53,735 bases of DNA from Pseudomonadota bacterium (GTDB lineage Bacteria; Pseudomonadota; Gammaproteobacteria; Ga0077536). Position 1 is the first letter of the stretch; the number at the start of each line of letters is the position of its first letter. A program made the position numbers and the translations under genes. Of the stretch, positions 1 to 53,735 are shown in pieces. The notes under the pieces were generated by a model. The model was not told the origin of the DNA. It did not search any database and saw only the letters and a program-made list of their open reading frames with translations. The DNA lies in assembly GCA_043734785.1 (NCBI GenBank), contig JAYTEX010000279.1, positions 1 to 53,735 of the forward strand, written 5' to 3'.

Positions 1-602
<602 letters not shown>

Positions 603-609
603 TCATCAA

Positions 610-1104
610 CTACGCGCGCAGCGCCTTGGTGCCGCGCAGCACACCGAGCACGCCGGAGCGTACCACTTCCATGATGCGCTTCGCGCCGATATTCTCGACA
701 AACGCATCGAGCTTGGCGCCGTCACCGGTCAACTCGACGATATAGCTAGACTCGGTGACATCGACGATCCGGCCGCCATAAATATCTGCGAGGCGCGCAA
801 TCTCGACGCGCTGTTCACCGCCAATCGCGCGGATCTTGATCAGCATAAGTTCGCGTTCGATCGCGCTGCCGTCGTTGAGATCGATCAACCGAATGACATC
901 CACCAGCTTGTTGAGCTGTTTGGTGATTTGCTCGATGACGTCGGCAGAACCCCGGGTGACCAAGGTCAGTCGGGAGACGGTGGGATCCTCGGTCGGCGCG
1001 ACGGACAGCGATTCGATGTTATACGCGCGGGCGGAAAACAGCCCCGCCACGCGGGACAATGCACCGGCGGCATTCTCCAGCAAAATGGAAATCGTGTGAC
1101 GCAT
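610..1104 (-). CDS. ilvH: Acetolactate synthase small (regulatory) subunit
   Basis: 164-aa ORF beginning MRHTISILLENAAGALSRVAGLFSARAYNIESL (ACT domain, like E. coli IlvH). Its ATG shares one nucleotide with the ilvI stop (TAATG). Confidence 0.93.
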   Translation of the reverse strand: MRHTISILLENAAGALSRVAGLFSARAYNIESLSVAPTEDPTVSRLTLVTRGSADVIEQITKQLNKLVDVIRLIDLNDGSAIERELMLIKIRAIGGEQRVEIARLADIYGGRIVDVTESSYIVELTGDGAKLDAFVENIGAKRIMEVVRSGVLGVLRGTKALRA

Positions 1105-2831
1105 TACGCGAGCTCCCGATTCGAGGTGCCGGGCGCCAAGTGCATTTCGTGCTGGCCCTTGCCCGCGACTATCATGGGGTACACGTTCTCGGTCTGGTCG
1201 GTGATGAACTCCATCAACACCAGTCGAGTCTTAAGCGCGAACGCCTCCTTCAATGCGCCTTCCACATCGCTCGGATCCTCAATGCGCATTCCCACGTGGC
1301 CGAAGGCCTCGGCCAACTTCACAAAGTCCGGCAGGGCATCCATATAGGAGTGAGAGTAGCGGCTGTCATAAAAAAATTCCTGCCACTGCCGAACCATGCC
1401 CATATAGCGATTATTGAGGATTACAACCTTGATCGGCAGATCATATTGCAGACAGGTCGAGAGCTCCTGCACACACATGACGAAGCTCGCCTCCCCCGTG
1501 ATACAGGCCACTTGCTGATCGGGAAAGGCCAATTGCACACCCATCGCCGCCGGCAGACCGAAACCCATGGTGCCCAACCCGCCGGAGTTAATCCAGCGGC
1601 GTGGCTGGTCGAATTTGTAGTACTGGGCGGCCCACATTTGGTGCTGGCCGACATCCGAGGTGACATACGCATCGCCCCCGGTGACCCGATACAGCGCTTC
1701 AACCACCGCCTGGGGTTTGATCAACTTGCTGTGACGGTCGAAGCGCAGGCAATCCAGTTTCTGCCAGTCGCGCAGCTGCTGCCACCAGGGATCGGTGTCG
1801 CGATTGACCGGCTTGCGGCCGCTCTCCCCGATCAACTTGTTGAGTTCGGCAAGCACGTTCGCGACACCCCCGACGATCGGCACATCGACGCGCACATTCT
1901 TCGAAATTGAGGACGGATCGATGTCGATATGCACGATTTTCGCAGACGGGCAAAACTGCGCAAGGTCGCCCGTCACGCGATCATCGAAGCGCGCCCCGAT
2001 CGCTACCAGCACGTCGCAGTGATGCATGGCCATGTTGGCTTCATAGGTGCCATGCATGCCGAGCATGCCCACGAACTGAGGGTCGGTCGCGGGATAACCA
2101 CCCAGGCCCATCAGGGTGTTGGTGATCGGGAACCCGAGCAGGCGACCAAAGGTGGTGAGTTCGCGCGAGGCATTGTCGAGAATGACGCCACCGCCGCTGT
2201 AGATCATCGGCTTCTGCGCGCCGAGGATCAGCTGCGCAGCCTTCTTGATCTGCCCCGGGTGGCCCTTGGTGGTTGGCTTGTAGGAGCGCATCTCCACCGT
2301 CTTCGGGTAGTGGTATTCGGCGAGGTTGGCCGTCACGTCCTTCGGAATATCGACCACCACTGGCCCCGGACGGCCGGAGGTCGCGATGAAGAATGCTTTC
2401 TTGATGGTGATCGCCAGATCTTCCACCCGCTCGACCAGAAAATTATGTTTCACGCACGGTCGCGTGATGCCGACGCAGTCGACTTCCTGGAACGCGTCAT
2501 TGCCGATCAGGTGCGTTGGCACCTGGCCGGTGAACACCACCAGCGGGATCGAATCCATGTAGGCAGTGGCAATGCCAGTCACCGCATTGGTCGTGCCGGG
2601 GCCGGAGGTCACCAGCACCACGCCGGGCTTGCCAGTGGCGCGTGCGTAGCCATCGGCCGCGTGCGTCGCGCCCTGCTCGTGGCGGACCAGAATGTGTTTG
2701 AGCGTATCTTGCTTGTAGAGCGCGTCGTAGATGTGCAGGACAGCCCCACCGGGATACCCGAACACGAATTCAACGCCTTCGTCGATCAAGGCGCGCACGA
2801 GGATTTCGGCGCCGCGAAGCTTTTCGTTCAT
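1104..2831 (-). CDS. ilvI: Acetolactate synthase large (catalytic) subunit, ThDP-dependent
   Basis: ORF 1104..2858. The ATG at 2829-2831 gives MNEKLRGAEILVRALIDEGVEFVFGYPGGAVLHIYDAL, matching the IlvI N-terminus. The track start at 2858 is a TTG. Confidence 0.93.
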   Translation of the reverse strand: MNEKLRGAEILVRALIDEGVEFVFGYPGGAVLHIYDALYKQDTLKHILVRHEQGATHAADGYARATGKPGVVLVTSGPGTTNAVTGIATAYMDSIPLVVFTGQVPTHLIGNDAFQEVDCVGITRPCVKHNFLVERVEDLAITIKKAFFIATSGRPGPVVVDIPKDVTANLAEYHYPKTVEMRSYKPTTKGHPGQIKKAAQLILGAQKPMIYSGGGVILDNASRELTTFGRLLGFPITNTLMGLGGYPATDPQFVGMLGMHGTYEANMAMHHCDVLVAIGARFDDRVTGDLAQFCPSAKIVHIDIDPSSISKNVRVDVPIVGGVANVLAELNKLIGESGRKPVNRDTDPWWQQLRDWQKLDCLRFDRHSKLIKPQAVVEALYRVTGGDAYVTSDVGQHQMWAAQYYKFDQPRRWINSGGLGTMGFGLPAAMGVQLAFPDQQVACITGEASFVMCVQELSTCLQYDLPIKVVILNNRYMGMVRQWQEFFYDSRYSHSYMDALPDFVKLAEAFGHVGMRIEDPSDVEGALKEAFALKTRLVLMEFITDQTENVYPMIVAGKGQHEMHLAPGTSNRELA

Positions 2832-3127
2832 AGCTCTATTCTCACTCTGTTTTAGCAAGTGCCGCAGCTTTCGTCCTCGCCTCGATGTGATCCAAGGCTC
2901 GGCCTAGGCCGGTCCCGTAGCCTTGTGAGCAGGGGGTCGGCGGACTATCTGTTAGTGGTCGCTGAGAAATCCACAGCGCCGGTGTCGGGTCAGGGGCCGA
3001 ACGGTAAAAGGATTAGCGTGCGTGGTCAAGGAATTCGAGAAATATGCCGCAGATCCGGCGGAACGGTTGCGACAATCCGAGCTTGTGCCGAGAATGCCCG
3101 CTCCCCGAAACCAAGTGATGCCAGACC

Positions 3128-4840
3128 ATGCGCCTGTCGAAACTGTTACTGCCGACCTTACGCGAATCGCCGGCCGACGCCGAAGTCATCAGCCACCAAT
3201 TGATGCTGCGTGCAGGCATGATAAGGCAACTCGCCGCCGGCATTTACACCTGGCTGCCGCTGGGGTTACGGGTGCTGCGCAAGGTCGAAGCGATCGTGCG
3301 TGAAGAGATGGATCGCGCCGGCGCACAGGAACTCCTGATGTCCGGCGTGTTACCGGCAGAGCTCTGGCAGGAATCGGGACGTTGGGAGAAATATGGGCCC
3401 GAACTCCTGCGCCTGCAGGATCGCCACGGCCGCGCGTTCTGCCTAGGCCCGACGCACGAAGAGATCATCACCGATCTCCTGCGCGGCGAACTCAAGAGCT
3501 ACAAGCAGCTGCCAGCAATTTTCTACCAGATCCAGACCAAGTTTCGCGACGAAGTGCGACCGCGCTTTGGCATCATGCGCGCGCGCGAATTTCTGATGAA
3601 AGATGCCTATTCGTTCCATCTGAATCAGGAGTCGTTGCTCGAGACCTACCAGGAGATGTACGCCACTTACAGTCGGATCTTCGATCGCATCGGGCTGCGC
3701 TATCGCGCGGTGCTCGCGGATACCGGCAATATCGGCGGTTCGGGCTCACATGAATTTCATGTGCTGGCGGATTCTGGAGAAGACCTGATCGCGTTTTCAA
3801 CCAGCGGAGAGTTCGCTGCCAATGTCGAAATGGTACCGGTATCGATGCCCGCAACGCCGCGTGCGGCACCTACCGAGAGCCTCAGCCGGATCGCCACGCC
3901 AGCACAACATTCGGTCGATGAAGTGAGTCGTTTCCTGGCGGTGACCCCCTCGCAAGTCCTGAAAACGCTGGTGGTCGAAGGCGCAGACGGGGGGCTGGTC
4001 GCGCTGGTGCTACGCGGCGATCATGAACTGAACGCGATCAAGGCACAGAACCTGCCGGGGGTGTTTAACCCTCTGCGCTTCGCCCGCGCCGAGCGGATTG
4101 TGCAGGGGCTCGGCTGCGCGCCGGGCTCGCTCGGCCCGGTCGGCCTAGAGATCCCGGTTTGGGTGGATCATGCAGCGAGCGTGGTCAGCGATTTTGTGTG
4201 CGGCGCGAATGAGGAAGACTATCACCTGCGGGGGGTAAACTGGGAGCGCGATCTGCCGGCACCCAACGTGGTCGATCTGCGCAACGTCGTAGCGGGCGAT
4301 GTCAGTCCCGATGGCAATGGCATACTTGAATTGAAGCGGGGGATCGAAGTCGGCCATATCTTCCAGCTCGGCACCAAGTACAGCGAAGCCATGAAGGCCA
4401 CGGTACTCGACGAAAAAGGCAGCGCGGTGACGATGGTCATGGGCTGCTACGGCATTGGGGTGTCACGCATTGTAGCGGCTGCGATCGAGCAAAATCATGA
4501 TGGCAAGGGCATCATCTGGCCAGCAAGCATCGCCCCTTTCCAGGTAGCGATCGCGCCCATCCACCTGCATAAATCCGAACGCCTGCGGCAGGCAGCCGAA
4601 GCGCTCTATGCGCGCTTGCTGGAGGCAGGCATTGATTGCCTGTTCTACGACAAGAATGAGCGCCCGGGGGTAATGTTTGCAGATCTCGAACTGATCGGTA
4701 TTCCGTACCGCTTGGTGATCAGCGATCGCGGCCTCGATGCCGGCACCTTGGAATATAAGGCACGCACCGATGAGGAAGCCGAGAATATTCCGATCGATGA
4801 AGCGCTGCCGATGATCATGCGTAAACTGCCGCGCCACTGA
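3128..4840 (+). CDS. proS: Proline--tRNA ligase
   Basis: 570-aa ORF. The N-terminus [46 protein letters not shown] is typical of bacterial-type ProRS with an editing insertion. Confidence 0.95.
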
Positions 4841-4879
4841 GGGCGGCGACGGCGCTAGACACTGGATTATTGCGTTTCG

Positions 4880-5161
4880 CTACGCGCGAATCGTAAACCC
4901 CGTCGCGGCCTCGAGCGGAGCCGTGTCGATCCGCACGGCCGCGACCTTCGCGTGCCGCGGTCCCTGCCAACACCAATCGGCGAACACCGACAACTGCTCC
5001 AGCGTACCGACCGCGTACGCTTCGACCGCGCCCTCCGGCGTGTTACGCACCCAACCCGCGATTCCGAGGCTTGCCGCCATGCGTTGCGCCGACATGCGGT
5101 AGGCAACCCCTTGCACGCGCCCCTCAATCAAGAAACGTTGCGCGATGCGCGGCGCGTGCAT
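4880..5161 (-). CDS. acyP: Acylphosphatase
   Basis: 93 aa, with a V.G.VQGV.YR signature (LIEGRVQGVAYRMSA...GWVRNTPEGAVE). Confidence 0.85.
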   Translation of the reverse strand: MHAPRIAQRFLIEGRVQGVAYRMSAQRMAASLGIAGWVRNTPEGAVEAYAVGTLEQLSVFADWCWQGPRHAKVAAVRIDTAPLEAATGFTIRA

Positions 5162-5167
5162 GCCGAC

Positions 5168-6070
5168 TTATTCCTGTGTCGCCGGGCCGTGCGTGGGCAC
5201 GCGCTGACCAAATGCATGCGTAAATTCAGCCCCAAACAACACCACCAGCCACGAGAGATAAATCCATATCAAGAACAGGGGCACTGCGGCAAATGCACCG
5301 TAGATTTTTTCTTGCTGCGGGAAATGATCGATGTAGAGTGCGAAGCCGCGCTTAGCCGCTTCGAAAAAAAGCGCGGCCACGGCACCGCCATTGAAGGCAT
5401 GGCGCCAAGCGACCGCTCGATAGGGTATGAGTTTGTAGCACGCCGCAAAAGTGAGCCAGATGGCGAGGAATGGCACCAGCTCCAGCGCGATTACGAACGG
5501 CGCGCGCTCCAAATGGGGCGCAACCAAGGGCAGCGACACCGCCAGCGCGCTCGCCGCGATACCCGCCGTTAGCGCCAATGGCCCTAGGCCGAGAATCGCG
5601 ATATAGAGCCATCCACGATGCCACCAGGATCGATGCGTGGTCACTTTCCAGATAGCGTTGAAGGTCGCTTCCACCGTTGCCATCATCGCGATCGCGGAAA
5701 AAGCCAACGCGGCTAGCCCCACGGTCTGCAAGGATTCCGCCTGTTCGACGAATGCGCTGACATAGGCCTGAACCTGGACGCCACTTGCCGGAATGAAGTT
5801 CGCGAAGATAAAATTTTCAATCGCGATGTGCCAGTCATAGAGCGCGGGGACCAAAGTCAGTGTCGCGAGCATCACCGCAAACATCGGAACCAGCGCGAGC
5901 ACGGTGGTATAGGACAAGGCGCCCGCAGCCTGCGCGCAGCCATCGCGGTCGAATTCACGCACCACCTGAATGACGAAACGAAGGTCCTGTTTCATTTCAC
6001 GGGTGAGCAGATAACGGACGCGCCGGGATAGGCCTGCCGCGCGCAATGTCATACGCTGTGCTGCCCGCAC
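5168..6070 (-). CDS. YihY/BrkB family membrane protein (formerly 'RNase BN-like')
   Basis: 300-aa polytopic ORF with the motif AGALSYTTVLALVP and a hydrophobic core. The start is uncertain; internal Met codons lie at 6052 and further in. Confidence 0.8.
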   Translation of the reverse strand: MRAAQRMTLRAAGLSRRVRYLLTREMKQDLRFVIQVVREFDRDGCAQAAGALSYTTVLALVPMFAVMLATLTLVPALYDWHIAIENFIFANFIPASGVQVQAYVSAFVEQAESLQTVGLAALAFSAIAMMATVEATFNAIWKVTTHRSWWHRGWLYIAILGLGPLALTAGIAASALAVSLPLVAPHLERAPFVIALELVPFLAIWLTFAACYKLIPYRAVAWRHAFNGGAVAALFFEAAKRGFALYIDHFPQQEKIYGAFAAVPLFLIWIYLSWLVVLFGAEFTHAFGQRVPTHGPATQE

Positions 6071-6115
6071 CGGCAGCCCTGTCGCGGTCGGTTAACCGTA
6101 GATTGGAGCGTGTTC

Positions 6116-7763
<1,648 letters not shown>

Positions 7764-7767
<4 letters not shown>

Positions 7768-8867
7768 TGCGCGGCAGGCGGGGGCGCCTGATCATAGAAC
7801 CCGCTGCGCAGGTACTCGACATGAGAATGCCGCAGCAACACCACGATCGCAGCCGCGACCGGCAGCGCCAGCAGGACCCCGAAAAAACCGAACAATTGCC
7901 CGCCTGCCATCACCGCAAAAATGACCGCGACCGGATGCAAACCGATGCGATCGCCGACCAGCAACGGCGACAGCACCATCCCTTCCAGCAATTGACCGAT
8001 CCCGAACACCCCAATCACCGCCACCAAATGCCACACATCGCCGAACTGGAGCAAGGCCGCGATACCCGCCAGCAGCACACCGACGATCACGCCCAGATAC
8101 GGCACGAAACTCACGAGGCCAGCGACCATGCCGACGGCGAACGCGAGATCGAGCCCCGTCAGCCACAGGCCGGTCACATAGACCACGGCCAGCACTGCCA
8201 TTACCGTGAGTTGGCCGCGCAGAAATTCAGCGAGTACGGCGTCGATTTCGGCCGCGATCGCACTCACCCGCGGCTCGACTTGGCGTGGCAGCAAAGCGTT
8301 GACATTGGCCACCAAGGTATCCCAATCGCGTAAAAGGTAGAACGTAACGACCGGGACCAATAACACAAAGCTGACCCAGCCGAGCAACATCTGACTCGAA
8401 CGCCCGAGATGCATCACCAATTGCTGGACCACCGTGCCGAGTTCCTGCCAGTGAGAAACCAAGGTCTGTTTGAGCGTTTCCGTGTCGATGCTGAGGGTGA
8501 GTCCAAACTGACGCGACAGGCGCGGCAGCAACCAAGTCTGGATCCAATCGATGGCCTGGGGCGTTTTCGCGATCACCACCGCAATCTGGCGCTCGAGCGC
8601 GGGAATAAGAACTAGCAGTGCCCCGACCCCGAGCACGAACATCACCGCAAAAACGATCATCACCCCTAACACCCGCGACAGCCCAAGACGCTGAAGGCGA
8701 TCGACAAGCGGATCTCCGAGGTAGGCAAGCAATGCGCTGAATAGGAAGGGCGTCAGGGCCGGCGCCAGCAGGTAGAGCAACCAGCCGACGCCCGCGATCG
8801 TCGCGAGCACCAGCCACTTCTGGGAATCAGTCAGTAATCGCATGTCGAGCGCATCGCGGTGGCTCAA
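7764..8867 (-). CDS. perM: AI-2E family transporter (PerM-like permease)
   Basis: 367-aa polytopic membrane ORF with 4-nt overlaps to both DUF2066 and hda. Confidence 0.85.
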
Positions 8868-9907
8868 GGTGTGCTCAAGCGGTAGCGCGTGGGTGCCTCG
8901 GGCACCGCACTCAGCACCTGGCCGAAGCCAATACTCTGCGCCAACGCGTGCAATCCCCCATGGGTCAGCAGCCGAAAGAACACCGTGGTGCCCTCGATTT
9001 TATTCACATCTACTCGCCCTACCACATCGAGACCCGCCAAATAATTGAGCGCACGCCCATACGCATCTGCAGTGGTAATGTCTTCGACGCTGAGCTCGAT
9101 CGTGCTTGTGACAGTCGAGACCGTACTTTGCAAATAGTGATGTGCCAGGGCGTCTAGCGCGCGATCAACGCCCGCAATGAGTAGCGGCACCGGTAACTCG
9201 CCGCTCGCTTCTCCTGCCGCCGTTTCTTCTTCCACCGCGAGCCGCCAGCGCAGCTGCCAGCTCAGCCCATCGGCTTGCTTGTCGAGCAGGATCACGAGAC
9301 TCGCAGGCGTGCCGAACTGGGTAGCGAGGGTGCCGAAACCCGTCAACAAGGCATCATCATCGCCAGCCTCAGCCAGCAAGGCGTTGAGCGTCGCCGTCGC
9401 CGCTGGACGGCGAACGGGAATGGCCCGGAGCGCCGCTTGGCGCACGAGGCTATCGAAAATCTCGCGCGACCTGTCATCCGGCATCACGCGACGGCCGCCC
9501 CCGTCGGTCAGCACCAACCAAGTGGCGACCTCCGGGCGCTCCTTCCCCCACACCGGCAAGCCGCGTTCGCGCAAGGCGGCGCTGACTGCCGGCAGATCGA
9601 AGTCTGCGCGCAACCGCAATGCGCCATCCGCCCCACGCTCGTAGCCGAACAAGGTGTTGTACTGCCTTGCGCGTGCGCGCAGCTTGGCGAGCGCGGGAAG
9701 GTTTGCGCTCTGGCTGTTGCCGGTCAATTTGACCAACACCACCTGAAACGCCGCTTCAATCGCCCGTATCAGTTCCGCCTCCGAATTGTCTGCAGCCGGC
9801 ACCTCTGCCGTATGGAGATCGTCGACCGTGGCAGCCGGCAACGCGGGTGCAAGCACGCCGCACAGCAGTCCAAAGACCAGGCGGAAAATACGTGAGCGCG
9901 TCTGCAT
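8864..9907 (-). CDS. DUF2066-like secreted protein
   Basis: 347 aa with a signal peptide ([26 protein letters not shown]). It is divergent from purM, the position DUF2066 proteins occupy in pseudomonads and xanthomonads. The family call is from memory of that synteny. Confidence 0.65.
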
Positions 9908-10009
9908 CCCCGCACGCTATGTGATGCTATCGCGGCAAGTCAAGGCTGGCGCCCCCGCGTGTTCACGCCAACTGTTTACGCCCCCATGCCCGGCCTCTAC
10001 CATGCGCGC

Positions 10010-11089
10010 ATGACCACACCCCCAGAATCTCCGCTCAGTTACCGCGATGCCGGTGTCGATATCGATGCGGGCGCCGCGCTCGTCGACCTGATCAAACCGG
10101 CTGCCCAAGCGACCGTGCGCAAGGGCGTGATGGGTGGTCTGGGCGGCTTTGGCGGACTGTTCAAACTGGCCGCAACCGGCTACCGAGATCCCATTCTGGT
10201 GTCTTCGACCGATGGCGTGGGCACCAAATTAAAACTTGCGATCGACATGAACCAGCACGACACCATCGGCATCGACTTAGTGGCGATGTGCGTGAACGAT
10301 GTGCTCGTGCAGGGTGCGGAGCCGCTGTTCTTTCTAGATTATTTCGCCACCGGCGCCTTGGATGTGGCGACCGCCGCGACAGTGATTAATGGCATTGCGC
10401 AGGGTTGCCGCGAAGCGAACTGCGCACTCTTGGGCGGTGAAACTGCCGAGATGCCCGATATGTACGCGCCAGATCACTACGATCTCGCCGGTTTCGTGGT
10501 GGGCGCGGTGGAAAGCGAGCGCGTCATCGATGGCAGCCGCATCCAAGCGGGGGATCAGATCCTGGCGCTCGCCGCCAGCGGGGTGCACTCGAACGGCTAC
10601 TCACTGGTGCGCAAAATACTGGCCCGCAGTGGCGTCTCGCTATCGACGCCCCTCAAGGCACTGGTGCCGAATGCCGCCGACGAACGTAGCCTTGGCGTCG
10701 CCCTGCTCGCGCCCACCCGCATCTATGTGCGCTCCCTGCTCGCCGCGTTTACGAGATTCACCTTACACGGTCTTGCCCACATCACCGGCGGCGGCATTAC
10801 AGATAACCTCCCGAGAGTGCTTCCCACCGGTACCCACGCCGTGATCGATCTCGCTGCCTGGCCACTGCCGCCGGTGTTTCAATGGCTGCGCGCCACTGGT
10901 CCCGTGACCGAGGCAGAGATGCTAAGGACCTTCAATTGCGGCATCGGCATGTTGCTGGTGGTGGCGCCGCACGACGCGGCCCCGCTCACCGAATTTCTGC
11001 GCGCACAGGGGGAGACGGTGTTTCAGGTAGGGCGGATCGAAGCGGGTGAACAGGCTGAGCGCGTCGTCTACGAGCACGTTCTGGCCTGA
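10010..11089 (+). CDS. purM: Phosphoribosylformylglycinamidine cyclo-ligase (AIR synthetase)
   Basis: [21 protein letters not shown]...DGVGTKL...GGETAEMP motifs. The ATG at 10010 is preferred over the track start at 9959. Confidence 0.93.
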
Positions 11090-11106
11090 GTCAGGTGCAG
11101 CAGCAC
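10977..11106 (+). repeat. Direct repeat copy 1 (functional purM 3' end plus about 15 nt)
   Basis: It aligns without indels to 14273-14402, at roughly 85% identity by eye. Confidence 0.85.
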
Positions 11107-11208
11107 ATAACAGTCTCCCAACGCGACCACGACTGTTCTTGAGATGAGCGCTAGTCGCGCAATGCACTACAATCTCTACGCTCTCCCACATCAGATAACT
11201 TTTTTGTG

Positions 11209-11979
11209 ATGAATCGACCCCCACGCATCCTGCTCACCAACGACGACAGCCACGACTCCCCGCTGTTTCACTTTGCGATCGAAGCGCTGCGCAAGCTCGG
11301 TGATCTGCATGTCGCCGTACCCGCCACTGAGCAGAGCTGGAAAGGGAAATCCATGACCCGTTACGGCCCGCTGTACGCAGAGCGGATCGCGATTCACGAT
11401 TTTCCGGCATGGTCGGTGACAGGGACCCCGGCGGATTGTGTGAATCTCGCGCTTTACAACCTGCTTGATGAGCAGCCGGATATCGTGGTTTCCGGGATCA
11501 ACATCGGCAAGAACGTGGGGCTGGGTTTCGTCTATGCTTCAGGCACCATCGGGGCGTGTCTGGAAGCCAACATCGCGGGCCTGCCCGCGCTCGCGCTGTC
11601 GCAGGAACTGACGCGCGAGGATTTTATTTACTGGGACCAGCATCGCGCATTTCGCGCAGACACCAGCGCGGTGCTGTCGCAGTCAATAGAGAAACTGATT
11701 CCGCGCATCTGGGCGCAGTTCGTCGCACCGCATATCGCGGAGAAAACCACCTGGAACGTGAATTTCCCTGCTGCCCCCGCAACGATATCGGACATCCATC
11801 GCACGCGACTCGGTTACAGCACCTACCGTAATTGCTTCCGGCAGCGTGGCGACCAGTATCATTTTGCGCTTGCCGCCGCTGATCTCGACCCGGCCCCCGA
11901 TACTGACGACGCGACCCTCAAAGCCGGTCACGTCAGTGTGACTTTGCTCGATATACGAACCTTCGGCCAGGGCCTCTAG
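11209..11979 (+). CDS. SurE-family 5'/3'-nucleotidase paralogue (divergent)
   Basis: MNRPPRILLTNDDSHDSPLF...VVSGINIGKNVG...ASGTIGA. The SurE N-terminal NDD motif and the SGIN.G.N block are present. It is not in the canonical surE-pcm position. Confidence 0.8.
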   Translation: MNRPPRILLTNDDSHDSPLFHFAIEALRKLGDLHVAVPATEQSWKGKSMTRYGPLYAERIAIHDFPAWSVTGTPADCVNLALYNLLDEQPDIVVSGINIGKNVGLGFVYASGTIGACLEANIAGLPALALSQELTREDFIYWDQHRAFRADTSAVLSQSIEKLIPRIWAQFVAPHIAEKTTWNVNFPAAPATISDIHRTRLGYSTYRNCFRQRGDQYHFALAAADLDPAPDTDDATLKAGHVSVTLLDIRTFGQGL

Positions 11980-12068
11980 TGCGCACGGTTCTATAATTAA
12001 CCGACGATTCGCGCGCAGGTAACGTGCCGCGACCATTGTCCAGCCAGTATCACACCCGGCACCGCCCC

Positions 12069-12344
12069 CTAGCCACCAGACCAATACAGAAAAATAATCG
12101 TACCGCTTACCCCGATCGCCCAGGCCTCCAACATAAGCCGCAATGGCAGTGGCGCGGCGCGTAACTCCATGAAATCGAGGAACACGTAGCGGACCTTGAT
12201 GAACGCAATGACGATCACGGCGACCGTGGCATGGCGGTATCTATCACCGAAACCGAGGCCGTGGCCGAATTCCCACGACAACGCGGTCGCCGCGATCAGT
12301 AGAAACCAGATTAAGGTGATTCGATCGAAGAGCAGCGCACGCAT
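12069..12344 (-). CDS. Prokaryotic cytochrome oxidase subunit-IV-like small membrane protein (NorF/NirP-like)
   Basis: 91 aa with 3 predicted TM segments. It lies 4 nt downstream of the CoxIII-like gene. The KVRYVFLDFMEL segment resembles COX4_pro-type proteins. Confidence 0.6.
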   Translation of the reverse strand: MRALLFDRITLIWFLLIAATALSWEFGHGLGFGDRYRHATVAVIVIAFIKVRYVFLDFMELRAAPLPLRLMLEAWAIGVSGTIIFLYWSGG

Positions 12345-12348
12345 CCGC

Positions 12349-12936
12349 TTATCTCATCAGGTACAACAACGCAAAAAGGACGATCCACAAGATATCCACC
12401 ATGTGCCAGAAGCTCGCACCGCTCTCCAGCGTATTGATGGTTTTCTCGCCCAGGTCCTCGGCCCGCGTCACATTCCACATGAACGCCAGCACACCCATGC
12501 CGATCAGTACATGCATCAGGTGCAGACCGGTGAACATGTAGTAGTACATGTAGAAATCGTTGGTCGTCAGCATGATACCCGCGTCAATCTTCTCCTGATA
12601 CTCGAAGAATTTGACGCACACGAAAGCGAAGCCGCACAGAAAAGCGCTCGCGATAAAACGCCGGCCCAAGCCCACCATGCCGCCGCGCGCGGCGCGCAGT
12701 GCAAGGGCGACGAACCAGGAGCTCGTTAGCATCAGGAAGGTATTCAGCGCGCCGAGGTGCTGGTTCAGCGCGCGCTGCGACTCCACATAGAGCGTGACGT
12801 TCTCGGCACGGTAGTACACGAACACCACGAAGAAGGCCGCGAACATCAGCATGTCGCCCATAATGAACACCCACACGCCGGTTTCTCCGGGCAGATGGGT
12901 GCTCGCCCCTCGGGGGGTATCGATCACAACGCTCAC
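12349..12936 (-). CDS. Cytochrome c oxidase subunit-III-family protein, short 5-TM form (NorE/NirO-like)
   Basis: 195 aa with hydrophobic helices and FTGLHLMHVLIGM and FWHMVDILWIVLF blocks typical of the COX3 family. Confidence 0.75.
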   Translation of the reverse strand: MSVVIDTPRGASTHLPGETGVWVFIMGDMLMFAAFFVVFVYYRAENVTLYVESQRALNQHLGALNTFLMLTSSWFVALALRAARGGMVGLGRRFIASAFLCGFAFVCVKFFEYQEKIDAGIMLTTNDFYMYYYMFTGLHLMHVLIGMGVLAFMWNVTRAEDLGEKTINTLESGASFWHMVDILWIVLFALLYLMR

Positions 12937-12970
12937 ACGATGTTCAGCGCGATAAAGTCTGGAACATCCT

Positions 12971-13663
12971 TCATGCCGCGCGCGCCTGAGCGAGGATCGC
13001 CCGACGCAGGAAGAAGACCATCACGAGGTACCAAGCGAAAAAAATCAGGAGCGGGATCCAGAATGCGAACACGCCGTTCCAGGCGAAAGGCCCGGTCTTG
13101 AAGAAGGTGAGCAGGCCACCTGGTATAAACAGGACGCCGACCCAAATCGTAAAAAAGCCGAGCCAGCGCGGAAACACCGGCACCGGACTCTGGTCCCCGA
13201 GCACTGCTAAACCGATCGCGAAGTTCTGGATAATGAATGTCGTGAACGGCATCAGGAACACGACCCAGCCGAGATCGTTCAGCAGCAAGATCAGATCCGC
13301 ATCGCGTTCCGGACGAAACGCCGCCGTCGTCCAGATCAGACAGGGTAACAGCAGGAAAATCACGCCAGCCGTCCCGGCGGACAACTGGGTGTAGGTGAGG
13401 ATCGGCGGATTGCCTTCCATACGTTTCATCTGCACCGAAATCACGGCAAAAAAGGCGCTCATGAAGCCGCAGCTCGCCATCATGATGAAAAGACCGAGTC
13501 GGATCTCCGAGGTCCGGGTCTGATACATGGACGCGATGTCGAGCGCGGTTGCATTCGGCGATACCGGCGGCACGAAATGCGACACCAACCAGAAACCAGT
13601 CATGAACAACAGAGTGAACACTAAGCCACTCCAGGCACACAGAATTTGATTGCGCGTATTCAT
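12971..13663 (-). CDS. Polytopic membrane protein of unknown function
   Basis: 230 aa from the ATG at 13661-13663, preceded by AGGGAG. It has about 6 hydrophobic segments and is co-oriented with the CoxIII/IV-like pair. No family was recognised. Confidence 0.6.
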   Translation of the reverse strand: MNTRNQILCAWSGLVFTLLFMTGFWLVSHFVPPVSPNATALDIASMYQTRTSEIRLGLFIMMASCGFMSAFFAVISVQMKRMEGNPPILTYTQLSAGTAGVIFLLLPCLIWTTAAFRPERDADLILLLNDLGWVVFLMPFTTFIIQNFAIGLAVLGDQSPVPVFPRWLGFFTIWVGVLFIPGGLLTFFKTGPFAWNGVFAFWIPLLIFFAWYLVMVFFLRRAILAQARAA

Positions 13664-14272
13664 TGGATGCTCCCTTTCTGTTGATGCTTCTAATAGGCAA
13701 GATTTCTGGCGAGTCTTCTCCACCCGACACATCTAAGACACCCGTTCTGTACGGACGCTGGAGATAGACCCGACGCTTGCACATGACCGCAGAGTACTCA
13801 AGATGCGACTGAGTTTCCACGCTGCACTGCGGTTCATTCGATGAGCTCGACAAGCGAAGGATCAGATGCGATCGTCTTCGAGGCCGCTGGATTTTCGATG
13901 CTCACGATCACCTTCAGCGCACCACCACAGATCCCTGCCTACCCACGTGTTAATTTTCGGCGCCTCATCCAGCAAAAAAATGGCCGTGCCACCCACACAG
14001 AGCGGCATCGCACTCAAGCTGCTTGCTGTGGTTGAAAAGCACGGCTTGAAGGTGCTGGCATGAGCTTGCGCCACCGCTTCCTGCACATTCTGCTCGCAAC
14101 ATCGAGCGCGCCGCAGACTTTGCTGCAGGCATATAAGTGGGACGTCCTCGACGCGCAATGGCAACCGACCGCACCCGCTGTGGCGCCAAGCACGGGGCGG
14201 ACTGACCCGGCCGCCCTGGTCGCCGCTGCACAGCAAGGCGACCTCGCCAAAGTTAAACAGCGGCTAGGGTTG

Positions 14273-14402
14273 CTGCGCCGCTCACCGAATTTCTGGGCTC
14301 AAAGAGGGAGACGGGTTTTCGAGTGGGGCGGATCGAAGCGGGTGAACAGGCTGAGCGAGGAGTCTACGAGCACGTTCTGGCCTGAGTAGGGTGCAGCGGC
14401 AC
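14273..14402 (+). pseudogene. Displaced, degenerate copy of the purM 3' end (direct repeat copy 2)
   Basis: In the purM frame it reads [35 protein letters not shown]. purM itself reads [35 protein letters not shown]. No upstream purM body is attached. Confidence 0.8.
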
Positions 14403-14525
14403 GTTACGTAGGCGATGAGAGCCATAACGCCAATCGCCGCACGACGTGACTGCCGTCGTTGTGAGCGCCCCACCACACGCGATCGTTATTCCATGGCGGT
14501 AGTCGTGGTCGCCACCCGTCGGTGG

Positions 14526-15290
14526 CTAAGGGGGGCTGCGTCCCTCCTCAATCGCCGTGAGGAAGCCCCTGAGGATGCGCACCTCGCTGCGCCTCAAATC
14601 ACTCCGATTAAGCAAGCGTTGAAGCCGGATGGGCAAGCGCTTGGGGCGTGCCGGATTGAAGAACCCCACACTCGCCATCACACGCGTGAGGTGCTGAATC
14701 GCCTCTGCCACCTCGTGCGCGCTCGCCATGGGTTCGTGATCATGGGTCGCCATCGGCATTTCCGCCCGCGACGCCATCCGCAGTTCATAGGCGCATATCT
14801 GCACCGCGTGCGCGATATTCAATGAACTGAAGGTCTCCTCTGTTGGAATGCGGATCACACGTTGGCACAACGCCAATTCCTCATTCGATAGGCCCGACTG
14901 TTCGCGGCCGAAAACGATGGCGCATTGCGTGGAATCCGGCAGCACCGATAGCTCAAGCGCAAGTTGACGCGGGGTGCCCACCGGCCATTCGAGGTGACGT
15001 GAGCGCGCGGTCGTACCAATCACCATCCCGCAATCGGCGATCGCGTGCGCGAGATCCTCATGACAGATTGCGCGCATCAGAATATCGTCCGCACCGGAAG
15101 CTCTAGCCGTGGCGGCGACGGACGGGAATTCACGCGGATTCACCAGCGCAAGTCGGCTCAAGCCCATGGTCTTCATGGCCCGCGCGACCGCTCCGATATT
15201 GCCGGGGTGCGAAGTCTCGACCAGCACGATGCGAGTCCTGGACAGCAGCGTCGTGTCTACTGGCGGCCTCAAGGTCCCGTCGTTTTCCAT
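14526..15290 (-). CDS. trmJ: tRNA (cytidine/uridine-2'-O)-methyltransferase, SpoU/TrmH class
   Basis: From the ATG at 15288-15290: MENDG...RIVLVETSHPGNIGAVARAMKTMG...IVFGREQSGLSNEEL...IPT...SLNIAHAV. About 255 aa, as for TrmJ. Confidence 0.85.
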   Translation of the reverse strand: MENDGTLRPPVDTTLLSRTRIVLVETSHPGNIGAVARAMKTMGLSRLALVNPREFPSVAATARASGADDILMRAICHEDLAHAIADCGMVIGTTARSRHLEWPVGTPRQLALELSVLPDSTQCAIVFGREQSGLSNEELALCQRVIRIPTEETFSSLNIAHAVQICAYELRMASRAEMPMATHDHEPMASAHEVAEAIQHLTRVMASVGFFNPARPKRLPIRLQRLLNRSDLRRSEVRILRGFLTAIEEGRSPP

Positions 15291-15507
15291 CGCATCGAGT
15301 CCCCTATCCGTTAAGATCGCGCGCCATTGTAGAGGTGAAGTAACGCTGAGGTGTGGCGATGCACTCCATGTTGGATATCGCGGTGCGCGCCGCGTAACGA
15401 CGGACTTGAACAATCTCAGCGATGATCTGCCCAATGGTTTTGGCCCGCAGGGTAGACGCCTTGGCGCGACATCCAATAAGCACCTAAGCAAAACGCCGGC
15501 AGCGACC

Positions 15508-16077
15508 TCACGCGACGTCGGTGCCGGCATAGAGCTCGGCAAGACGCAAGGGCACGCCCGGTATGCCGGCGGCGATGAGCAAGGCATGATCATCGGTCAG
15601 CTCCGTTGTCGTCCACCGTCCGTCGTCGCCACGCGTGTGGGACTCGACGCGACGCTCGTCCTGGCTGACAATCCAGTAGCTGCGCAGGCTAGGTAATTTG
15701 CGATAGGCGGCGAGCTTTTCACGACGGTCCGTGCCCGCCGTAGAAGGACTCAACACCTCGACAACCAAGGTCGCATCTGAGGCCACATTACGCTCGCCGG
15801 CCAGGCCAACGCCACAGAGAACAAAAACGTCAGGGTAGTAAACGCTATCGACCGTTTGGACATGCAGCTTCATGTCATTAATAAACGCCTGGCAGGGCGT
15901 GCTTGCTGTACGTTGGAGCAAAGCGCTGTAAATGTTGCCGGAAATTCGGTTGTGCCGCATCGAGCCGCCCACCATCGCATGCACATAACCGCCGACGTAC
16001 TCATGCCGGATTTCGCTGGTGTCCTCGAACGCCAGGTAATCAATCAAGTCAACAGGGCTTTGCAGCGCGTGGGCCAT
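15508..16077 (-). CDS. Uma2 (DUF820) family PD-(D/E)xK-like endonuclease, copy 1
   Basis: MAHALQSPVDLIDYLAFEDTSEIRHEYVGGYVHAMVGGSMRHN...PDVFVLC...LVVEVLSPSTAGTDRREKLAAYRKL. This is the classic Uma2 layout. Confidence 0.8.
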   Translation of the reverse strand: MAHALQSPVDLIDYLAFEDTSEIRHEYVGGYVHAMVGGSMRHNRISGNIYSALLQRTASTPCQAFINDMKLHVQTVDSVYYPDVFVLCGVGLAGERNVASDATLVVEVLSPSTAGTDRREKLAAYRKLPSLRSYWIVSQDERRVESHTRGDDGRWTTTELTDDHALLIAAGIPGVPLRLAELYAGTDVA

Positions 16078-16355
16078 GATCCATCTTAGGTCACCGCGCC
16101 TGCCACGATCAACCTGGTCGCAGGCGTGCTTCCTTCTCGTGCACGTCGATGGGGATCCCAATCCACTTGATTCTGTGGAAAGGCGCGATTTGACCACAGA
16201 CGTCTCGATAGTCGATTAGCCCTCGCTATCGACTTTTCCTCGTCTGCTGGGTCACACAAACGATGTCTGCCGCCGCCGGCGAATGACAGGCCGTGCATTC
16301 CATAGGCTATCGCACGGCCGCTTCCGACCTCGGCATCAGAGGAATGCGCTCGCCA

Positions 16356-17504
16356 TCACCACGCAGCCTCGAGCAATGCGAGAACCTCTGATGACTTGGT
16401 AATTGGACGCGGATTGGTCGGAATCCACATGTCGTGCATGGACTCATCCGCGATCCGCGGCAACAGCTCGCGTGGCACATCCGCATCGCGCAGACGACCA
16501 GGCAAATCGAGGCTTGCCACGAGCGCTTGCACAATATCGGCAGCTTCCTCGCCGGGATTACCCATCGCGGTCGCGAGGCTCGCCTGGCGTTCGGCATTCA
16601 CTGCACGGTTGAAGCGCAGCACATGGGGGAGCATCACGCATGACGTTTCACCGTGCGGCATGCCGGCGGTGCCGCCAAGCATGTGACCAATCCCATGGCT
16701 CGCGCCAAGATCGACCCCGGTCGCGACGCCCTGAACCGACAGCCACGCGCCGATGAGCGCATCGAGACGCGGCCCAAGTGCGGCGGCGTCGGCCTGGCAG
16801 GCACGCAGCGCGGGTACCAAGAGACGGAGCGCATGCAGCGATGTGGCCTCGACCATGGGCGTTACATTGATTGAGCACCATGTCTCGACGGCGTGGTCGA
16901 CGGCACGGATACCCGTACCGGACCAAAGCCGAGGTGGCGTGGCAATGGTCATCGCCGCGTCGAGGATGACAATAGTCGGCGCCGCTTGCGCCTGCCAGAA
17001 TAATTCTTTGCGTTGAATCCGTTCATCTGTGACGCCGGCATAGCAGGTGAATTCGCCGGCCGACAGAGTGGTCGGAATCGCGATGAACGGTACGCTCGGT
17101 GAGTTGGTGCGCGGGTCGGGGGCGCGCAAGCGTGTGATGTCATCGCTGGTCGTCACATCATTCGCCAGACACAGCCGCGCGACCTTGATCGCATCGCAGA
17201 CCGAGCCGCCGCCAAAACCGATCACCGCATCGGCGCGATGTTCGCGCAGCGCTGACGCGATGCGGATAACGTCGTCACGCGGTGAATGCGCGGCCACGCC
17301 GGTCACTCGTGCCACCACCCGCGAGCCGAGCGCGGCAAACACGAGGTCGGCGAGGCCCCCGGGCCGCGCTAGGCTGCTGTTGGTAACGAGCACCACCCGT
17401 CGAGCGCCAAGTCTCTCCAGCTCGGCCTCGAGCGCTTGCGCCATCGGTGTGCCGTAAATGACGGTCTGTTGTGGGGGTGGCGTAAATCGCCCGGATTTTG
17501 TCAT
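16356..17504 (-). CDS. Iron-containing alcohol dehydrogenase family (maleylacetate-reductase-like)
   Basis: 382 aa from the ATG at 17502-17504. It carries VVLVTNSSL, GFGGGSVCDAIK and GASHGIGH..GG motifs of the Fe-ADH superfamily. Confidence 0.8.
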   Translation of the reverse strand: MTKSGRFTPPPQQTVIYGTPMAQALEAELERLGARRVVLVTNSSLARPGGLADLVFAALGSRVVARVTGVAAHSPRDDVIRIASALREHRADAVIGFGGGSVCDAIKVARLCLANDVTTSDDITRLRAPDPRTNSPSVPFIAIPTTLSAGEFTCYAGVTDERIQRKELFWQAQAAPTIVILDAAMTIATPPRLWSGTGIRAVDHAVETWCSINVTPMVEATSLHALRLLVPALRACQADAAALGPRLDALIGAWLSVQGVATGVDLGASHGIGHMLGGTAGMPHGETSCVMLPHVLRFNRAVNAERQASLATAMGNPGEEAADIVQALVASLDLPGRLRDADVPRELLPRIADESMHDMWIPTNPRPITKSSEVLALLEAAW

Positions 17505-17940
17505 GTCAGCGAACTCCTTCGGGGTTGCGATGCTTAGTTTCGATGATCGATTGTGACTGTAACGCGTGGGTGGGAAGCATGCTAGAACGGGATCGCAAGG
17601 GGATAATCCGAAGGAGGATAATCCAGGACACCCTCCTCTCCAGTCGCTTCGCCTGTTCTGGTCATCATGCCGTCGATAATTACCCCGCCGGAGAGTGCCG
17701 TCGCCTCCATCAGTGTGCGACGCCCACTTGCTGTGTTCACCCATTTCTATCTCCTGCCGAACATGCAACCTTCGCTGAACGCACAATAAATCTGTCGCCT
17801 TTCTGCTTCTGCTTTCGGTGGGTCGTCGTATACTCTGCTGAGATCGCGGCATATTGTCGACGATGGGCAACTGGCGGCGTGGTGGGTAACTTAATGGTTA
17901 TGGGACGGTGGACGTTCTTCAATTTTTCCTGAGGTGCGGC

Positions 17941-18453
17941 ATGCACGCTTTTACTTTTGAAAAACTGAATGTGCCAGCGTTGGTCGCGCGCTGGCGAGAA
18001 ATTATCCAGGACGAGAACGTCCCGGATTTTTGCGAACTCGATGAATTCGGAGAAATCGAAGTGAATCCTCCGCCGTCATTCAAACACCAGCAGTGGGTTG
18101 CCGCAATCGGACGACGGATGGAAACGCAGCTTGGCGGGGAGTCCGGGAGTTACGCCTTAGCGACCGCAATCGGTGTGCGTTTCTCCGATGTCTGCTGGGC
18201 GAAAAATTTTAGCGAGCTTGCGCGCGATGGCGGATCTGATCCGCTGACAAAAATGCCGCCGATCTGCGTTGAGGTTTTATCGCCCGGCAACCGGCGCAAG
18301 AAAATAGAATCCACCGTTGCCGCATACCTGACGGCTGGCGTCGAGGAGGTGGTGCTCGTTGAACTCGACGGACGCGTGCGGTGGTTCGATCGAAGCGGCG
18401 AACGCCCCAACAGCCAATTTGACCTAACACTCGATTTTGCAGACCTGAAGTAA
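17941..18453 (+). CDS. Uma2 (DUF820) family endonuclease, copy 2 (divergent)
   Basis: MHAFTFEKL...EIEVNPPPSFKHQQ...PPICVEVLSPGNRRKKIESTVAAYLTAGVEEVVLV. The EVLSPGN...K core is conserved. Confidence 0.75.
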   Translation: MHAFTFEKLNVPALVARWREIIQDENVPDFCELDEFGEIEVNPPPSFKHQQWVAAIGRRMETQLGGESGSYALATAIGVRFSDVCWAKNFSELARDGGSDPLTKMPPICVEVLSPGNRRKKIESTVAAYLTAGVEEVVLVELDGRVRWFDRSGERPNSQFDLTLDFADLK

Positions 18454-18633
18454 CCGCTGTCCCCTTTGCCATTTTCTGAACTTCGAACCATCTAGCCGGG
18501 GGTTAGAGCCTGTCTAGGCGCATCAATTTTCTACGTTAAACTGACGCGGTTGGTGGCTGGCGCGTAATATTTTGTCGGTTGAGCCGAGCGAAAGCTTGCA
18601 AAATCGCGCGCAGACACGAAACCCGCTCGGGTT

Positions 18634-18800
18634 GTTGGGGTGAGCTTGCGAAGCCCAACAGTGAGTAGACCCGCTCGCTGCGGATACTCGGATTCGCGAC
18701 GACGCGGTCACCCGGCGGATAATGGATGTTGGGGTTCGCGGCGCTCACCCCAACCTACGTTGAACACGCTGCCCGCATGCGCTTCGGCGGCGATAGAAGC
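18634..18800. repeat. REP-like mosaic repeat, modules B then A
   Basis: Module B (about 18634-18716) contains gagcttgcgaagcccaac...cggattcgcgacgacgcggtcac. Module A (about 18724-18800) contains the gttggggttcgcggcgctcaccccaac hairpin followed by ...gcccgcatgcgcttcggcggcg. Both recur at 21975-22143 in the order A then B. Confidence 0.75.
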
Positions 18801-18804
18801 GACT

Positions 18805-19122
18805 TTTTCAGGGACGACTATCTAGCGAGGCTTACGTCATCTGGAAGGCGACGCAACCGCTGCGACACGAGTTCGTCAATGGCGAGTTTTTTGCGATGGT
18901 CGGTGGAACCCGCCAACACGAGACGATAGCGCTTAACTTGGCGTCGTGGCTGAGAAACCGGTTAAGTGGATCGCCGTGTCGTGCTTACACCGACGGTATG
19001 AAGGTCTGTGTCGAAGCCGTCAATGCGTATTGCTACCAGGACGTATTCGTCACCTGCTCCGAGAGAGATCACCAAGCCAGCGATGATCTGACTAAGCCGC
19101 AGCTTATTATCGGTAAGCGATC
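18805..19122 (+). pseudogene. Uma2 family endonuclease, copy 3: frameshifted and truncated by IS66
   Basis: RDDYLARL is in one frame. WKATQPLRHEFVNGEFFAMVGGTRQHETIALNL...QDVFVTC...KPQLII follows in another. The reading frame stops exactly where the EVLSP motif should follow, at the IS66 left inverted repeat. Confidence 0.65.
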
Positions 19123-20111
19123 CATAAACACCATTCTTCCAAGCCCTTAGGGGTTGTGACACGTTGTTCTCCTTTGCGAGGAGCACGTGATGTCGAATCA
19201 TTCATCGTTGACTGAACGCCAGCAATTTTGGTTGGAGCACTCGCAAAGTCGCGGCTGCGTCAACGCGGGATATGGCCAGCGACGGGGCCGCATTTCGTGC
19301 GTGTGGAGGCTGTGGTCAGTACCGCAGCGGCGGTGCCGGGCCTTTATCGGGTGTCGTTGCCGACAAGGGTTACCTGCAAACCGATGGCTATGCCGGTTAT
19401 CACGCGGTGGTTGCCGCCAATGGCCTCACCCCGCTCTATTGCTTCGCGCATGCCCGACGCTATTTTACCGACGCCCTCAAGGCGCTCGGCTTGAACCCGA
19501 ACAAGCTACCACTGATACCGCCCGACAAAGCCCGCCGGCCGCTGAAGGCGCTCAACTTCATCCGCCATCTGTACGTCATCGAGCAGCGTATCCGAACGTC
19601 AACGCCGCAAGAGCACCTTGCCGCACGTCAGGCCGAGAGTGCGCCCGTCTTGAAAGCGCTTCGCGCCTGGCTCGATCAACTTCTACCGAAAGTCGTGCCC
19701 AGCAGTCCGCTCGGCAAAGCCCTCGGTTACCTTGACCGTCACTGGCAGGGCCTCGGGGTGTACTGCGCGGATGGCCGGATCGAAATCGACAACAAACGCT
19801 GCGAGAACGCCATCCGCCCCTTCGTCACCGGGCACAAAAACTGGTTGTTCAGTGACACCGTCCAAGGTGCGCAGGCCAGCGCCAACCTTTATTCTCTGAT
19901 TGAAACGACTAAGGCCAACGGGCTCGAACCCTATGCCTATCTGCGCCGCGTGTTCACCTTACTGCCGTAGGCCACCACCGTCGCTGACATCGAGGCCCTG
20001 CTGCCCTGGGCAAAACCCGCCAGCGCCTGATTCCTCTGTTGATCAACGTATCGCCCTGGCCAGCAACCGTATTCGGGAATTACACGGTTACGCGGTTCGT
20101 GGACCGCTTAC
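19123..20111 (+). mobile_element. Internally deleted IS66-family element (about 0.99 kb)
   Basis: The terminal inverted repeats are gtaagcgatccataaacac (left) and the reverse complement gtaagcggtccacgaaccg (right). Inside lie a decayed TnpA-like start (MSNHSSLTERQQFWLEH) and only the C-terminal part of the TnpC transposase. Confidence 0.8.
19272..19970 (+). pseudogene. IS66 transposase (TnpC) C-terminal fragment with premature stop
   Basis: GYLQTDGYAGY...IDNKRCENAIRPFVTGHKNWLFSDT...LIETTKANGLEPYAYLRRVFTLLP*. The in-frame continuation ATTVADIEALLPWAKP after the TAG shows a nonsense mutation. The N-terminal two-thirds is missing. Confidence 0.8.
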
Positions 20112-20148
20112 GATTAATTTTTAATCCCTCCGTCCTGTTTTATCAAAG

Positions 20149-21528
20149 TCAGTGACCGTCCCAGTTCCTCTCAAAGGTCATTGCTCGCACAGACAACAGC
20201 AATGCGAACCACGCCGGCACCCACGCAAGGATGTTTGACAACTCAACCCATTCCAGCGGGATTCCTAAATGCAGCTGAAAAATTCTCCGTCCGAAGCCCA
20301 GACAAAGCAGGAGTGAAAGCGAGGCGAGGATTACGACTGAACGTGACGAGCTTTGTTCAAAGAGAAGGTAAACAACTGGGAATAACAGCAGCACCAAGTA
20401 ATGCTGCCAAACAAGCGGGGATAGCGCCAGCGTAACGATAAGTCCGAAGCTGACCGCAAGGTATAAACGATGACCGCCGTTCGCGTCGGCCGACAATGTC
20501 GGGAACCAGACGCTACGAGGGAGTAATAGTCCAATCGTGCACAAGAGACCACCCCCGATTGCGGCAGCGGCAAGAAGTATTGTCACGTTCAGTTCTTTTG
20601 CCAAGTAACTCGTGGTCGAAAAATTTCCAGCACTCATCGGGTACGAAATTCGTAGAGCATTTGATGTCAATTCACGATACCAATCCAACCACACACCCCA
20701 AGTTCCGAAATACAGGCATGGCAATAGAGCCAACAGTACGGTCGAGAGTGCAACGCCGACCGCCCACGTCACCCGCCCGACGGGAGTCATCTTTCCAAAC
20801 AACACCCAGATCAATAGCAGCGCGCTAAGCGTTAGCGTTGGTTTGAACAACAGGATCACAGCAAGCATCAGGACGATACCGACTTGCGAAAAACGATGTA
20901 GATGGCGCAATTTGATGAGCAGAACGGTGACGCAAGTCATTGCTAATAATTGCAGTGCATTCGTATTGCCAACATTTACGTCTAGCAAAAGTGGGTCGTA
21001 AGCGAGGCATAGCAGAGCTGCGAATATCAGTGGGAAAAACCAGTGGCCGGAGCGGGTCATGCCGATTATCGAGACGGCGATCCAAGCACTAGCAATCTGA
21101 ACAAGTCGATATCTTGTTAAGAAGGTTAAATAATCCGCCGGTGCGAGAGCATGCATGTAGTAGAGGAGAGGTGTCGCGGTTAAATCGAAGGGTAGTGACA
21201 CGTTCGCAATGCGCGCAAGAACCGTTTGCTCGGTTACTGCGAGCAATTGTTTGAGCGCGGCTGCATATTCATCGGGGGCTAGATAGGGGCTTCCTAACTG
21301 ACCGGGGTAAGCCTTATGCACCGCACCAATGGCCCAGAACCTGAACAAGTCAATTCCAGGTGAAGAAAGCGCGTGTGGCCATAAGGAGATAGAGGAAATC
21401 GCACAGACAGCGATGACCAAAAGCAGACCGAACGGCGCGAGGCATCGCATATTTAAGCCATACCCATCTTCCGGTTGAACTCTACGACGCCAGGAAATTC
21501 TAGTGTCAGCCCAAAGCCACTTTAACAA
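20149..21528 (-). CDS. Polytopic membrane protein, GT-C-fold/DUF2029 (GT87)-like glycosyltransferase candidate
   Basis: 459-aa ORF (alternative ATG at 21450) with more than 10 hydrophobic segments. GC content is visibly lower than in the flanks. The family assignment is tentative (YDPLLLDVNVGNTNALQLL loop). Confidence 0.55.
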   Translation of the reverse strand: MLKWLWADTRISWRRRVQPEDGYGLNMRCLAPFGLLLVIAVCAISSISLWPHALSSPGIDLFRFWAIGAVHKAYPGQLGSPYLAPDEYAAALKQLLAVTEQTVLARIANVSLPFDLTATPLLYYMHALAPADYLTFLTRYRLVQIASAWIAVSIIGMTRSGHWFFPLIFAALLCLAYDPLLLDVNVGNTNALQLLAMTCVTVLLIKLRHLHRFSQVGIVLMLAVILLFKPTLTLSALLLIWVLFGKMTPVGRVTWAVGVALSTVLLALLPCLYFGTWGVWLDWYRELTSNALRISYPMSAGNFSTTSYLAKELNVTILLAAAAIGGGLLCTIGLLLPRSVWFPTLSADANGGHRLYLAVSFGLIVTLALSPLVWQHYLVLLLFPVVYLLFEQSSSRSVVILASLSLLLCLGFGRRIFQLHLGIPLEWVELSNILAWVPAWFALLLSVRAMTFERNWDGH

Positions 21529-21730
21529 AGGTATAAGACACGCGCCTAGAGCAAAAGCGCCGCGGCTTCCGCCGCATGACGAGAATCAAGTGCGCTTTAC
21601 AACACTCGCTGGCAATCCGTGTTTCCCCGGATTGAAATACGCGACGACATATGAGTCAGGCGATAGCTGCCGCTTGCGGCGGAAGGCGCTGCGCTTTTCC
21701 GCCCTATAGGGCTATTTGGCCTTGAGACGG

Positions 21731-21814
21731 TGCCGGGCGGGGGACTCGAACCCTCACATGGTTGCCGATACCCGTTTTTGAGTCTGGCGCGTCTACCCAT
21801 TCCGCCATCCCGGG
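21731..21814 (-). tRNA. tRNA-Leu(CAA)-like class-II tRNA, possibly a pseudogene
   Basis: Reverse complement: CCCGGGATGGCGGAATGGGTAGACGCGCCAGACTCAAAAACGGGTATCGGCAACCATGTGAGGGTTCGAGTCCCCCGCCCGGCA. It has a Leu-type D-arm, a CUCAAAA anticodon loop and a GGTTCGAGTCC T-arm. Hand folding gives 5 stem mismatches and CCA is not encoded. Confidence 0.55.
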
Positions 21815-21974
21815 ACGGGACGCCACATAGAGAAAGCCGCCCGCCTTTATGCGCAGAAAGACTCTGGCGGTCGCGCGGAATTGCTCATTGAGCGGCTAAT
21901 CTCGTCAACCCGGGCGCTGGCGCCTATTCGGGCCAGTAAATCGCCCAAGCCCGGGGCGCGGTTGCACCGTGGCA

Positions 21975-22143
21975 GGATGTTGGGGTTCGCGGCACTCACC
22001 CCAACCTACCTTGAACACGCATGCCCGCATGCGCTTTGGCGGCGCTAGAAGATTGGGTAGGTTGGGATGAGCTTGCGAAGCCCAACCGTGAGTAGACCCG
22101 CTCGCGCGGCTACTCGGATTCGCGACGATGCGGTCACTCGGCG
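21975..22143. repeat. REP-like mosaic repeat, modules A then B
   Basis: Same two modules as 18634-18800, in the same orientation but permuted order, at about 90% identity by eye. Confidence 0.75.
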
Positions 22144-22373
22144 TGTTCATGGGGACATGCCTCGCGCACGTGATTGCACCCCCTGCCGAGCGCTGGGACG
22201 ACATGCTGCTGGTCGAATATCCCACCCGCGGTGCTTTCGTCGATGCGCTATCGTCGCCCGAATATCGTGCCGTGGTTTTTCACCGCACCGCCGGCTTGCA
22301 GGATTCGCGGCTGATCGCGTTTTGCGGCGGCGCCTTAAGCATTCCGTTGCCTGGCACAGGTAAGTGTGCATGA
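22128..22373 (+). pseudogene. DUF1330-like protein, C-terminal part only
   Basis: ERWDDMLLVEYPTRGAFVDALSSPEYRAVVFHRTAGLQDSRLIAF matches the C-terminal half of DUF1330 proteins. The expected N-terminal ~35 aa are replaced by REP module B sequence. Confidence 0.55.
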
Positions 22374-22469
22374 CCGTCTAACCGGCCGGGCCAGCGAACC
22401 AGGCACCCAGTCTGCTCGCACCAGCGCGTCGAAATCATGGGGAGTGGTCAAGGCCGTCCTCTCGGCATC

Positions 22470-23159
22470 CTAGCCCCCGCGCAAGCGCTGCCAGTCTTCA
22501 ACGGTCTGGATTCGAAGGTAGGCGTTGGAACGGCGCTGCTCGGCCATGGTACTGGTTTGCGTCGGACCATAATCATGTCCGGGATAGAGCACGACATCGT
22601 CGCCTAATTTAGCCAAGGTGCCAGTGAGCGTGCGGTACATGGCTTCCGGATCTGAGCCTGGCAGGTCCACCCGGCCGCAGCCGTTTACAAACAGGGTATC
22701 GCCCGCGACTAACCGGCTATGCACTAGAAAGCACTGGCTGCCGGGGGTATGGCCCGGCGTATGCAGCAGTTCGATTTTGACGTCGCCTATCTCAAGTAGG
22801 TCGCCGCCGACGTGACGCACCAGGTCGTTCTCACTGACCCCGGTGACTTTAATCAGCCCGTCGGCTTCGTGCTTATTAACATGGATTTTGGCATCGACCT
22901 TGCCGATCAGCTCGGCGACTCCACCGGGCACTTTGAAACCCAGCATGGCGCCGCCGACGTGATCCGGATGATAGTGGGTGACGAGCGCACCGGTGATGGT
23001 CATGTCATCGCGCGCGGCCGCCTCAAGTAACGCCGTCGTGTCCCATGCGGGATCCACCACCAGACACTGGCGCGTGCGGCGGCTGCCGACCAGGTAGATG
23101 AAGTTCTGCATCGGACCGAGCGGAATCTGGCGGAAATAAAGATCGTCATTGGCGTTCAT
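22470..23159 (-). CDS. MBL-fold metallo-hydrolase
   Basis: 229 aa with THYHPDHVGG (HxHxDH) and downstream His/Asp ligands (HTPGHTPGS, HDYG). Confidence 0.8.
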   Translation of the reverse strand: MNANDDLYFRQIPLGPMQNFIYLVGSRRTRQCLVVDPAWDTTALLEAAARDDMTITGALVTHYHPDHVGGAMLGFKVPGGVAELIGKVDAKIHVNKHEADGLIKVTGVSENDLVRHVGGDLLEIGDVKIELLHTPGHTPGSQCFLVHSRLVAGDTLFVNGCGRVDLPGSDPEAMYRTLTGTLAKLGDDVVLYPGHDYGPTQTSTMAEQRRSNAYLRIQTVEDWQRLRGG

Positions 23160-23361
23160 GGCACCTCCTAAAGATTGAAGACACGCACCATCCTAGAGGC
23201 TACACAAAATTCGGGACACCCTCGTTCGCGGGCTTGTGCGTCAACGCATTCACCCGTTGATGGTTGGCGAGCAATCCCTAGTGCCGAATGCGGTGGAAGC
23301 CGCGTGGAGGCACCTGGAGGAGAGAGCTCCGGATGAACTCATCCGTCGTGAGCGTCATCTC

Positions 23362-24408
23362 TCAAGTTGCCAGTCGGGGTTTCGCGGCGTGCTTGAAGTT
23401 TTCCGCCATGAACCATTCGAGGTAGGCTTGCGAGGTGATCGGGGGATGTTTCACCGGGTTGCCTGGCCCCGTGCAGGTTGGCAGGCAGGCGATCTCGAAT
23501 TCTGGATTCGGATGCACGAACAGCGGAATGGAATAACGATCACGGCCGGAGCGATTGCGGACGCGATGCGGTGTCGACAGAAAGCGTCCGTTCGTCCAGC
23601 GCGTGAGCATGTCGCCGGAATTGAACAAGATGGAACCCGGAATGGGCGGCGCGAGAAACCATTCACCCGAGCGCCCCAGCAACTCGAGTCCTGGCACGTG
23701 CGTGGTGGCTAGCAATGTCACGAATGAACTGTCGGTGTGGGGCCCTACGTTGAACTGATCGGGATCGAGCGGATCCGGTGGAAAGTGTGCGACGCGTAGC
23801 ACAGACAGCGCCTCGTGGCGCCCAAAAGCAGGATCGAAATAATCGGTTGGCAACTCGAGCGCAGAGGCGAATATCGGCAGCATCTGGTGGAAAAAATTTT
23901 CGGTCGCGTTGAAATATTCATTGAGCGTTTCGCGGAAGCCAGGAAGATCCTGCGGCCACTGGTTCTGCACCGACAACGGCGCGGCCTCGATCTCCCGTTT
24001 GACGAAAAAGGCTTCACCGACATCGGGTTTCAACGTCCCCGTGTAATAAGAGGAGGTGCGTGGCAGTTCGCCTTCATTGTCCATGAACCCAACGTGCGCA
24101 TCATTGATCGCCAATTTCATCTTCTCGGCTGCGGGCAAAGCATGGAAGCGTGCCGTCGCGGCGAAGGTGCGATCGATCAGCGTCTGGGGCACCGAATGAT
24201 TCACAGTGAAGAAAAAGCCAATCTCTTCCAGGGCTCGTCGCAGTTCGGTGGCCAGTGACATCAATGCGCCCGGCGCGCCCTGCAGATAAGCACCGACATC
24301 AAGCACGGGAATGGTTTCTTTGAGGGCGGTCGAGACCGCCTCCGGTTGTGCGTTCAAGTGCTGCCTCCCCAATTCCGCGGATGAGCGGTGGACGTCCCAA
24401 ACTAGCAT
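23362..24408 (-). CDS. 2-oxoglutarate/Fe(II)-dependent oxygenase (isopenicillin-N-synthase family)
   Basis: 348 aa. It has the N-terminal IPVLDV...GFFFTVNHSV block and the HTDSSFVTLL...HRV facial triad region. Confidence 0.8.
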   Translation of the reverse strand: MLVWDVHRSSAELGRQHLNAQPEAVSTALKETIPVLDVGAYLQGAPGALMSLATELRRALEEIGFFFTVNHSVPQTLIDRTFAATARFHALPAAEKMKLAINDAHVGFMDNEGELPRTSSYYTGTLKPDVGEAFFVKREIEAAPLSVQNQWPQDLPGFRETLNEYFNATENFFHQMLPIFASALELPTDYFDPAFGRHEALSVLRVAHFPPDPLDPDQFNVGPHTDSSFVTLLATTHVPGLELLGRSGEWFLAPPIPGSILFNSGDMLTRWTNGRFLSTPHRVRNRSGRDRYSIPLFVHPNPEFEIACLPTCTGPGNPVKHPPITSQAYLEWFMAENFKHAAKPRLAT

Positions 24409-24796
24409 GCCGGCGCCTGAGATGTCTGTCGGACGCGTTTACCCCCAGAGCCACTGCCAGCATGATGTCCCGCGCAACCGCCAATATCGGCCGCGTGGTC
24501 ACGGTTGCGTATAGGATAAGAACAACGCCCTACTGGGCGCAATCGAACCTCGCGGTGGTTGAATTCGGACGCCAGCAGCAGGAACGATTGCGGGACACAG
24601 CGTCCCACTACAGCGGAATTTCACTGGCCAACGCGACCGGGCGCAGCACTCCCGCGCCATCCGCACTCGGCAGTGAACTCACGCTGGTGCTACAAGGCGC
24701 GTAGCGTGGGGGGATCCGGTGTTCAGTGCGGGTGCGCGCCTGGCCCATCGCTATCTCGGAACCTAACAGAATCTGGGCGCATGAGAGACCACACAA

Positions 24797-25717
24797 ATGC
24801 TGGAACTGACGCGACTGCGCACACTCGAGATACGCGAATCCTCCGCCCCAGGGCGCCCGGCCCATCTGAGTGCGGCGAGTGGTTTGGTTCGACTTGGGCC
24901 ACGCTTCTATGTCGTCGCCGATGACGAGTATCACTTGGGCATATTCCCGGTCGCGCAGGGCGAACCAGGCGAACTCCTGAGGCTGTTCCCGGGTACGCTG
25001 CCTCACGGACCGCGTGCGCGAAAAAAACACAAGCCGGATCTCGAAGCGCTGGTGCGATTACCGGCCTTCAGCGGGTATCCGCACGGCGCCTTGTTCGCGC
25101 TGGGTTCCGGCTCAAAAGCGAATCGTCAAACCGGCGTATTGCTAGGGTTTAACGCGCAATTCAAGGTGGAAGGTGTGGCGCGGCTGATTGATCTCGCCCC
25201 ATTGTATGACGGGCTTGCCGCCGAATTCGATGATCTCAACATCGAGGGCGCCGCGATTGTCGATGACGCTTTGATCCTGCTCCAGCGGGGCAACCTGGGC
25301 GGCAGCGTGAATTCCTGGATTGAATTTGATCTGCGCGCGGTACTTGCCGCGATGGTGCGGGGTGATGCGCTAGACGAAGCACGGCCTCGTCAGATTCGTC
25401 GCTATGACCTGGGCGAGTGCCACGGGGTGCCGCTGGGTTTCACGGATGCGGCGAGTCTGCCCGGGGGCGAAGTGATCTTCACAGCGGTCGCCGAAAATAC
25501 CGAGGACAGTTATCGCGATGGCGCGTGTGTGGGCGCCGCGATCGGTCTCATTGACGCGACGGGCATCTTGGTGACCTTGGAACCGCTCGCGCTCGCCCAT
25601 AAACTGGAAGGAATAATCGCTTGGCCCGCACTCGACGGCGTGCATTTTCTGGTCGTGACGGATGCCGACGATGCGAACGTTCCGGCGCAGTTACTGTCTG
25701 GAGGCCTTGCGCGGTGA
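24797..25717 (+). CDS. Conserved hypothetical protein (possibly beta-propeller-like)
   Basis: 306-aa ORF with an ATG start and good coding appearance. No family was recognised with confidence. Confidence 0.6.
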   Translation: MLELTRLRTLEIRESSAPGRPAHLSAASGLVRLGPRFYVVADDEYHLGIFPVAQGEPGELLRLFPGTLPHGPRARKKHKPDLEALVRLPAFSGYPHGALFALGSGSKANRQTGVLLGFNAQFKVEGVARLIDLAPLYDGLAAEFDDLNIEGAAIVDDALILLQRGNLGGSVNSWIEFDLRAVLAAMVRGDALDEARPRQIRRYDLGECHGVPLGFTDAASLPGGEVIFTAVAENTEDSYRDGACVGAAIGLIDATGILVTLEPLALAHKLEGIIAWPALDGVHFLVVTDADDANVPAQLLSGGLAR

Positions 25718-25767
25718 GCTGGTCACACGGGCGGCTTCGATAGAACAGACTGCGTGACGGTATTGCG

Positions 25768-26391
25768 CTATTCGTCCGGCCCGTTATTGGCGATGCGCCA
25801 CATGTAGAGCGCGAGAAATGAACGGTAGGGGGCGAACAACTCGGCGCCGGTATGCACGTCGTAGCGCACGTGCCCGGCGACGAAGCGCTCGAAAGTCTTG
25901 CGCACCGCCAGATCGCCGAGCGGCCACACATCAGTCTCGCGAAAAAAGAACATTGAAACCATGTCTGCGGTCCACGGGCCGATCCCCCGTAGCTGGATGA
26001 GTGCTGCATTGCGCTCGATGCGAGTCAAACGTGCTAGCTGTGGACGGTTCAGTCCGCCGGTCAGGTCAGCTATTCGAAGCTCGACCAGCGCCCTGGTCTT
26101 ATTCTGCGAGAGCCCACAGGCGCGCAAAGTACTGCTATTCGGAGCCGTGCAGAAATCGAGTACCCGGGACCCTGCGGCGGCGGTCTCGACCCTGCTCCAG
26201 ATGGACTTGGCGGCCAGCGTGGAAAGCTGCTGGCCGACGATAATTCGCGCCAGGTGCTCGCCTAAGTCCTGCGCCCGCCGCTGCTGGTAGCCGATGGGGC
26301 CAATGCGGTCAATCGCGAGTGCCAGCGGATGCGACACAAGTCGGGCAGCGCGCAGGAAGTCCTGATAGAGGGCGGGGGTCAGTTGGCGCAT
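25768..26391 (-). CDS. alkA: DNA-3-methyladenine glycosylase II family (HhH-GPD)
   Basis: LSQNKTRALVEL...LIQLRGIGPWTADMVSMFFFRETDVWPLGDLAVRK (HhH motif and catalytic Asp). The ATG at 26389-26391 is preferred over the TTG at 26403. Confidence 0.8.
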   Translation of the reverse strand: MRQLTPALYQDFLRAARLVSHPLALAIDRIGPIGYQQRRAQDLGEHLARIIVGQQLSTLAAKSIWSRVETAAAGSRVLDFCTAPNSSTLRACGLSQNKTRALVELRIADLTGGLNRPQLARLTRIERNAALIQLRGIGPWTADMVSMFFFRETDVWPLGDLAVRKTFERFVAGHVRYDVHTGAELFAPYRSFLALYMWRIANNGPDE

Positions 26392-26537
26392 CGTGGGTCG
26401 CAAGTTGAGGTCGGGGCGATGATACCAGTCCTCAAGGTTCCATCATCAAGCCGGTTCAACTCCACCATAAAGCCAGTAGAATGAGCCATCGACCCGCCGC
26501 CGGCGGGCCGCAAGCACCAGTGATAGGAGCGAACATC

Positions 26538-28364
26538 ATGGGTTGGCAGCGAAACATTCTGCGTGTGAATCTAACGACTGGCATTTGTAAGCACGAACCG
26601 CTGAATATGACGTGGGCGCAGCAGTACCTCGGTTCGCGCGGACTGGCGACGAAGTACCTGTTGGAAGAGATCGATCCCCAAGTCGATCCGCTGTCGCCTG
26701 ACAACAAGCTGATCATCGCAACGGGACCGCTGACCGGGACGATAGCCTCGACCGGTGGACGTTGGACGGCCGTGACGAAAGGTGCGCTGACGGGCGCCAT
26801 CGCGAGTTCGAACTCTGGCGGCCAGTTCGGCGGCGAGCTCAAGATGGCGGGCTACGACATGATCATCTTGGAAGGTCGTGCGCCGAAGCCCGTGTATTTG
26901 TACATTCAGGACGATGATGCCCAGTTGTTGTCCGCAGATGGTCTGTGGGGTAAATCGGTGTGGGAGGTCGAGCCTGCGATCAAACACACGCATCAAGACC
27001 CGCTGATTCGAATTGCGTCGATCGGACAGGCCGGTGAATACGGCAACCGCTACGCCTGTATCGTCAACGATCTACATCGCGCGGCCGGGCGTTCCGGTGT
27101 CGGCACGGTGATGGGTTCGAAGCAGCTGAAAGCCATCGCAGTCCGCGGCACCAAGGGCGTTAAACCCCATAATCCGACAAAATTCATGGCCGCCGTGAAG
27201 GTGGCGACCGCGGCACTGGCCAAGAACAAGGGCCGCAAAGGCATGACCTCGGACGGGACCATCGCCATGATGGACGTGACCGGCGCCTTCGGCGCGCTGC
27301 CCACTCGCAACAACCAGCAAGTGCAGTTCGAAGGTGCGGGCAAGATGAACGCCACGAGCATGAAGGCGCCGAATGAGAATGGTCATGTCAACCTGATTCA
27401 GAACGGTGCCTGTTTCTCCTGCACGATCGGTTGTGGGCGCATTTCGCACATCGATCCCCTCCATTTCTCGGTCAAGGATAAGCCGCAATACCAAAAGGCG
27501 TCGGGTGGCCTCGAGTACGAAACGGCTTATGCCTTGGGCTCTGCAGTCGGTGTCGACGATATGGACGCGGCGACCTACGCGGGATTTCTCTGCAATGAAT
27601 ACGGCATGGATCCGATTTCTTTTGGCGGTACGCTGGCCGCCGCGATGGAACTCTACCAGGTCGGAGCGATTACCAAGGAGCATACCGGTGGGGTGGATCT
27701 CGTGTGGGGAAATGCCGAAGCGCTGTGCCTGATGGCAGAGCTGGCGGGTAAGGGTGAGGGGTTCGGGCGCGATCTGGGACTCGGCTCCAAACGATTGACC
27801 GAAAAATATGGCCGCCCGGAATTATCGATGGCAGTCAAAGGCCAGGAATTCGCGGCCTATGATGGCCGCGCGATGCAGGGTATGGGCTTGGGCTATGCGA
27901 CCAGCAATCGAGGCGCGTGCCACTTGCGCGCCAATCCCTATGCCAGTGATTTCACCACTACAGAACTCAAGGAAAAACCTGAAGTGGTGCGCACCTCGCA
28001 GGATTTGGTGGCGGTGATCGACGCGACCGGTCTGTGTCTGTTTACGCTGCATTCTGGCGCGATTCCAGAGCACTATGCCGCGCAAATCGACGGCGCCTGT
28101 GAAGGCGGCTGGGACGTTGCGCGTCTGGTGGAAACCGGCGAGCGGATCTGGAACCTCGAGCGCCAGTTCAATCTGGCGGCAGGCTTAACCATTAAGGACG
28201 ACACGTTGCCTAGGCGGATCCTCGAGGAGCCTGCGCCGAGCGGCGTGGCCAAAGGTCAGGTTAGCGGTCTTAAGACCATGCTGCCGGAGTACTACCAGCA
28301 GCGCGGTTGGTCTGCAGAGGGCCGACCGACCGCGGAAACCCTGGCGCGGTTGGGCATGGGCTGA
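26538..28364 (+). CDS. aor: Aldehyde:ferredoxin oxidoreductase (tungsto-/molybdopterin AOR family)
   Basis: MGWQRNILRVNLTTG...YLGSRGLATKYL...IIATGPLTG, the [4Fe-4S] motif CFSCTIGC, and EYETAYALG. About 608 aa. Confidence 0.9.
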   Translation: MGWQRNILRVNLTTGICKHEPLNMTWAQQYLGSRGLATKYLLEEIDPQVDPLSPDNKLIIATGPLTGTIASTGGRWTAVTKGALTGAIASSNSGGQFGGELKMAGYDMIILEGRAPKPVYLYIQDDDAQLLSADGLWGKSVWEVEPAIKHTHQDPLIRIASIGQAGEYGNRYACIVNDLHRAAGRSGVGTVMGSKQLKAIAVRGTKGVKPHNPTKFMAAVKVATAALAKNKGRKGMTSDGTIAMMDVTGAFGALPTRNNQQVQFEGAGKMNATSMKAPNENGHVNLIQNGACFSCTIGCGRISHIDPLHFSVKDKPQYQKASGGLEYETAYALGSAVGVDDMDAATYAGFLCNEYGMDPISFGGTLAAAMELYQVGAITKEHTGGVDLVWGNAEALCLMAELAGKGEGFGRDLGLGSKRLTEKYGRPELSMAVKGQEFAAYDGRAMQGMGLGYATSNRGACHLRANPYASDFTTTELKEKPEVVRTSQDLVAVIDATGLCLFTLHSGAIPEHYAAQIDGACEGGWDVARLVETGERIWNLERQFNLAAGLTIKDDTLPRRILEEPAPSGVAKGQVSGLKTMLPEYYQQRGWSAEGRPTAETLARLGMG

Positions 28365-28389
28365 CGCCCACTCAAAGGCACGATTGCCC

Positions 28390-28644
28390 ATGCGCGTGAA
28401 TATCAAACTCCTCGGCTGGATGCGTGAGTTCCTCGCCGAGGGTATCGCTCATTTCAATGATCAGGATTTCGAGCTGCCCATCGATTTTACCCTCGCGCAG
28501 CTCGTCGCGAAATTCGGCTTTGCAAGCGAGACGCCGTTCATTGTGATGCAGAACGGGAATCGTGTGCTCGATGAGGCATTCGCGGTAACTCTCCTGCGCG
28601 AGGGAGATCAGATTTTATTTGTGCCTCCCCTGAAAGGCGGGTGA
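28390..28644 (+). CDS. MoaD/ThiS-family small sulfur-carrier-like protein
   Basis: About 84 aa ending ...FVPPLKGG* (C-terminal Gly-Gly). It starts 26 nt after aor. Confidence 0.75.
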   Translation: MRVNIKLLGWMREFLAEGIAHFNDQDFELPIDFTLAQLVAKFGFASETPFIVMQNGNRVLDEAFAVTLLREGDQILFVPPLKGG

Positions 28645-28656
28645 GCCGCCGCGTGT

Positions 28657-30597
28657 TCAGGGCAATCCGGTCGCCGAATTGTCACCAATGGGTTGGGCGA
28701 ATGCATCGCGCGTCAAGACGTCGATATTGTCGCCCGTCAGGCTTTTCAAAAACTCGAGGAGATCATTGACTTCGATCGCGCTCAGGTGCAGCGGTTTCAG
28801 GCGCGCATCCAAGCCTTCATTCTGGATGCCACCGGCGTTGTAGAACGCAAGAACGTCGTTAAGCGTCGGTAACGACCCGTCGTGCATATAGGGGGCACTC
28901 AGTGCCACATTGCGCAGGATCGGTGTTTTATATTTCCAGCGGTCGGCGGGCTTCAGTGTCACTTCATAACGGCCTAGATCGTTGGCTGGCGTTTCACTCG
29001 ATGCAGCTGGCGCACCGGCGTCGATCGCGAGCGTTGTGCCCGGCCCTACCATGATTGCGATGGGCATGATTGCAGCGGGCAAAGTTTTCCCCATCGAGCG
29101 TGCATAGCCGATCCCCGTGTTGTGCAGGTTGTGATCGGTGAATAGGGCATGGGTGTCGCCAACCCGGTGACAGCCGCTGCACCCGGCTTTGCCGGTGAAT
29201 AGATCGAAGCCGCGCTTTACCTCGGCAGACACCGCGCTTTCTTCACCCCCAAAATGCCAGCGATCAAATGCGCTGTTGCCGGATACGAGACCCCGTTGAT
29301 AAGCCGCCAGCGCGGCGCCCAGGGTTTCTTGCGTGAGGCCGCGCGGAAATATGCTGTCAAATGCCTCGGCATAGTCCTCGAGATCCCGCAGTTTCTCGAG
29401 GACATAGCCGATCGATGGGTTGGCCATTTCGTTGAAGGCCAGCAGCGGTGACCACACTTGCTGCTCTAAGCGAACTTCACGGCTGTCGTGAAACAGACTG
29501 GTCTGAAACACAACGTTATACAGCGACGGCGCATTACGTTTGACGGTGCGGCCCTCCATGCCCACTGGTGTCGCAACCTCGTGATGGGTGAACCCTTGGT
29601 CGGGCACATGGCAGCTGGCGCAACTCAACGTGTTGTTGTGCGAGAGTCGACGCTCGAAAAAGAGCCGGCGCCCCAGATTGACCTGGGCGAGGTTCGGCAG
29701 TTCGGAGGTCGACAGCGGCAGCGGCGGAAGGCCGAGGGGCAGCGCATGAAGCTGTGCGGCGAGATCGAGGTGGGCACCGCAGCGCGTCTCCAGCGCGCGC
29801 GAGTGCGTGCGATAGGTTTTCTGGTCGTAACCTTGCTTATCGTCGCCGGCCCCCAGGAGAGGTGGAAGGCACGCTGAGGCGCTTGCAACCGGCGCTGCGC
29901 GGGTCAGGGTAGTAAGGTCGGCGATGACGGTGTCTGCGTGCAGAAAGGCGGTGCTGTATTCATTTCGGATATTCCGCTTCTCGTCGATCAGAAATACCCG
30001 TAGCTGGTGCGAGAAGGCGCTACCCTCTCGATCCTTTAGCAGCGATTGGCCGTAGGCGTCGAGGATCGGCGCCAGGTCGCGCTCGGTGTCAGTGGTCACG
30101 AAGCGCCAGTCCACGGGGCCATCACGAAAACTGGCGGCGTAGGCGGCCAATCTGGCCGGGGTATCGCGAATCGGATCGAAACTCAGGCTTATCAGCCGGA
30201 CTTTGTGGCGCAGTGCGGGGTGTTCGGCCACACGCCTGCCGATCTGTCGCATGACGTACGACGCCAGCGGACAACCGTTCGGGTCTGCACAGTGCGTGAA
30301 GATGAAGCCCAACACGACCAAGCGGTCGTTGAACAAGGCATGCAGCGAAGTCGCCTGTCCGGTGTCTTCACGGACTGCGCCATCGCCTGCGGCGCGGACT
30401 ATCGGCAGCGTGTAACTACCGGGATCTGGACTCGGATACGGCAGTTCGGCGTAACCCGGGGCAGCTTTCACCTCTCCCACAGGATGGTGTGGATGATCGC
30501 CGGCCGCATTCGACGCCGCGAAGACGGTTCCCAGTAAAAGGCAGGCCAGCCGAAAAAAATCCCTCCGACATCTTTGCGATGCGTGGTCCACACGCAT
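28657..30597 (-). CDS. Fusion protein: SCO1/SenC thioredoxin-fold domain plus di-haem MauG/cytochrome-c-peroxidase domain
   Basis: It has a signal peptide. The N-domain reads VVLGFIFTHCADPNGCP. The C-domain has two CXXCH motifs (SCASCHVP, GCSGCHRV) and the CCP/MauG block PSLYNV...FHD. It starts 9 nt after the mtoX-like stop. Confidence 0.85.
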   Translation of the reverse strand: MRVDHASQRCRRDFFRLACLLLGTVFAASNAAGDHPHHPVGEVKAAPGYAELPYPSPDPGSYTLPIVRAAGDGAVREDTGQATSLHALFNDRLVVLGFIFTHCADPNGCPLASYVMRQIGRRVAEHPALRHKVRLISLSFDPIRDTPARLAAYAASFRDGPVDWRFVTTDTERDLAPILDAYGQSLLKDREGSAFSHQLRVFLIDEKRNIRNEYSTAFLHADTVIADLTTLTRAAPVASASACLPPLLGAGDDKQGYDQKTYRTHSRALETRCGAHLDLAAQLHALPLGLPPLPLSTSELPNLAQVNLGRRLFFERRLSHNNTLSCASCHVPDQGFTHHEVATPVGMEGRTVKRNAPSLYNVVFQTSLFHDSREVRLEQQVWSPLLAFNEMANPSIGYVLEKLRDLEDYAEAFDSIFPRGLTQETLGAALAAYQRGLVSGNSAFDRWHFGGEESAVSAEVKRGFDLFTGKAGCSGCHRVGDTHALFTDHNLHNTGIGYARSMGKTLPAAIMPIAIMVGPGTTLAIDAGAPAASSETPANDLGRYEVTLKPADRWKYKTPILRNVALSAPYMHDGSLPTLNDVLAFYNAGGIQNEGLDARLKPLHLSAIEVNDLLEFLKSLTGDNIDVLTRDAFAQPIGDNSATGLP

Positions 30598-30606
30598 CGC
30601 AGGCTG

Positions 30607-31968
30607 CTACTTGGTCGCCGCGAGCGCCGGCTCCGTGGCGGGCGGCACTTGCGCGAACAGCGCATAGGCGCCGGCCGTCATCTGATGTGGTCTGCCCAGT
30701 TTCTCGGCCACGAAATTCACACTGAAGGTAGGCTTAAGTGCCTTGCCATCCCAGTCGTAGGCTTTCAGGTACTGGACATCCCCTTCTGGCCCTTGCTTCT
30801 TGTCCCAGCTGGCGAGCAGCGAAGAGGTGAAGTAAACCCGCTTGCCATCCCAGCTCTGCGAGACCATGTTGACCTGCTCGCCGATTCGCAATCGGTAGAT
30901 TTCCGCAGGCGCATGGGGATTCGAAATATCAAACAGGCGGGCCATGCCGTCGTTCCAGGTGTTTACCCATAGGCGCGTATCGTCGGCGGATATCGAGATA
31001 TCGACCGGTAGCGGGATCTTGCTGGCATCCCCGATGTCGGCGACTGCTTTGGTTTGCCATTCGCCGGTGGCATCTCGGAAAATCAGATAGATTTTCGAGG
31101 TTAACGCGGTAGTGGTGAAGCAGTAGTCGTGATCAGCACCCCATGCGCAGCGAATTTCGAGTGGTGCGCCGGGTACATCGAACACCTTCTTCGGCTTACG
31201 CGTGTGCAGATCCCACAACACCACCGAGTTGCCGAAGCGCTGCATGGCCTGCGGATCTCCCATCATCTTGCCGAGGTCCATCATGTAGTTATTCCAACCG
31301 GTAAACGACGAGGTAAGCAGCACATTCAAGCGCGGCAGGGCACGCACATCGTAGCCGTAACCGTCCGCGATACTGCCGGTCTTGATCGCACCCTGCAGGT
31401 TATCGTCAGTCGGCATCCAGTGCGTGCTGATGTGCTCACCGTCGTTGGTGTATTCAGCCATGCCAGTGCGGCCGCCATGATCTTGATTGTTGGAAAGGCC
31501 GGTAATCAGCATTCTGCCGGGCAGCGCGTAGAATGTGTGCGGACCGACAATTCCCTTGGTGTCAGCCACGAAGTTGGTCAGAGTCTTGACCAGTTTGGGT
31601 TGCGCCGGATCGGTGTGCACGTCGAACACGAATATCGCGCTGGTATCCAGGCCCCCGGCCCACAGGAAGCGGCGATCATCGGTGAATCCAGAGTGGTGAG
31701 CCTCGTTGCGGCCACCCACTGACAAGGCGTGGATGACCTTGCCGTAACGCTTTGCGCCCGGTCTTACGTCTATCGTCACCAGCTTATCCTGCTCGTCGCC
31801 GACACCCTGCACGCCGAGGGTCCACACATACATGAAGTCTTCCTGCCCGACAATTTTCGCCATATACGGCGAAAAGCAGGTTTCATCGGCCGCGACGGGC
31901 CCGCACGCGATGAGCGCCGCGGTGGCCGCACCTACAATCACGCGCTGACGTAAGGACGGTATTCTCAT
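30607..31968 (-). CDS. mtoX: SBP56 (selenium-binding protein) family, methanethiol-oxidase-like, periplasmic
   Basis: The ATG at 31966-31968 has a GGAGG SD. The signal peptide is MRIPSLRQRVIVGAATAALIACGPVAA. The HHSG, PLEIR, DISISADD.RLW and SSLLASWDKK blocks parallel SELENBP1. Confidence 0.85.
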   Translation of the reverse strand: MRIPSLRQRVIVGAATAALIACGPVAADETCFSPYMAKIVGQEDFMYVWTLGVQGVGDEQDKLVTIDVRPGAKRYGKVIHALSVGGRNEAHHSGFTDDRRFLWAGGLDTSAIFVFDVHTDPAQPKLVKTLTNFVADTKGIVGPHTFYALPGRMLITGLSNNQDHGGRTGMAEYTNDGEHISTHWMPTDDNLQGAIKTGSIADGYGYDVRALPRLNVLLTSSFTGWNNYMMDLGKMMGDPQAMQRFGNSVVLWDLHTRKPKKVFDVPGAPLEIRCAWGADHDYCFTTTALTSKIYLIFRDATGEWQTKAVADIGDASKIPLPVDISISADDTRLWVNTWNDGMARLFDISNPHAPAEIYRLRIGEQVNMVSQSWDGKRVYFTSSLLASWDKKQGPEGDVQYLKAYDWDGKALKPTFSVNFVAEKLGRPHQMTAGAYALFAQVPPATEPALAATK

Positions 31969-32087
31969 GGGAGCCTCCAGTGGCATGGATGGGCAGTCAG
32001 GACTGCAGACTATAAACCACCGCACACCGGATCCGTAGCAGCCTTAGAGCCGCCTACCGGCGGTGCGCGGTGTGTTGCTGCGATGCG

Positions 32088-34547
32088 TCAGTCGAACGGG
32101 CGCCACATCAGCAGCAGTTTCGGCATTAACGTCAGGGCCGCCAGGATGGCGATGGTCATCGCAACCGTGGTCAGCAAGCCGAACAAGATGCTCGGGATGA
32201 AATTTGACAGCACGAGGATCGAGAAACCAACGCACACGACCAGCGTGGTGTAGAAGCCGGCTTTCGCGATGCTGGAATGACACAGATACATCGCTTTGAC
32301 ACCGTCACGAACTTCGGCGTGAACGAGTCGATACCGATAAAGATAGTGGATGCAGTCTTCGACGGCGATGCCCATGGTGAGCGCCGCGATCATGATGGTC
32401 ATCATATCGAGCGGGATCCCGGCCCAGCCCATGAAGCCCAGCACGCACACCGCCGCAATGACATTGGGGAGTACGCCGATCAGCGCGGCGCGCACATTGC
32501 GGAACAGCAGGCAGAGCGTCAGCACAATGCCCAGCATGGCGCCGCCGATCGACTGGATCTGCGAGGAAAAAAGGCTTTGCAGCATGTTGTTGTAAAGCAC
32601 CAGCAATCCCGCGACTTGGAATTCTTCCGGCTTAAGTCCTAGGTCGTGCTGCAAGCCGTTTTGAATCTGCTCGAGCAAAGCTTGACGATGCAGGTTGGGT
32701 GTGGAATCGAGTATCCGCAGCGATATTCTCGCCTCGTCATTCTCAATGGAGATATAGGGAGAGAGCATCTCGTGTTTCAGGTTGCCGGGCAGCCGCTTGT
32801 AGATGACGTTCAGTTCGAACGGGTCAAACTCGCGACCTTTATTCAGGTCTTCGGCCACGCGCACCAGTGAGGCGAGCGACATGACTTTGCCGACGCCAGG
32901 AATGGTTTCGAGATAGTCATGAACCCGTTTGATGCGCTCGACCTTTTCCGGCGTGAACCAGTACTCGGATTTCGGTGTGGGTTCGTCCTCGCCGTAGAGC
33001 TCACTGAGGTCGTCCTCGGCGGGGGCTGGCGAGGCTACTTCGGACGACGGAAACTTCAGGATGATTTCGAGCGGTGTGGTGCCGCCCAGGGTTTCATCGA
33101 CTTTTTTCAAGCCCTGATAGATTTCGGTGTTTTTCTTGAAGTAGCTGATGAAGCTGTTTTCGACTTCGAGCCTGGACATGCCAATGCCGCCGATCACCGC
33201 AATCAACAGGGAGACGACAATCACCACCGTGCCGTGACGGTCCGTGAAGCGTGCCAGATGTTCCGTGAAGGCCAGACCCTGGGTGTCCGCAGGCGGCGCG
33301 GGACGCTTAACCATCAGCACCATCATGGCGGGGACGAGCGTAAAGACCACGAAATAGACGACCAGCAGACTCACGGTCATCATCCAACCGAAGTCGATAA
33401 TCGGCTTAATGTTGCTGGTGGCAAGCGACGCAAAGCCGATGACCGAGGTGATCGAGGTGTACAGGCATGGCCGCGACATGTCGTGGACCACGCCGCGCAC
33501 CAATTCGAACTGTGTCCATCCGGGATGCTCGCTGAGTAGCTCCTGATAACGCACGATCAGATGGATGTTGATCGAGATGGTCAGGATCAGCGTGAGGGCG
33601 ATGAAGTTCGACGAGATGACCGTAAGATGCCAGCCGACGTGCCCCAGCAGACCAAGAATAAGCGTGGTGCAAAAGCCGCAGGTAATGAGCGGCGTCAGCA
33701 CCCAGCGTAGCTCGCGAAAAATATACCCCAGCATGCCGATCGCGAGCACCAGCGCGCCGATGCCGAAGATCACGATATCATCGCGCACGAAGGTAATCAT
33801 GTCGTCCGCAATCATCGAGATTCCGCCGAGGTGAACTTCGGCGCGTGCCTCGAAGGTGGAGAGCAGGTGGCGCAGCGATTCCAAGGTCGTGTGGTTCTCG
33901 ATATCCACCTCGTCCTTCTTCTGCTGGTAGAGGGGCTCGATCACCGCAAGCCGCTCGGTTTGCGCCGCATCTAATCCGGTGGTGCCGCGTTTGTAGAGCA
34001 GATCTGCACGCTCAAATTGAAGGGTGCGGAACTTGAAGTTCTCGTGTAACACGACGCGGATCGCGGTCGTACTCGCGTCCGGGCTCAACACCACATTACG
34101 GTACAGGGGGCTGGTGGTGAGTTCCTCGCGCGCCTTCTTCAGATCGACCTCTTTGGACTCCAGGGTGCGGTAGCGGGTGGCAATCTCAGAGAGCGTGCCA
34201 GGCATGTTCTTAACCAGTGGCACGTCCAGCACGGTCATGACGGAGGCGACCTGCGGGATATCCTTCAGGGCTTGGCGAAGGTCGCGAATCAGGCCCATGC
34301 CCTGTGGGTTGAACAGGCCCTCTTTGGGGCTTACGGTGACAAACAGGAAATCCCGCGCGTTATAGCGCAACGCGAGTTCACGGAATTCCCTCAAATCGGG
34401 ATCATTTTCCAGCAGCAGCGAATCAGCCGAGGCATCCAGCCGGAAATCCGCAAGCCCTAAGGCGAACAAGGCCAGCGTCAGCGTCAGTATCGCGAGCGTG
34501 AGGCGTGGTTGCGCGAGCACCAAGCGGTCGTAGAAGTCAGCAAACAT
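32088..34547 (-). CDS. RND-superfamily exporter (MMPL/HpnN-like, COG1033 type)
   Basis: 819 aa from the ATG at 34545-34547 (MFADFYDRLVLAQPRLTLAIL...). It has a 2 x (1+5) TM layout with two large loops. Confidence 0.85.
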   Translation of the reverse strand: MFADFYDRLVLAQPRLTLAILTLTLALFALGLADFRLDASADSLLLENDPDLREFRELALRYNARDFLFVTVSPKEGLFNPQGMGLIRDLRQALKDIPQVASVMTVLDVPLVKNMPGTLSEIATRYRTLESKEVDLKKAREELTTSPLYRNVVLSPDASTTAIRVVLHENFKFRTLQFERADLLYKRGTTGLDAAQTERLAVIEPLYQQKKDEVDIENHTTLESLRHLLSTFEARAEVHLGGISMIADDMITFVRDDIVIFGIGALVLAIGMLGYIFRELRWVLTPLITCGFCTTLILGLLGHVGWHLTVISSNFIALTLILTISINIHLIVRYQELLSEHPGWTQFELVRGVVHDMSRPCLYTSITSVIGFASLATSNIKPIIDFGWMMTVSLLVVYFVVFTLVPAMMVLMVKRPAPPADTQGLAFTEHLARFTDRHGTVVIVVSLLIAVIGGIGMSRLEVENSFISYFKKNTEIYQGLKKVDETLGGTTPLEIILKFPSSEVASPAPAEDDLSELYGEDEPTPKSEYWFTPEKVERIKRVHDYLETIPGVGKVMSLASLVRVAEDLNKGREFDPFELNVIYKRLPGNLKHEMLSPYISIENDEARISLRILDSTPNLHRQALLEQIQNGLQHDLGLKPEEFQVAGLLVLYNNMLQSLFSSQIQSIGGAMLGIVLTLCLLFRNVRAALIGVLPNVIAAVCVLGFMGWAGIPLDMMTIMIAALTMGIAVEDCIHYLYRYRLVHAEVRDGVKAMYLCHSSIAKAGFYTTLVVCVGFSILVLSNFIPSILFGLLTTVAMTIAILAALTLMPKLLLMWRPFD

Positions 34548-34804
34548 AGGATTGCATGTGAGTGATTGTGCGTCGTGGACGCGTTTTTCCGGGATCTCGC
34601 CAGTGAGGCGGGGGCTCTGTTGACCGACGCCTGCGGACGGTGGCGCATGATAGCTGGAAGGCGGCCACCTCACTATCCAGATTGTGAAAATTTAAAGAAC
34701 GGGTCAGCGCTTGGAGATGCGGCGTATTACCGGGCAGTGCCCTATGCCATGGCTGCAGGCTCGGGCAGACTTCGCGGACTATCACTCGCCTGCCGCCCGG
34801 TGTC

Positions 34805-35632
34805 ATGATGACCCAATTCCCGAATCCTGAGCACCCCATGCCGGCAGATTTTGCAGTGGAGATCAGCGCCTTCCTGGGCGAACTCGCCGCCCTGGCCGGC
34901 GACGCCGCATTGCCGTATTTCCGGACCCCCCTTGCCATTGAAAATAAAGGGGATGCGCGTTTCGATCCCGTCACCATTGCTGATCGCGCCGTGGAGCAGG
35001 TGCTGCGTGATGCCATCAGGCGGCGCTATCCTGCGCATTCAATCATTGGTGAAGAATACGGGGCGCATCGTGGAGACGCCGCTTTTTGCTGGGTTATCGA
35101 TCCGATCGACGGTACGCGGGCATTTGTCTCTGGGCTCCCCACCTGGGGCACCCTGGTCGCGTTATGCGAGGACGATATACCGCGCTTCGGTCTGATGTCA
35201 CAGCCATTCGTCGGCGAAATGTTTATCGGCGGCAACGGCGCTTCCCGCTGGACACGCGGCGCGGCAACGAGGTTGCTCAAGACTCGCGGTGCAGAGAGGC
35301 TCGAAACGGCTAGCCTGTTCGCGACCGCGCCGGAGATGTTCGCGGCGGATATCGAATGGCCGCGCTTCGAACAGTTGACTCAACGGGTGCGTTCAACGCG
35401 CTACGGCGCGGATTGTTACGCCTACTGCATGTTAGCTGCGGGGTATGTGGATCTGGTCGTGGAAGCCGGCTTAGGGTTTTATGACATCGCGGCCTTGGTC
35501 CCGATCGTGGAAGGGGCGGGCGGTGTGGTAAGCAACTGGGAAGGCTCGCCGATTCGGGCCGGTGGCCGGGTATTGGCTGCGGCCAACGCAACGTTGCATG
35601 TCCAAGCGCTCGCCATTTTGCGCGGTGCTTGA
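34805..35632 (+). CDS. Inositol-monophosphatase family protein (HisN-type histidinol-phosphatase candidate)
   Basis: DPVTIADRAVE...IIGEEYG...WVIDPIDGTRAF...WGTLVAL motifs. Confidence 0.85.
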   Translation: MMTQFPNPEHPMPADFAVEISAFLGELAALAGDAALPYFRTPLAIENKGDARFDPVTIADRAVEQVLRDAIRRRYPAHSIIGEEYGAHRGDAAFCWVIDPIDGTRAFVSGLPTWGTLVALCEDDIPRFGLMSQPFVGEMFIGGNGASRWTRGAATRLLKTRGAERLETASLFATAPEMFAADIEWPRFEQLTQRVRSTRYGADCYAYCMLAAGYVDLVVEAGLGFYDIAALVPIVEGAGGVVSNWEGSPIRAGGRVLAAANATLHVQALAILRGA

Positions 35633-36109
35633 CCACCGCCTCGAGCGCGCGCAGGAAATCACCGTCGTGCAGGGTACACACGGCGTGGTGAGGATGGCAC
35701 TCGATACCGATCTAGTCATGCTGAGCGTGCCGCGTAGGTCACAAATTGCTCTTTCGCTGATACGCGCCATCTACGTTTGAAAGAATCAGCATGTGAAGGC
35801 GTCATGCAAGAGTTACGGCTGGTCGCAGCCAGCTTACGCGCGGTGACCAGCAGGGTGGCGCGCTGGATTGGAACGCGTTTGCCGTACACTACAGTCCGCT
35901 CGACGAGGCGTTGCGCGTCACATACGACCGCCAAGGCGCATATTTCAATATCGAACTTCACTATCGTGCAAGCCCCCGAGATTTGGCATGGATCCATTCC
36001 CTGAGTCCTGTAGACCTGCTGAAGGTGGCCGCTATCGATGACGAGCGCCAGGGTAAGCGCGTTTCGCCGGTGCGATTCTCTCTACATTGCCAATAAAGGG
36101 TTGCCAGGT

Positions 36110-36418
36110 ATGAAGCGTCTCAAAAACCTATTATTGAGTGGATTACTCACGGGATGTGCGGTGAGCGCACTAGCCGACGAGCGCTACCAGGCGATTCCCA
36201 TCAGCTCCGGCTCCGATTTCGGCACCGAGAAAGCCTTAATCCTGGATACTGCGGCGGGACACATCTGGATATGGACGGAAAGCCCGGCCACCGATACTGA
36301 ACCTGGCGGACGTTACGTCATTTATCAGGGCCAACTTTCCCCCGGCAATGAGATCGGGGACATTGTCTTGAAACAGGAATGGCCGGTGCCGACCGTTACA
36401 CCCAAATCCGCCAAATAA
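36110..36418 (+). CDS. Small lipoprotein of unknown function
   Basis: MKRLKNLLLSGLLTGCAVSALA, with a lipobox (LLTGC). About 102 aa. Confidence 0.6.
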   Translation: MKRLKNLLLSGLLTGCAVSALADERYQAIPISSGSDFGTEKALILDTAAGHIWIWTESPATDTEPGGRYVIYQGQLSPGNEIGDIVLKQEWPVPTVTPKSAK

Positions 36419-36461
36419 TGATCGCGAGTCAAAAGCAGCCTGCGAGAGGAGTACATTCGCC

Positions 36462-37217
36462 ATGCGCTTGGCAGATAGACGCGCAGTAGTCACGGGGGGC
36501 AGTACGGGCATTGGCCGCGCAGTCGTGTTGGCGCTGGCTGAGGAAGGCGCCACGGTTGTCATTAACTATCAGCACTCGCAGTGTGCGGCGCTCAGTTGCG
36601 CGGCCGAAGTTCGCGAGCGCGGGGGGCGCGCCGTGGTGATCCAGGCCGATGTGGCGTGCGCGCAGCAGATGGAACGTCTCGTCGCCGATGCCGTCGTGGC
36701 CTTTGGGGGCATCGATATTTGGGTCAACATGGCAGGCGCCGACATCCTCACCGGTGAGGGCGCGAATCTGCCGGACCACGAAAAGCTTGCACGCCTGATT
36801 CGCACGGATTTGCAAGGCACGATGTTCGCGAGTTGGGCGGCGTGCGCCGAACTGTCGAAACGGCCGGGCAGCTGTTTGATAAATACCTCCTGGGACCAAG
36901 CCTTGCGTGGTATGGGCGGGCGTAATCCCGAAATGTTCGCGGCCGTAAAAGCAGGCGTGACGGGCTTTACACGAGCGCTGGCGCGCACGTTGGCCCCTCA
37001 TGTGCGAGTCAACGAGGTGGCGCCTGGCTGGATCGAAACCGCGTTTGCGGCGGCCGCGATGGCGCCTGAGTATCGCGCGAACGTCATTGCCGCGACGCCG
37101 CTCCAGCGCTTCGGCTATCCGCGCGATGTCGCCGCCGCAGTGGTATTTCTTGCGAGTGACGAAGCGTCCTTCATCACGGGCCAGACGCTCATGATCAACG
37201 GTGGCCTGGTCAGTTGA
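36462..37217 (+). CDS. SDR-family oxidoreductase
   Basis: VVTGGSTGIGRA (TGxxxGIG), NMAG, and the YxxxK region (FAAVKAG). AGGAG SD. Confidence 0.85.
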   Translation: MRLADRRAVVTGGSTGIGRAVVLALAEEGATVVINYQHSQCAALSCAAEVRERGGRAVVIQADVACAQQMERLVADAVVAFGGIDIWVNMAGADILTGEGANLPDHEKLARLIRTDLQGTMFASWAACAELSKRPGSCLINTSWDQALRGMGGRNPEMFAAVKAGVTGFTRALARTLAPHVRVNEVAPGWIETAFAAAAMAPEYRANVIAATPLQRFGYPRDVAAAVVFLASDEASFITGQTLMINGGLVS

Positions 37218-37965
37218 CAGAGTCGATTGAAAAGCGGGCTTCCCCAACAACTTGAGTATCTGACCCGTAGCGCCGTTCAATGAACTCCAGCCGCCCTAGA
37301 CGACGGTTACGCAGGACAATCGACGAACAGCGCGTGCCGTAGCTTGGCGTGTGCACAAAAATGGTTTCTTCAACGCGCGCGAAGTTCAACGGTTTCGCCG
37401 TGCCGGTCGGACTGGATCTCTCAGCATCGCGAAGCAGCGCGAGCAGCGAATCGGTAAGGGCTGCGCCGGTAAGCCCGCGCAGAGGTGCGAAAGCCCCTTT
37501 AAGTCGTTCGACTTTTGGCCACTCATGATCGATGTGTGTATTGCTAATGCCGTAAACCCCAGGATTCAATACGCGCTTACCGAGGTTTGACCACCAGTAG
37601 AGATTTTCGGCATCGCACAGGACAAGGTTGCAAGCGGCATAGCGACCAGCGTCTGGTCCGAGTCGGACCAGGAAATCCTCGCTCGAATCGGGTCGCACCA
37701 GATAATCCCGCACGAGATGACCGCGCGAATACCCGGCCGTTGGTGTGAGCGCGCCGCGGAGATTGGTGACCGCACTGAAATGTCCTCGCGCGTTGACCCC
37801 CAACCAGGTACCACCGGCCTGCAGATCTTGTCCGGCCAGCAAGGTGGGATGTGCGGACCAATAAGCCGCAGGCGCACTCGGGCGATCGTAGAATTCGTCG
37901 CGATTCGCGGCGACCACGAGGTCGTAGTCGGGATGGTGCTGGTAGGCGACGAGGAGAATGCACAT
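37210..37965 (-). CDS. NRDE (TANGO2/DUF833) family protein
   Basis: MCILLVAYQHHPDYDLVVAANRDEFYDRP, with the N-terminal Cys and the NRDE motif. Confidence 0.8.
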   Translation of the reverse strand: MCILLVAYQHHPDYDLVVAANRDEFYDRPSAPAAYWSAHPTLLAGQDLQAGGTWLGVNARGHFSAVTNLRGALTPTAGYSRGHLVRDYLVRPDSSEDFLVRLGPDAGRYAACNLVLCDAENLYWWSNLGKRVLNPGVYGISNTHIDHEWPKVERLKGAFAPLRGLTGAALTDSLLALLRDAERSSPTGTAKPLNFARVEETIFVHTPSYGTRCSSIVLRNRRLGRLEFIERRYGSDTQVVGEARFSIDSVN

Positions 37966-37971
37966 CTCGGA

Positions 37972-38487
37972 TCAGTAGTGCAGCAGGGCATGCACGCGAT
38001 GAGGTGCAAGCAATTTACGGCCCGCAAGAAAGTCGAGTTCGATCACGAACGCGCAACCAGCGATCCGGGCGCCCGCGCGCAGGATTAAATCACAGCTCGC
38101 GGCGGCAGTACCCCCAGTGGCGATCAAGTCATCCACGAGCAATACATGGTCACGTGCGCAGACCGCATCGATATGCATTTCCAGACTTGCCTCGCCATAC
38201 TCGAGCGCATAGGCGGCCCGGTGGGTTTGGTGCGGAAGTTTGCCCGCTTTGCGCAGGGGCACGAAGCCAACGTCCAAGATATAGGCGACGATACTGCCGA
38301 AGATAAAGCCGCGTGCTTCCATGCCGGCGACCACGGTCACGCCTTTCGTTCGGAAGGGCTCTGCCAGCGCTTCTGCGCTCGCGCGCAGTAGCCTGCTATC
38401 GGCAATGACAGGGGTTAGATCTTTGAACAGGATCCCGGGTTTCGGAAAATCTGGAATGTCCCGCACTTTTGACCGCAACAGATCCAT
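37972..38487 (-). CDS. apt: Adenine phosphoribosyltransferase
   Basis: IPDFPKPGILFKDLTP...VLLVDDLIATGGTA (PRPP motif). Confidence 0.93.
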   Translation of the reverse strand: MDLLRSKVRDIPDFPKPGILFKDLTPVIADSRLLRASAEALAEPFRTKGVTVVAGMEARGFIFGSIVAYILDVGFVPLRKAGKLPHQTHRAAYALEYGEASLEMHIDAVCARDHVLLVDDLIATGGTAAASCDLILRAGARIAGCAFVIELDFLAGRKLLAPHRVHALLHY

Positions 38488-38676
38488 GTCTGCTCTCCCG
38501 AGCGCTCCGAATACCCGGGATGATAAGGGGATTGGGGCTCATCTCATAAGTGTTTCTGTCCGCGACATCGACAGCGGTAACGACGTGAGGTCGCCCGGTC
38601 ACGATACCCCAGAAACGATTGTAATCGCGCGCGAATAATCGGGGCATGACAGCAGCACTCCCACTGGAGTGGGGAC

Positions 38677-40089
38677 TCAACTCTCGATACGCACGAATAG
38701 CTCCTGCCCAAGGCGTAGCGTGGCGTTAATAGCGAGCTTGTTCCAGGACTGTAATTCCTCGATCGTCACCTTGAAACGGAGGGAAATTGTCCACAACGAA
38801 TCACCGGCACGGACCCTGTAGCGGACCAAGCTAGCCGCGGTAGCGGTAGCCGTGTGATGGGTGGCAGCCGGGACGATGATGCGTTGTCCAATGCGCAAAG
38901 GGTGATTGCGGTTCAACGTATTAAGGCGCTCGAGTTCCGCGACGCGCGTATCGAAGCGACGCGCAATCACCCATAACGAATCCCCGTTTTTTGCGGCATA
39001 CGCGCGCATTGTCCCAGGTCGCGACTGCGCCGCCACCTGCGCGTGGGCCGTAGGCGGCGACGAGGGTCCAAGGCGCGAGGCAATTCTAGTGGCTACATCA
39101 AAGCTGGTGACGGGAATCAGTACTCGCTGGGTGCTGATTGGGCCGGTGTGCCAGCCTTTTAAGCCTGGATTGAGCGTTTGAAACGTGCGCTCGTCGATCT
39201 TTGCGAGCTGTACTAGGCGTCGCAGGTCAGTCGGCCGGTGTAGCATCAGCGCAGAAAAAACAGCGCGGTCCGGGAGAGCATCCAGCTTAAGGTTGAATTT
39301 CGCAGGATGACGATAGATTTCGACGAGTGCGAGGAGGCGGGCGACTAGTCTGTGCGTCTCGCCGGTCAGTTCTAGCGACCAGACGTCTGTTGGTCGACCG
39401 GCACGCCGATTACGCGCAATCGCACGTTCAACATTACCCCAGCCGGCGTTGTAGGCGGCAATTGCCAACAGCCAGTCGCCGTCAAAGCGGTGCTGCAACG
39501 TGTTCAAGTACCCAAGGGCAGCCTCAGTGGAGGCGACGACATCCAGGCGTTCATCAAGCCAAGCCGAGCGCTGCAAGCCGAATTTGTTGCCAGTGCCGCC
39601 CATAAATTGCCATAGACCGGCCGCACCCAAAGGCGACACGATTGACGGTACGTAGCCGCTTTCCAGGATCGGCAGTAGCGCGAGATCCGGAGGCAGGTTT
39701 CGGCGCTCTATTTCGGAGGCAATAAAATGGAGATAAGGCGCGGCGCGCATGGAAGTCTCTCGCAGAAACTCGCCTTGGCTTTGATACCAGTCGATTTCGC
39801 GTCGAACCTCTGCACGGGTGGTGTCACCAAAGGTCAGTGACTTGGCCAGTGATTCCCAGAGATTGTCGAGATCTGCTGGATTGCGCGCATTGGCTAACGG
39901 GCGCACGAGCGAGGAGTTTTTTGCGCCCGGCAGGGCGGGTTGGGGCATCGCCGAAGTCTGGTCGGTCGCGACAGGCTGGCGGAACACCTGGCCGAGTTCC
40001 GGTCGTGGCGTCTGCCACGAACACCCGCTGGCGAAGGTCACTGTGATCAGCGCACAGGCTATTCCAATAGGTCTTATCGTGCGTCGCAT
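38677..40089 (-). CDS. mltD: Membrane-bound lytic murein transglycosylase D-like (SLT domain plus two LysM)
   Basis: Lipobox FASGC, SLT core ESGY...GAAGLWQFM...AYNAG, and two C-terminal LysM repeats (Y.V..GDSLW.IA). Confidence 0.85.
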   Translation of the reverse strand: MRRTIRPIGIACALITVTFASGCSWQTPRPELGQVFRQPVATDQTSAMPQPALPGAKNSSLVRPLANARNPADLDNLWESLAKSLTFGDTTRAEVRREIDWYQSQGEFLRETSMRAAPYLHFIASEIERRNLPPDLALLPILESGYVPSIVSPLGAAGLWQFMGGTGNKFGLQRSAWLDERLDVVASTEAALGYLNTLQHRFDGDWLLAIAAYNAGWGNVERAIARNRRAGRPTDVWSLELTGETHRLVARLLALVEIYRHPAKFNLKLDALPDRAVFSALMLHRPTDLRRLVQLAKIDERTFQTLNPGLKGWHTGPISTQRVLIPVTSFDVATRIASRLGPSSPPTAHAQVAAQSRPGTMRAYAAKNGDSLWVIARRFDTRVAELERLNTLNRNHPLRIGQRIIVPAATHHTATATAASLVRYRVRAGDSLWTISLRFKVTIEELQSWNKLAINATLRLGQELFVRIES

Positions 40090-40346
40090 GGCCGTATGCT
40101 ATTCAACCAGTCTGTCGAAGGTCAACCCCAAGCGCATATCAGTTGCGTGTGAGGCGTGAGAAAAGCTCGACGAGATTGGCGTATTCGCGGTACGTGCGTT
40201 AGCGCATCGGCGCACGCAGGCACCATCATCGGTCTATGCGGATGGGTGATGGACCACGATGGTTTTGTTATGGTGGGACGCTGACGAATCAACAGGAGAA
40301 CACGTGTCACAACGAATAAGGTTGACCAAGCCTGGTCGTGCGGACC

Positions 40347-41144
40347 ATGCGCCATAGTGCCGCGCAAGCCAATCTTGCGGCCCCTGGTCTCGCGGGGCTG
40401 CGCGCATGGTACGGAGAGCGCCCAGGTCAGGCCGTCGCTGAAATCGAACGGGGAATGGCGCGCGAGGTGTTGCCTGATTTATTCGGTTATCACTTGGTCC
40501 AGATTGGTGAAAGTGCCAATGAACTGATTGAATTCAGCAGGATTTCACATCGGGTTGTCATCGGGCTGGATGAATTACCGACGATTTCAGGGAGGGCGGT
40601 GGCGAGACCTGATGCGCTGCCGATCGCGGGCAACTCAATCGATGTCGTCGTCCTTCCTCATACCCTGGAATTCGCACCAAATGCGCACGGCATCTTGCGC
40701 GAAGCTGAGCGCATTTTGATTGGGGAGGGCCACCTCTTGATTCTGGGATTTAACCCCTGGAGCGCCTTCGGGGTTTATCAGCGAGCACTGAGTTGGCGTG
40801 GCCTTGCGCCCTGGTCGGGCGATTTCCTCGGGTTAAGCCGCGTGCGGGACTGGCTCGGTCTATTGGGATTTGAAGTGGAGCGAGTGATTAGGGCCTCGTT
40901 TCGGCCTCCGCTCAGTAGCGCGCGCTGGCAACATCGGACGGAATTCCTGGAAAGATTTGGCGGACATTTCTGGCCGGTGCTGAGCAATCTTTACGCCATT
41001 CTGGCGCGCAAGCGGGTTGAATCTGTGCGGCCTATCCGTACTCGCTGGAGAATGCGCAGCAGGCTGTTGGCGGGGGGCGCGATCGAACCGACAGTTAGGC
41101 AGTCACGGCCGGCATTACAGGCCGACGAGGTGAAGCCGAGGTGA
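40347..41144 (+). CDS. Class I SAM-dependent methyltransferase (YafS-like)
   Basis: It lies immediately upstream of and overlapping rnhA, as yafS does in E. coli. It has a methyltransferase-fold core ([10 protein letters not shown]...L.EA.RIL...G.L). The start is uncertain (GTG 40338 or ATG 40347). Confidence 0.75.
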
Positions 41145-41596
41145 GCGGACATGTCATCATTTATACCGATGGCGCTTGCCGCGGTAATCCAGGGCCAGGG
41201 GGCTGGGGGACACTGCTGCGTTATGGCGATCACGTTCGCGAACTGTCCGGCGCGGAAGCAGCCACGACCAATAATCGGATGGAGCTGATGGCGGCAATCA
41301 AAGGTCTGGAAGCGCTGAATCGCCCAACGGTGGTCGATCTCTACACGGATTCCCAATATGTGCAGAAAGGGATCTCGGAGTGGCTGGCGGGTTGGATTGC
41401 TCGTGGGTGGCGCACAGCCAGTAAGACACCCGTTAAGAACACTGATCTTTGGCAACGCCTGCAAGCCGCCAGTGCGCCGCACACCGTGCAGTGGCGCTGG
41501 GTCAAAGGTCATTCGGGGGTTCCCGATAATGAAGCTGTCGACCGGCTGGCCAACATTGCGATCGATAAATTTCTGCAACAACGCGCTAAAGGCTAA
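41141..41596 (+). CDS. rnhA: Ribonuclease HI
   Basis: [17 protein letters not shown]...NNRMEL...TDSQYV...W.KVKGH. GTG start overlapping the upstream stop. Confidence 0.93.
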
Positions 41597-41621
41597 GCGC
41601 GCCGAGGGTAGGCATTAGGAT

Positions 41622-42323
41622 ATGCGACAGATAGTCCTGGATACCGAAACTACGGGTCTGGCCCCAGAAGAGGGGCACCGCATCATTGAAATCGGTGGCA
41701 TTGAGATCCGCAATCGACGGCCCTGTGCGGAGCGCTTTCATCGCTACCTTAATCCTGAACGGGAAATCGACGCCGGCGCGGCCGAGGTGCATGGCCTCTC
41801 CCTAGAGAAGCTCCGTGGGTACCCGCGCTTTCAGGATGTTGCGCTCGAGTTCATCGAGTTCATCCGTGGTGCGGAACTGATCATCCACAACGCGCCATTT
41901 GACGTGGGATTCATCAATCATGAACTGGCGCTGCTGGGGGATGCCTGGGGCAGGCTAGAGGACTATTGCACGGTTTTCGATACCTTGAGACTTGCCCGAG
42001 AGCGGCACCCCGGGCAGCGCAACAGTCTTGATGCCCTGTGCAAGCGCTACGAGATCGATAACGGCCACCGCAATCTGCATGGTGCGTTGCTGGACGCAGA
42101 GCTTCTTGCTGACGTTTATCTGGCCCTGACCGGCGGGCAGAGCGCGTTGGTTCTGGATTCCCAAGCACGCCGCGTGCACGCCGCAGAGGCGGCCCCGCTT
42201 GGAAGTCCGCGGCGGATGTGGATTATTCCCGCAGATGACATGGAACTAGCGGCCCATCGCGCGCGCCTGACCGGGATTACGCGTGCGAGTGGCGGGCGCT
42301 GCCTGTGGAATATCGACGAATAG
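41622..42323 (+). CDS. dnaQ: DNA polymerase III epsilon subunit (3'-5' proofreading exonuclease)
   Basis: MRQIVLDTETTG (ExoI), HNAPFDVGF (ExoII), HGALLDAELLADVY (ExoIII-epsilon). Confidence 0.93.
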   Translation: MRQIVLDTETTGLAPEEGHRIIEIGGIEIRNRRPCAERFHRYLNPEREIDAGAAEVHGLSLEKLRGYPRFQDVALEFIEFIRGAELIIHNAPFDVGFINHELALLGDAWGRLEDYCTVFDTLRLARERHPGQRNSLDALCKRYEIDNGHRNLHGALLDAELLADVYLALTGGQSALVLDSQARRVHAAEAAPLGSPRRMWIIPADDMELAAHRARLTGITRASGGRCLWNIDE

Positions 42324-42348
42324 AGGCTGCTTGCGCGAACGCCCAGCC

Positions 42349-42374
42349 CTCATCACTGCGGCCGCAGTGATGAG
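42349..42374. terminator. Perfect 12-bp palindrome between convergent dnaQ and grxD (candidate bidirectional terminator)
   Basis: ctcatcactgcg gc cgcagtgatgag. There is no clear U-tract on either side. Confidence 0.45.
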
Positions 42375-42389
42375 AAAGCCCAGGATCGG

Positions 42390-42710
42390 TTAGCGCGTGG
42401 CGAGCGTGGCGCCGACCATCTTCTTCAGCTCGCCGCGTTGGTAGAGATCGAGCACGATGTCGCAACCACCGACCAGTTCACCGTTGATGAAAACCTGCGG
42501 GAAGGTGGGCCATTGCGAAAATTGTGGTAGGTGTTGTCTATATTCTTGTTGTGCCAATATATCGACGTGATATATCTCAGCGCCGCAGGCTTGAAGTGCC
42601 TGGACAGTGCGCATCGAAAATCCGCACTGCGGAAATTGCGGCGTTCCTTTCATGAACAATACGATCGGATGCTGTTCGATTAGGGCTTGAATCTGCTGCG
42701 TCATGTCCAT
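42390..42710 (-). CDS. grxD: Monothiol glutaredoxin (Grx4 family)
   Basis: 106 aa, VLFMKGTPQFPQCGFS active site. Confidence 0.9.
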   Translation of the reverse strand: MDMTQQIQALIEQHPIVLFMKGTPQFPQCGFSMRTVQALQACGAEIYHVDILAQQEYRQHLPQFSQWPTFPQVFINGELVGGCDIVLDLYQRGELKKMVGATLATR

Positions 42711-43066
42711 ACGGGTTCCTCACACGGAAGGCGGAAAGAGCGCGTAGTGTAAGCCAGCTAACGCGGCGAGAAAACGTGTGTCGGCTAAGGTTATTCCTCA
42801 GGTGCCGGTGCGCTGGACGAAGCGTGAGGATCAAGCAGTGCCCGGAGGTTATGACTGCTGCGCCAGATCCCGATTGCACAAGGGTGGGCGCTCGCAAGGA
42901 CGCGAACGATGCCCGAGCGTAGCTACGCAACCGCATGGCTCTACTCGGCGTGGAGGCCCTTTGCGCGCTCGGCTTGGTGCAAGCTTGAATCTTGGGGGGG
43001 CGTCAAAGACAATGACAGTCGTCGAGCGACTATTTGCCTGCATGTTGAGTACATAAGGATAACACG

Positions 43067-43162
43067 ATGAATCCATTAGAGAGTTTGGGCGGTACCGTGA
43101 TTGCAGGCGTCGTGCTTGCGATCGTCCTCGCATATCTCGCGAAGATAGTGGCTGGGGTTTAA
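43067..43162 (+). CDS. Candidate 31-aa single-TM miniprotein
   Basis: MNPLESLGGTVIAGVVLAIVLAYLAKIVAGV*, with AAGGA upstream of the ATG. It is below the ORF-track size cut-off and rests on sequence appearance only. Confidence 0.3.
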   Translation: MNPLESLGGTVIAGVVLAIVLAYLAKIVAGV

Positions 43163-43222
43163 GCCAAGCCAACCCAAAGTTCACGCCTAAACAACGCTAT
43201 TTGCGACTACTCGGGAGGGGAC

Positions 43223-43756
43223 ATGATTGACCTAGATTTACTGGTACGATGGCTACACGTCGTGATGGGAGTGATGTGGATAGGCTTGCTGTACTACTTC
43301 AATTTCGTACAAGTCGGCGCACTAGCTCAGGCTAATGCTGAAGCCGGCAGCGGTGGTCCAGGTGGCGCTGCGATCACGAAATATGTGGCACCGCGTGCCC
43401 TGTTCTGGTTCCGTTGGTCCGCGTTAGTGACTTGGTTGAGCGGGGCTTTCTATCTCGAATCCGCGCCACAATATTCGCTTTCAGGGGCTTTCAGTCTGAG
43501 CGCGGGGACTGGCAATATCAGCCTGACCTCGATCGGGTTTGGCGCGTGGTTGGGAACCATCATGCTACTGAATGTCTGGGGTTTGATCTGGCCTAACCAG
43601 AAAAAAATTCTCGGGCTGGTGCCGGCCACCGACGAACAGAAAGCTCGCGCCCGTCGGGTCGCGTTTCTCGCTTCGCGAACCAACACCATGCTGTCGATTC
43701 CGATGCTCATGTTCATGCAAGCGTCAAGCCACAGCCTGCCATTTTTTATGACCTGA
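43223..43756 (+). CDS. Conserved integral membrane protein (resembles the membrane domain annotated as PuuD-like)
   Basis: 177 aa, LHVVMGVMWIGLLYYFNFVQ motif, 4 hydrophobic segments. Function is not established. Confidence 0.7.
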   Translation: MIDLDLLVRWLHVVMGVMWIGLLYYFNFVQVGALAQANAEAGSGGPGGAAITKYVAPRALFWFRWSALVTWLSGAFYLESAPQYSLSGAFSLSAGTGNISLTSIGFGAWLGTIMLLNVWGLIWPNQKKILGLVPATDEQKARARRVAFLASRTNTMLSIPMLMFMQASSHSLPFFMT

Positions 43757-43781
43757 ACACACTGCAAGCCAGACAGTTCAA

Positions 43782-43817
43782 GGTGAGCCCGGCTTGGTGG
43801 CCGGGCTCACCGTTTTG
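43782..43817 (+). terminator. Rho-independent terminator
   Basis: ggtgagcccggc-ttggtg-gccgggctcacc followed by gtttt, 25 nt after the stop at 43756. Confidence 0.7.
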
Positions 43818-44032
43818 GGCGTCATGCTGATTTTTTGCGTGGCAGCGCAGTTCTTGGTCTCACGCAGCCGCAAGCCAGTGCCGTAGCGAAACCGACGAAA
43901 CTGGCGAAGGCGTAAATTCGCTGGACAGTTGCCTTATGCAGTTGCCCCAGACGGTTTGCCTGGCGACTGGGACTTCCACAGAGCTGTGCGGTGGTCATGC
44001 GAGCCACGGAGACGGATTGAGGTTCAAGCAAG

Positions 44033-44938
44033 TTGTCGACACGTCATTTTTTGAGTTTGTTTGATCTGAGCTACGAGGAAGCGCGGGCGATTCTGCAACG
44101 CGCGTCTGAACTCAAACGCTTGCGGGCCAGCGGGGTGCGACCGCAGATCCTCGAACGCAAAGTACTGGCGATGATTTTCGAGAAATCATCGACGCGGACT
44201 CGCGTTTCATTCGAGGCGGCCATGCTGGAAGGCGGCGGGGGCGCCGTATTTCTCTCTCCACACGACTCACAGTTGGGCAGGGGTGAACCGATTCAGGATA
44301 CCGCGCGTGCGCTTTCGCAGATGTGTGATGCGATTACTGCCCGTACCTTTGCCCACGGCACGGTGGAAGCGCTAGCCGCGAGCGCGACTGTGCCGGTGAT
44401 CAACGCGCTGACGGACCGACTACACCCCTGCCAAGTCTTGGCGGACCTGCTGACGTTCATGGAGCACCGGGGAGAGATCAAGGGACGTCGGGTCGCCTGG
44501 GTCGGCGACGGCAACAACATGTGTAATACCTATATCGAAGCTGCGCAAATTTTTGAGTTTGAACTCGCGATTGCGTGCCCCCCATCCTACCTTCCCGCCA
44601 TTGATGAGTACGTGCGGGGCCCGGCCAAAATCGAGTTATGTAAAGATCCTCGCGTTGCGGTGGCAGGGGCTGATGTGGTGGTCACCGATGTTTGGGTCAG
44701 TATGGGGCAGGAAGCCGAGGCCGATCAGCGCCGCGCCGAGTTGAGCGCTTATCGGGTCGATGCTGCTTTGATGGCACGCGCCAGACCTCAGGCTTTGTTT
44801 ATGCATTGTCTACCGGCGCATCGTGGTGAAGAAGTGACCGCGGAGGTGATCGATCATCCGCAAAGCGTGGTATGGGATGAGGCCGGGAACCGTCTGCACA
44901 CCCAGAAGGCCCTGCTAGAATTTTTGCTCCGTCCATGA
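44033..44938 (+). CDS. argF: Ornithine carbamoyltransferase
   Basis: STRTRVSFE, HPCQVLADL, DVWVSMGQE and FMHCLPAHRGEEV motifs. TTG start. Confidence 0.9.
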   Translation: MSTRHFLSLFDLSYEEARAILQRASELKRLRASGVRPQILERKVLAMIFEKSSTRTRVSFEAAMLEGGGGAVFLSPHDSQLGRGEPIQDTARALSQMCDAITARTFAHGTVEALAASATVPVINALTDRLHPCQVLADLLTFMEHRGEIKGRRVAWVGDGNNMCNTYIEAAQIFEFELAIACPPSYLPAIDEYVRGPAKIELCKDPRVAVAGADVVVTDVWVSMGQEAEADQRRAELSAYRVDAALMARARPQALFMHCLPAHRGEEVTAEVIDHPQSVVWDEAGNRLHTQKALLEFLLRP

Positions 44939-44949
44939 GGGTAGGGTAG

Positions 44950-45149
44950 ATGCGAATTCTGCTCAGCAACGATGATGGGTATCGCGCGCAGGGGCTGGTG
45001 GCGCTCGCGGAGAGTCTGGGCAGAATTGCGGAGGTCACGGTGGTCGCCCCGGTACGCGATCCCAGCGGCACGAACAATTCACTGACCTTAGTCTGACCGC
45101 GTTTGCACAATCTGGAGGAAACCAACGCGTGGCTGAACATGAGCGTCTA
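44950..45149 (+). pseudogene. surE: surE remnant (N-terminal about 47 codons, in-frame TGA, short C-terminal tail)
   Basis: [65 protein letters not shown]. This is a canonical SurE N-terminus in the canonical position before pcm, but about 190 internal codons are missing. Confidence 0.75.
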
Positions 45150-45158
45150 ATCACCAGC

Positions 45159-45815
45159 ATGACTGATCGCCACGGCATAGGATTGACGTCGCAACGCGCG
45201 CGAAACCGGCTCGTCGACCTGTTGCGTACGATGGGCATTGGTTCTGAAGAAGTACTGGATTTGCTCCGCACGACGCCGCGGCATCTCTTTGTCGACGAGG
45301 CGCTGGCAAGTCGCGCGTATGAAAATAATGCACTGCCAATTGGTTTCGGGCAGACCATTTCGCAGCCATATATGGTGGCGGCCATGACGGAGTTACTACT
45401 GACCACGGGCCCGTTGGTCAAGGTCCTGGAAGTGGGCGCTGGGTGTGGATACCAGACTGTGCTGCTGGCGAAGCTTGCCAAGAACGTGTTCAGCATCGAG
45501 CGTATCGCGGCGCTCGCGAATCGGCTGCGCGAGCGCCTGCATGAATTGCGCGTGATCAACGTTCGTGTGCGCCATGGCGACGGTCGCCAGGGCTGGGCTA
45601 ATTACGGACCGTTCGATGCGATCCTGGTTGCCGCCGCCGCCAGCGTAGTGCCGCAGGCCCTGCTAGACCAGCTGGCGGTTGGCGGGCGCTTGGTGATGCC
45701 GGTGGGGGTGCCGGGTGAGCAAACACTGATGTTACTGACACGCACGCCGGAAGGAGTCATCGAGCAACATTTGCAGCGGGTCAGTTTTGTGCCGCTTGTC
45801 GATGGCGTGGCATAA
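45159..45815 (+). CDS. pcm: Protein-L-isoaspartate O-methyltransferase
   Basis: GLTSQRARNRLVDLL...TPRHLFVDEALASRAYENNALPIGFGQTISQPYMVA...VLEVGAGCGYQ. The ATG at 45159 is preferred over the GTG at 45129. Confidence 0.9.
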   Translation: MTDRHGIGLTSQRARNRLVDLLRTMGIGSEEVLDLLRTTPRHLFVDEALASRAYENNALPIGFGQTISQPYMVAAMTELLLTTGPLVKVLEVGAGCGYQTVLLAKLAKNVFSIERIAALANRLRERLHELRVINVRVRHGDGRQGWANYGPFDAILVAAAASVVPQALLDQLAVGGRLVMPVGVPGEQTLMLLTRTPEGVIEQHLQRVSFVPLVDGVA

Positions 45816-45822
45816 CACCGCA

Positions 45823-46647
45823 ATGCGCACAGCGTTGCAACGGTGGACGGGATTGGGACTGTGGGTCCTTTTGATGGCGGGTTGCGCGAGTCAGGCGCCA
45901 GCGCCGATCGAACAGAAACCGGCCACGATTTCCGCGGCCAAACCAAGGGGTGGCATCACGAAATTGGCGGCGCCAAAGGCACCGATCAAGGGCGATATTT
46001 ATCGAGTGCAAGCTGGGGACACACTCTATTCGATCGCCTGGCGACTTGGCGTTGATTTCCGTCAGTTGGCGCAATGGAATGGACTCCAGGATCCCTCCCG
46101 TATCGAGGTTGGTCAGGAGCTCCGAGTGCACGCCGCAAACGGCGACACGCGCGCCGCGCCACGGACATCCGTGGTTGCCCAGACGCCGGTGAGAGTGGAG
46201 CGTGCGCCCATATCGCCTAAAACAACGCCCGCGCTGTCACAGGGGACGCTTGCAAAGACGCCAACCGGGTCACCCGCATCAAACCCACAATGGGCCTGGC
46301 CAGCGGACGGGAAGGTGGTGAGATCGGTTTCCGCAACGGGTTCGATTGGTCTCGAGATCCGGGGCACTCGTGGGCAAGCGATTCGCGCGGCGGGCAGCGG
46401 ACAAGTGGTTTATGCGGGTAGCGGACTGCGCGGTTACGGACAGCTGCTCATCATCAAGCATGACGAAAGCTTCCTCAGCGCCTACGCGCACAACGACAAG
46501 CTCCTGGTGGCCGAGGGACAACGCATTGAACGCAGTCAACCCATTGCACTGATGGGCGATTCCGGGGCTTCGGAGGTTATGTTACATTTCGAGATCAGAA
46601 AGGGCGGTAAGGCTGTCGAGCCGCTGCAATATCTTCCTAAGCGTTAG
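45823..46647 (+). CDS. nlpD: Murein hydrolase activator NlpD (lipoprotein, LysM plus degenerate M23 domain)
   Basis: Lipobox LLMAGC, LysM ([17 protein letters not shown]), and M23 core ([10 protein letters not shown]...YAHN). Confidence 0.88.
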
Positions 46648-46658
46648 GCGCCTCTCTC

Positions 46659-47717
46659 ATGGTCGGCACTCGAAATAAAAACCAGGACCCGGAGACGCCA
46701 GATTTAATCATTTCGAGCCCGGTTGACGACCAGAGCCCGCCGGTTACGGCCGATGCTGAGTACGATGCATTAAGCAACGATCTCGACAGCGTTGAGCCTG
46801 AACTAGACGAAATCATTGAAGTGGCCGAAAGCGAACCGGAAATTTCCGGCAGCGCGGTGATTGGTGAAATCTCGGACGGCGAGTTAGACGCCACCCGCCT
46901 CTACCTCAACGAGATCGGCTTTTCACCTCTGTTGACGGCGGAAGAGGAAGTCAAGTTCGCACGGCTCGCCCAAAAGAATGATTCTGCGGCGCGGCGGCGA
47001 ATGATTGAGAGCAATTTGCGGCTTGTCGTGAAGATCGCCCGACGCTATATGAATCGAGGTCTGCCGTTACTGGATCTGATCGAAGAGGGCAATTTGGGCC
47101 TCATCCGGGCGGTCGAAAAATTCGATCCCGAACGCGGCTTTCGATTTTCGACCTATGCGACCTGGTGGATAAGACAAACGATCGAACGTGGATTGATGAA
47201 TCAAACACGGACGATTCGCTTACCGATTCACATCGTTAAAGAGATCAACCTCTATCTGCGGGCGGCGCGCCGTCTGGCGCAAAGCCTTGAGCGCGAGCCT
47301 AACGCTGAAGACGTGGCTCAGATGTTGGATCGCCCCATTGAGGATGTGAAGCGAATGCTCGGGCTCAACGAGCGGATAGCGTCAGTCGACAGTCCGCTGG
47401 ATCGCGACTCCGATCGCACCTTGATCGACACCATCCCCGACGAGCACAATCGCGATCCGGCGCGCATGTTGCAGGACGATGACATGCAAAGGCATATCGA
47501 CGCCTGGCTGTCTCAGCTCAACGATAAACAGCGCACGGTGGTTGAACGGAGATTCGGACTGGACGGACGAGAGATCGCGACCTTGGAAGAAGTGGGTAAT
47601 GAGATTGGCGTGACGCGCGAACGGGTTCGACAGATTCAGATTGAAGCGTTGCGGCGCCTACGCCACATCCTCGAGCGTGAAGGGTTTTCGCTCGACGCCT
47701 TGTGCACAGACATGTAA
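46659..47717 (+). CDS. rpoS: RNA polymerase sigma factor RpoS
   Basis: It follows nlpD. It has the sigma70 regions 2-4 ([40 protein letters not shown]) and an acidic N-terminal extension. Confidence 0.92.
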
Positions 47718-47754
47718 GTCTCAGTGGTAACGGTGCGCTCGACTGCACGCGTGT

Positions 47755-48126
47755 CTAGCTGATGAAAAGGATTGCGGCGACCGCGCGAAATTCGGATGCA
47801 AGAACGTTATAGCAACGGCATGCTGCCGCATTACTCATGACTTCCACTCCAATGCCTCGTGCGCCCATTTCCGCGATAATGGCGGTGTCCAAGAAAATCT
47901 GCTGATGGCCGCTACCTACGATCAGTATTTCGGCACCGGTACGGGCAATCGCGTCGAGGTGAACCGCCGTGAGTTCGGAGAAATGGCGCGGAAGAAGGTC
48001 CGTGTGAATGGCCTCTGGAGTAATCACCAAGCTACCCGTATGGCGAGTATCCCCGATCAAGACAGAGTCGTCGGTATAGGCTTTGATGATGAATCCGGTG
48101 CGCGCCGAATCAAGTTCAAATTTCAT
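47755..48126 (-). CDS. Mth938-like (DUF498) domain protein
   Basis: MKFELDSARTGFIIKAYTDDSVLIG...ILIVGSGHQQIFL...GIGVEVMSNAAACRCYNVL. Confidence 0.75.
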   Translation of the reverse strand: MKFELDSARTGFIIKAYTDDSVLIGDTRHTGSLVITPEAIHTDLLPRHFSELTAVHLDAIARTGAEILIVGSGHQQIFLDTAIIAEMGARGIGVEVMSNAAACRCYNVLASEFRAVAAILFIS

Positions 48127-48192
48127 AATGCTCGGCCAGTAGAGTCGTTGCGGCCACACCCCGTGCGGCAATTGGTCGCGAACGGATCTTAA

Positions 48193-48861
<669 letters not shown>

Positions 48862-49003
48862 AAGACAGTGCGGCGGCGACAATCATCGTCACGTGTTAAC
48901 TTCATCAGAACAGCGAGCTGGAATTTGTTGCGACGAGGAGCACATTTGGTGTGGCATGAACGAAACACGCGAACAGCACCATCGAAAAAAATTACTATAA
49001 ATC

Positions 49004-49033
49004 TTTACATACCACCTAATGGTGATGTATATA
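49004..49033 (+). promoter_or_regulatory. Candidate sigma70 promoter for the histone-like gene
   Basis: TTTACA (49004-49009), an 18-nt spacer, then TATATA (49028-49033), inside a locally AT-rich island about 60 nt upstream of the ATG at 49092. The call rests on the motif alone. Confidence 0.35.
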
Positions 49034-49091
49034 AGCAAGTGTGGTGTTGCATTTTTTGTTCTTACCATTTAGTTGAAGGGGGACCCGTAAT

Positions 49092-49253
49092 ATGGCGACA
49101 GCGAAAAAGAAGGCAACCAAAAAGGCTGCTGCAAAGAAGCCGGCTGCCAAAGTTGCAAAAAAGGTAGCGAAGAAGGTAGCCAAGAAAGTAGTCAAGAAGG
49201 TAGCTTCGAAGAAGCCTGTTGCGAAGAAGAAGGCTGCTGCGAAGAAGAAGTAG
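49092..49253 (+). CDS. Lys/Ala-rich histone-H1-like small basic protein (53 aa)
   Basis: MATAKKKATKKAAAKKPAAKVAKKVAKKVAKKVVKKVASKKPVAKKKAAAKKK*, with a GGGGGA SD 9 nt upstream. It is below the ORF-track length cut-off. Confidence 0.7.
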   Translation: MATAKKKATKKAAAKKPAAKVAKKVAKKVAKKVVKKVASKKPVAKKKAAAKKK

Positions 49254-49493
49254 TCTGAGGGCAATACCGAAGACTACCTGTGCGGAAGTGTCTGGGCTGC
49301 ATGGATAGACAGACATTTCCGCGATACCTGCGACTCTCACTCCTCCCTGCGATCGCCATCAGCGGCGAGCCTTCTGAAAAACATTGCGACTACTGCCCCG
49401 ACTCCGGTGACGATCAGACCGTCTGGTCGAGCGGTGCCCTGTAGTTTTCATCTAGCACAAGCTTTTTCGTGACCTGCCAGAGACTGCGCTGAG

Positions 49494-51809
49494 ATGTCCC
49501 GATCTCAACCCAAGACACTGATCAAGGCGACGCTGCGCTCCCGTATTGCTTTTTATCTCAAGCATTTGCTGATCTGGTGCGTGCTCGGTGGCGTGGTGTA
49601 TTGGGCGTGGCTGGATCGCAGAGTAGTTGCTGCATTCAACGCTCGAAAATGGGAACTGCCCGCGCGCATCTACGCGACGCCGCTCGATCTGTACCGCAAT
49701 TTTCCGATTACCGCTGAATCTGTCACGCAGGCGTTAATCGCGTTGGGGTATCGCGAGGTCGCGGCCCCGTCCGGAGCAGGACAGTTTCGCGCGGATGCGC
49801 AGCGCGTTGATGTTGTCACGCGAGGATTTACTTTCGCCGACGGCGAAGAGCCCGCGCGCATGGTCCGCCTCGAATTCGGTGATGATCGAATCACAAAGAT
49901 TTCGGAACCGAAAACTGGCGAGGACATAGGCGTCTTACGCTTCGAACCCCTCGAAATCGGGCGCATCCACACGGCGCATTTCGAAGACCGGGTGCTGCTC
50001 GCCCGACAGGATTTGCCGGAATCTTTCGTACGTGCACTGACAGTCGTGGAAGATCGGCATTTCTTCGAACACATCGGAATCGACTGGTCGAGTATTTTGC
50101 GCGCCGCATCGGTCAATCTGCTGCATGGAGAGATCGCGCAAGGCGGCAGCACACTCACGCAACAACTGGTCAAGAATCTCTATCTGGATGGGCGTCGTAC
50201 GCTGGGACGCAAGCTGAACGAAGCTTTGATGGCGCTGTCGATCGAACGCCAGTTTACGAAAGATGAAATTCTGGAGACCTATGCCAACGAAGTGTTTCTG
50301 GGCCAGGATGGTAACCGCGCGATCCACGGTTTTGGTCTTGCGGCCAGGTTCTATTTTGGACGCCCGCTCAGCGAGCTATCAACGCCCGAGTTAGCTTTGA
50401 TGGTGGGTCTGATACGTGGCCCATCCCGCTACAATCCCTTTAAATTCCCTGAACGCGCGTTGGCGCGACGGGCGGTAATCCTGGGGGTTTTTCGCGCCAA
50501 TGGTCTGATTTCTACGGCGCAAACCGATGCTTTCAAGCGAGCGCCACTTGGACTTCGACGCGGCGAGTGGCGGACCGAGGAGCGTTATGCCACCTATCTT
50601 GATTTGGTAGGTCGGCAGCTTAAACGGGACTATCAAGAGATCGATCTTAGAACCGCTGGTCTCAAGGTTTTTACGAGTCTTGATATCCGCGCGCAAGCGG
50701 CCGCCGAGTCGGCGGTGATGACAGCGATTGCGGAACTGGAACGCGGACTGCCGAAGCAGAAGGGCCGTCTGCAGGCGGCAGTGATCGTGACGGATGCCAG
50801 AACCGCTGACATCAAGGCCATGATTGGCAGTCGCGGCACAGACGTTGGCGGTTTCAACCGGGCGCTCGATGCGAAGCGTCAAATTGGCTCGCTAATCAAG
50901 CCCTTCATCTACTTGACTGCCTTGGAGCAGTTGCGGGGATTCAATGTTGCGACTCAACTGATCGATGAACCTCGAACATGGAATCAACCTAATGGAAAAT
51001 CCTGGTCACCCCAAAATTATGATGGAAAATACCTCGGCCCCATATCGGCGCAGGACGCGCTAGCCAAATCCATCAATCTCGCGACGATCGATCTTGGATT
51101 CAGAATCGAGGTGGAATCGTTGCGCGCAACGCTGCGAAAATTCGGTGTTGTGCAAGATATACCCAAGTTCCCGGCGTTATTTCTCGGCGCTATAGACCTC
51201 AGTCCATATGAAGTGACGCAGTTGTATCAAATCATCGCAAATGATGGCTTCAGAATTCCATTACGTGCCATTCAAGCCGTCGTCGACAGTCGAAACCAAC
51301 CGATTAAGCGCTACGGTCTGAAGGTTGAGCGTGTCATGGAAGAAGAAACTGCCTTTCTGACCCGCTACCTGCTCACCCGCGTAGTGGAATACGGTACCGC
51401 ACGCCGGCTGGCGCAGGAGTTCCCGCGAGAACTTCCTTTGGCCGGCAAAACAGGTACCTCGAATGATGCGCGTGACAGTTGGTTCGTGGGATTCACGGGC
51501 AATGATCTCGTGACAGTGTGGATAGGACGGGATGACAATAAGCCGGCCAGCCTGACCGGCGCGACCGGCGCACTAAAAGTATGGGTTAAAGCGGTTAAGC
51601 AAATCGGTGCGAAACCAATCGTGATGGATCCTCCACCAACGGTCGAATGGCATTGGCTTACCGCCGATGGTGCTGCGTTGACCGACCGCACGTGTGGTGA
51701 TGCGTTGTATGTCCCCGTCAACATAAACTCCCTGCCAGCCAGGACGGTTTCGTGCAGCACGACACCGCTGGAGCCGGGTTTCAGACCATTGTGGGAGCCA
51801 CGGAATTAA
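49494..51809 (+). CDS. mrcB: Penicillin-binding protein 1B (bifunctional glycosyltransferase/transpeptidase)
   Basis: It has an N-terminal TM segment and a UB2H-like insert before the GT51 motif VVEDRHFFEHIGID. RKLNEA, SLIKP (SxxK), SIN (SxN) and KTGTS (KTG) are also present. Confidence 0.9.
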   Translation: MSRSQPKTLIKATLRSRIAFYLKHLLIWCVLGGVVYWAWLDRRVVAAFNARKWELPARIYATPLDLYRNFPITAESVTQALIALGYREVAAPSGAGQFRADAQRVDVVTRGFTFADGEEPARMVRLEFGDDRITKISEPKTGEDIGVLRFEPLEIGRIHTAHFEDRVLLARQDLPESFVRALTVVEDRHFFEHIGIDWSSILRAASVNLLHGEIAQGGSTLTQQLVKNLYLDGRRTLGRKLNEALMALSIERQFTKDEILETYANEVFLGQDGNRAIHGFGLAARFYFGRPLSELSTPELALMVGLIRGPSRYNPFKFPERALARRAVILGVFRANGLISTAQTDAFKRAPLGLRRGEWRTEERYATYLDLVGRQLKRDYQEIDLRTAGLKVFTSLDIRAQAAAESAVMTAIAELERGLPKQKGRLQAAVIVTDARTADIKAMIGSRGTDVGGFNRALDAKRQIGSLIKPFIYLTALEQLRGFNVATQLIDEPRTWNQPNGKSWSPQNYDGKYLGPISAQDALAKSINLATIDLGFRIEVESLRATLRKFGVVQDIPKFPALFLGAIDLSPYEVTQLYQIIANDGFRIPLRAIQAVVDSRNQPIKRYGLKVERVMEEETAFLTRYLLTRVVEYGTARRLAQEFPRELPLAGKTGTSNDARDSWFVGFTGNDLVTVWIGRDDNKPASLTGATGALKVWVKAVKQIGAKPIVMDPPPTVEWHWLTADGAALTDRTCGDALYVPVNINSLPARTVSCSTTPLEPGFRPLWEPRN

Positions 51810-52394
51810 ATGAAAATTTTGTTACCACGAAGAAACCATTTTCTTGTCGTCGGCTTTGTATTGATACTCGGCGCCTGCAGCACCGCGACCACGCGCACGG
51901 CCCCGATTGAGGGGCGCCGGCCACAGGAGACGCCAGTCGCGCAACCGACCACGGCTGCGCCGATGCCGCAACCCCCTCAAGGCGCTCAGGTTTTCGCGTT
52001 ACCCGATTCGCAAGTTGCACCGCTGGAGCCAGTTCCTGTCCCCGGCCCTGTCCCCGGCCCTGTCCCCGGGGCGATCGATAGCCCCCTAACAACGACTCAT
52101 GCGATCAAACCGCCGCTTGATCCGGCACTGCGCGAATTGGTGGCACAGGCGGAACGCGCGAGTGCACGGGGGGACCGGGGAGCAGCACGAGCGACCCTGG
52201 AGCGCGCGCTGAAGATCAAACCGGAGAATGCTCAATTATGGTTTCGCCTCGCGGAATTGAATTTCGTGGATGGCGAGTACGAGCAGGCAATTGTGATGGC
52301 ACAACGCGCGCGCGAACTTGCGCGTGGAGAGCGCGAATTGATGTATCAGGCGGACCAACTGATTGAACGCGCCCGCAGCCCTCTCACGCGTTGA
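51810..52394 (+). CDS. TPR lipoprotein adjacent to mrcB (LpoP-like PBP1B activator candidate)
   Basis: Its ATG directly abuts the mrcB stop. It has a lipobox (LILGAC), a Pro-rich linker (PVPVPGPVPGPVPG) and a C-terminal TPR-like helix pair (AARATLERALKIKPENAQLWFRLAELNFVDGEYEQA). Confidence 0.6.
   Translation: MKILLPRRNHFLVVGFVLILGACSTATTRTAPIEGRRPQETPVAQPTTAAPMPQPPQGAQVFALPDSQVAPLEPVPVPGPVPGPVPGAIDSPLTTTHAIKPPLDPALRELVAQAERASARGDRGAARATLERALKIKPENAQLWFRLAELNFVDGEYEQAIVMAQRARELARGERELMYQADQLIERARSPLTR
52035..52070 (+). repeat. 3 x 12-nt perfect/near-perfect tandem repeat (cctgtccccggc) inside the lipoprotein linker
   Basis: Read directly: cctgtccccggc cctgtccccggc cctgtccccggg. It encodes the (PVPG)n stretch. 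Confidence 0.9.
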
Positions 52395-52671
52395 TGTGAG
52401 ACGGCGTTGGATCGTGCGGCCGCAGGGAGTAGGCGAAAGCGATCACCTCTGCCACGGCCTGGTAGAGGGGCGCGGGGATTTCACGCCCCAGTTCGACGTG
52501 ACTTAGAATCTCGACCAACGCGGGATCCTCGCGTAGCGGCACATCGTGCGCTGCTGCGAGCGCCAAGATTCGCTGCGCGACTTCGCCTTGACCCTTGGCG
52601 ATTACGCGCGGCGCGCCGCTGCCTTCCCAACGTAAGGCGATTGCCAGTGGCCGTCTAGGTTCAATCTTCAT
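52384..52671 (-). CDS. Stand-alone FlhB/EscU C-terminal-domain-like protein
   Basis: MKIEPRRPLAIALRWEGSGAPRVIAKGQGEVAQRILALAAAHDVPLREDPALVEIL...IPAPLYQAVAEVIAFAY. It resembles the post-NPTH C-terminal subdomain of FlhB, with no TM domain. Confidence 0.75.
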   Translation of the reverse strand: MKIEPRRPLAIALRWEGSGAPRVIAKGQGEVAQRILALAAAHDVPLREDPALVEILSHVELGREIPAPLYQAVAEVIAFAYSLRPHDPTPSHINA

Positions 52672-52673
52672 CG

Positions 52674-53735
52674 TCAAATTTTCATATCGATCAGGCCCTG
52701 AGGTAGGTGATCTGTGTCGCGCGGGCCATCCACCGGGGCGACTATAACGGCCTCGACGCGCAGGCCGCATGCCGCGAGGCGCGCCTGTAGATCGTCTCGA
52801 CGGTGATACAGCGCAACGCGGAGTGCTTCATCGTCCGCCCAGGCGAGGATCGACAATTGTTCGGCGCACAGTGTGAGCCGAACGCGCAACTGAGACGGAC
52901 CCGGTAACGGCACCACGATCAATAGTGAGTGACGCTCCGCACCTTGAGAGTGCTCGTGCTCACCTTCGCGCGAGTATTGTAATTGCAGGACCTCTAGTTG
53001 CTCATCGATCCGGACAGGGAGCTCGAACAGGCCAAACGCCTGCCCGAGGGACGCCGCCTCTGTCATTTGCAACTGTCGGGTCGTGATGCGCGCGATCATT
53101 GCTTCCAGGGTTTCTTTCAATTCTGAGGAGAACTCCGAGACGGCTAAATCCCGATCCGAGAGCGGCGTGGACTCTGCTCGCGGCACGCCTAGCCGAGTCA
53201 GCTCCGATTCGTTCGGCAAAACTGATTTTTCCTGGAGCGGCGCCGCCGCTGTCGGCACCGAAGGGAGGAAGGGTTCGATTTGCCTGAGTAAGCTCAAGAG
53301 TTGCCATTTCCGGTCTGTGGTGGGGAGTGATACTGTGGGATCACTCAGGTGTCGGGCTAGCGTGGGTTCGAGTCCAGTGCCACTCAGTGCGACTGCCCGC
53401 ATGAGCTTCGCCGGAGTCGTGAGCACGGCGAGCGCGGGAATATCTGCTAACAAGCTCTGGGTCGATAGAATCAATGCCTGCATATCTGGGCTGTGGGCGG
53501 CACGCTCTAGAGCTGGCAAGTGAGCTTCAAGCGTGCGCAGCGCGGGCGCAAGTGCGACCTGTTGTGGCAGCAAGGTGCGCAAGGCGACCGCTTCCACGCG
53601 CGCATCCTGCTTGACGGACTCACGCCGGATGGGCTCAAGCACGGGCAGCGGATGCAGGCTTACTACCCGGGCAGTAAAGCGGTCCCCCATCGCCACCGGC
53701 GCCGCTCCGGAAGCGACCACCGTTTCAGCGCCGAT
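52674..53735 (-). CDS. FliK-like hook-length-control protein (5' end probably beyond window)
   Basis: The C-terminal region FELPVRIDEQLEVLQLQY...LLIVVPLPGPSQLRVRLTL..EQLSILAWADDEALRVALYHRRDDLQARL matches the FliK C-terminal domain pattern. The frame stays open to the window edge. Confidence 0.65.
   Translation of the reverse strand: MGAETVVASGAAPVAMGDRFTARVVSLHPLPVLEPIRRESVKQDARVEAVALRTLLPQQVALAPALRTLEAHLPALERAAHSPDMQALILSTQSLLADIPALAVLTTPAKLMRAVALSGTGLEPTLARHLSDPTVSLPTTDRKWQLLSLLRQIEPFLPSVPTAAAPLQEKSVLPNESELTRLGVPRAESTPLSDRDLAVSEFSSELKETLEAMIARITTRQLQMTEAASLGQAFGLFELPVRIDEQLEVLQLQYSREGEHEHSQGAERHSLLIVVPLPGPSQLRVRLTLCAEQLSILAWADDEALRVALYHRRDDLQARLAACGLRVEAVIVAPVDGPRDTDHLPQGLIDMKI

Follow-up and report, generated by a model that had tools for sequence, protein, structure and literature searches.

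Gene content of the purM-trmJ locus

The window analyzed here is the whole of contig JAYTEX010000279.1 (C279; 53,735 nt) from the 3.8-Mb assembly of an uncultured gammaproteobacterium, and all positions refer to it. In this contig, purM and the convergent trmJ gene are separated by a segment of 3.16 kb that is bracketed by two direct copies of the purM 3' end. The features of the locus are as follows (position, strand, description):

10010..11089, +, purM (AIR synthase), intact; Pfam AIRS and AIRS_C
10976..11111, +, repeat copy 1, the working purM tail (final 37 codons, TGA at 11087-11089 and 22 nt beyond)
11112..14271, unstranded, insert of 3.16 kb between the repeat copies, starting 22 nt past the purM stop
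11209..11979, +, SurE paralogue (5'/3'-nucleotidase family), 256 aa; PF01975 (E = 7.5e-46), TIGR00087
12069..12344, -, CoxIV-like small membrane protein, operon gene 3; PF03626 (COX4_pro)
12349..12927, -, CoxIII-like membrane protein, operon gene 2; PF00510 (COX3); 192 aa according to gene callers
12971..13663, -, unassigned polytopic membrane protein of 230 aa, operon gene 1; ATG at 13663
13664..14271, unstranded, non-coding debris of 0.6 kb at the right end of the insert, next to copy 2
13886..13930, -, remnant (45 nt) of an IS91/ISCR-family rolling-circle transposase gene, from its 3' end, with transcription running towards the cargo operon
14060..14389, +, orf109, running into copy 2 in a different frame; its codon-adaptation score lies at the genome's 3rd percentile
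14272..14407, +, repeat copy 2, the purM tail that was displaced and is non-functional (pseudo-tail); it is continuous with the trmJ side
14408..14525, unstranded, spacer from the pseudo-tail to the trmJ stop
14526..15290, -, trmJ (SpoU-family tRNA methyltransferase, 254 aa, also the length given by gene callers); PF00588

The purM open reading frame opens at 9959 with a likely start at the ATG at 10010, and its protein shares 86-87% amino-acid identity with those of the sister species G005 and G002. Downstream of the pseudo-tail, the spacer leading to trmJ has no robust homology to sister-species spacers, its predicted RNA fold is not exceptional, and the zone around trmJ is heavily rearranged.

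The enclosed genes are those named in a preliminary description of this DNA, and profile searches support each assignment (SurE, COX4_pro, COX3 and an unassigned membrane protein). The SurE paralogue is only 30-32% identical to the housekeeping surE homologues of the same genome, and its orthologues (82-83% identity) occupy other loci in three same-genus genomes, lying directly downstream of an Fe-ADH gene in G009. The CoxIII-like protein scores under the cut-offs of the CyoC/CtaE/QoxC equivalog models, and the product of operon gene 1 has no Pfam or NCBIfam match. Orthologues of operon gene 1 (45-70% identity) are always followed by CoxIII/IV-like genes, at 12 loci in relatives, where the CoxIV-like gene is retained as part of the three-gene operon. 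Both cargo modules, SurE and the membrane/CoxIII-like/CoxIV-like operon, therefore have orthologues at other loci in relatives; no further copy of either was found in this 87%-complete assembly. The insert consists of at least three unrelated native segments, and homology to relatives ends at gene boundaries, the nucleotide homology of the operon stopping at about 13674. The compositional comparison with the flanks that had been suggested earlier shows a contrast in bulk GC (0.575 for the insert versus 0.62) but not in the genes, whose GC3 (52nd-99th percentile) and codon scores (20th-98th percentile) are typical of the genome. The cargo composition is therefore native and not foreign.

The 0.6 kb of debris had been proposed as a place to search for integrase or recombinase families; it returned no family match in any frame tested. 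It shows no homology to the flanks of orthologous operons and no Rfam family above chance, and the fragment once called ankyrin-like has no homologues. Likewise lacking homologues and poorly adapted in codon usage, orf109 is probably not a gene. The 45-nt IS91 relic is the sole mobility trace inside the insert. It matches contig C76 over 36 nt at 94% (E = 1e-8) and contigs C283 and C354 over 45-47 nt at 84-85%, and the C354 sibling corresponds to the C-terminus of annotated IS91-family transposases on >5000 plasmids. The relic peptides compare as CGGALKVIVSIENP in the window versus CGGAMKVIACIEDP. At about 13690-13705 on the minus strand, ATCTTGCCTATTAG resembles TTCTTCCTATACG in an ISCR2-type plasmid copy, a short match that needs one indel. 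Only about 10 such relics occur across the 3.8 Mb, and none of the other relic loci is bracketed by a comparable gene-tail duplication. The reported absence of an integrase stands: a six-frame search of the whole 53.7-kb contig with PF00589 and PF00239 (tyrosine and serine recombinases) gave no match.

A duplicated and decaying purM tail

A repeat search followed by alignment recovered a direct, ungapped repeat of 136 nt (10976-11111 versus 14272-14407) at 86% identity. The indel-free repeat of the purM 3' end noted earlier at ~85% is thus real, and only its extent requires revision, from 35 codons and ~15 nt to the slightly longer 37 codons, stop and 22 nt. BLAST of the whole assembly returned two copies only (second copy E = 4e-40, next best hit E = 0.15), so the second copy does not belong to a dispersed repeat family, as had been considered.

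In the purM frame, copy 2 is immediately preceded by a stop codon, and the conserved GETVF motif has become RETGF. When substitutions are polarized, ~7 fall on copy 2 (mostly non-synonymous) versus 2 on copy 1; between the copies, ~7 codon differences replace an amino acid, with 3 silent. Copy 2 is also polymorphic at 14358 and 14360 among near-identical strains. Judged by its sequence, copy 2 is a dead, decaying purM tail. The differences between the copies are interleaved, with no significant clustering (p = 0.13-0.3), and they fit decay from one sequence.

The coding parts of the two copies are 87.7% identical to each other versus 71-77% to the sister species G005 and G002. Beyond the stop, the non-coding 22 bases of both copies agree with the sister-species post-stop sequence at 13-16 of 22 positions. 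Copy 1 has 0.75-0.77 nucleotide identity to sister species and the rest of purM 0.80; it is no outlier against the rest of the gene, and its divergence fits the intrinsic variability of the block. Because the tails are nearest to each other, carry sister-like post-stop bases and include no outlying copy 1, both appear to come from the lineage's own chromosome, and the pair looks like a true duplication of the lineage's own DNA, not a foreign attP mimic.

Assembly error does not account for the structure, which other contigs and unitigs from different samples reproduce. Two further contigs, one of 264 kb (ERZ27314274) and a 67-kb scaffold (ERZ28573534), carry the same gene order at 99.96-99.97% identity. 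Logan unitigs from several runs reproduce both the copy-1/cargo junction and the copy-2/trmJ side, breaking within a 32-nt block that is identical in the two copies. Every contig or assembly spanning the site carries the insert, and neither a circular form nor an empty-site allele nor a donor arrangement was seen.

An empty site in relatives

Convergent trmJ adjoins purM in all 15 relatives examined and, on this comparison of sequences, is its ancestral neighbor; the absence of purN, remarked upon earlier, has no bearing on the event. In 10 of the 15, purM is followed directly by trmJ across a gap of 17-70 bp, which bears out the proposal of an insertion into an otherwise empty site. None of the 15 has the 3.16-kb insert in this spacer and each has a single purM tail, so that no relative lacking the cargo keeps both repeat copies. 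This marks the 3.16-kb segment as an insertion specific to the lineage. In four other relatives the spacer is occupied by three different inserts (one is shared by G002 and G005), none of them with a tail duplication. The convergent purM/trmJ spacer is thus a recurrent insertion site within one uncultured gammaproteobacterial genus.

Origin of the insertion

The best reading of the locus, to which we give a probability of roughly 0.4, is insertion with long target duplication through one homology-driven crossover of the Campbell type, an event that is old and now fixed. In the ancestor, purM and trmJ would have been convergent with a few tens of bases between them. One reciprocal crossover, in which the purM tail of the chromosome recombined with a second tail carried by incoming and probably circular DNA of the same lineage, would then have placed the 3.16-kb composite (SurE paralogue, membrane/CoxIII-like/CoxIV-like operon and debris) 22 nt past the purM stop, leaving the last 136 bp of the purM region on both sides. 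We infer that the crossover used homology (of the RecA type, or homology-anchored illegitimate joining) and not a purM-specific integrase. An IS91/ISCR-type rolling-circle element may have made the circular intermediate, as hinted by the 45-nt relic facing the cargo and a weak oriIS-like motif; such a circle would parallel ISCR1-linked class 1 integrons with a duplicated 3'-CS. Afterwards, copy 1 would have been selected as the working purM end and copy 2 would have drifted as a pseudo-tail. A difficulty for this reading is that homology-driven integration presupposes a circle on which a purM tail already lay beside the cargo.

Because it covers precisely the end of a gene with its stop, the repeat also has the look of an integrase att site, and a lost integrase is a serious rival to the homology reading, even if we rate it somewhat lower. 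Here a tyrosine-integrase element with a purM-end attP would have entered purM, supplying copy 1 as the replacement tail and leaving copy 2 as the original; its integrase module was later deleted from the debris, or a CIME-like element was moved in trans. The topology is that of e14/phage 21 in icd, a housekeeping gene that likewise has a working 3' end, with a pseudo-tail of similar length (the 163-bp icd') remaining at the far end of the insert (PMC6379469). Moreover, purM was left intact, the gene-free debris beside copy 2 is a possible place for the deleted module, and at least 10 tyrosine recombinases encoded on the genome's other contigs could act in trans. The contig, however, holds no recombinase or remnant of one, and unlike e14/phage 21 and integrase-less CIMEs the locus has no integrase, excisionase or phage/ICE gene. 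Genome and metagenome collections contain nothing that matches the repeat core exactly, and no cognate CIME element was found at the same att site, the purM-tail duplication being seen in none of the 15 relatives despite three other inserts in the same spacer. The cargo is composite and native in composition, and both tails, the non-coding part included, seem to be derived from the host lineage. These points tell against the site-specific integrase favored in the preliminary description.

Duplication in situ during repair or replication is less probable again. According to this scenario, a staggered double-strand break or template switching at a stalled fork copied segments from elsewhere in the same genome into the spacer and then continued from 136 nt back of where it had left off, with neither circle nor recombinase. 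It would suit the patchwork of native segments, the heavy rearrangement of the trmJ zone and tails that look like the decay of a single sequence, and no enzyme is known for the long-target-duplication class (PMC2853133). The patchwork could equally predate arrival, however, and with no second SurE paralogue or operon in the 87%-complete assembly the source copies would need to have been lost.

The idea that the second site is left from another complete purM gene, or that two strains were joined in a chimeric assembly, has the tail similarity alone in its favor and is effectively refuted: the match is limited to purM residues 336-376, with unrelated sequence upstream of copy 2, when the rest of a duplicated gene should still be recognizable at 14% divergence, and the structure is shared by three long contigs and by several k-mer-exact unitigs, which come from different samples.

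Relation to known systems

Insertion with long target duplication is a documented class, defined for restriction-modification genes (Nobusato et al. 2000, cited in Furuta, Abe and Kobayashi 2010, PMC2853133): the inserts are <20 kb and lack mobility genes, and the duplications range from >30 bp to about 420 bp. In two of the published examples, the repeats overlap the 3' end of a gene (PMC2853133). The purM locus resembles this class in its insert of <20 kb, its direct repeats of >30 bp that align to one empty-site sequence, the uniqueness of the repeat in the genome and the lack of mobility genes other than the IS91 relic. It differs in cargo, which is a nucleotidase paralogue and a membrane operon instead of restriction-modification genes, and in age: most published cases are polymorphisms between strains, and their repeats are nearly identical, whereas here the repeats are 86% identical and the insertion is fixed in all assemblies seen.

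Elements of the IS91/ISCR type mobilize neighboring DNA by rolling circle without creating a short target duplication, and in ISCR1-linked integrons resident sequence is partly duplicated around the ISCR and its cargo (PMC3575428). As in the ISCR1-linked class 1 integrons, the purM locus appears to have the order of resident sequence, IS91-family transposase (here a relic) directed towards the cargo, cargo and second resident copy. Unlike them, it retains only 45 nt of the transposase gene with no clear oriIS and involves the tail of a chromosomal housekeeping gene, so that the model is only a possible one here. In homology-facilitated illegitimate recombination, and in Rhs/CDI orphan modules, incoming DNA that is anchored in a gene supplies a new end for it, while the previous end persists downstream as a dead fragment. 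Rhs/CDI arrays usually have divergent incoming tails and serial stacking, whereas a single event took place at purM and the working tail is not divergent.

Implications

The locus reveals no new mechanism and is a genuine insertion scar without a recombinase, of a kind already familiar. For annotation, neither the second tail nor orf109 should be called as a gene. To the few published accounts of insertion with long target duplication, the case contributes an example that involves neither restriction-modification genes nor a phage. It is a doubtful but conceivable extension, and one that we rate below each of the mechanisms discussed above apart from the paralogue or chimera, that such insertion is a general recombinase-free route for metabolic operons into housekeeping-gene tails, fed in this lineage by IS91/ISCR rolling-circle intermediates and homologous rescue, with the purM/trmJ spacer as a reusable landing pad in the genus. 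If true, the locus would be a counterpart of complex class 1 integrons that is chromosomal and unconnected with resistance. At purM itself, accessory genes have been added beside an essential gene without damage, by duplication of the gene's end such that one copy works while the other decays.

The duplicated purM tail

Repeat search and alignment uncovered one long repeat family in the window, a direct and ungapped pair of 136 nt at 86% identity, slightly longer than the 130-bp repeat of the purM end proposed in the preliminary description and in the same orientation. When the working tail (copy 1) was searched by BLAST against the whole 3.8-Mb assembly, the displaced tail (copy 2) was the sole match (E = 4e-40) and the rest was noise. 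With two copies only, copy 2 does not belong to a dispersed repeat family. Copy 2 retains 37 readable residues in the purM frame with a stop codon just upstream, and a second purM paralogue is ruled out because residues 336-376 are the sole part of purM with a second match genome-wide.

Features of the locus (window coordinates)
10976-11111, copy 1: last 37 purM codons, TGA (11087-11089) and about 22 nt past the stop
11112-14271, insert of 3.16 kb
11209-11979, SurE2
12069-13663 (-), three-gene operon: membrane protein (12971-13663), CoxIII-like and CoxIV-like proteins
13886-13930 (-), relic of the 3' end of an IS91-family transposase gene
14272-14407, copy 2, direct repeat of copy 1
23257-23397 (-), second IS91-family relic: Y2_Tnp domain positions 134-180, reading ...DEFIRSSLLQVPPRGFHRIRH*GLLAN... 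with internal stops

The same gene order is present at 99.96-99.97% identity in a 264-kb ENA contig (ERZ27314274) and a 67-kb scaffold (ERZ28573534), and the structure is reproduced by Logan unitigs from several runs, one of which corresponds exactly to window positions 11035-14355 and ends inside a 32-nt block identical between the copies, as expected at k = 31. This agreement of independent contigs and unitigs rules out an assembly chimera. The junction between SurE2 and the operon is also kept in more divergent strains (98.4-99.7%).

The purM neighborhood was compared across 15 genomes drawn from this genus and its family. Without exception they share the order perM, DUF2066, then purM on the opposite strand and a convergent trmJ; the empty site anticipated in the preliminary description is found in 10 of them, where only 17-70 bp separate the purM stop from trmJ, and none of the 15 has a second purM tail. 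From the short gap and the single tails it follows that the 3.16 kb between the copies was inserted specifically in this lineage, at a site that is otherwise empty. Between the spacer that follows copy 2 and the sister species there is just a 13-nt match (p ~0.03), and neither exact-core scans of genome and metagenome contigs nor purM-based locus scans returned closer relatives or an element.

Divergence and age of the two tails

In their coding part the two copies are 87.7% identical to each other; against the tails of G005 and G002, the sister species, the figure is only 71-77%. In the 22 non-coding bases past the stop both copies match the sister species' sequence at 13-16 positions. Polarization with G005, G002 and a third relative (G003) places about seven changes on copy 2 and two on copy 1, interleaved along the tail. 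Conserved residues are altered in copy 2, where GETVF has become RETGF; the original motif is kept in 11 of 14 readable relatives' tails, including those of all the closest species. Between the tails about seven codons differ in amino acid and three are silent, which is the pattern given by neutral decay. Copy 1 is no outlier (identity to G005 0.77, to G002 0.75, whole purM 0.80), and the tail block is also the most variable block of purM between G005 and G002 themselves. The longest identical runs between the copies are 32 and 26 nt, and a crossover footprint, sought as clustering of the 19 tail differences, gave no significant clustering (p = 0.13-0.3).

The distance between the copies is 0.137 (JC, with the majority allele used for copy 2). 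Four-fold sites of purM diverge by 0.74-0.84 when this species is compared with G005/G002. Judged by these two distances, the duplication is old, with an age of about one quarter of that of the G005/G002 split if copy 2 drifts neutrally, and still lineage-specific.

Positions 14358 and 14360 are A and G in the window but C and T in each of the four other assemblies. These positions first resembled gene conversion towards copy 1, an idea that was dropped because the state shared by the other four makes the window allele more simply a derived change; a strain-specific double change in the pseudo-tail (copy 2) fits its lack of constraint. An independent contig of 99.97% identity shows five differences from the window, and four of them form two tight pairs, this one in the pseudo-tail and one at 18698/18701 within a REP-like repeat at 18.6-18.8 kb.

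Origin of the cargo genes

SurE2 is a bona fide SurE-family protein by profile searches and shares no more than 30-32% identity with the genome's other surE homologues. Its orthologues, at 82-83% identity in three genomes of the genus and 48-80% across the family, are always at other loci. In the relative G009 (locus L087, 6746-9232) the SurE2 orthologue lies directly downstream of, and co-oriented with, an Fe-ADH gene whose window orthologue is at 16356-17504. The window Fe-ADH and SurE2 genes (orthologues at 81% and 83% amino acid identity) are convergent and 4.4 kb apart, and between them lie a Uma2 gene, trmJ, the pseudo-tail and the operon. About 4 kb away from the SurE2 orthologue, G009 carries a further, distant paralogue of the membrane/CoxIII-like genes.

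The operon is conserved in many family members at other loci (45-75% identity). Of 81 genomes from the order, about 30 have it, at varied loci and without any catalytic oxidase subunit. The most likely start of its first gene is the ATG at 13663 (230 aa), not position 13732. Nucleotide homology of both modules to relatives ends at gene boundaries, so that the insert is composite. GC3 and codon usage of all four cargo genes are typical of the genome; the bulk GC of the insert is lower, for which the composition of its membrane proteins is the most likely reason.

No family was matched in the 0.6 kb that separates the operon from copy 2. The ankyrin-like fragment of the preliminary description did not survive as a truncated gene (14060-14271): its codon usage is poor, and neither 81 genomes nor Pfam/NCBIfam yielded a homologue. 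Within this debris, the 45-nt stretch at 13886-13930 matches three other contigs of the genome (36 nt at 94%, E = 1e-8), and a longer sibling on contig C354 is homologous to the C-terminus of plasmid-annotated IS91-family (ISCR2-type) transposases. The window relic, with the peptide CGGALKVIVSIENP, is oriented towards the cargo and has a weak oriIS-like motif about 190 nt downstream. About ten IS91-family relics and no intact copy are present in the genome: the one just described, the second relic in the window, which occupies the spacer between two apparently intact genes, and about eight further small ones on contigs C364, C18, C380, C354, C175, C283, C57 and C76. The relics at 13.9 and 23.3 kb are not halves of one split gene, given the intact genes between them and the separate spacer of the second. 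No comparable gene-tail duplication brackets the other IS91 relic loci of the genome. On C175, inverted repeats of about 200 and 156 nt (1859-2243 and 11783-12109; 90-91% identical) bracket about 10 kb containing another such relic. An alternate-frame match of copy 2 to an IS91 transposase (WAQRGRRVF) was discarded because it lacks significance at the nucleotide level: 83 of 300 shuffles scored as well. Around either copy, no RNA family, terminator or unusual fold rose above chance.

Possible mechanisms of insertion

The locus has the topology of a single reciprocal crossover in the final 136 bp of the purM region, for which several routes are conceivable. We tentatively favor, at a probability of about 0.4, a homology-driven, Campbell-type insertion, in which DNA from the same lineage would have crossed over at the purM tail, with an IS91-type circle as its possible vehicle. 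In ISCR1-linked integrons, an IS91-type element, cargo and duplicated resident sequence are joined by homologous recombination (PMC3575428); as a concrete precedent these offer a parallel that rests here on the 45-nt relic. Structurally the locus agrees in every criterion with the descriptive class of insertion with long target duplication (PMC2853133), the sole misfit being that the cargo is not a restriction-modification system.

Integration by an integrase since lost or acting in trans is a somewhat less likely but serious rival. The shape of the locus fits that of e14 in icd (PMC6379469). The preliminary description had seen no integrase, and six-frame searches of the 53.7-kb contig with tyrosine-recombinase and resolvase models bear this out, returning neither recombinase nor remnant; at least ten tyrosine recombinases are encoded on other contigs of the genome. 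Against this route also stand a cargo that is native and composite, the derivation of both tails from the lineage's own DNA, and the lack of recurrence of purM-tail duplications in the genus. Duplication in situ by repair or template switching, another way to such a topology, seems somewhat less likely again.

Rearrangement and recurrent insertion beside trmJ

Synteny with relatives breaks off immediately upstream of trmJ (window 15300-24000). Past trmJ, relatives carry genes that are found here on a different contig, C213, including a 145-aa and a 392-aa gene; the C213 sequence ends within the former. In all eight relatives tested, the window gene at 26481-28364 has its orthologue on a contig other than that of purM. 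This break in synteny, together with the separate location of the 26.5-kb gene, places a junction of a larger rearrangement next to trmJ; trmJ and its attached pseudo-tail therefore form an island that keeps the ancestral order, flanked by two rearranged zones with abundant debris of mobile elements. A long trmJ ORF (14526-15593, (-), 355 aa) has about 100 extra N-terminal codons that lack a counterpart in relatives and extend over the end of Uma2. A TrmJ of 254 aa (14526-15290) is supported both by gene callers and by alignments.

The purM/trmJ spacer has also been independently invaded in other relatives, with three different inserts in four genomes and no tail duplication at any of them.

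Inserts between purM and trmJ in relatives
G005, locus L029, 1393-2300: DUF433 and DUF5615/PIN-like pair, common to G002
G002, locus L030, 2981-3972: DUF433 and DUF5615/PIN-like pair, common to G005
G004, locus L033, 2669-6921 (4.25 kb): P450, amidohydrolase-like ORF and AraC regulator
G010, locus L038, 2536-4133 (1.6 kb): gene for a 509-aa polytopic membrane protein

The pair common to the two sister species is probably a toxin-antitoxin system. Within this genus, the convergent purM/trmJ spacer has repeatedly been a site of insertion.

Follow-up and report, generated by a model that had tools for sequence, protein, structure and literature searches.

Does a reverse-strand gene pair from an uncultured gammaproteobacterium encode a methanethiol oxidase together with a dedicated helper protein, and is such a pair new? 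We analyzed the pair within its window, the complete 53,735-nucleotide stretch of DNA studied here. The original prediction had read it as a methanethiol oxidase (MtoX) module, and this interpretation is supported: the locus is an ordinary, intact copy of a described mtoX gene and its usual helper. It is not new, because papers from 2017 and 2019 already describe both the cluster and the fusion. We consider it very probable that the pair forms an mtoX operon for an exported, Cu-dependent methanethiol oxidase with a dedicated SCO-MauG helper, the activity being assigned by analogy with characterized orthologues.

The mtoX gene and its product

The mtoX gene lies at 30607..31968 on the reverse strand, with its TAG stop codon at 30609-30607, and encodes a 453-aa methanethiol oxidase precursor that is predicted to be periplasmic and Cu-dependent. 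Reading the sequence upstream reveals a Shine-Dalgarno motif, GGAGG (31974..31978, reverse strand), with a 5-nt spacer to the ATG at 31968. A longer form beginning at a GTG codon (32025) was unsupported and was rejected because homologues are 450–457 aa long and align across 100% of the shorter, 453-aa form. Pfam identifies an SBP56 domain in the product (E = 1.2e-45). The motif blocks listed in the original prediction, HHSG (91), PLEIR (269), DISISADD (323), and SLLASWDKK (383), are all present, and alignment matches them to the corresponding blocks of 2ECE, an archaeal SBP56 structure used as the reference.

The open reading frame also carries the expected signal-peptide-like leader. The predicted signal peptide spans residues 1–27 (MRIPSLRQRVIVGAATAALIACGPVAA; 31888..31968, reverse strand) and ends in GPVAA directly before D28-E-T-C, so that the predicted mature protein begins DETCFSPYM. 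The DETC sequence is kept in 82/82 MtoX relatives, always with a hydrophobic leader preceding it. The mature N-terminus of the purified Hyphomicrobium sp. VS methanethiol oxidase (MTO) is DETXNSPF (PMC5739008), and by homology to that enzyme, the leader in the window protein is probably cleaved before Asp28.

Next, we considered whether the protein belongs to the MtoX clade in particular, which corresponds to cluster 2 of the MTOs. The protein scores 733.1 bits against the NCBIfam equivalog NF052453 (MthilOxMtoX; cutoff 650), compared with 759 bits for MtoX of R. pomeroyi and 151 bits for a Phaeobacter SELENBP1-like protein, both run as controls. It is 66.2% identical to R. pomeroyi MtoX, which is genetically validated, over 414 aa (592 bits, E = 0). 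These values lie within the limits that Eyice et al. used for MtoX: a characterized MtoX must match with E ≤ 1e-151 and be at least 52% identical over its full length (PMC5739008). Identity to the Phaeobacter paralogue, whose membership in cluster 1 is our assumption, is only 26.5%. The gene for that paralogue has rhodanese and MBL-fold genes as its neighbors.

Residues implicated in catalysis are also conserved. C31, H91, H92, H144, H428, W225, and W388 are each invariant (82/82). Cys31, which sits in a TCxSPYM motif, aligns with Cys28 of the R. pomeroyi enzyme (RpMTO), a residue shown to be essential by the inactive C28S mutant (PMC10936201). The four histidines correspond to the proposed Cu ligands H89/H90/H140/H412 of the VS enzyme and H88/89/141/424 of the R. 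pomeroyi enzyme, so the ligand conservation expected in the original prediction was found. W225 and W388 correspond to R. pomeroyi W223 and W386, the two tryptophans proposed to form a cofactor. Position 147 is Tyr in the window protein and Phe in R. pomeroyi.

A rival reading, that the protein is of a general selenium-binding or SELENBP1 type and has nothing specific to do with methanethiol, is extremely unlikely. Pfam indeed says only SBP56, and many of its homologues appear in databases as "selenium-binding protein," but the window protein passes an equivalog cutoff that the SELENBP1-like control misses by 500 bits, and selenium was not found in the Hyphomicrobium enzyme (PMC5739008). The characterized cluster-1 enzymes, human SELENBP1 and Roseobacter denitrificans RdMTO, are cytosolic and share with the window protein the Pfam family, the fold, the HH motif, and the first His of the HxxH motif, and they too carry out Cu-dependent methanethiol oxidation. 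However, they lack a signal peptide, the DETC cysteine, and SCO/MauG neighbors; identity is ~26%, as judged through the Phaeobacter protein assumed to represent them; and their HxxH motif is HxxY (H144-T-F-Y147) in the window. The MtoX membership tests thus effectively refute the generic reading and, along with the conserved residues and the gene linkage described below, bear out the MtoX-type assignment.

The original prediction also held that annotation pipelines hide this function. For the enzyme, that view is outdated, as NF052453 is itself named methanethiol oxidase, RefSeq gives the product of R. pomeroyi mtoX the same name, and many JGI homologues carry it too. It still applies to the partner, which is labeled "SCO family protein" or "cytochrome c peroxidase."

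Gene order and linkage to SCO and MauG-type genes

The gene that follows mtoX encodes a 646-aa SCO1/SenC-MauG fusion protein (28657..30597, reverse strand). Its ATG at 30597 is separated from the mtoX stop codon by a 9-nt spacer, CAGCCTGCG (30598..30606, reverse strand), and this tight spacing suggests that the two genes form one operon. The original prediction went further and described them as translationally linked. The 9-nt gap is as described, but coupling is only a conjecture from it: direct reading of the spacer shows no recognizable Shine-Dalgarno motif before the fusion-gene ATG, and spacing between mtoX and its partner varies among relatives, so the tight gap is not conserved.

Upstream, 119 nt from mtoX, lies a gene for an MMPL/RND (HAE3-like) transporter (32088..34673, reverse strand; Pfam MMPL), whose product falls under the cutoffs of the NCBIfam HAE3/HpnN-like models. 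We found no promoter-like or terminator-like site between this gene and mtoX. An MMPL transporter occupies the same position in 27 of 65 assessable loci. It is a possible, though uncertain, additional member of the operon, and the adjacency may be mere synteny.

Linkage to the SCO gene is strict. We compared 80 related mtoX loci, and a SCO gene comes next after mtoX in all 74 where the sequence continues for 200 bp or more beyond it; in the remaining six, the contigs end 1–149 bp past mtoX, three of them within the SCO gene. A MauG-type gene was found at 72 of the 80 loci. In 46 of these it is fused to SCO, and in the other 26 it lies upstream in divergent orientation.

Known systems show the same association in different forms. 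The precedent cited in the original prediction, Hyphomicrobium sp. VS, does link mtoX to SCO1/senC and mauG, but these are separate genes there. The fused form was instead reported for Methylophaga thiooxydans (PMC5739008; PMC6548844). The VS enzyme (KY242492) is a purified Cu-dependent homotetramer that shares with the window protein DETC and the four histidines, the correspondence being drawn from published residue numbers with R. pomeroyi as the intermediate. In M. thiooxydans DMS010, mto clusters 1 and 2 contain mtoX and an exported SCO1/MauG fusion, a likeness to the window that we take from the published description (PMC5739008; PMC6548844). Further along, those clusters carry tlpA-like, pdo, sqrB, and sulP genes (PMC6548844), none of which is in the window.

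R. pomeroyi DSS-3 has the order mtoX-SCO-MauG (SPOA0269, SPOA0270, and SPOA0271, the last MauG-like), as in the window. It also shares the signal peptide with its DETC N-terminus, the essential Cys, the His and Trp residues, a C-x-D-x-N-G-C-P motif in SCO, and the MauG-type Tyr, Gln, Pro, and Glu residues. Unlike in the window, its SCO and MauG-like proteins are encoded by separate genes with a 4-nt overlap. The flanking genes differ as well: R. pomeroyi has an IclR regulator on the upstream side and, on the downstream side, a glutathione-dependent formaldehyde dehydrogenase; in the window, these places are taken by the MMPL transporter and by a ThiS-like/AOR pair in convergent orientation, respectively.

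Domains of the SCO1/SenC-MauG fusion protein

From its N-terminus, the fusion protein comprises a signal peptide or anchor, an HPHH motif, a SCO domain, a linker, and a MauG-type dihaem domain; Pfam matches are to SCO1-SenC, CCP_MauG, and a RoxA-like cytochrome c. This is the fusion described in the original prediction, and the searches proposed with it, using the SBP56, SCO1-SenC, and CCP_MauG models, all gave matches.

The SCO1/SenC domain has a thioredoxin fold and spans residues 87–209 (29971..30339, reverse strand; E = 1.7e-13), scoring 51.1 bits against PF02630 (gathering score 22.8). Sco proteins in the PDB match it with E = 1e-7 to 1e-5. The cysteines are arranged as Cys103-x5-Cys109 (CADPNGCP) rather than CxxxC, and a HMMER alignment places a two-residue insertion between them relative to B. 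subtilis Sco (1XZO/1ON4) and 4HDE. The pattern C-x-D-x-x-G-C-P recurs in 78/78 MtoX-linked SCO proteins, R. pomeroyi included. The conserved His of 1XZO/4HDE finds its counterpart in the distal His197 (FSHQLRVFLID), which is kept in relatives. A His-rich H-x-H motif follows the signal peptide in 47 of the 78 proteins.

The MauG-type dihaem cytochrome c domain occupies residues 304–636 (28690..29688, reverse strand), with the CCP_MauG match at residues 304–450 (E = 3.8e-46). Both haem motifs, CASCH (residues 326–330; 29608-29622, reverse strand) and CSGCH (residues 473–477; 29167-29181, reverse strand), are found in 67/67 relatives. Alignment with MauG of P. denitrificans places Tyr586 (28840-28842, reverse strand; 66/67) at the position of the axial ligand Y294, and Q380, P384, and E390 (67/67) at the distal pocket residues Q103, P107, and E113. 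The inter-haem Trp93 of MauG is replaced by His370, a position that is His in 49 and Trp in 7 of the 67 relatives, and the interface Trp199 aligns with Lys470 at a variable position.

With MauG (TTQ biogenesis) and MbnH, the domain shares two CxxCH haems, the Tyr ligand, the Gln/Pro/Glu residues, and a PYMH(D/N)G motif. It differs from both in the Trp93-to-His replacement, the lack of conservation at Trp199, and its fusion to SCO, and it scores under both family cutoffs: 202.7–205.1 bits against TIGR03791 (MauG, TTQ biosynthesis; equivalog cutoff 443.85) and 220.6–223 bits against TIGR04039 (MbnH family; cutoff 362.85). The presumed substrate also differs, an SBP56 beta-propeller in the window versus MADH for MauG or MbnP for MbnH. 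The best PDB match is 6E1C (E = 7e-40), followed by classical cytochrome c peroxidases (CCPs) and MauG. The PDB title of 6E1C reads only "Di-heme enzyme"; we take it to be MbnH. No MbnP-like partner was recognizable among the window open reading frames scanned with Pfam (nearly all of those of at least ~90 aa), a provisional result. A classical dihaem cytochrome c peroxidase was rejected as the identity of this domain in favor of the MauG type. In alignments with 1EB7, 2C1U, and 1NML, the CCP residue Met275 aligns with Tyr586 and the distal His71 with Met347, and the His71 position is never His in the 67 relatives.

Proposed function and maturation

The function of the enzyme is assigned from work on its orthologues. 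Knockout of mtoX abolishes methanethiol oxidation in R. pomeroyi, and the Hyphomicrobium VS enzyme requires Cu (PMC5739008). The SCO1/MauG fusion is induced along with mtoX in M. thiooxydans grown on DMS (PMC6548844). By analogy, the MtoX precursor would be exported through Sec and cleaved before Asp28, and the periplasmic enzyme would convert CH3SH and O2 to formaldehyde and reduced or sulfane sulfur species. The original prediction gave the products as HCHO, H2S, and H2O2, and these are contested: sulfane sulfur and no H2O2 were reported for the R. pomeroyi enzyme (PMC10936201), and H2S and H2O2 were re-asserted for a cluster-1 enzyme (PMC13603461). Among the Pfam-scanned open reading frames of the window there are none of the DMS/DMSP, sulfide, persulfide, or formaldehyde-oxidation genes that could show where methanethiol comes from physiologically and what becomes of it.

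The two maturation steps are our proposals, as is the role of the pair in the physiology of this organism. The SCO domain, through Cys103-x5-Cys109 and His197, may deliver copper to MtoX or keep Cys31 reduced. The MauG-type domain, with its His/Tyr haem and its Gln/Pro/Glu peroxide pocket, may oxidize W225 and W388 to a protein-derived cofactor. The case for TTQ made by Eyice et al. draws on the two conserved tryptophans and a mass match (PMC5739008). No Trp-derived cofactor, TTQ or other, is known to have been demonstrated in an MTO, and a 2025 review covering protein-derived cofactors leaves MTO out. When R. pomeroyi MTO was expressed recombinantly in E. coli, with neither SCO nor MauG alongside, the enzyme was active (PMC10936201), which means that in vitro activity does not strictly depend on the helpers.

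That activity is also what would be expected if the dihaem domain were a peroxidase rather than a maturase, reducing periplasmic H2O2 made by MtoX with the SCO/thioredoxin-fold domain as its redox partner. The Pfam family and the classical CCPs among the best PDB matches are consistent with this, H2O2 is a reported product of SELENBP1 and RdMTO (PMC13603461), and the inter-haem Trp that MauG needs for its bis-Fe(IV) state is mostly His here. We nevertheless judge a peroxidase distinctly improbable given the MauG-like Tyr in place of Met275, the missing His71, and the invariant MauG pocket, and H2O2 production by a MtoX-clade enzyme is itself disputed (PMC10936201). Alternatively, the partner could act like MbnH, oxidizing one MtoX tryptophan to kynurenine or another oxidized Trp that serves as a Cu ligand instead of TTQ, with the SCO domain loading Cu. 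The match to 6E1C as best solved homologue and the slightly higher TIGR04039 score (223 versus 205 bits, both under cutoff) favor this idea. The kynurenine that MbnH makes in its partner protein binds Cu (PMC11951088), and physical fusion to a copper-chaperone fold would suit the building of a copper site. Still, any Trp modification is conjectural, TTQ has been argued for MTO, and since both tryptophans are invariant, a two-Trp cofactor fits at least equally; we therefore rate the MbnH-like route as rather unlikely.

A further question is whether the SCO domain handles copper at all. It might instead be a TlpA-like thiol:disulfide oxidoreductase that keeps Cys31 or the apo-cytochrome cysteines reduced. 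In its favor, C-x5-C replaces the Cu-binding CxxxC throughout the MtoX-linked SCO domains, no NCBIfam SCO model matched the fusion protein, and substrate becomes attached to the essential N-terminal Cys of MtoX through a mixed disulfide (PMC10936201). However, the domain keeps the distal His needed to complete the Cu site of Sco proteins, the frequent H-x-H motif suggests metal handling, and MTO needs Cu (PMC5739008), so we think a purely thiol-directed role fairly doubtful.

Compared with the original prediction, the reading of the locus as mtoX with its SCO-MauG helper is refined at three points: the dihaem domain is of the MauG type, the SCO site is C-x5-C, and the reaction products are disputed. 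The sequence features also raise the idea, which we offer tentatively as possible but on balance unlikely, that the MtoX-linked SCO-MauG proteins are a distinct family of bifunctional maturases following a route other than that of MauG/TTQ or classical Sco. Such a family would be marked by the C-x5-C SCO site, the frequent N-terminal H-x-H, and a His/Tyr haem with the inter-haem Trp changed to His. For example, MbnH-like oxidation of a single Trp to a copper ligand could be coupled with Cu insertion in one polypeptide. If true, this would apply across the whole family of MtoX-linked helpers rather than to this window specifically.

Methanethiol oxidase gene and protein

The mtoX gene lies at 30607–31968 on the reverse strand (ATG 31968 to TAG 30609–30607), and its intact reading frame encodes a 453-aa protein that matches Pfam SBP56 with E=1.2e-45. 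A GGAGG Shine-Dalgarno sequence sits 5 nt before ATG 31968; a longer GTG start at 32025, taken from a mechanical ORF list, was rejected because this Shine-Dalgarno precedes ATG 31968. Homologues, of which there are thousands, are 450–457 aa long and align with the 453-aa form over its full length; the gene as originally predicted, from ATG 31968, therefore has the right coordinates. The four SBP56 sequence blocks picked out by eye in that prediction are all present (residues 91, 269, 323, and 383) and align with their counterparts in S. tokodaii 2ECE, the only solved SBP56 structure. A search for solved structures of human SELENBP1 or bacterial MtoX found 2ECE alone. We also considered a lipoprotein signal, as the protein contains a lipobox-like LIAC motif, and rejected it, since a mere 6% of relatives share Cys22.

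We assigned the protein to a clade using an equivalog HMM with controls together with the distribution of identities, which is bimodal. Against the NCBIfam methanethiol oxidase model NF052453 (cutoff 650 bits), window MtoX scored 733.1 bits. The control scores were 759 bits for the genetically validated MtoX of R. pomeroyi DSS-3 and 151 bits for a SELENBP1-like SBP56 protein encoded on a Phaeobacter plasmid, which shows that the model discriminates the MtoX clade from the SELENBP1-like clade. BLASTP gave 66.2% identity to R. pomeroyi MtoX and 26.5% to the Phaeobacter protein. In the plasmid collection, MtoX-type proteins were 60–67% identical to the window protein (66.7% for R. pomeroyi mtoX by tblastn) and other SBP56 proteins 25–28%. 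Eyice et al. took at least 52% identity as their criterion for orthology (PMC5739008).

Across 82 aligned MtoX-clade sequences, D28-E-T-C31, H91, H92, H144, H428, W225, and W388 are invariant, so the conservation of the proposed Cu ligands that the original prediction called for is present. These residues map onto published functional residues in two enzymes. For Hyphomicrobium VS, the experimentally sequenced mature N-terminus is DETXNSPF and the proposed Cu ligands are H89/H90/H140/H412 (PMC5739008); for the R. pomeroyi methanethiol oxidase (MTO), they are Cys28 (C28S is inactive), H88/89/141/424, and W223/W386 (PMC10936201). The signal peptide and the DETC cysteine occur in the MtoX clade but not in SELENBP1-like proteins, and the MtoX clade has HxxY/F where SELENBP1-like proteins have HxxH; Cu binding by SELENBP1 requires H137/H140 (PMC10362175). 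Comparison at the sequence level strongly supports the window protein as an MtoX orthologue with all residues that the literature deems functional.

Neither SCO nor MauG genes neighbour the SELENBP1-like (cluster-1) gene on Phaeobacter inhibens plasmid pP30_b (L082, 3989–7586). An IclR regulator precedes it, and after it come genes for 2Fe-2S, CoA-binding, rhodanese, and MBL-fold (persulfide-dioxygenase-like) proteins, a context unlike that of the MtoX clade.

The SCO1/SenC-MauG fusion gene and its counterparts

The fusion gene (28657–30597, reverse strand) starts at ATG 30597, exactly nine nt past the mtoX stop (CAGCCTGCG), and is an intact ORF of 646 aa. As the original prediction held, it joins a SCO1-SenC domain (residues 87–209) to a CCP_MauG domain (residues 304–450), and Pfam adds a RoxA-like cytochrome c module. 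Both predicted CxxCH motifs of the dihaem domain, CASCH and CSGCH, are present and are invariant among relatives. A Tat signal (CRRDFFRL) was considered and rejected, since the RR pair is not kept in relatives and c-type cytochromes are normally exported unfolded via Sec. Sec export has been predicted for the SCO1/MauG fusions of M. thiooxydans (Kröber and Schäfer 2019, PMC6548844).

We then examined 80 related loci from species-representative genomes. Their hosts are Gammaproteobacteria and allies that are uncultured or have been little studied, and their MtoX proteins are 69–88% identical to the window protein. A SCO-domain gene lies directly 3′ of mtoX in all 74 loci having at least 200 bp past mtoX. 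The other six contigs stop 1–149 bp past the gene, three with the start of a SCO match and three without. Of the 80 loci, 72 yielded a MauG-type gene: in 46 it forms a single ORF with SCO, and in 26 (e.g., Luminiphilus, Halieaceae, and Woeseiaceae) it lies upstream of mtoX and divergent from it. Fusion is thus the prevailing arrangement in this section of the tree. On the separately fetched R. pomeroyi plasmid locus, by contrast, the MauG-type gene is a separate downstream gene. The original prediction compared the module with that of Hyphomicrobium VS, and the linkage of mtoX with SCO1/senC and mauG does hold there; however, those genes are separate, and it is in M. thiooxydans that the SCO1 and MauG domains are fused (Eyice et al. 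2017, PMC5739008). Both M. thiooxydans fusion genes are induced on DMS together with mtoX (Kröber and Schäfer 2019, PMC6548844). Overall, there is strong support for the fusion as a dedicated exported SCO-MauG helper encoded with MtoX.

The nine-nt spacing supports probable co-transcription of mtoX and the fusion gene. The two had also been described as translationally linked. The short gap is real, but no Shine-Dalgarno sequence precedes ATG 30597, and among relatives the spacing between mtoX and the SCO gene runs from overlap to over 200 nt. Because it varies so widely, conserved coupling is unsupported; within the window, the two genes may be translationally coupled.

Domain types of the fusion protein

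The SCO domain scores above the Pfam threshold, and its distal His197 lines up with the histidine that binds Cu in B. subtilis Sco. Its cysteine motif, C103-ADPNG-C109 (30271–30291, reverse strand), is not CxxxC, and HMMER places a 2-residue insertion there. The same C-x-D-x-x-G-C-P pattern (C-x5-C) occurs in 78 of 78 MtoX-linked SCO domains, the separate R. pomeroyi protein included, alongside a preserved distal His. An H-x(1-3)-H motif follows the predicted signal peptide directly in 47 of the 78, many of them gammaproteobacterial (HPHH in the window, residues 35–38, 30484–30495, reverse strand); it is followed by an APGY motif, which 63 of the 78 proteins carry. The R. pomeroyi SCO protein differs in lacking the His-rich motif, which may be an extra metal-handling site. 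Our best guess is that the domain is a copper chaperone; given the departure from CxxxC, it might instead be a TlpA-like reductase.

The dihaem domain scored 205 bits against the TTQ-MauG model (cutoff 444) and 223 bits against the MbnH model (cutoff 363). The separate R. pomeroyi MauG-like protein also fell below both cutoffs with nearly identical scores, and therefore the MtoX-linked dihaem proteins form their own subfamily. The best solved relative is 6E1C (PDB title “Di-heme enzyme”), which we take to be MbnH, followed by classical CCPs and then MauG. A peroxidase-like domain, with the Met of PYMHDG as a CCP-type haem ligand, was considered and rejected, as classical CCPs carry PYFHSG at this position. 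The true CCP haem ligand, Met275 of 1EB7, aligns with window Tyr586, and the distal His71 of classical CCPs aligns with Met347.

For reference, we aligned authentic P. denitrificans MauG, taken from its plasmid, with 67 MtoX-linked domains. Tyr586 corresponds to MauG Tyr294, which serves as axial ligand to the six-coordinate haem, and is kept in 66 of 67; the peroxide-pocket residues Gln103/Pro107/Glu113 correspond to Q380/P384/E390, which are invariant. MauG itself reads PYMHNG where the window domain reads PYMHDG. The inter-haem Trp93, common to MauG and CCPs, is replaced in the window by His370 (29488–29490, reverse strand), with His in 49 and Trp in 7 of the 67 domains. Trp199, at the preMADH interface of MauG, varies, in keeping with a different substrate. 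Retention of Tyr294 and the pocket and absence of the CCP ligands argue for a MauG-type protein-oxidising enzyme, with a changed inter-haem relay, rather than an H2O2-scavenging peroxidase.

Genomic setting, proposed maturation, and meaning

The window is ordinary gammaproteobacterial chromosome (ilvIH, proS, hda, purM, surE, pcm-nlpD-rpoS, adk, mrcB, and rnhA-dnaQ). Unlike the mto clusters of R. pomeroyi and Methylophaga, it contains no DMS/DMSP, sox, sqr, pdo, or glutathione-formaldehyde genes. An MMPL/RND (HAE3/HpnN-like) transporter gene (32088–34673, reverse strand), under all NCBIfam cutoffs, lies 119 nt upstream of mtoX. In 27 of 65 assessable loci an MMPL gene likewise directly precedes mtoX in the same orientation, in one lineage with just 28% identity, and the divergent IMPase-family gene farther out shows just as much synteny. 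The MMPL gene is not mentioned by Eyice et al. 2017 (PMC5739008). It may belong to the operon or simply be syntenic; promoter and terminator scans, including the MMPL-mtoX gap, gave nothing above shuffled expectation.

Convergent to the fusion gene, with 12 nt between stop codons, are a tungsten/molybdenum aldehyde:ferredoxin oxidoreductase (AOR)-family gene (26481–28364, forward strand) and a small ThiS/MoaD-like gene (28384–28644, forward strand). AOR identity is 81–89% in the eight closest loci and drops to 71% in two that are more distant. A functional link to MtoX as a formaldehyde producer is unsupported, as the adjacency occurs only in the closest relatives and insertions interrupt several; it looks like lineage synteny.

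Elsewhere, an IS66-family transposase fragment lies beside a lower-GC stretch (0.536 vs about 0.60) at about 20000–22000, which holds a 459-aa ORF (20149–21528) without a Pfam match. An Fe-alcohol dehydrogenase gene has a putative Uma2-family endonuclease gene on either side. This region (19272–19970, forward; 15508–16197, reverse; 17908–18453, forward) may be a small insertion island. A 306-aa protein (24797–25717, forward strand) has high-scoring matches to both DUF6929 and DUF6910.

The Hyphomicrobium enzyme is a periplasmic, Cu-dependent homotetramer, and knockout of R. pomeroyi mtoX abolishes methanethiol oxidation (PMC5739008). The N-terminal Cys of MTO forms the substrate adduct (PMC10936201). 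The products are disputed, with sulfane sulfur and water reported in one study (PMC10936201) and H2S, H2O2, and HCHO for a cluster-1 enzyme in another (PMC13603461). In maturation, the SCO domain would deliver Cu to MtoX and the MauG domain would oxidise a Trp of MtoX. R. pomeroyi MTO made in E. coli is active helper-free (PMC10936201). No MTO has been demonstrated to contain a Trp-derived cofactor, and MTO is missing from a 2025 review of cofactors of this kind.

The closest relatives of the window organism are lake, groundwater, and marine MAGs. Four records of lake MAGs with close homologues (L001, L018, L019, and L043) are titled “Klebsiella pneumoniae” or “uncultured Klebsiella” and look mislabelled, because both the genes they carry and their relatives point to uncultured Gammaproteobacteria from the environment.

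With minor corrections, the mtoX-module interpretation is supported. The suggestion that generic pipelines hide the enzyme no longer applies, as a curated NCBI model now names methanethiol oxidase. The module is a further instance of a known system, whose enzyme, gene cluster, and fused helper were described in 2017–2019. Its research value is family-wide only, in the C-x5-C motif of the SCO domain, the inter-haem His of the MauG-type haem domain, and the proposed maturation chemistry; how the SCO and MauG-type helpers act on MtoX is a question for the whole family. The organism, an uncultured gammaproteobacterium, has the genetic capacity for periplasmic methanethiol oxidation, which is useful to the annotation of volatile organosulfur cycling in metagenomes.
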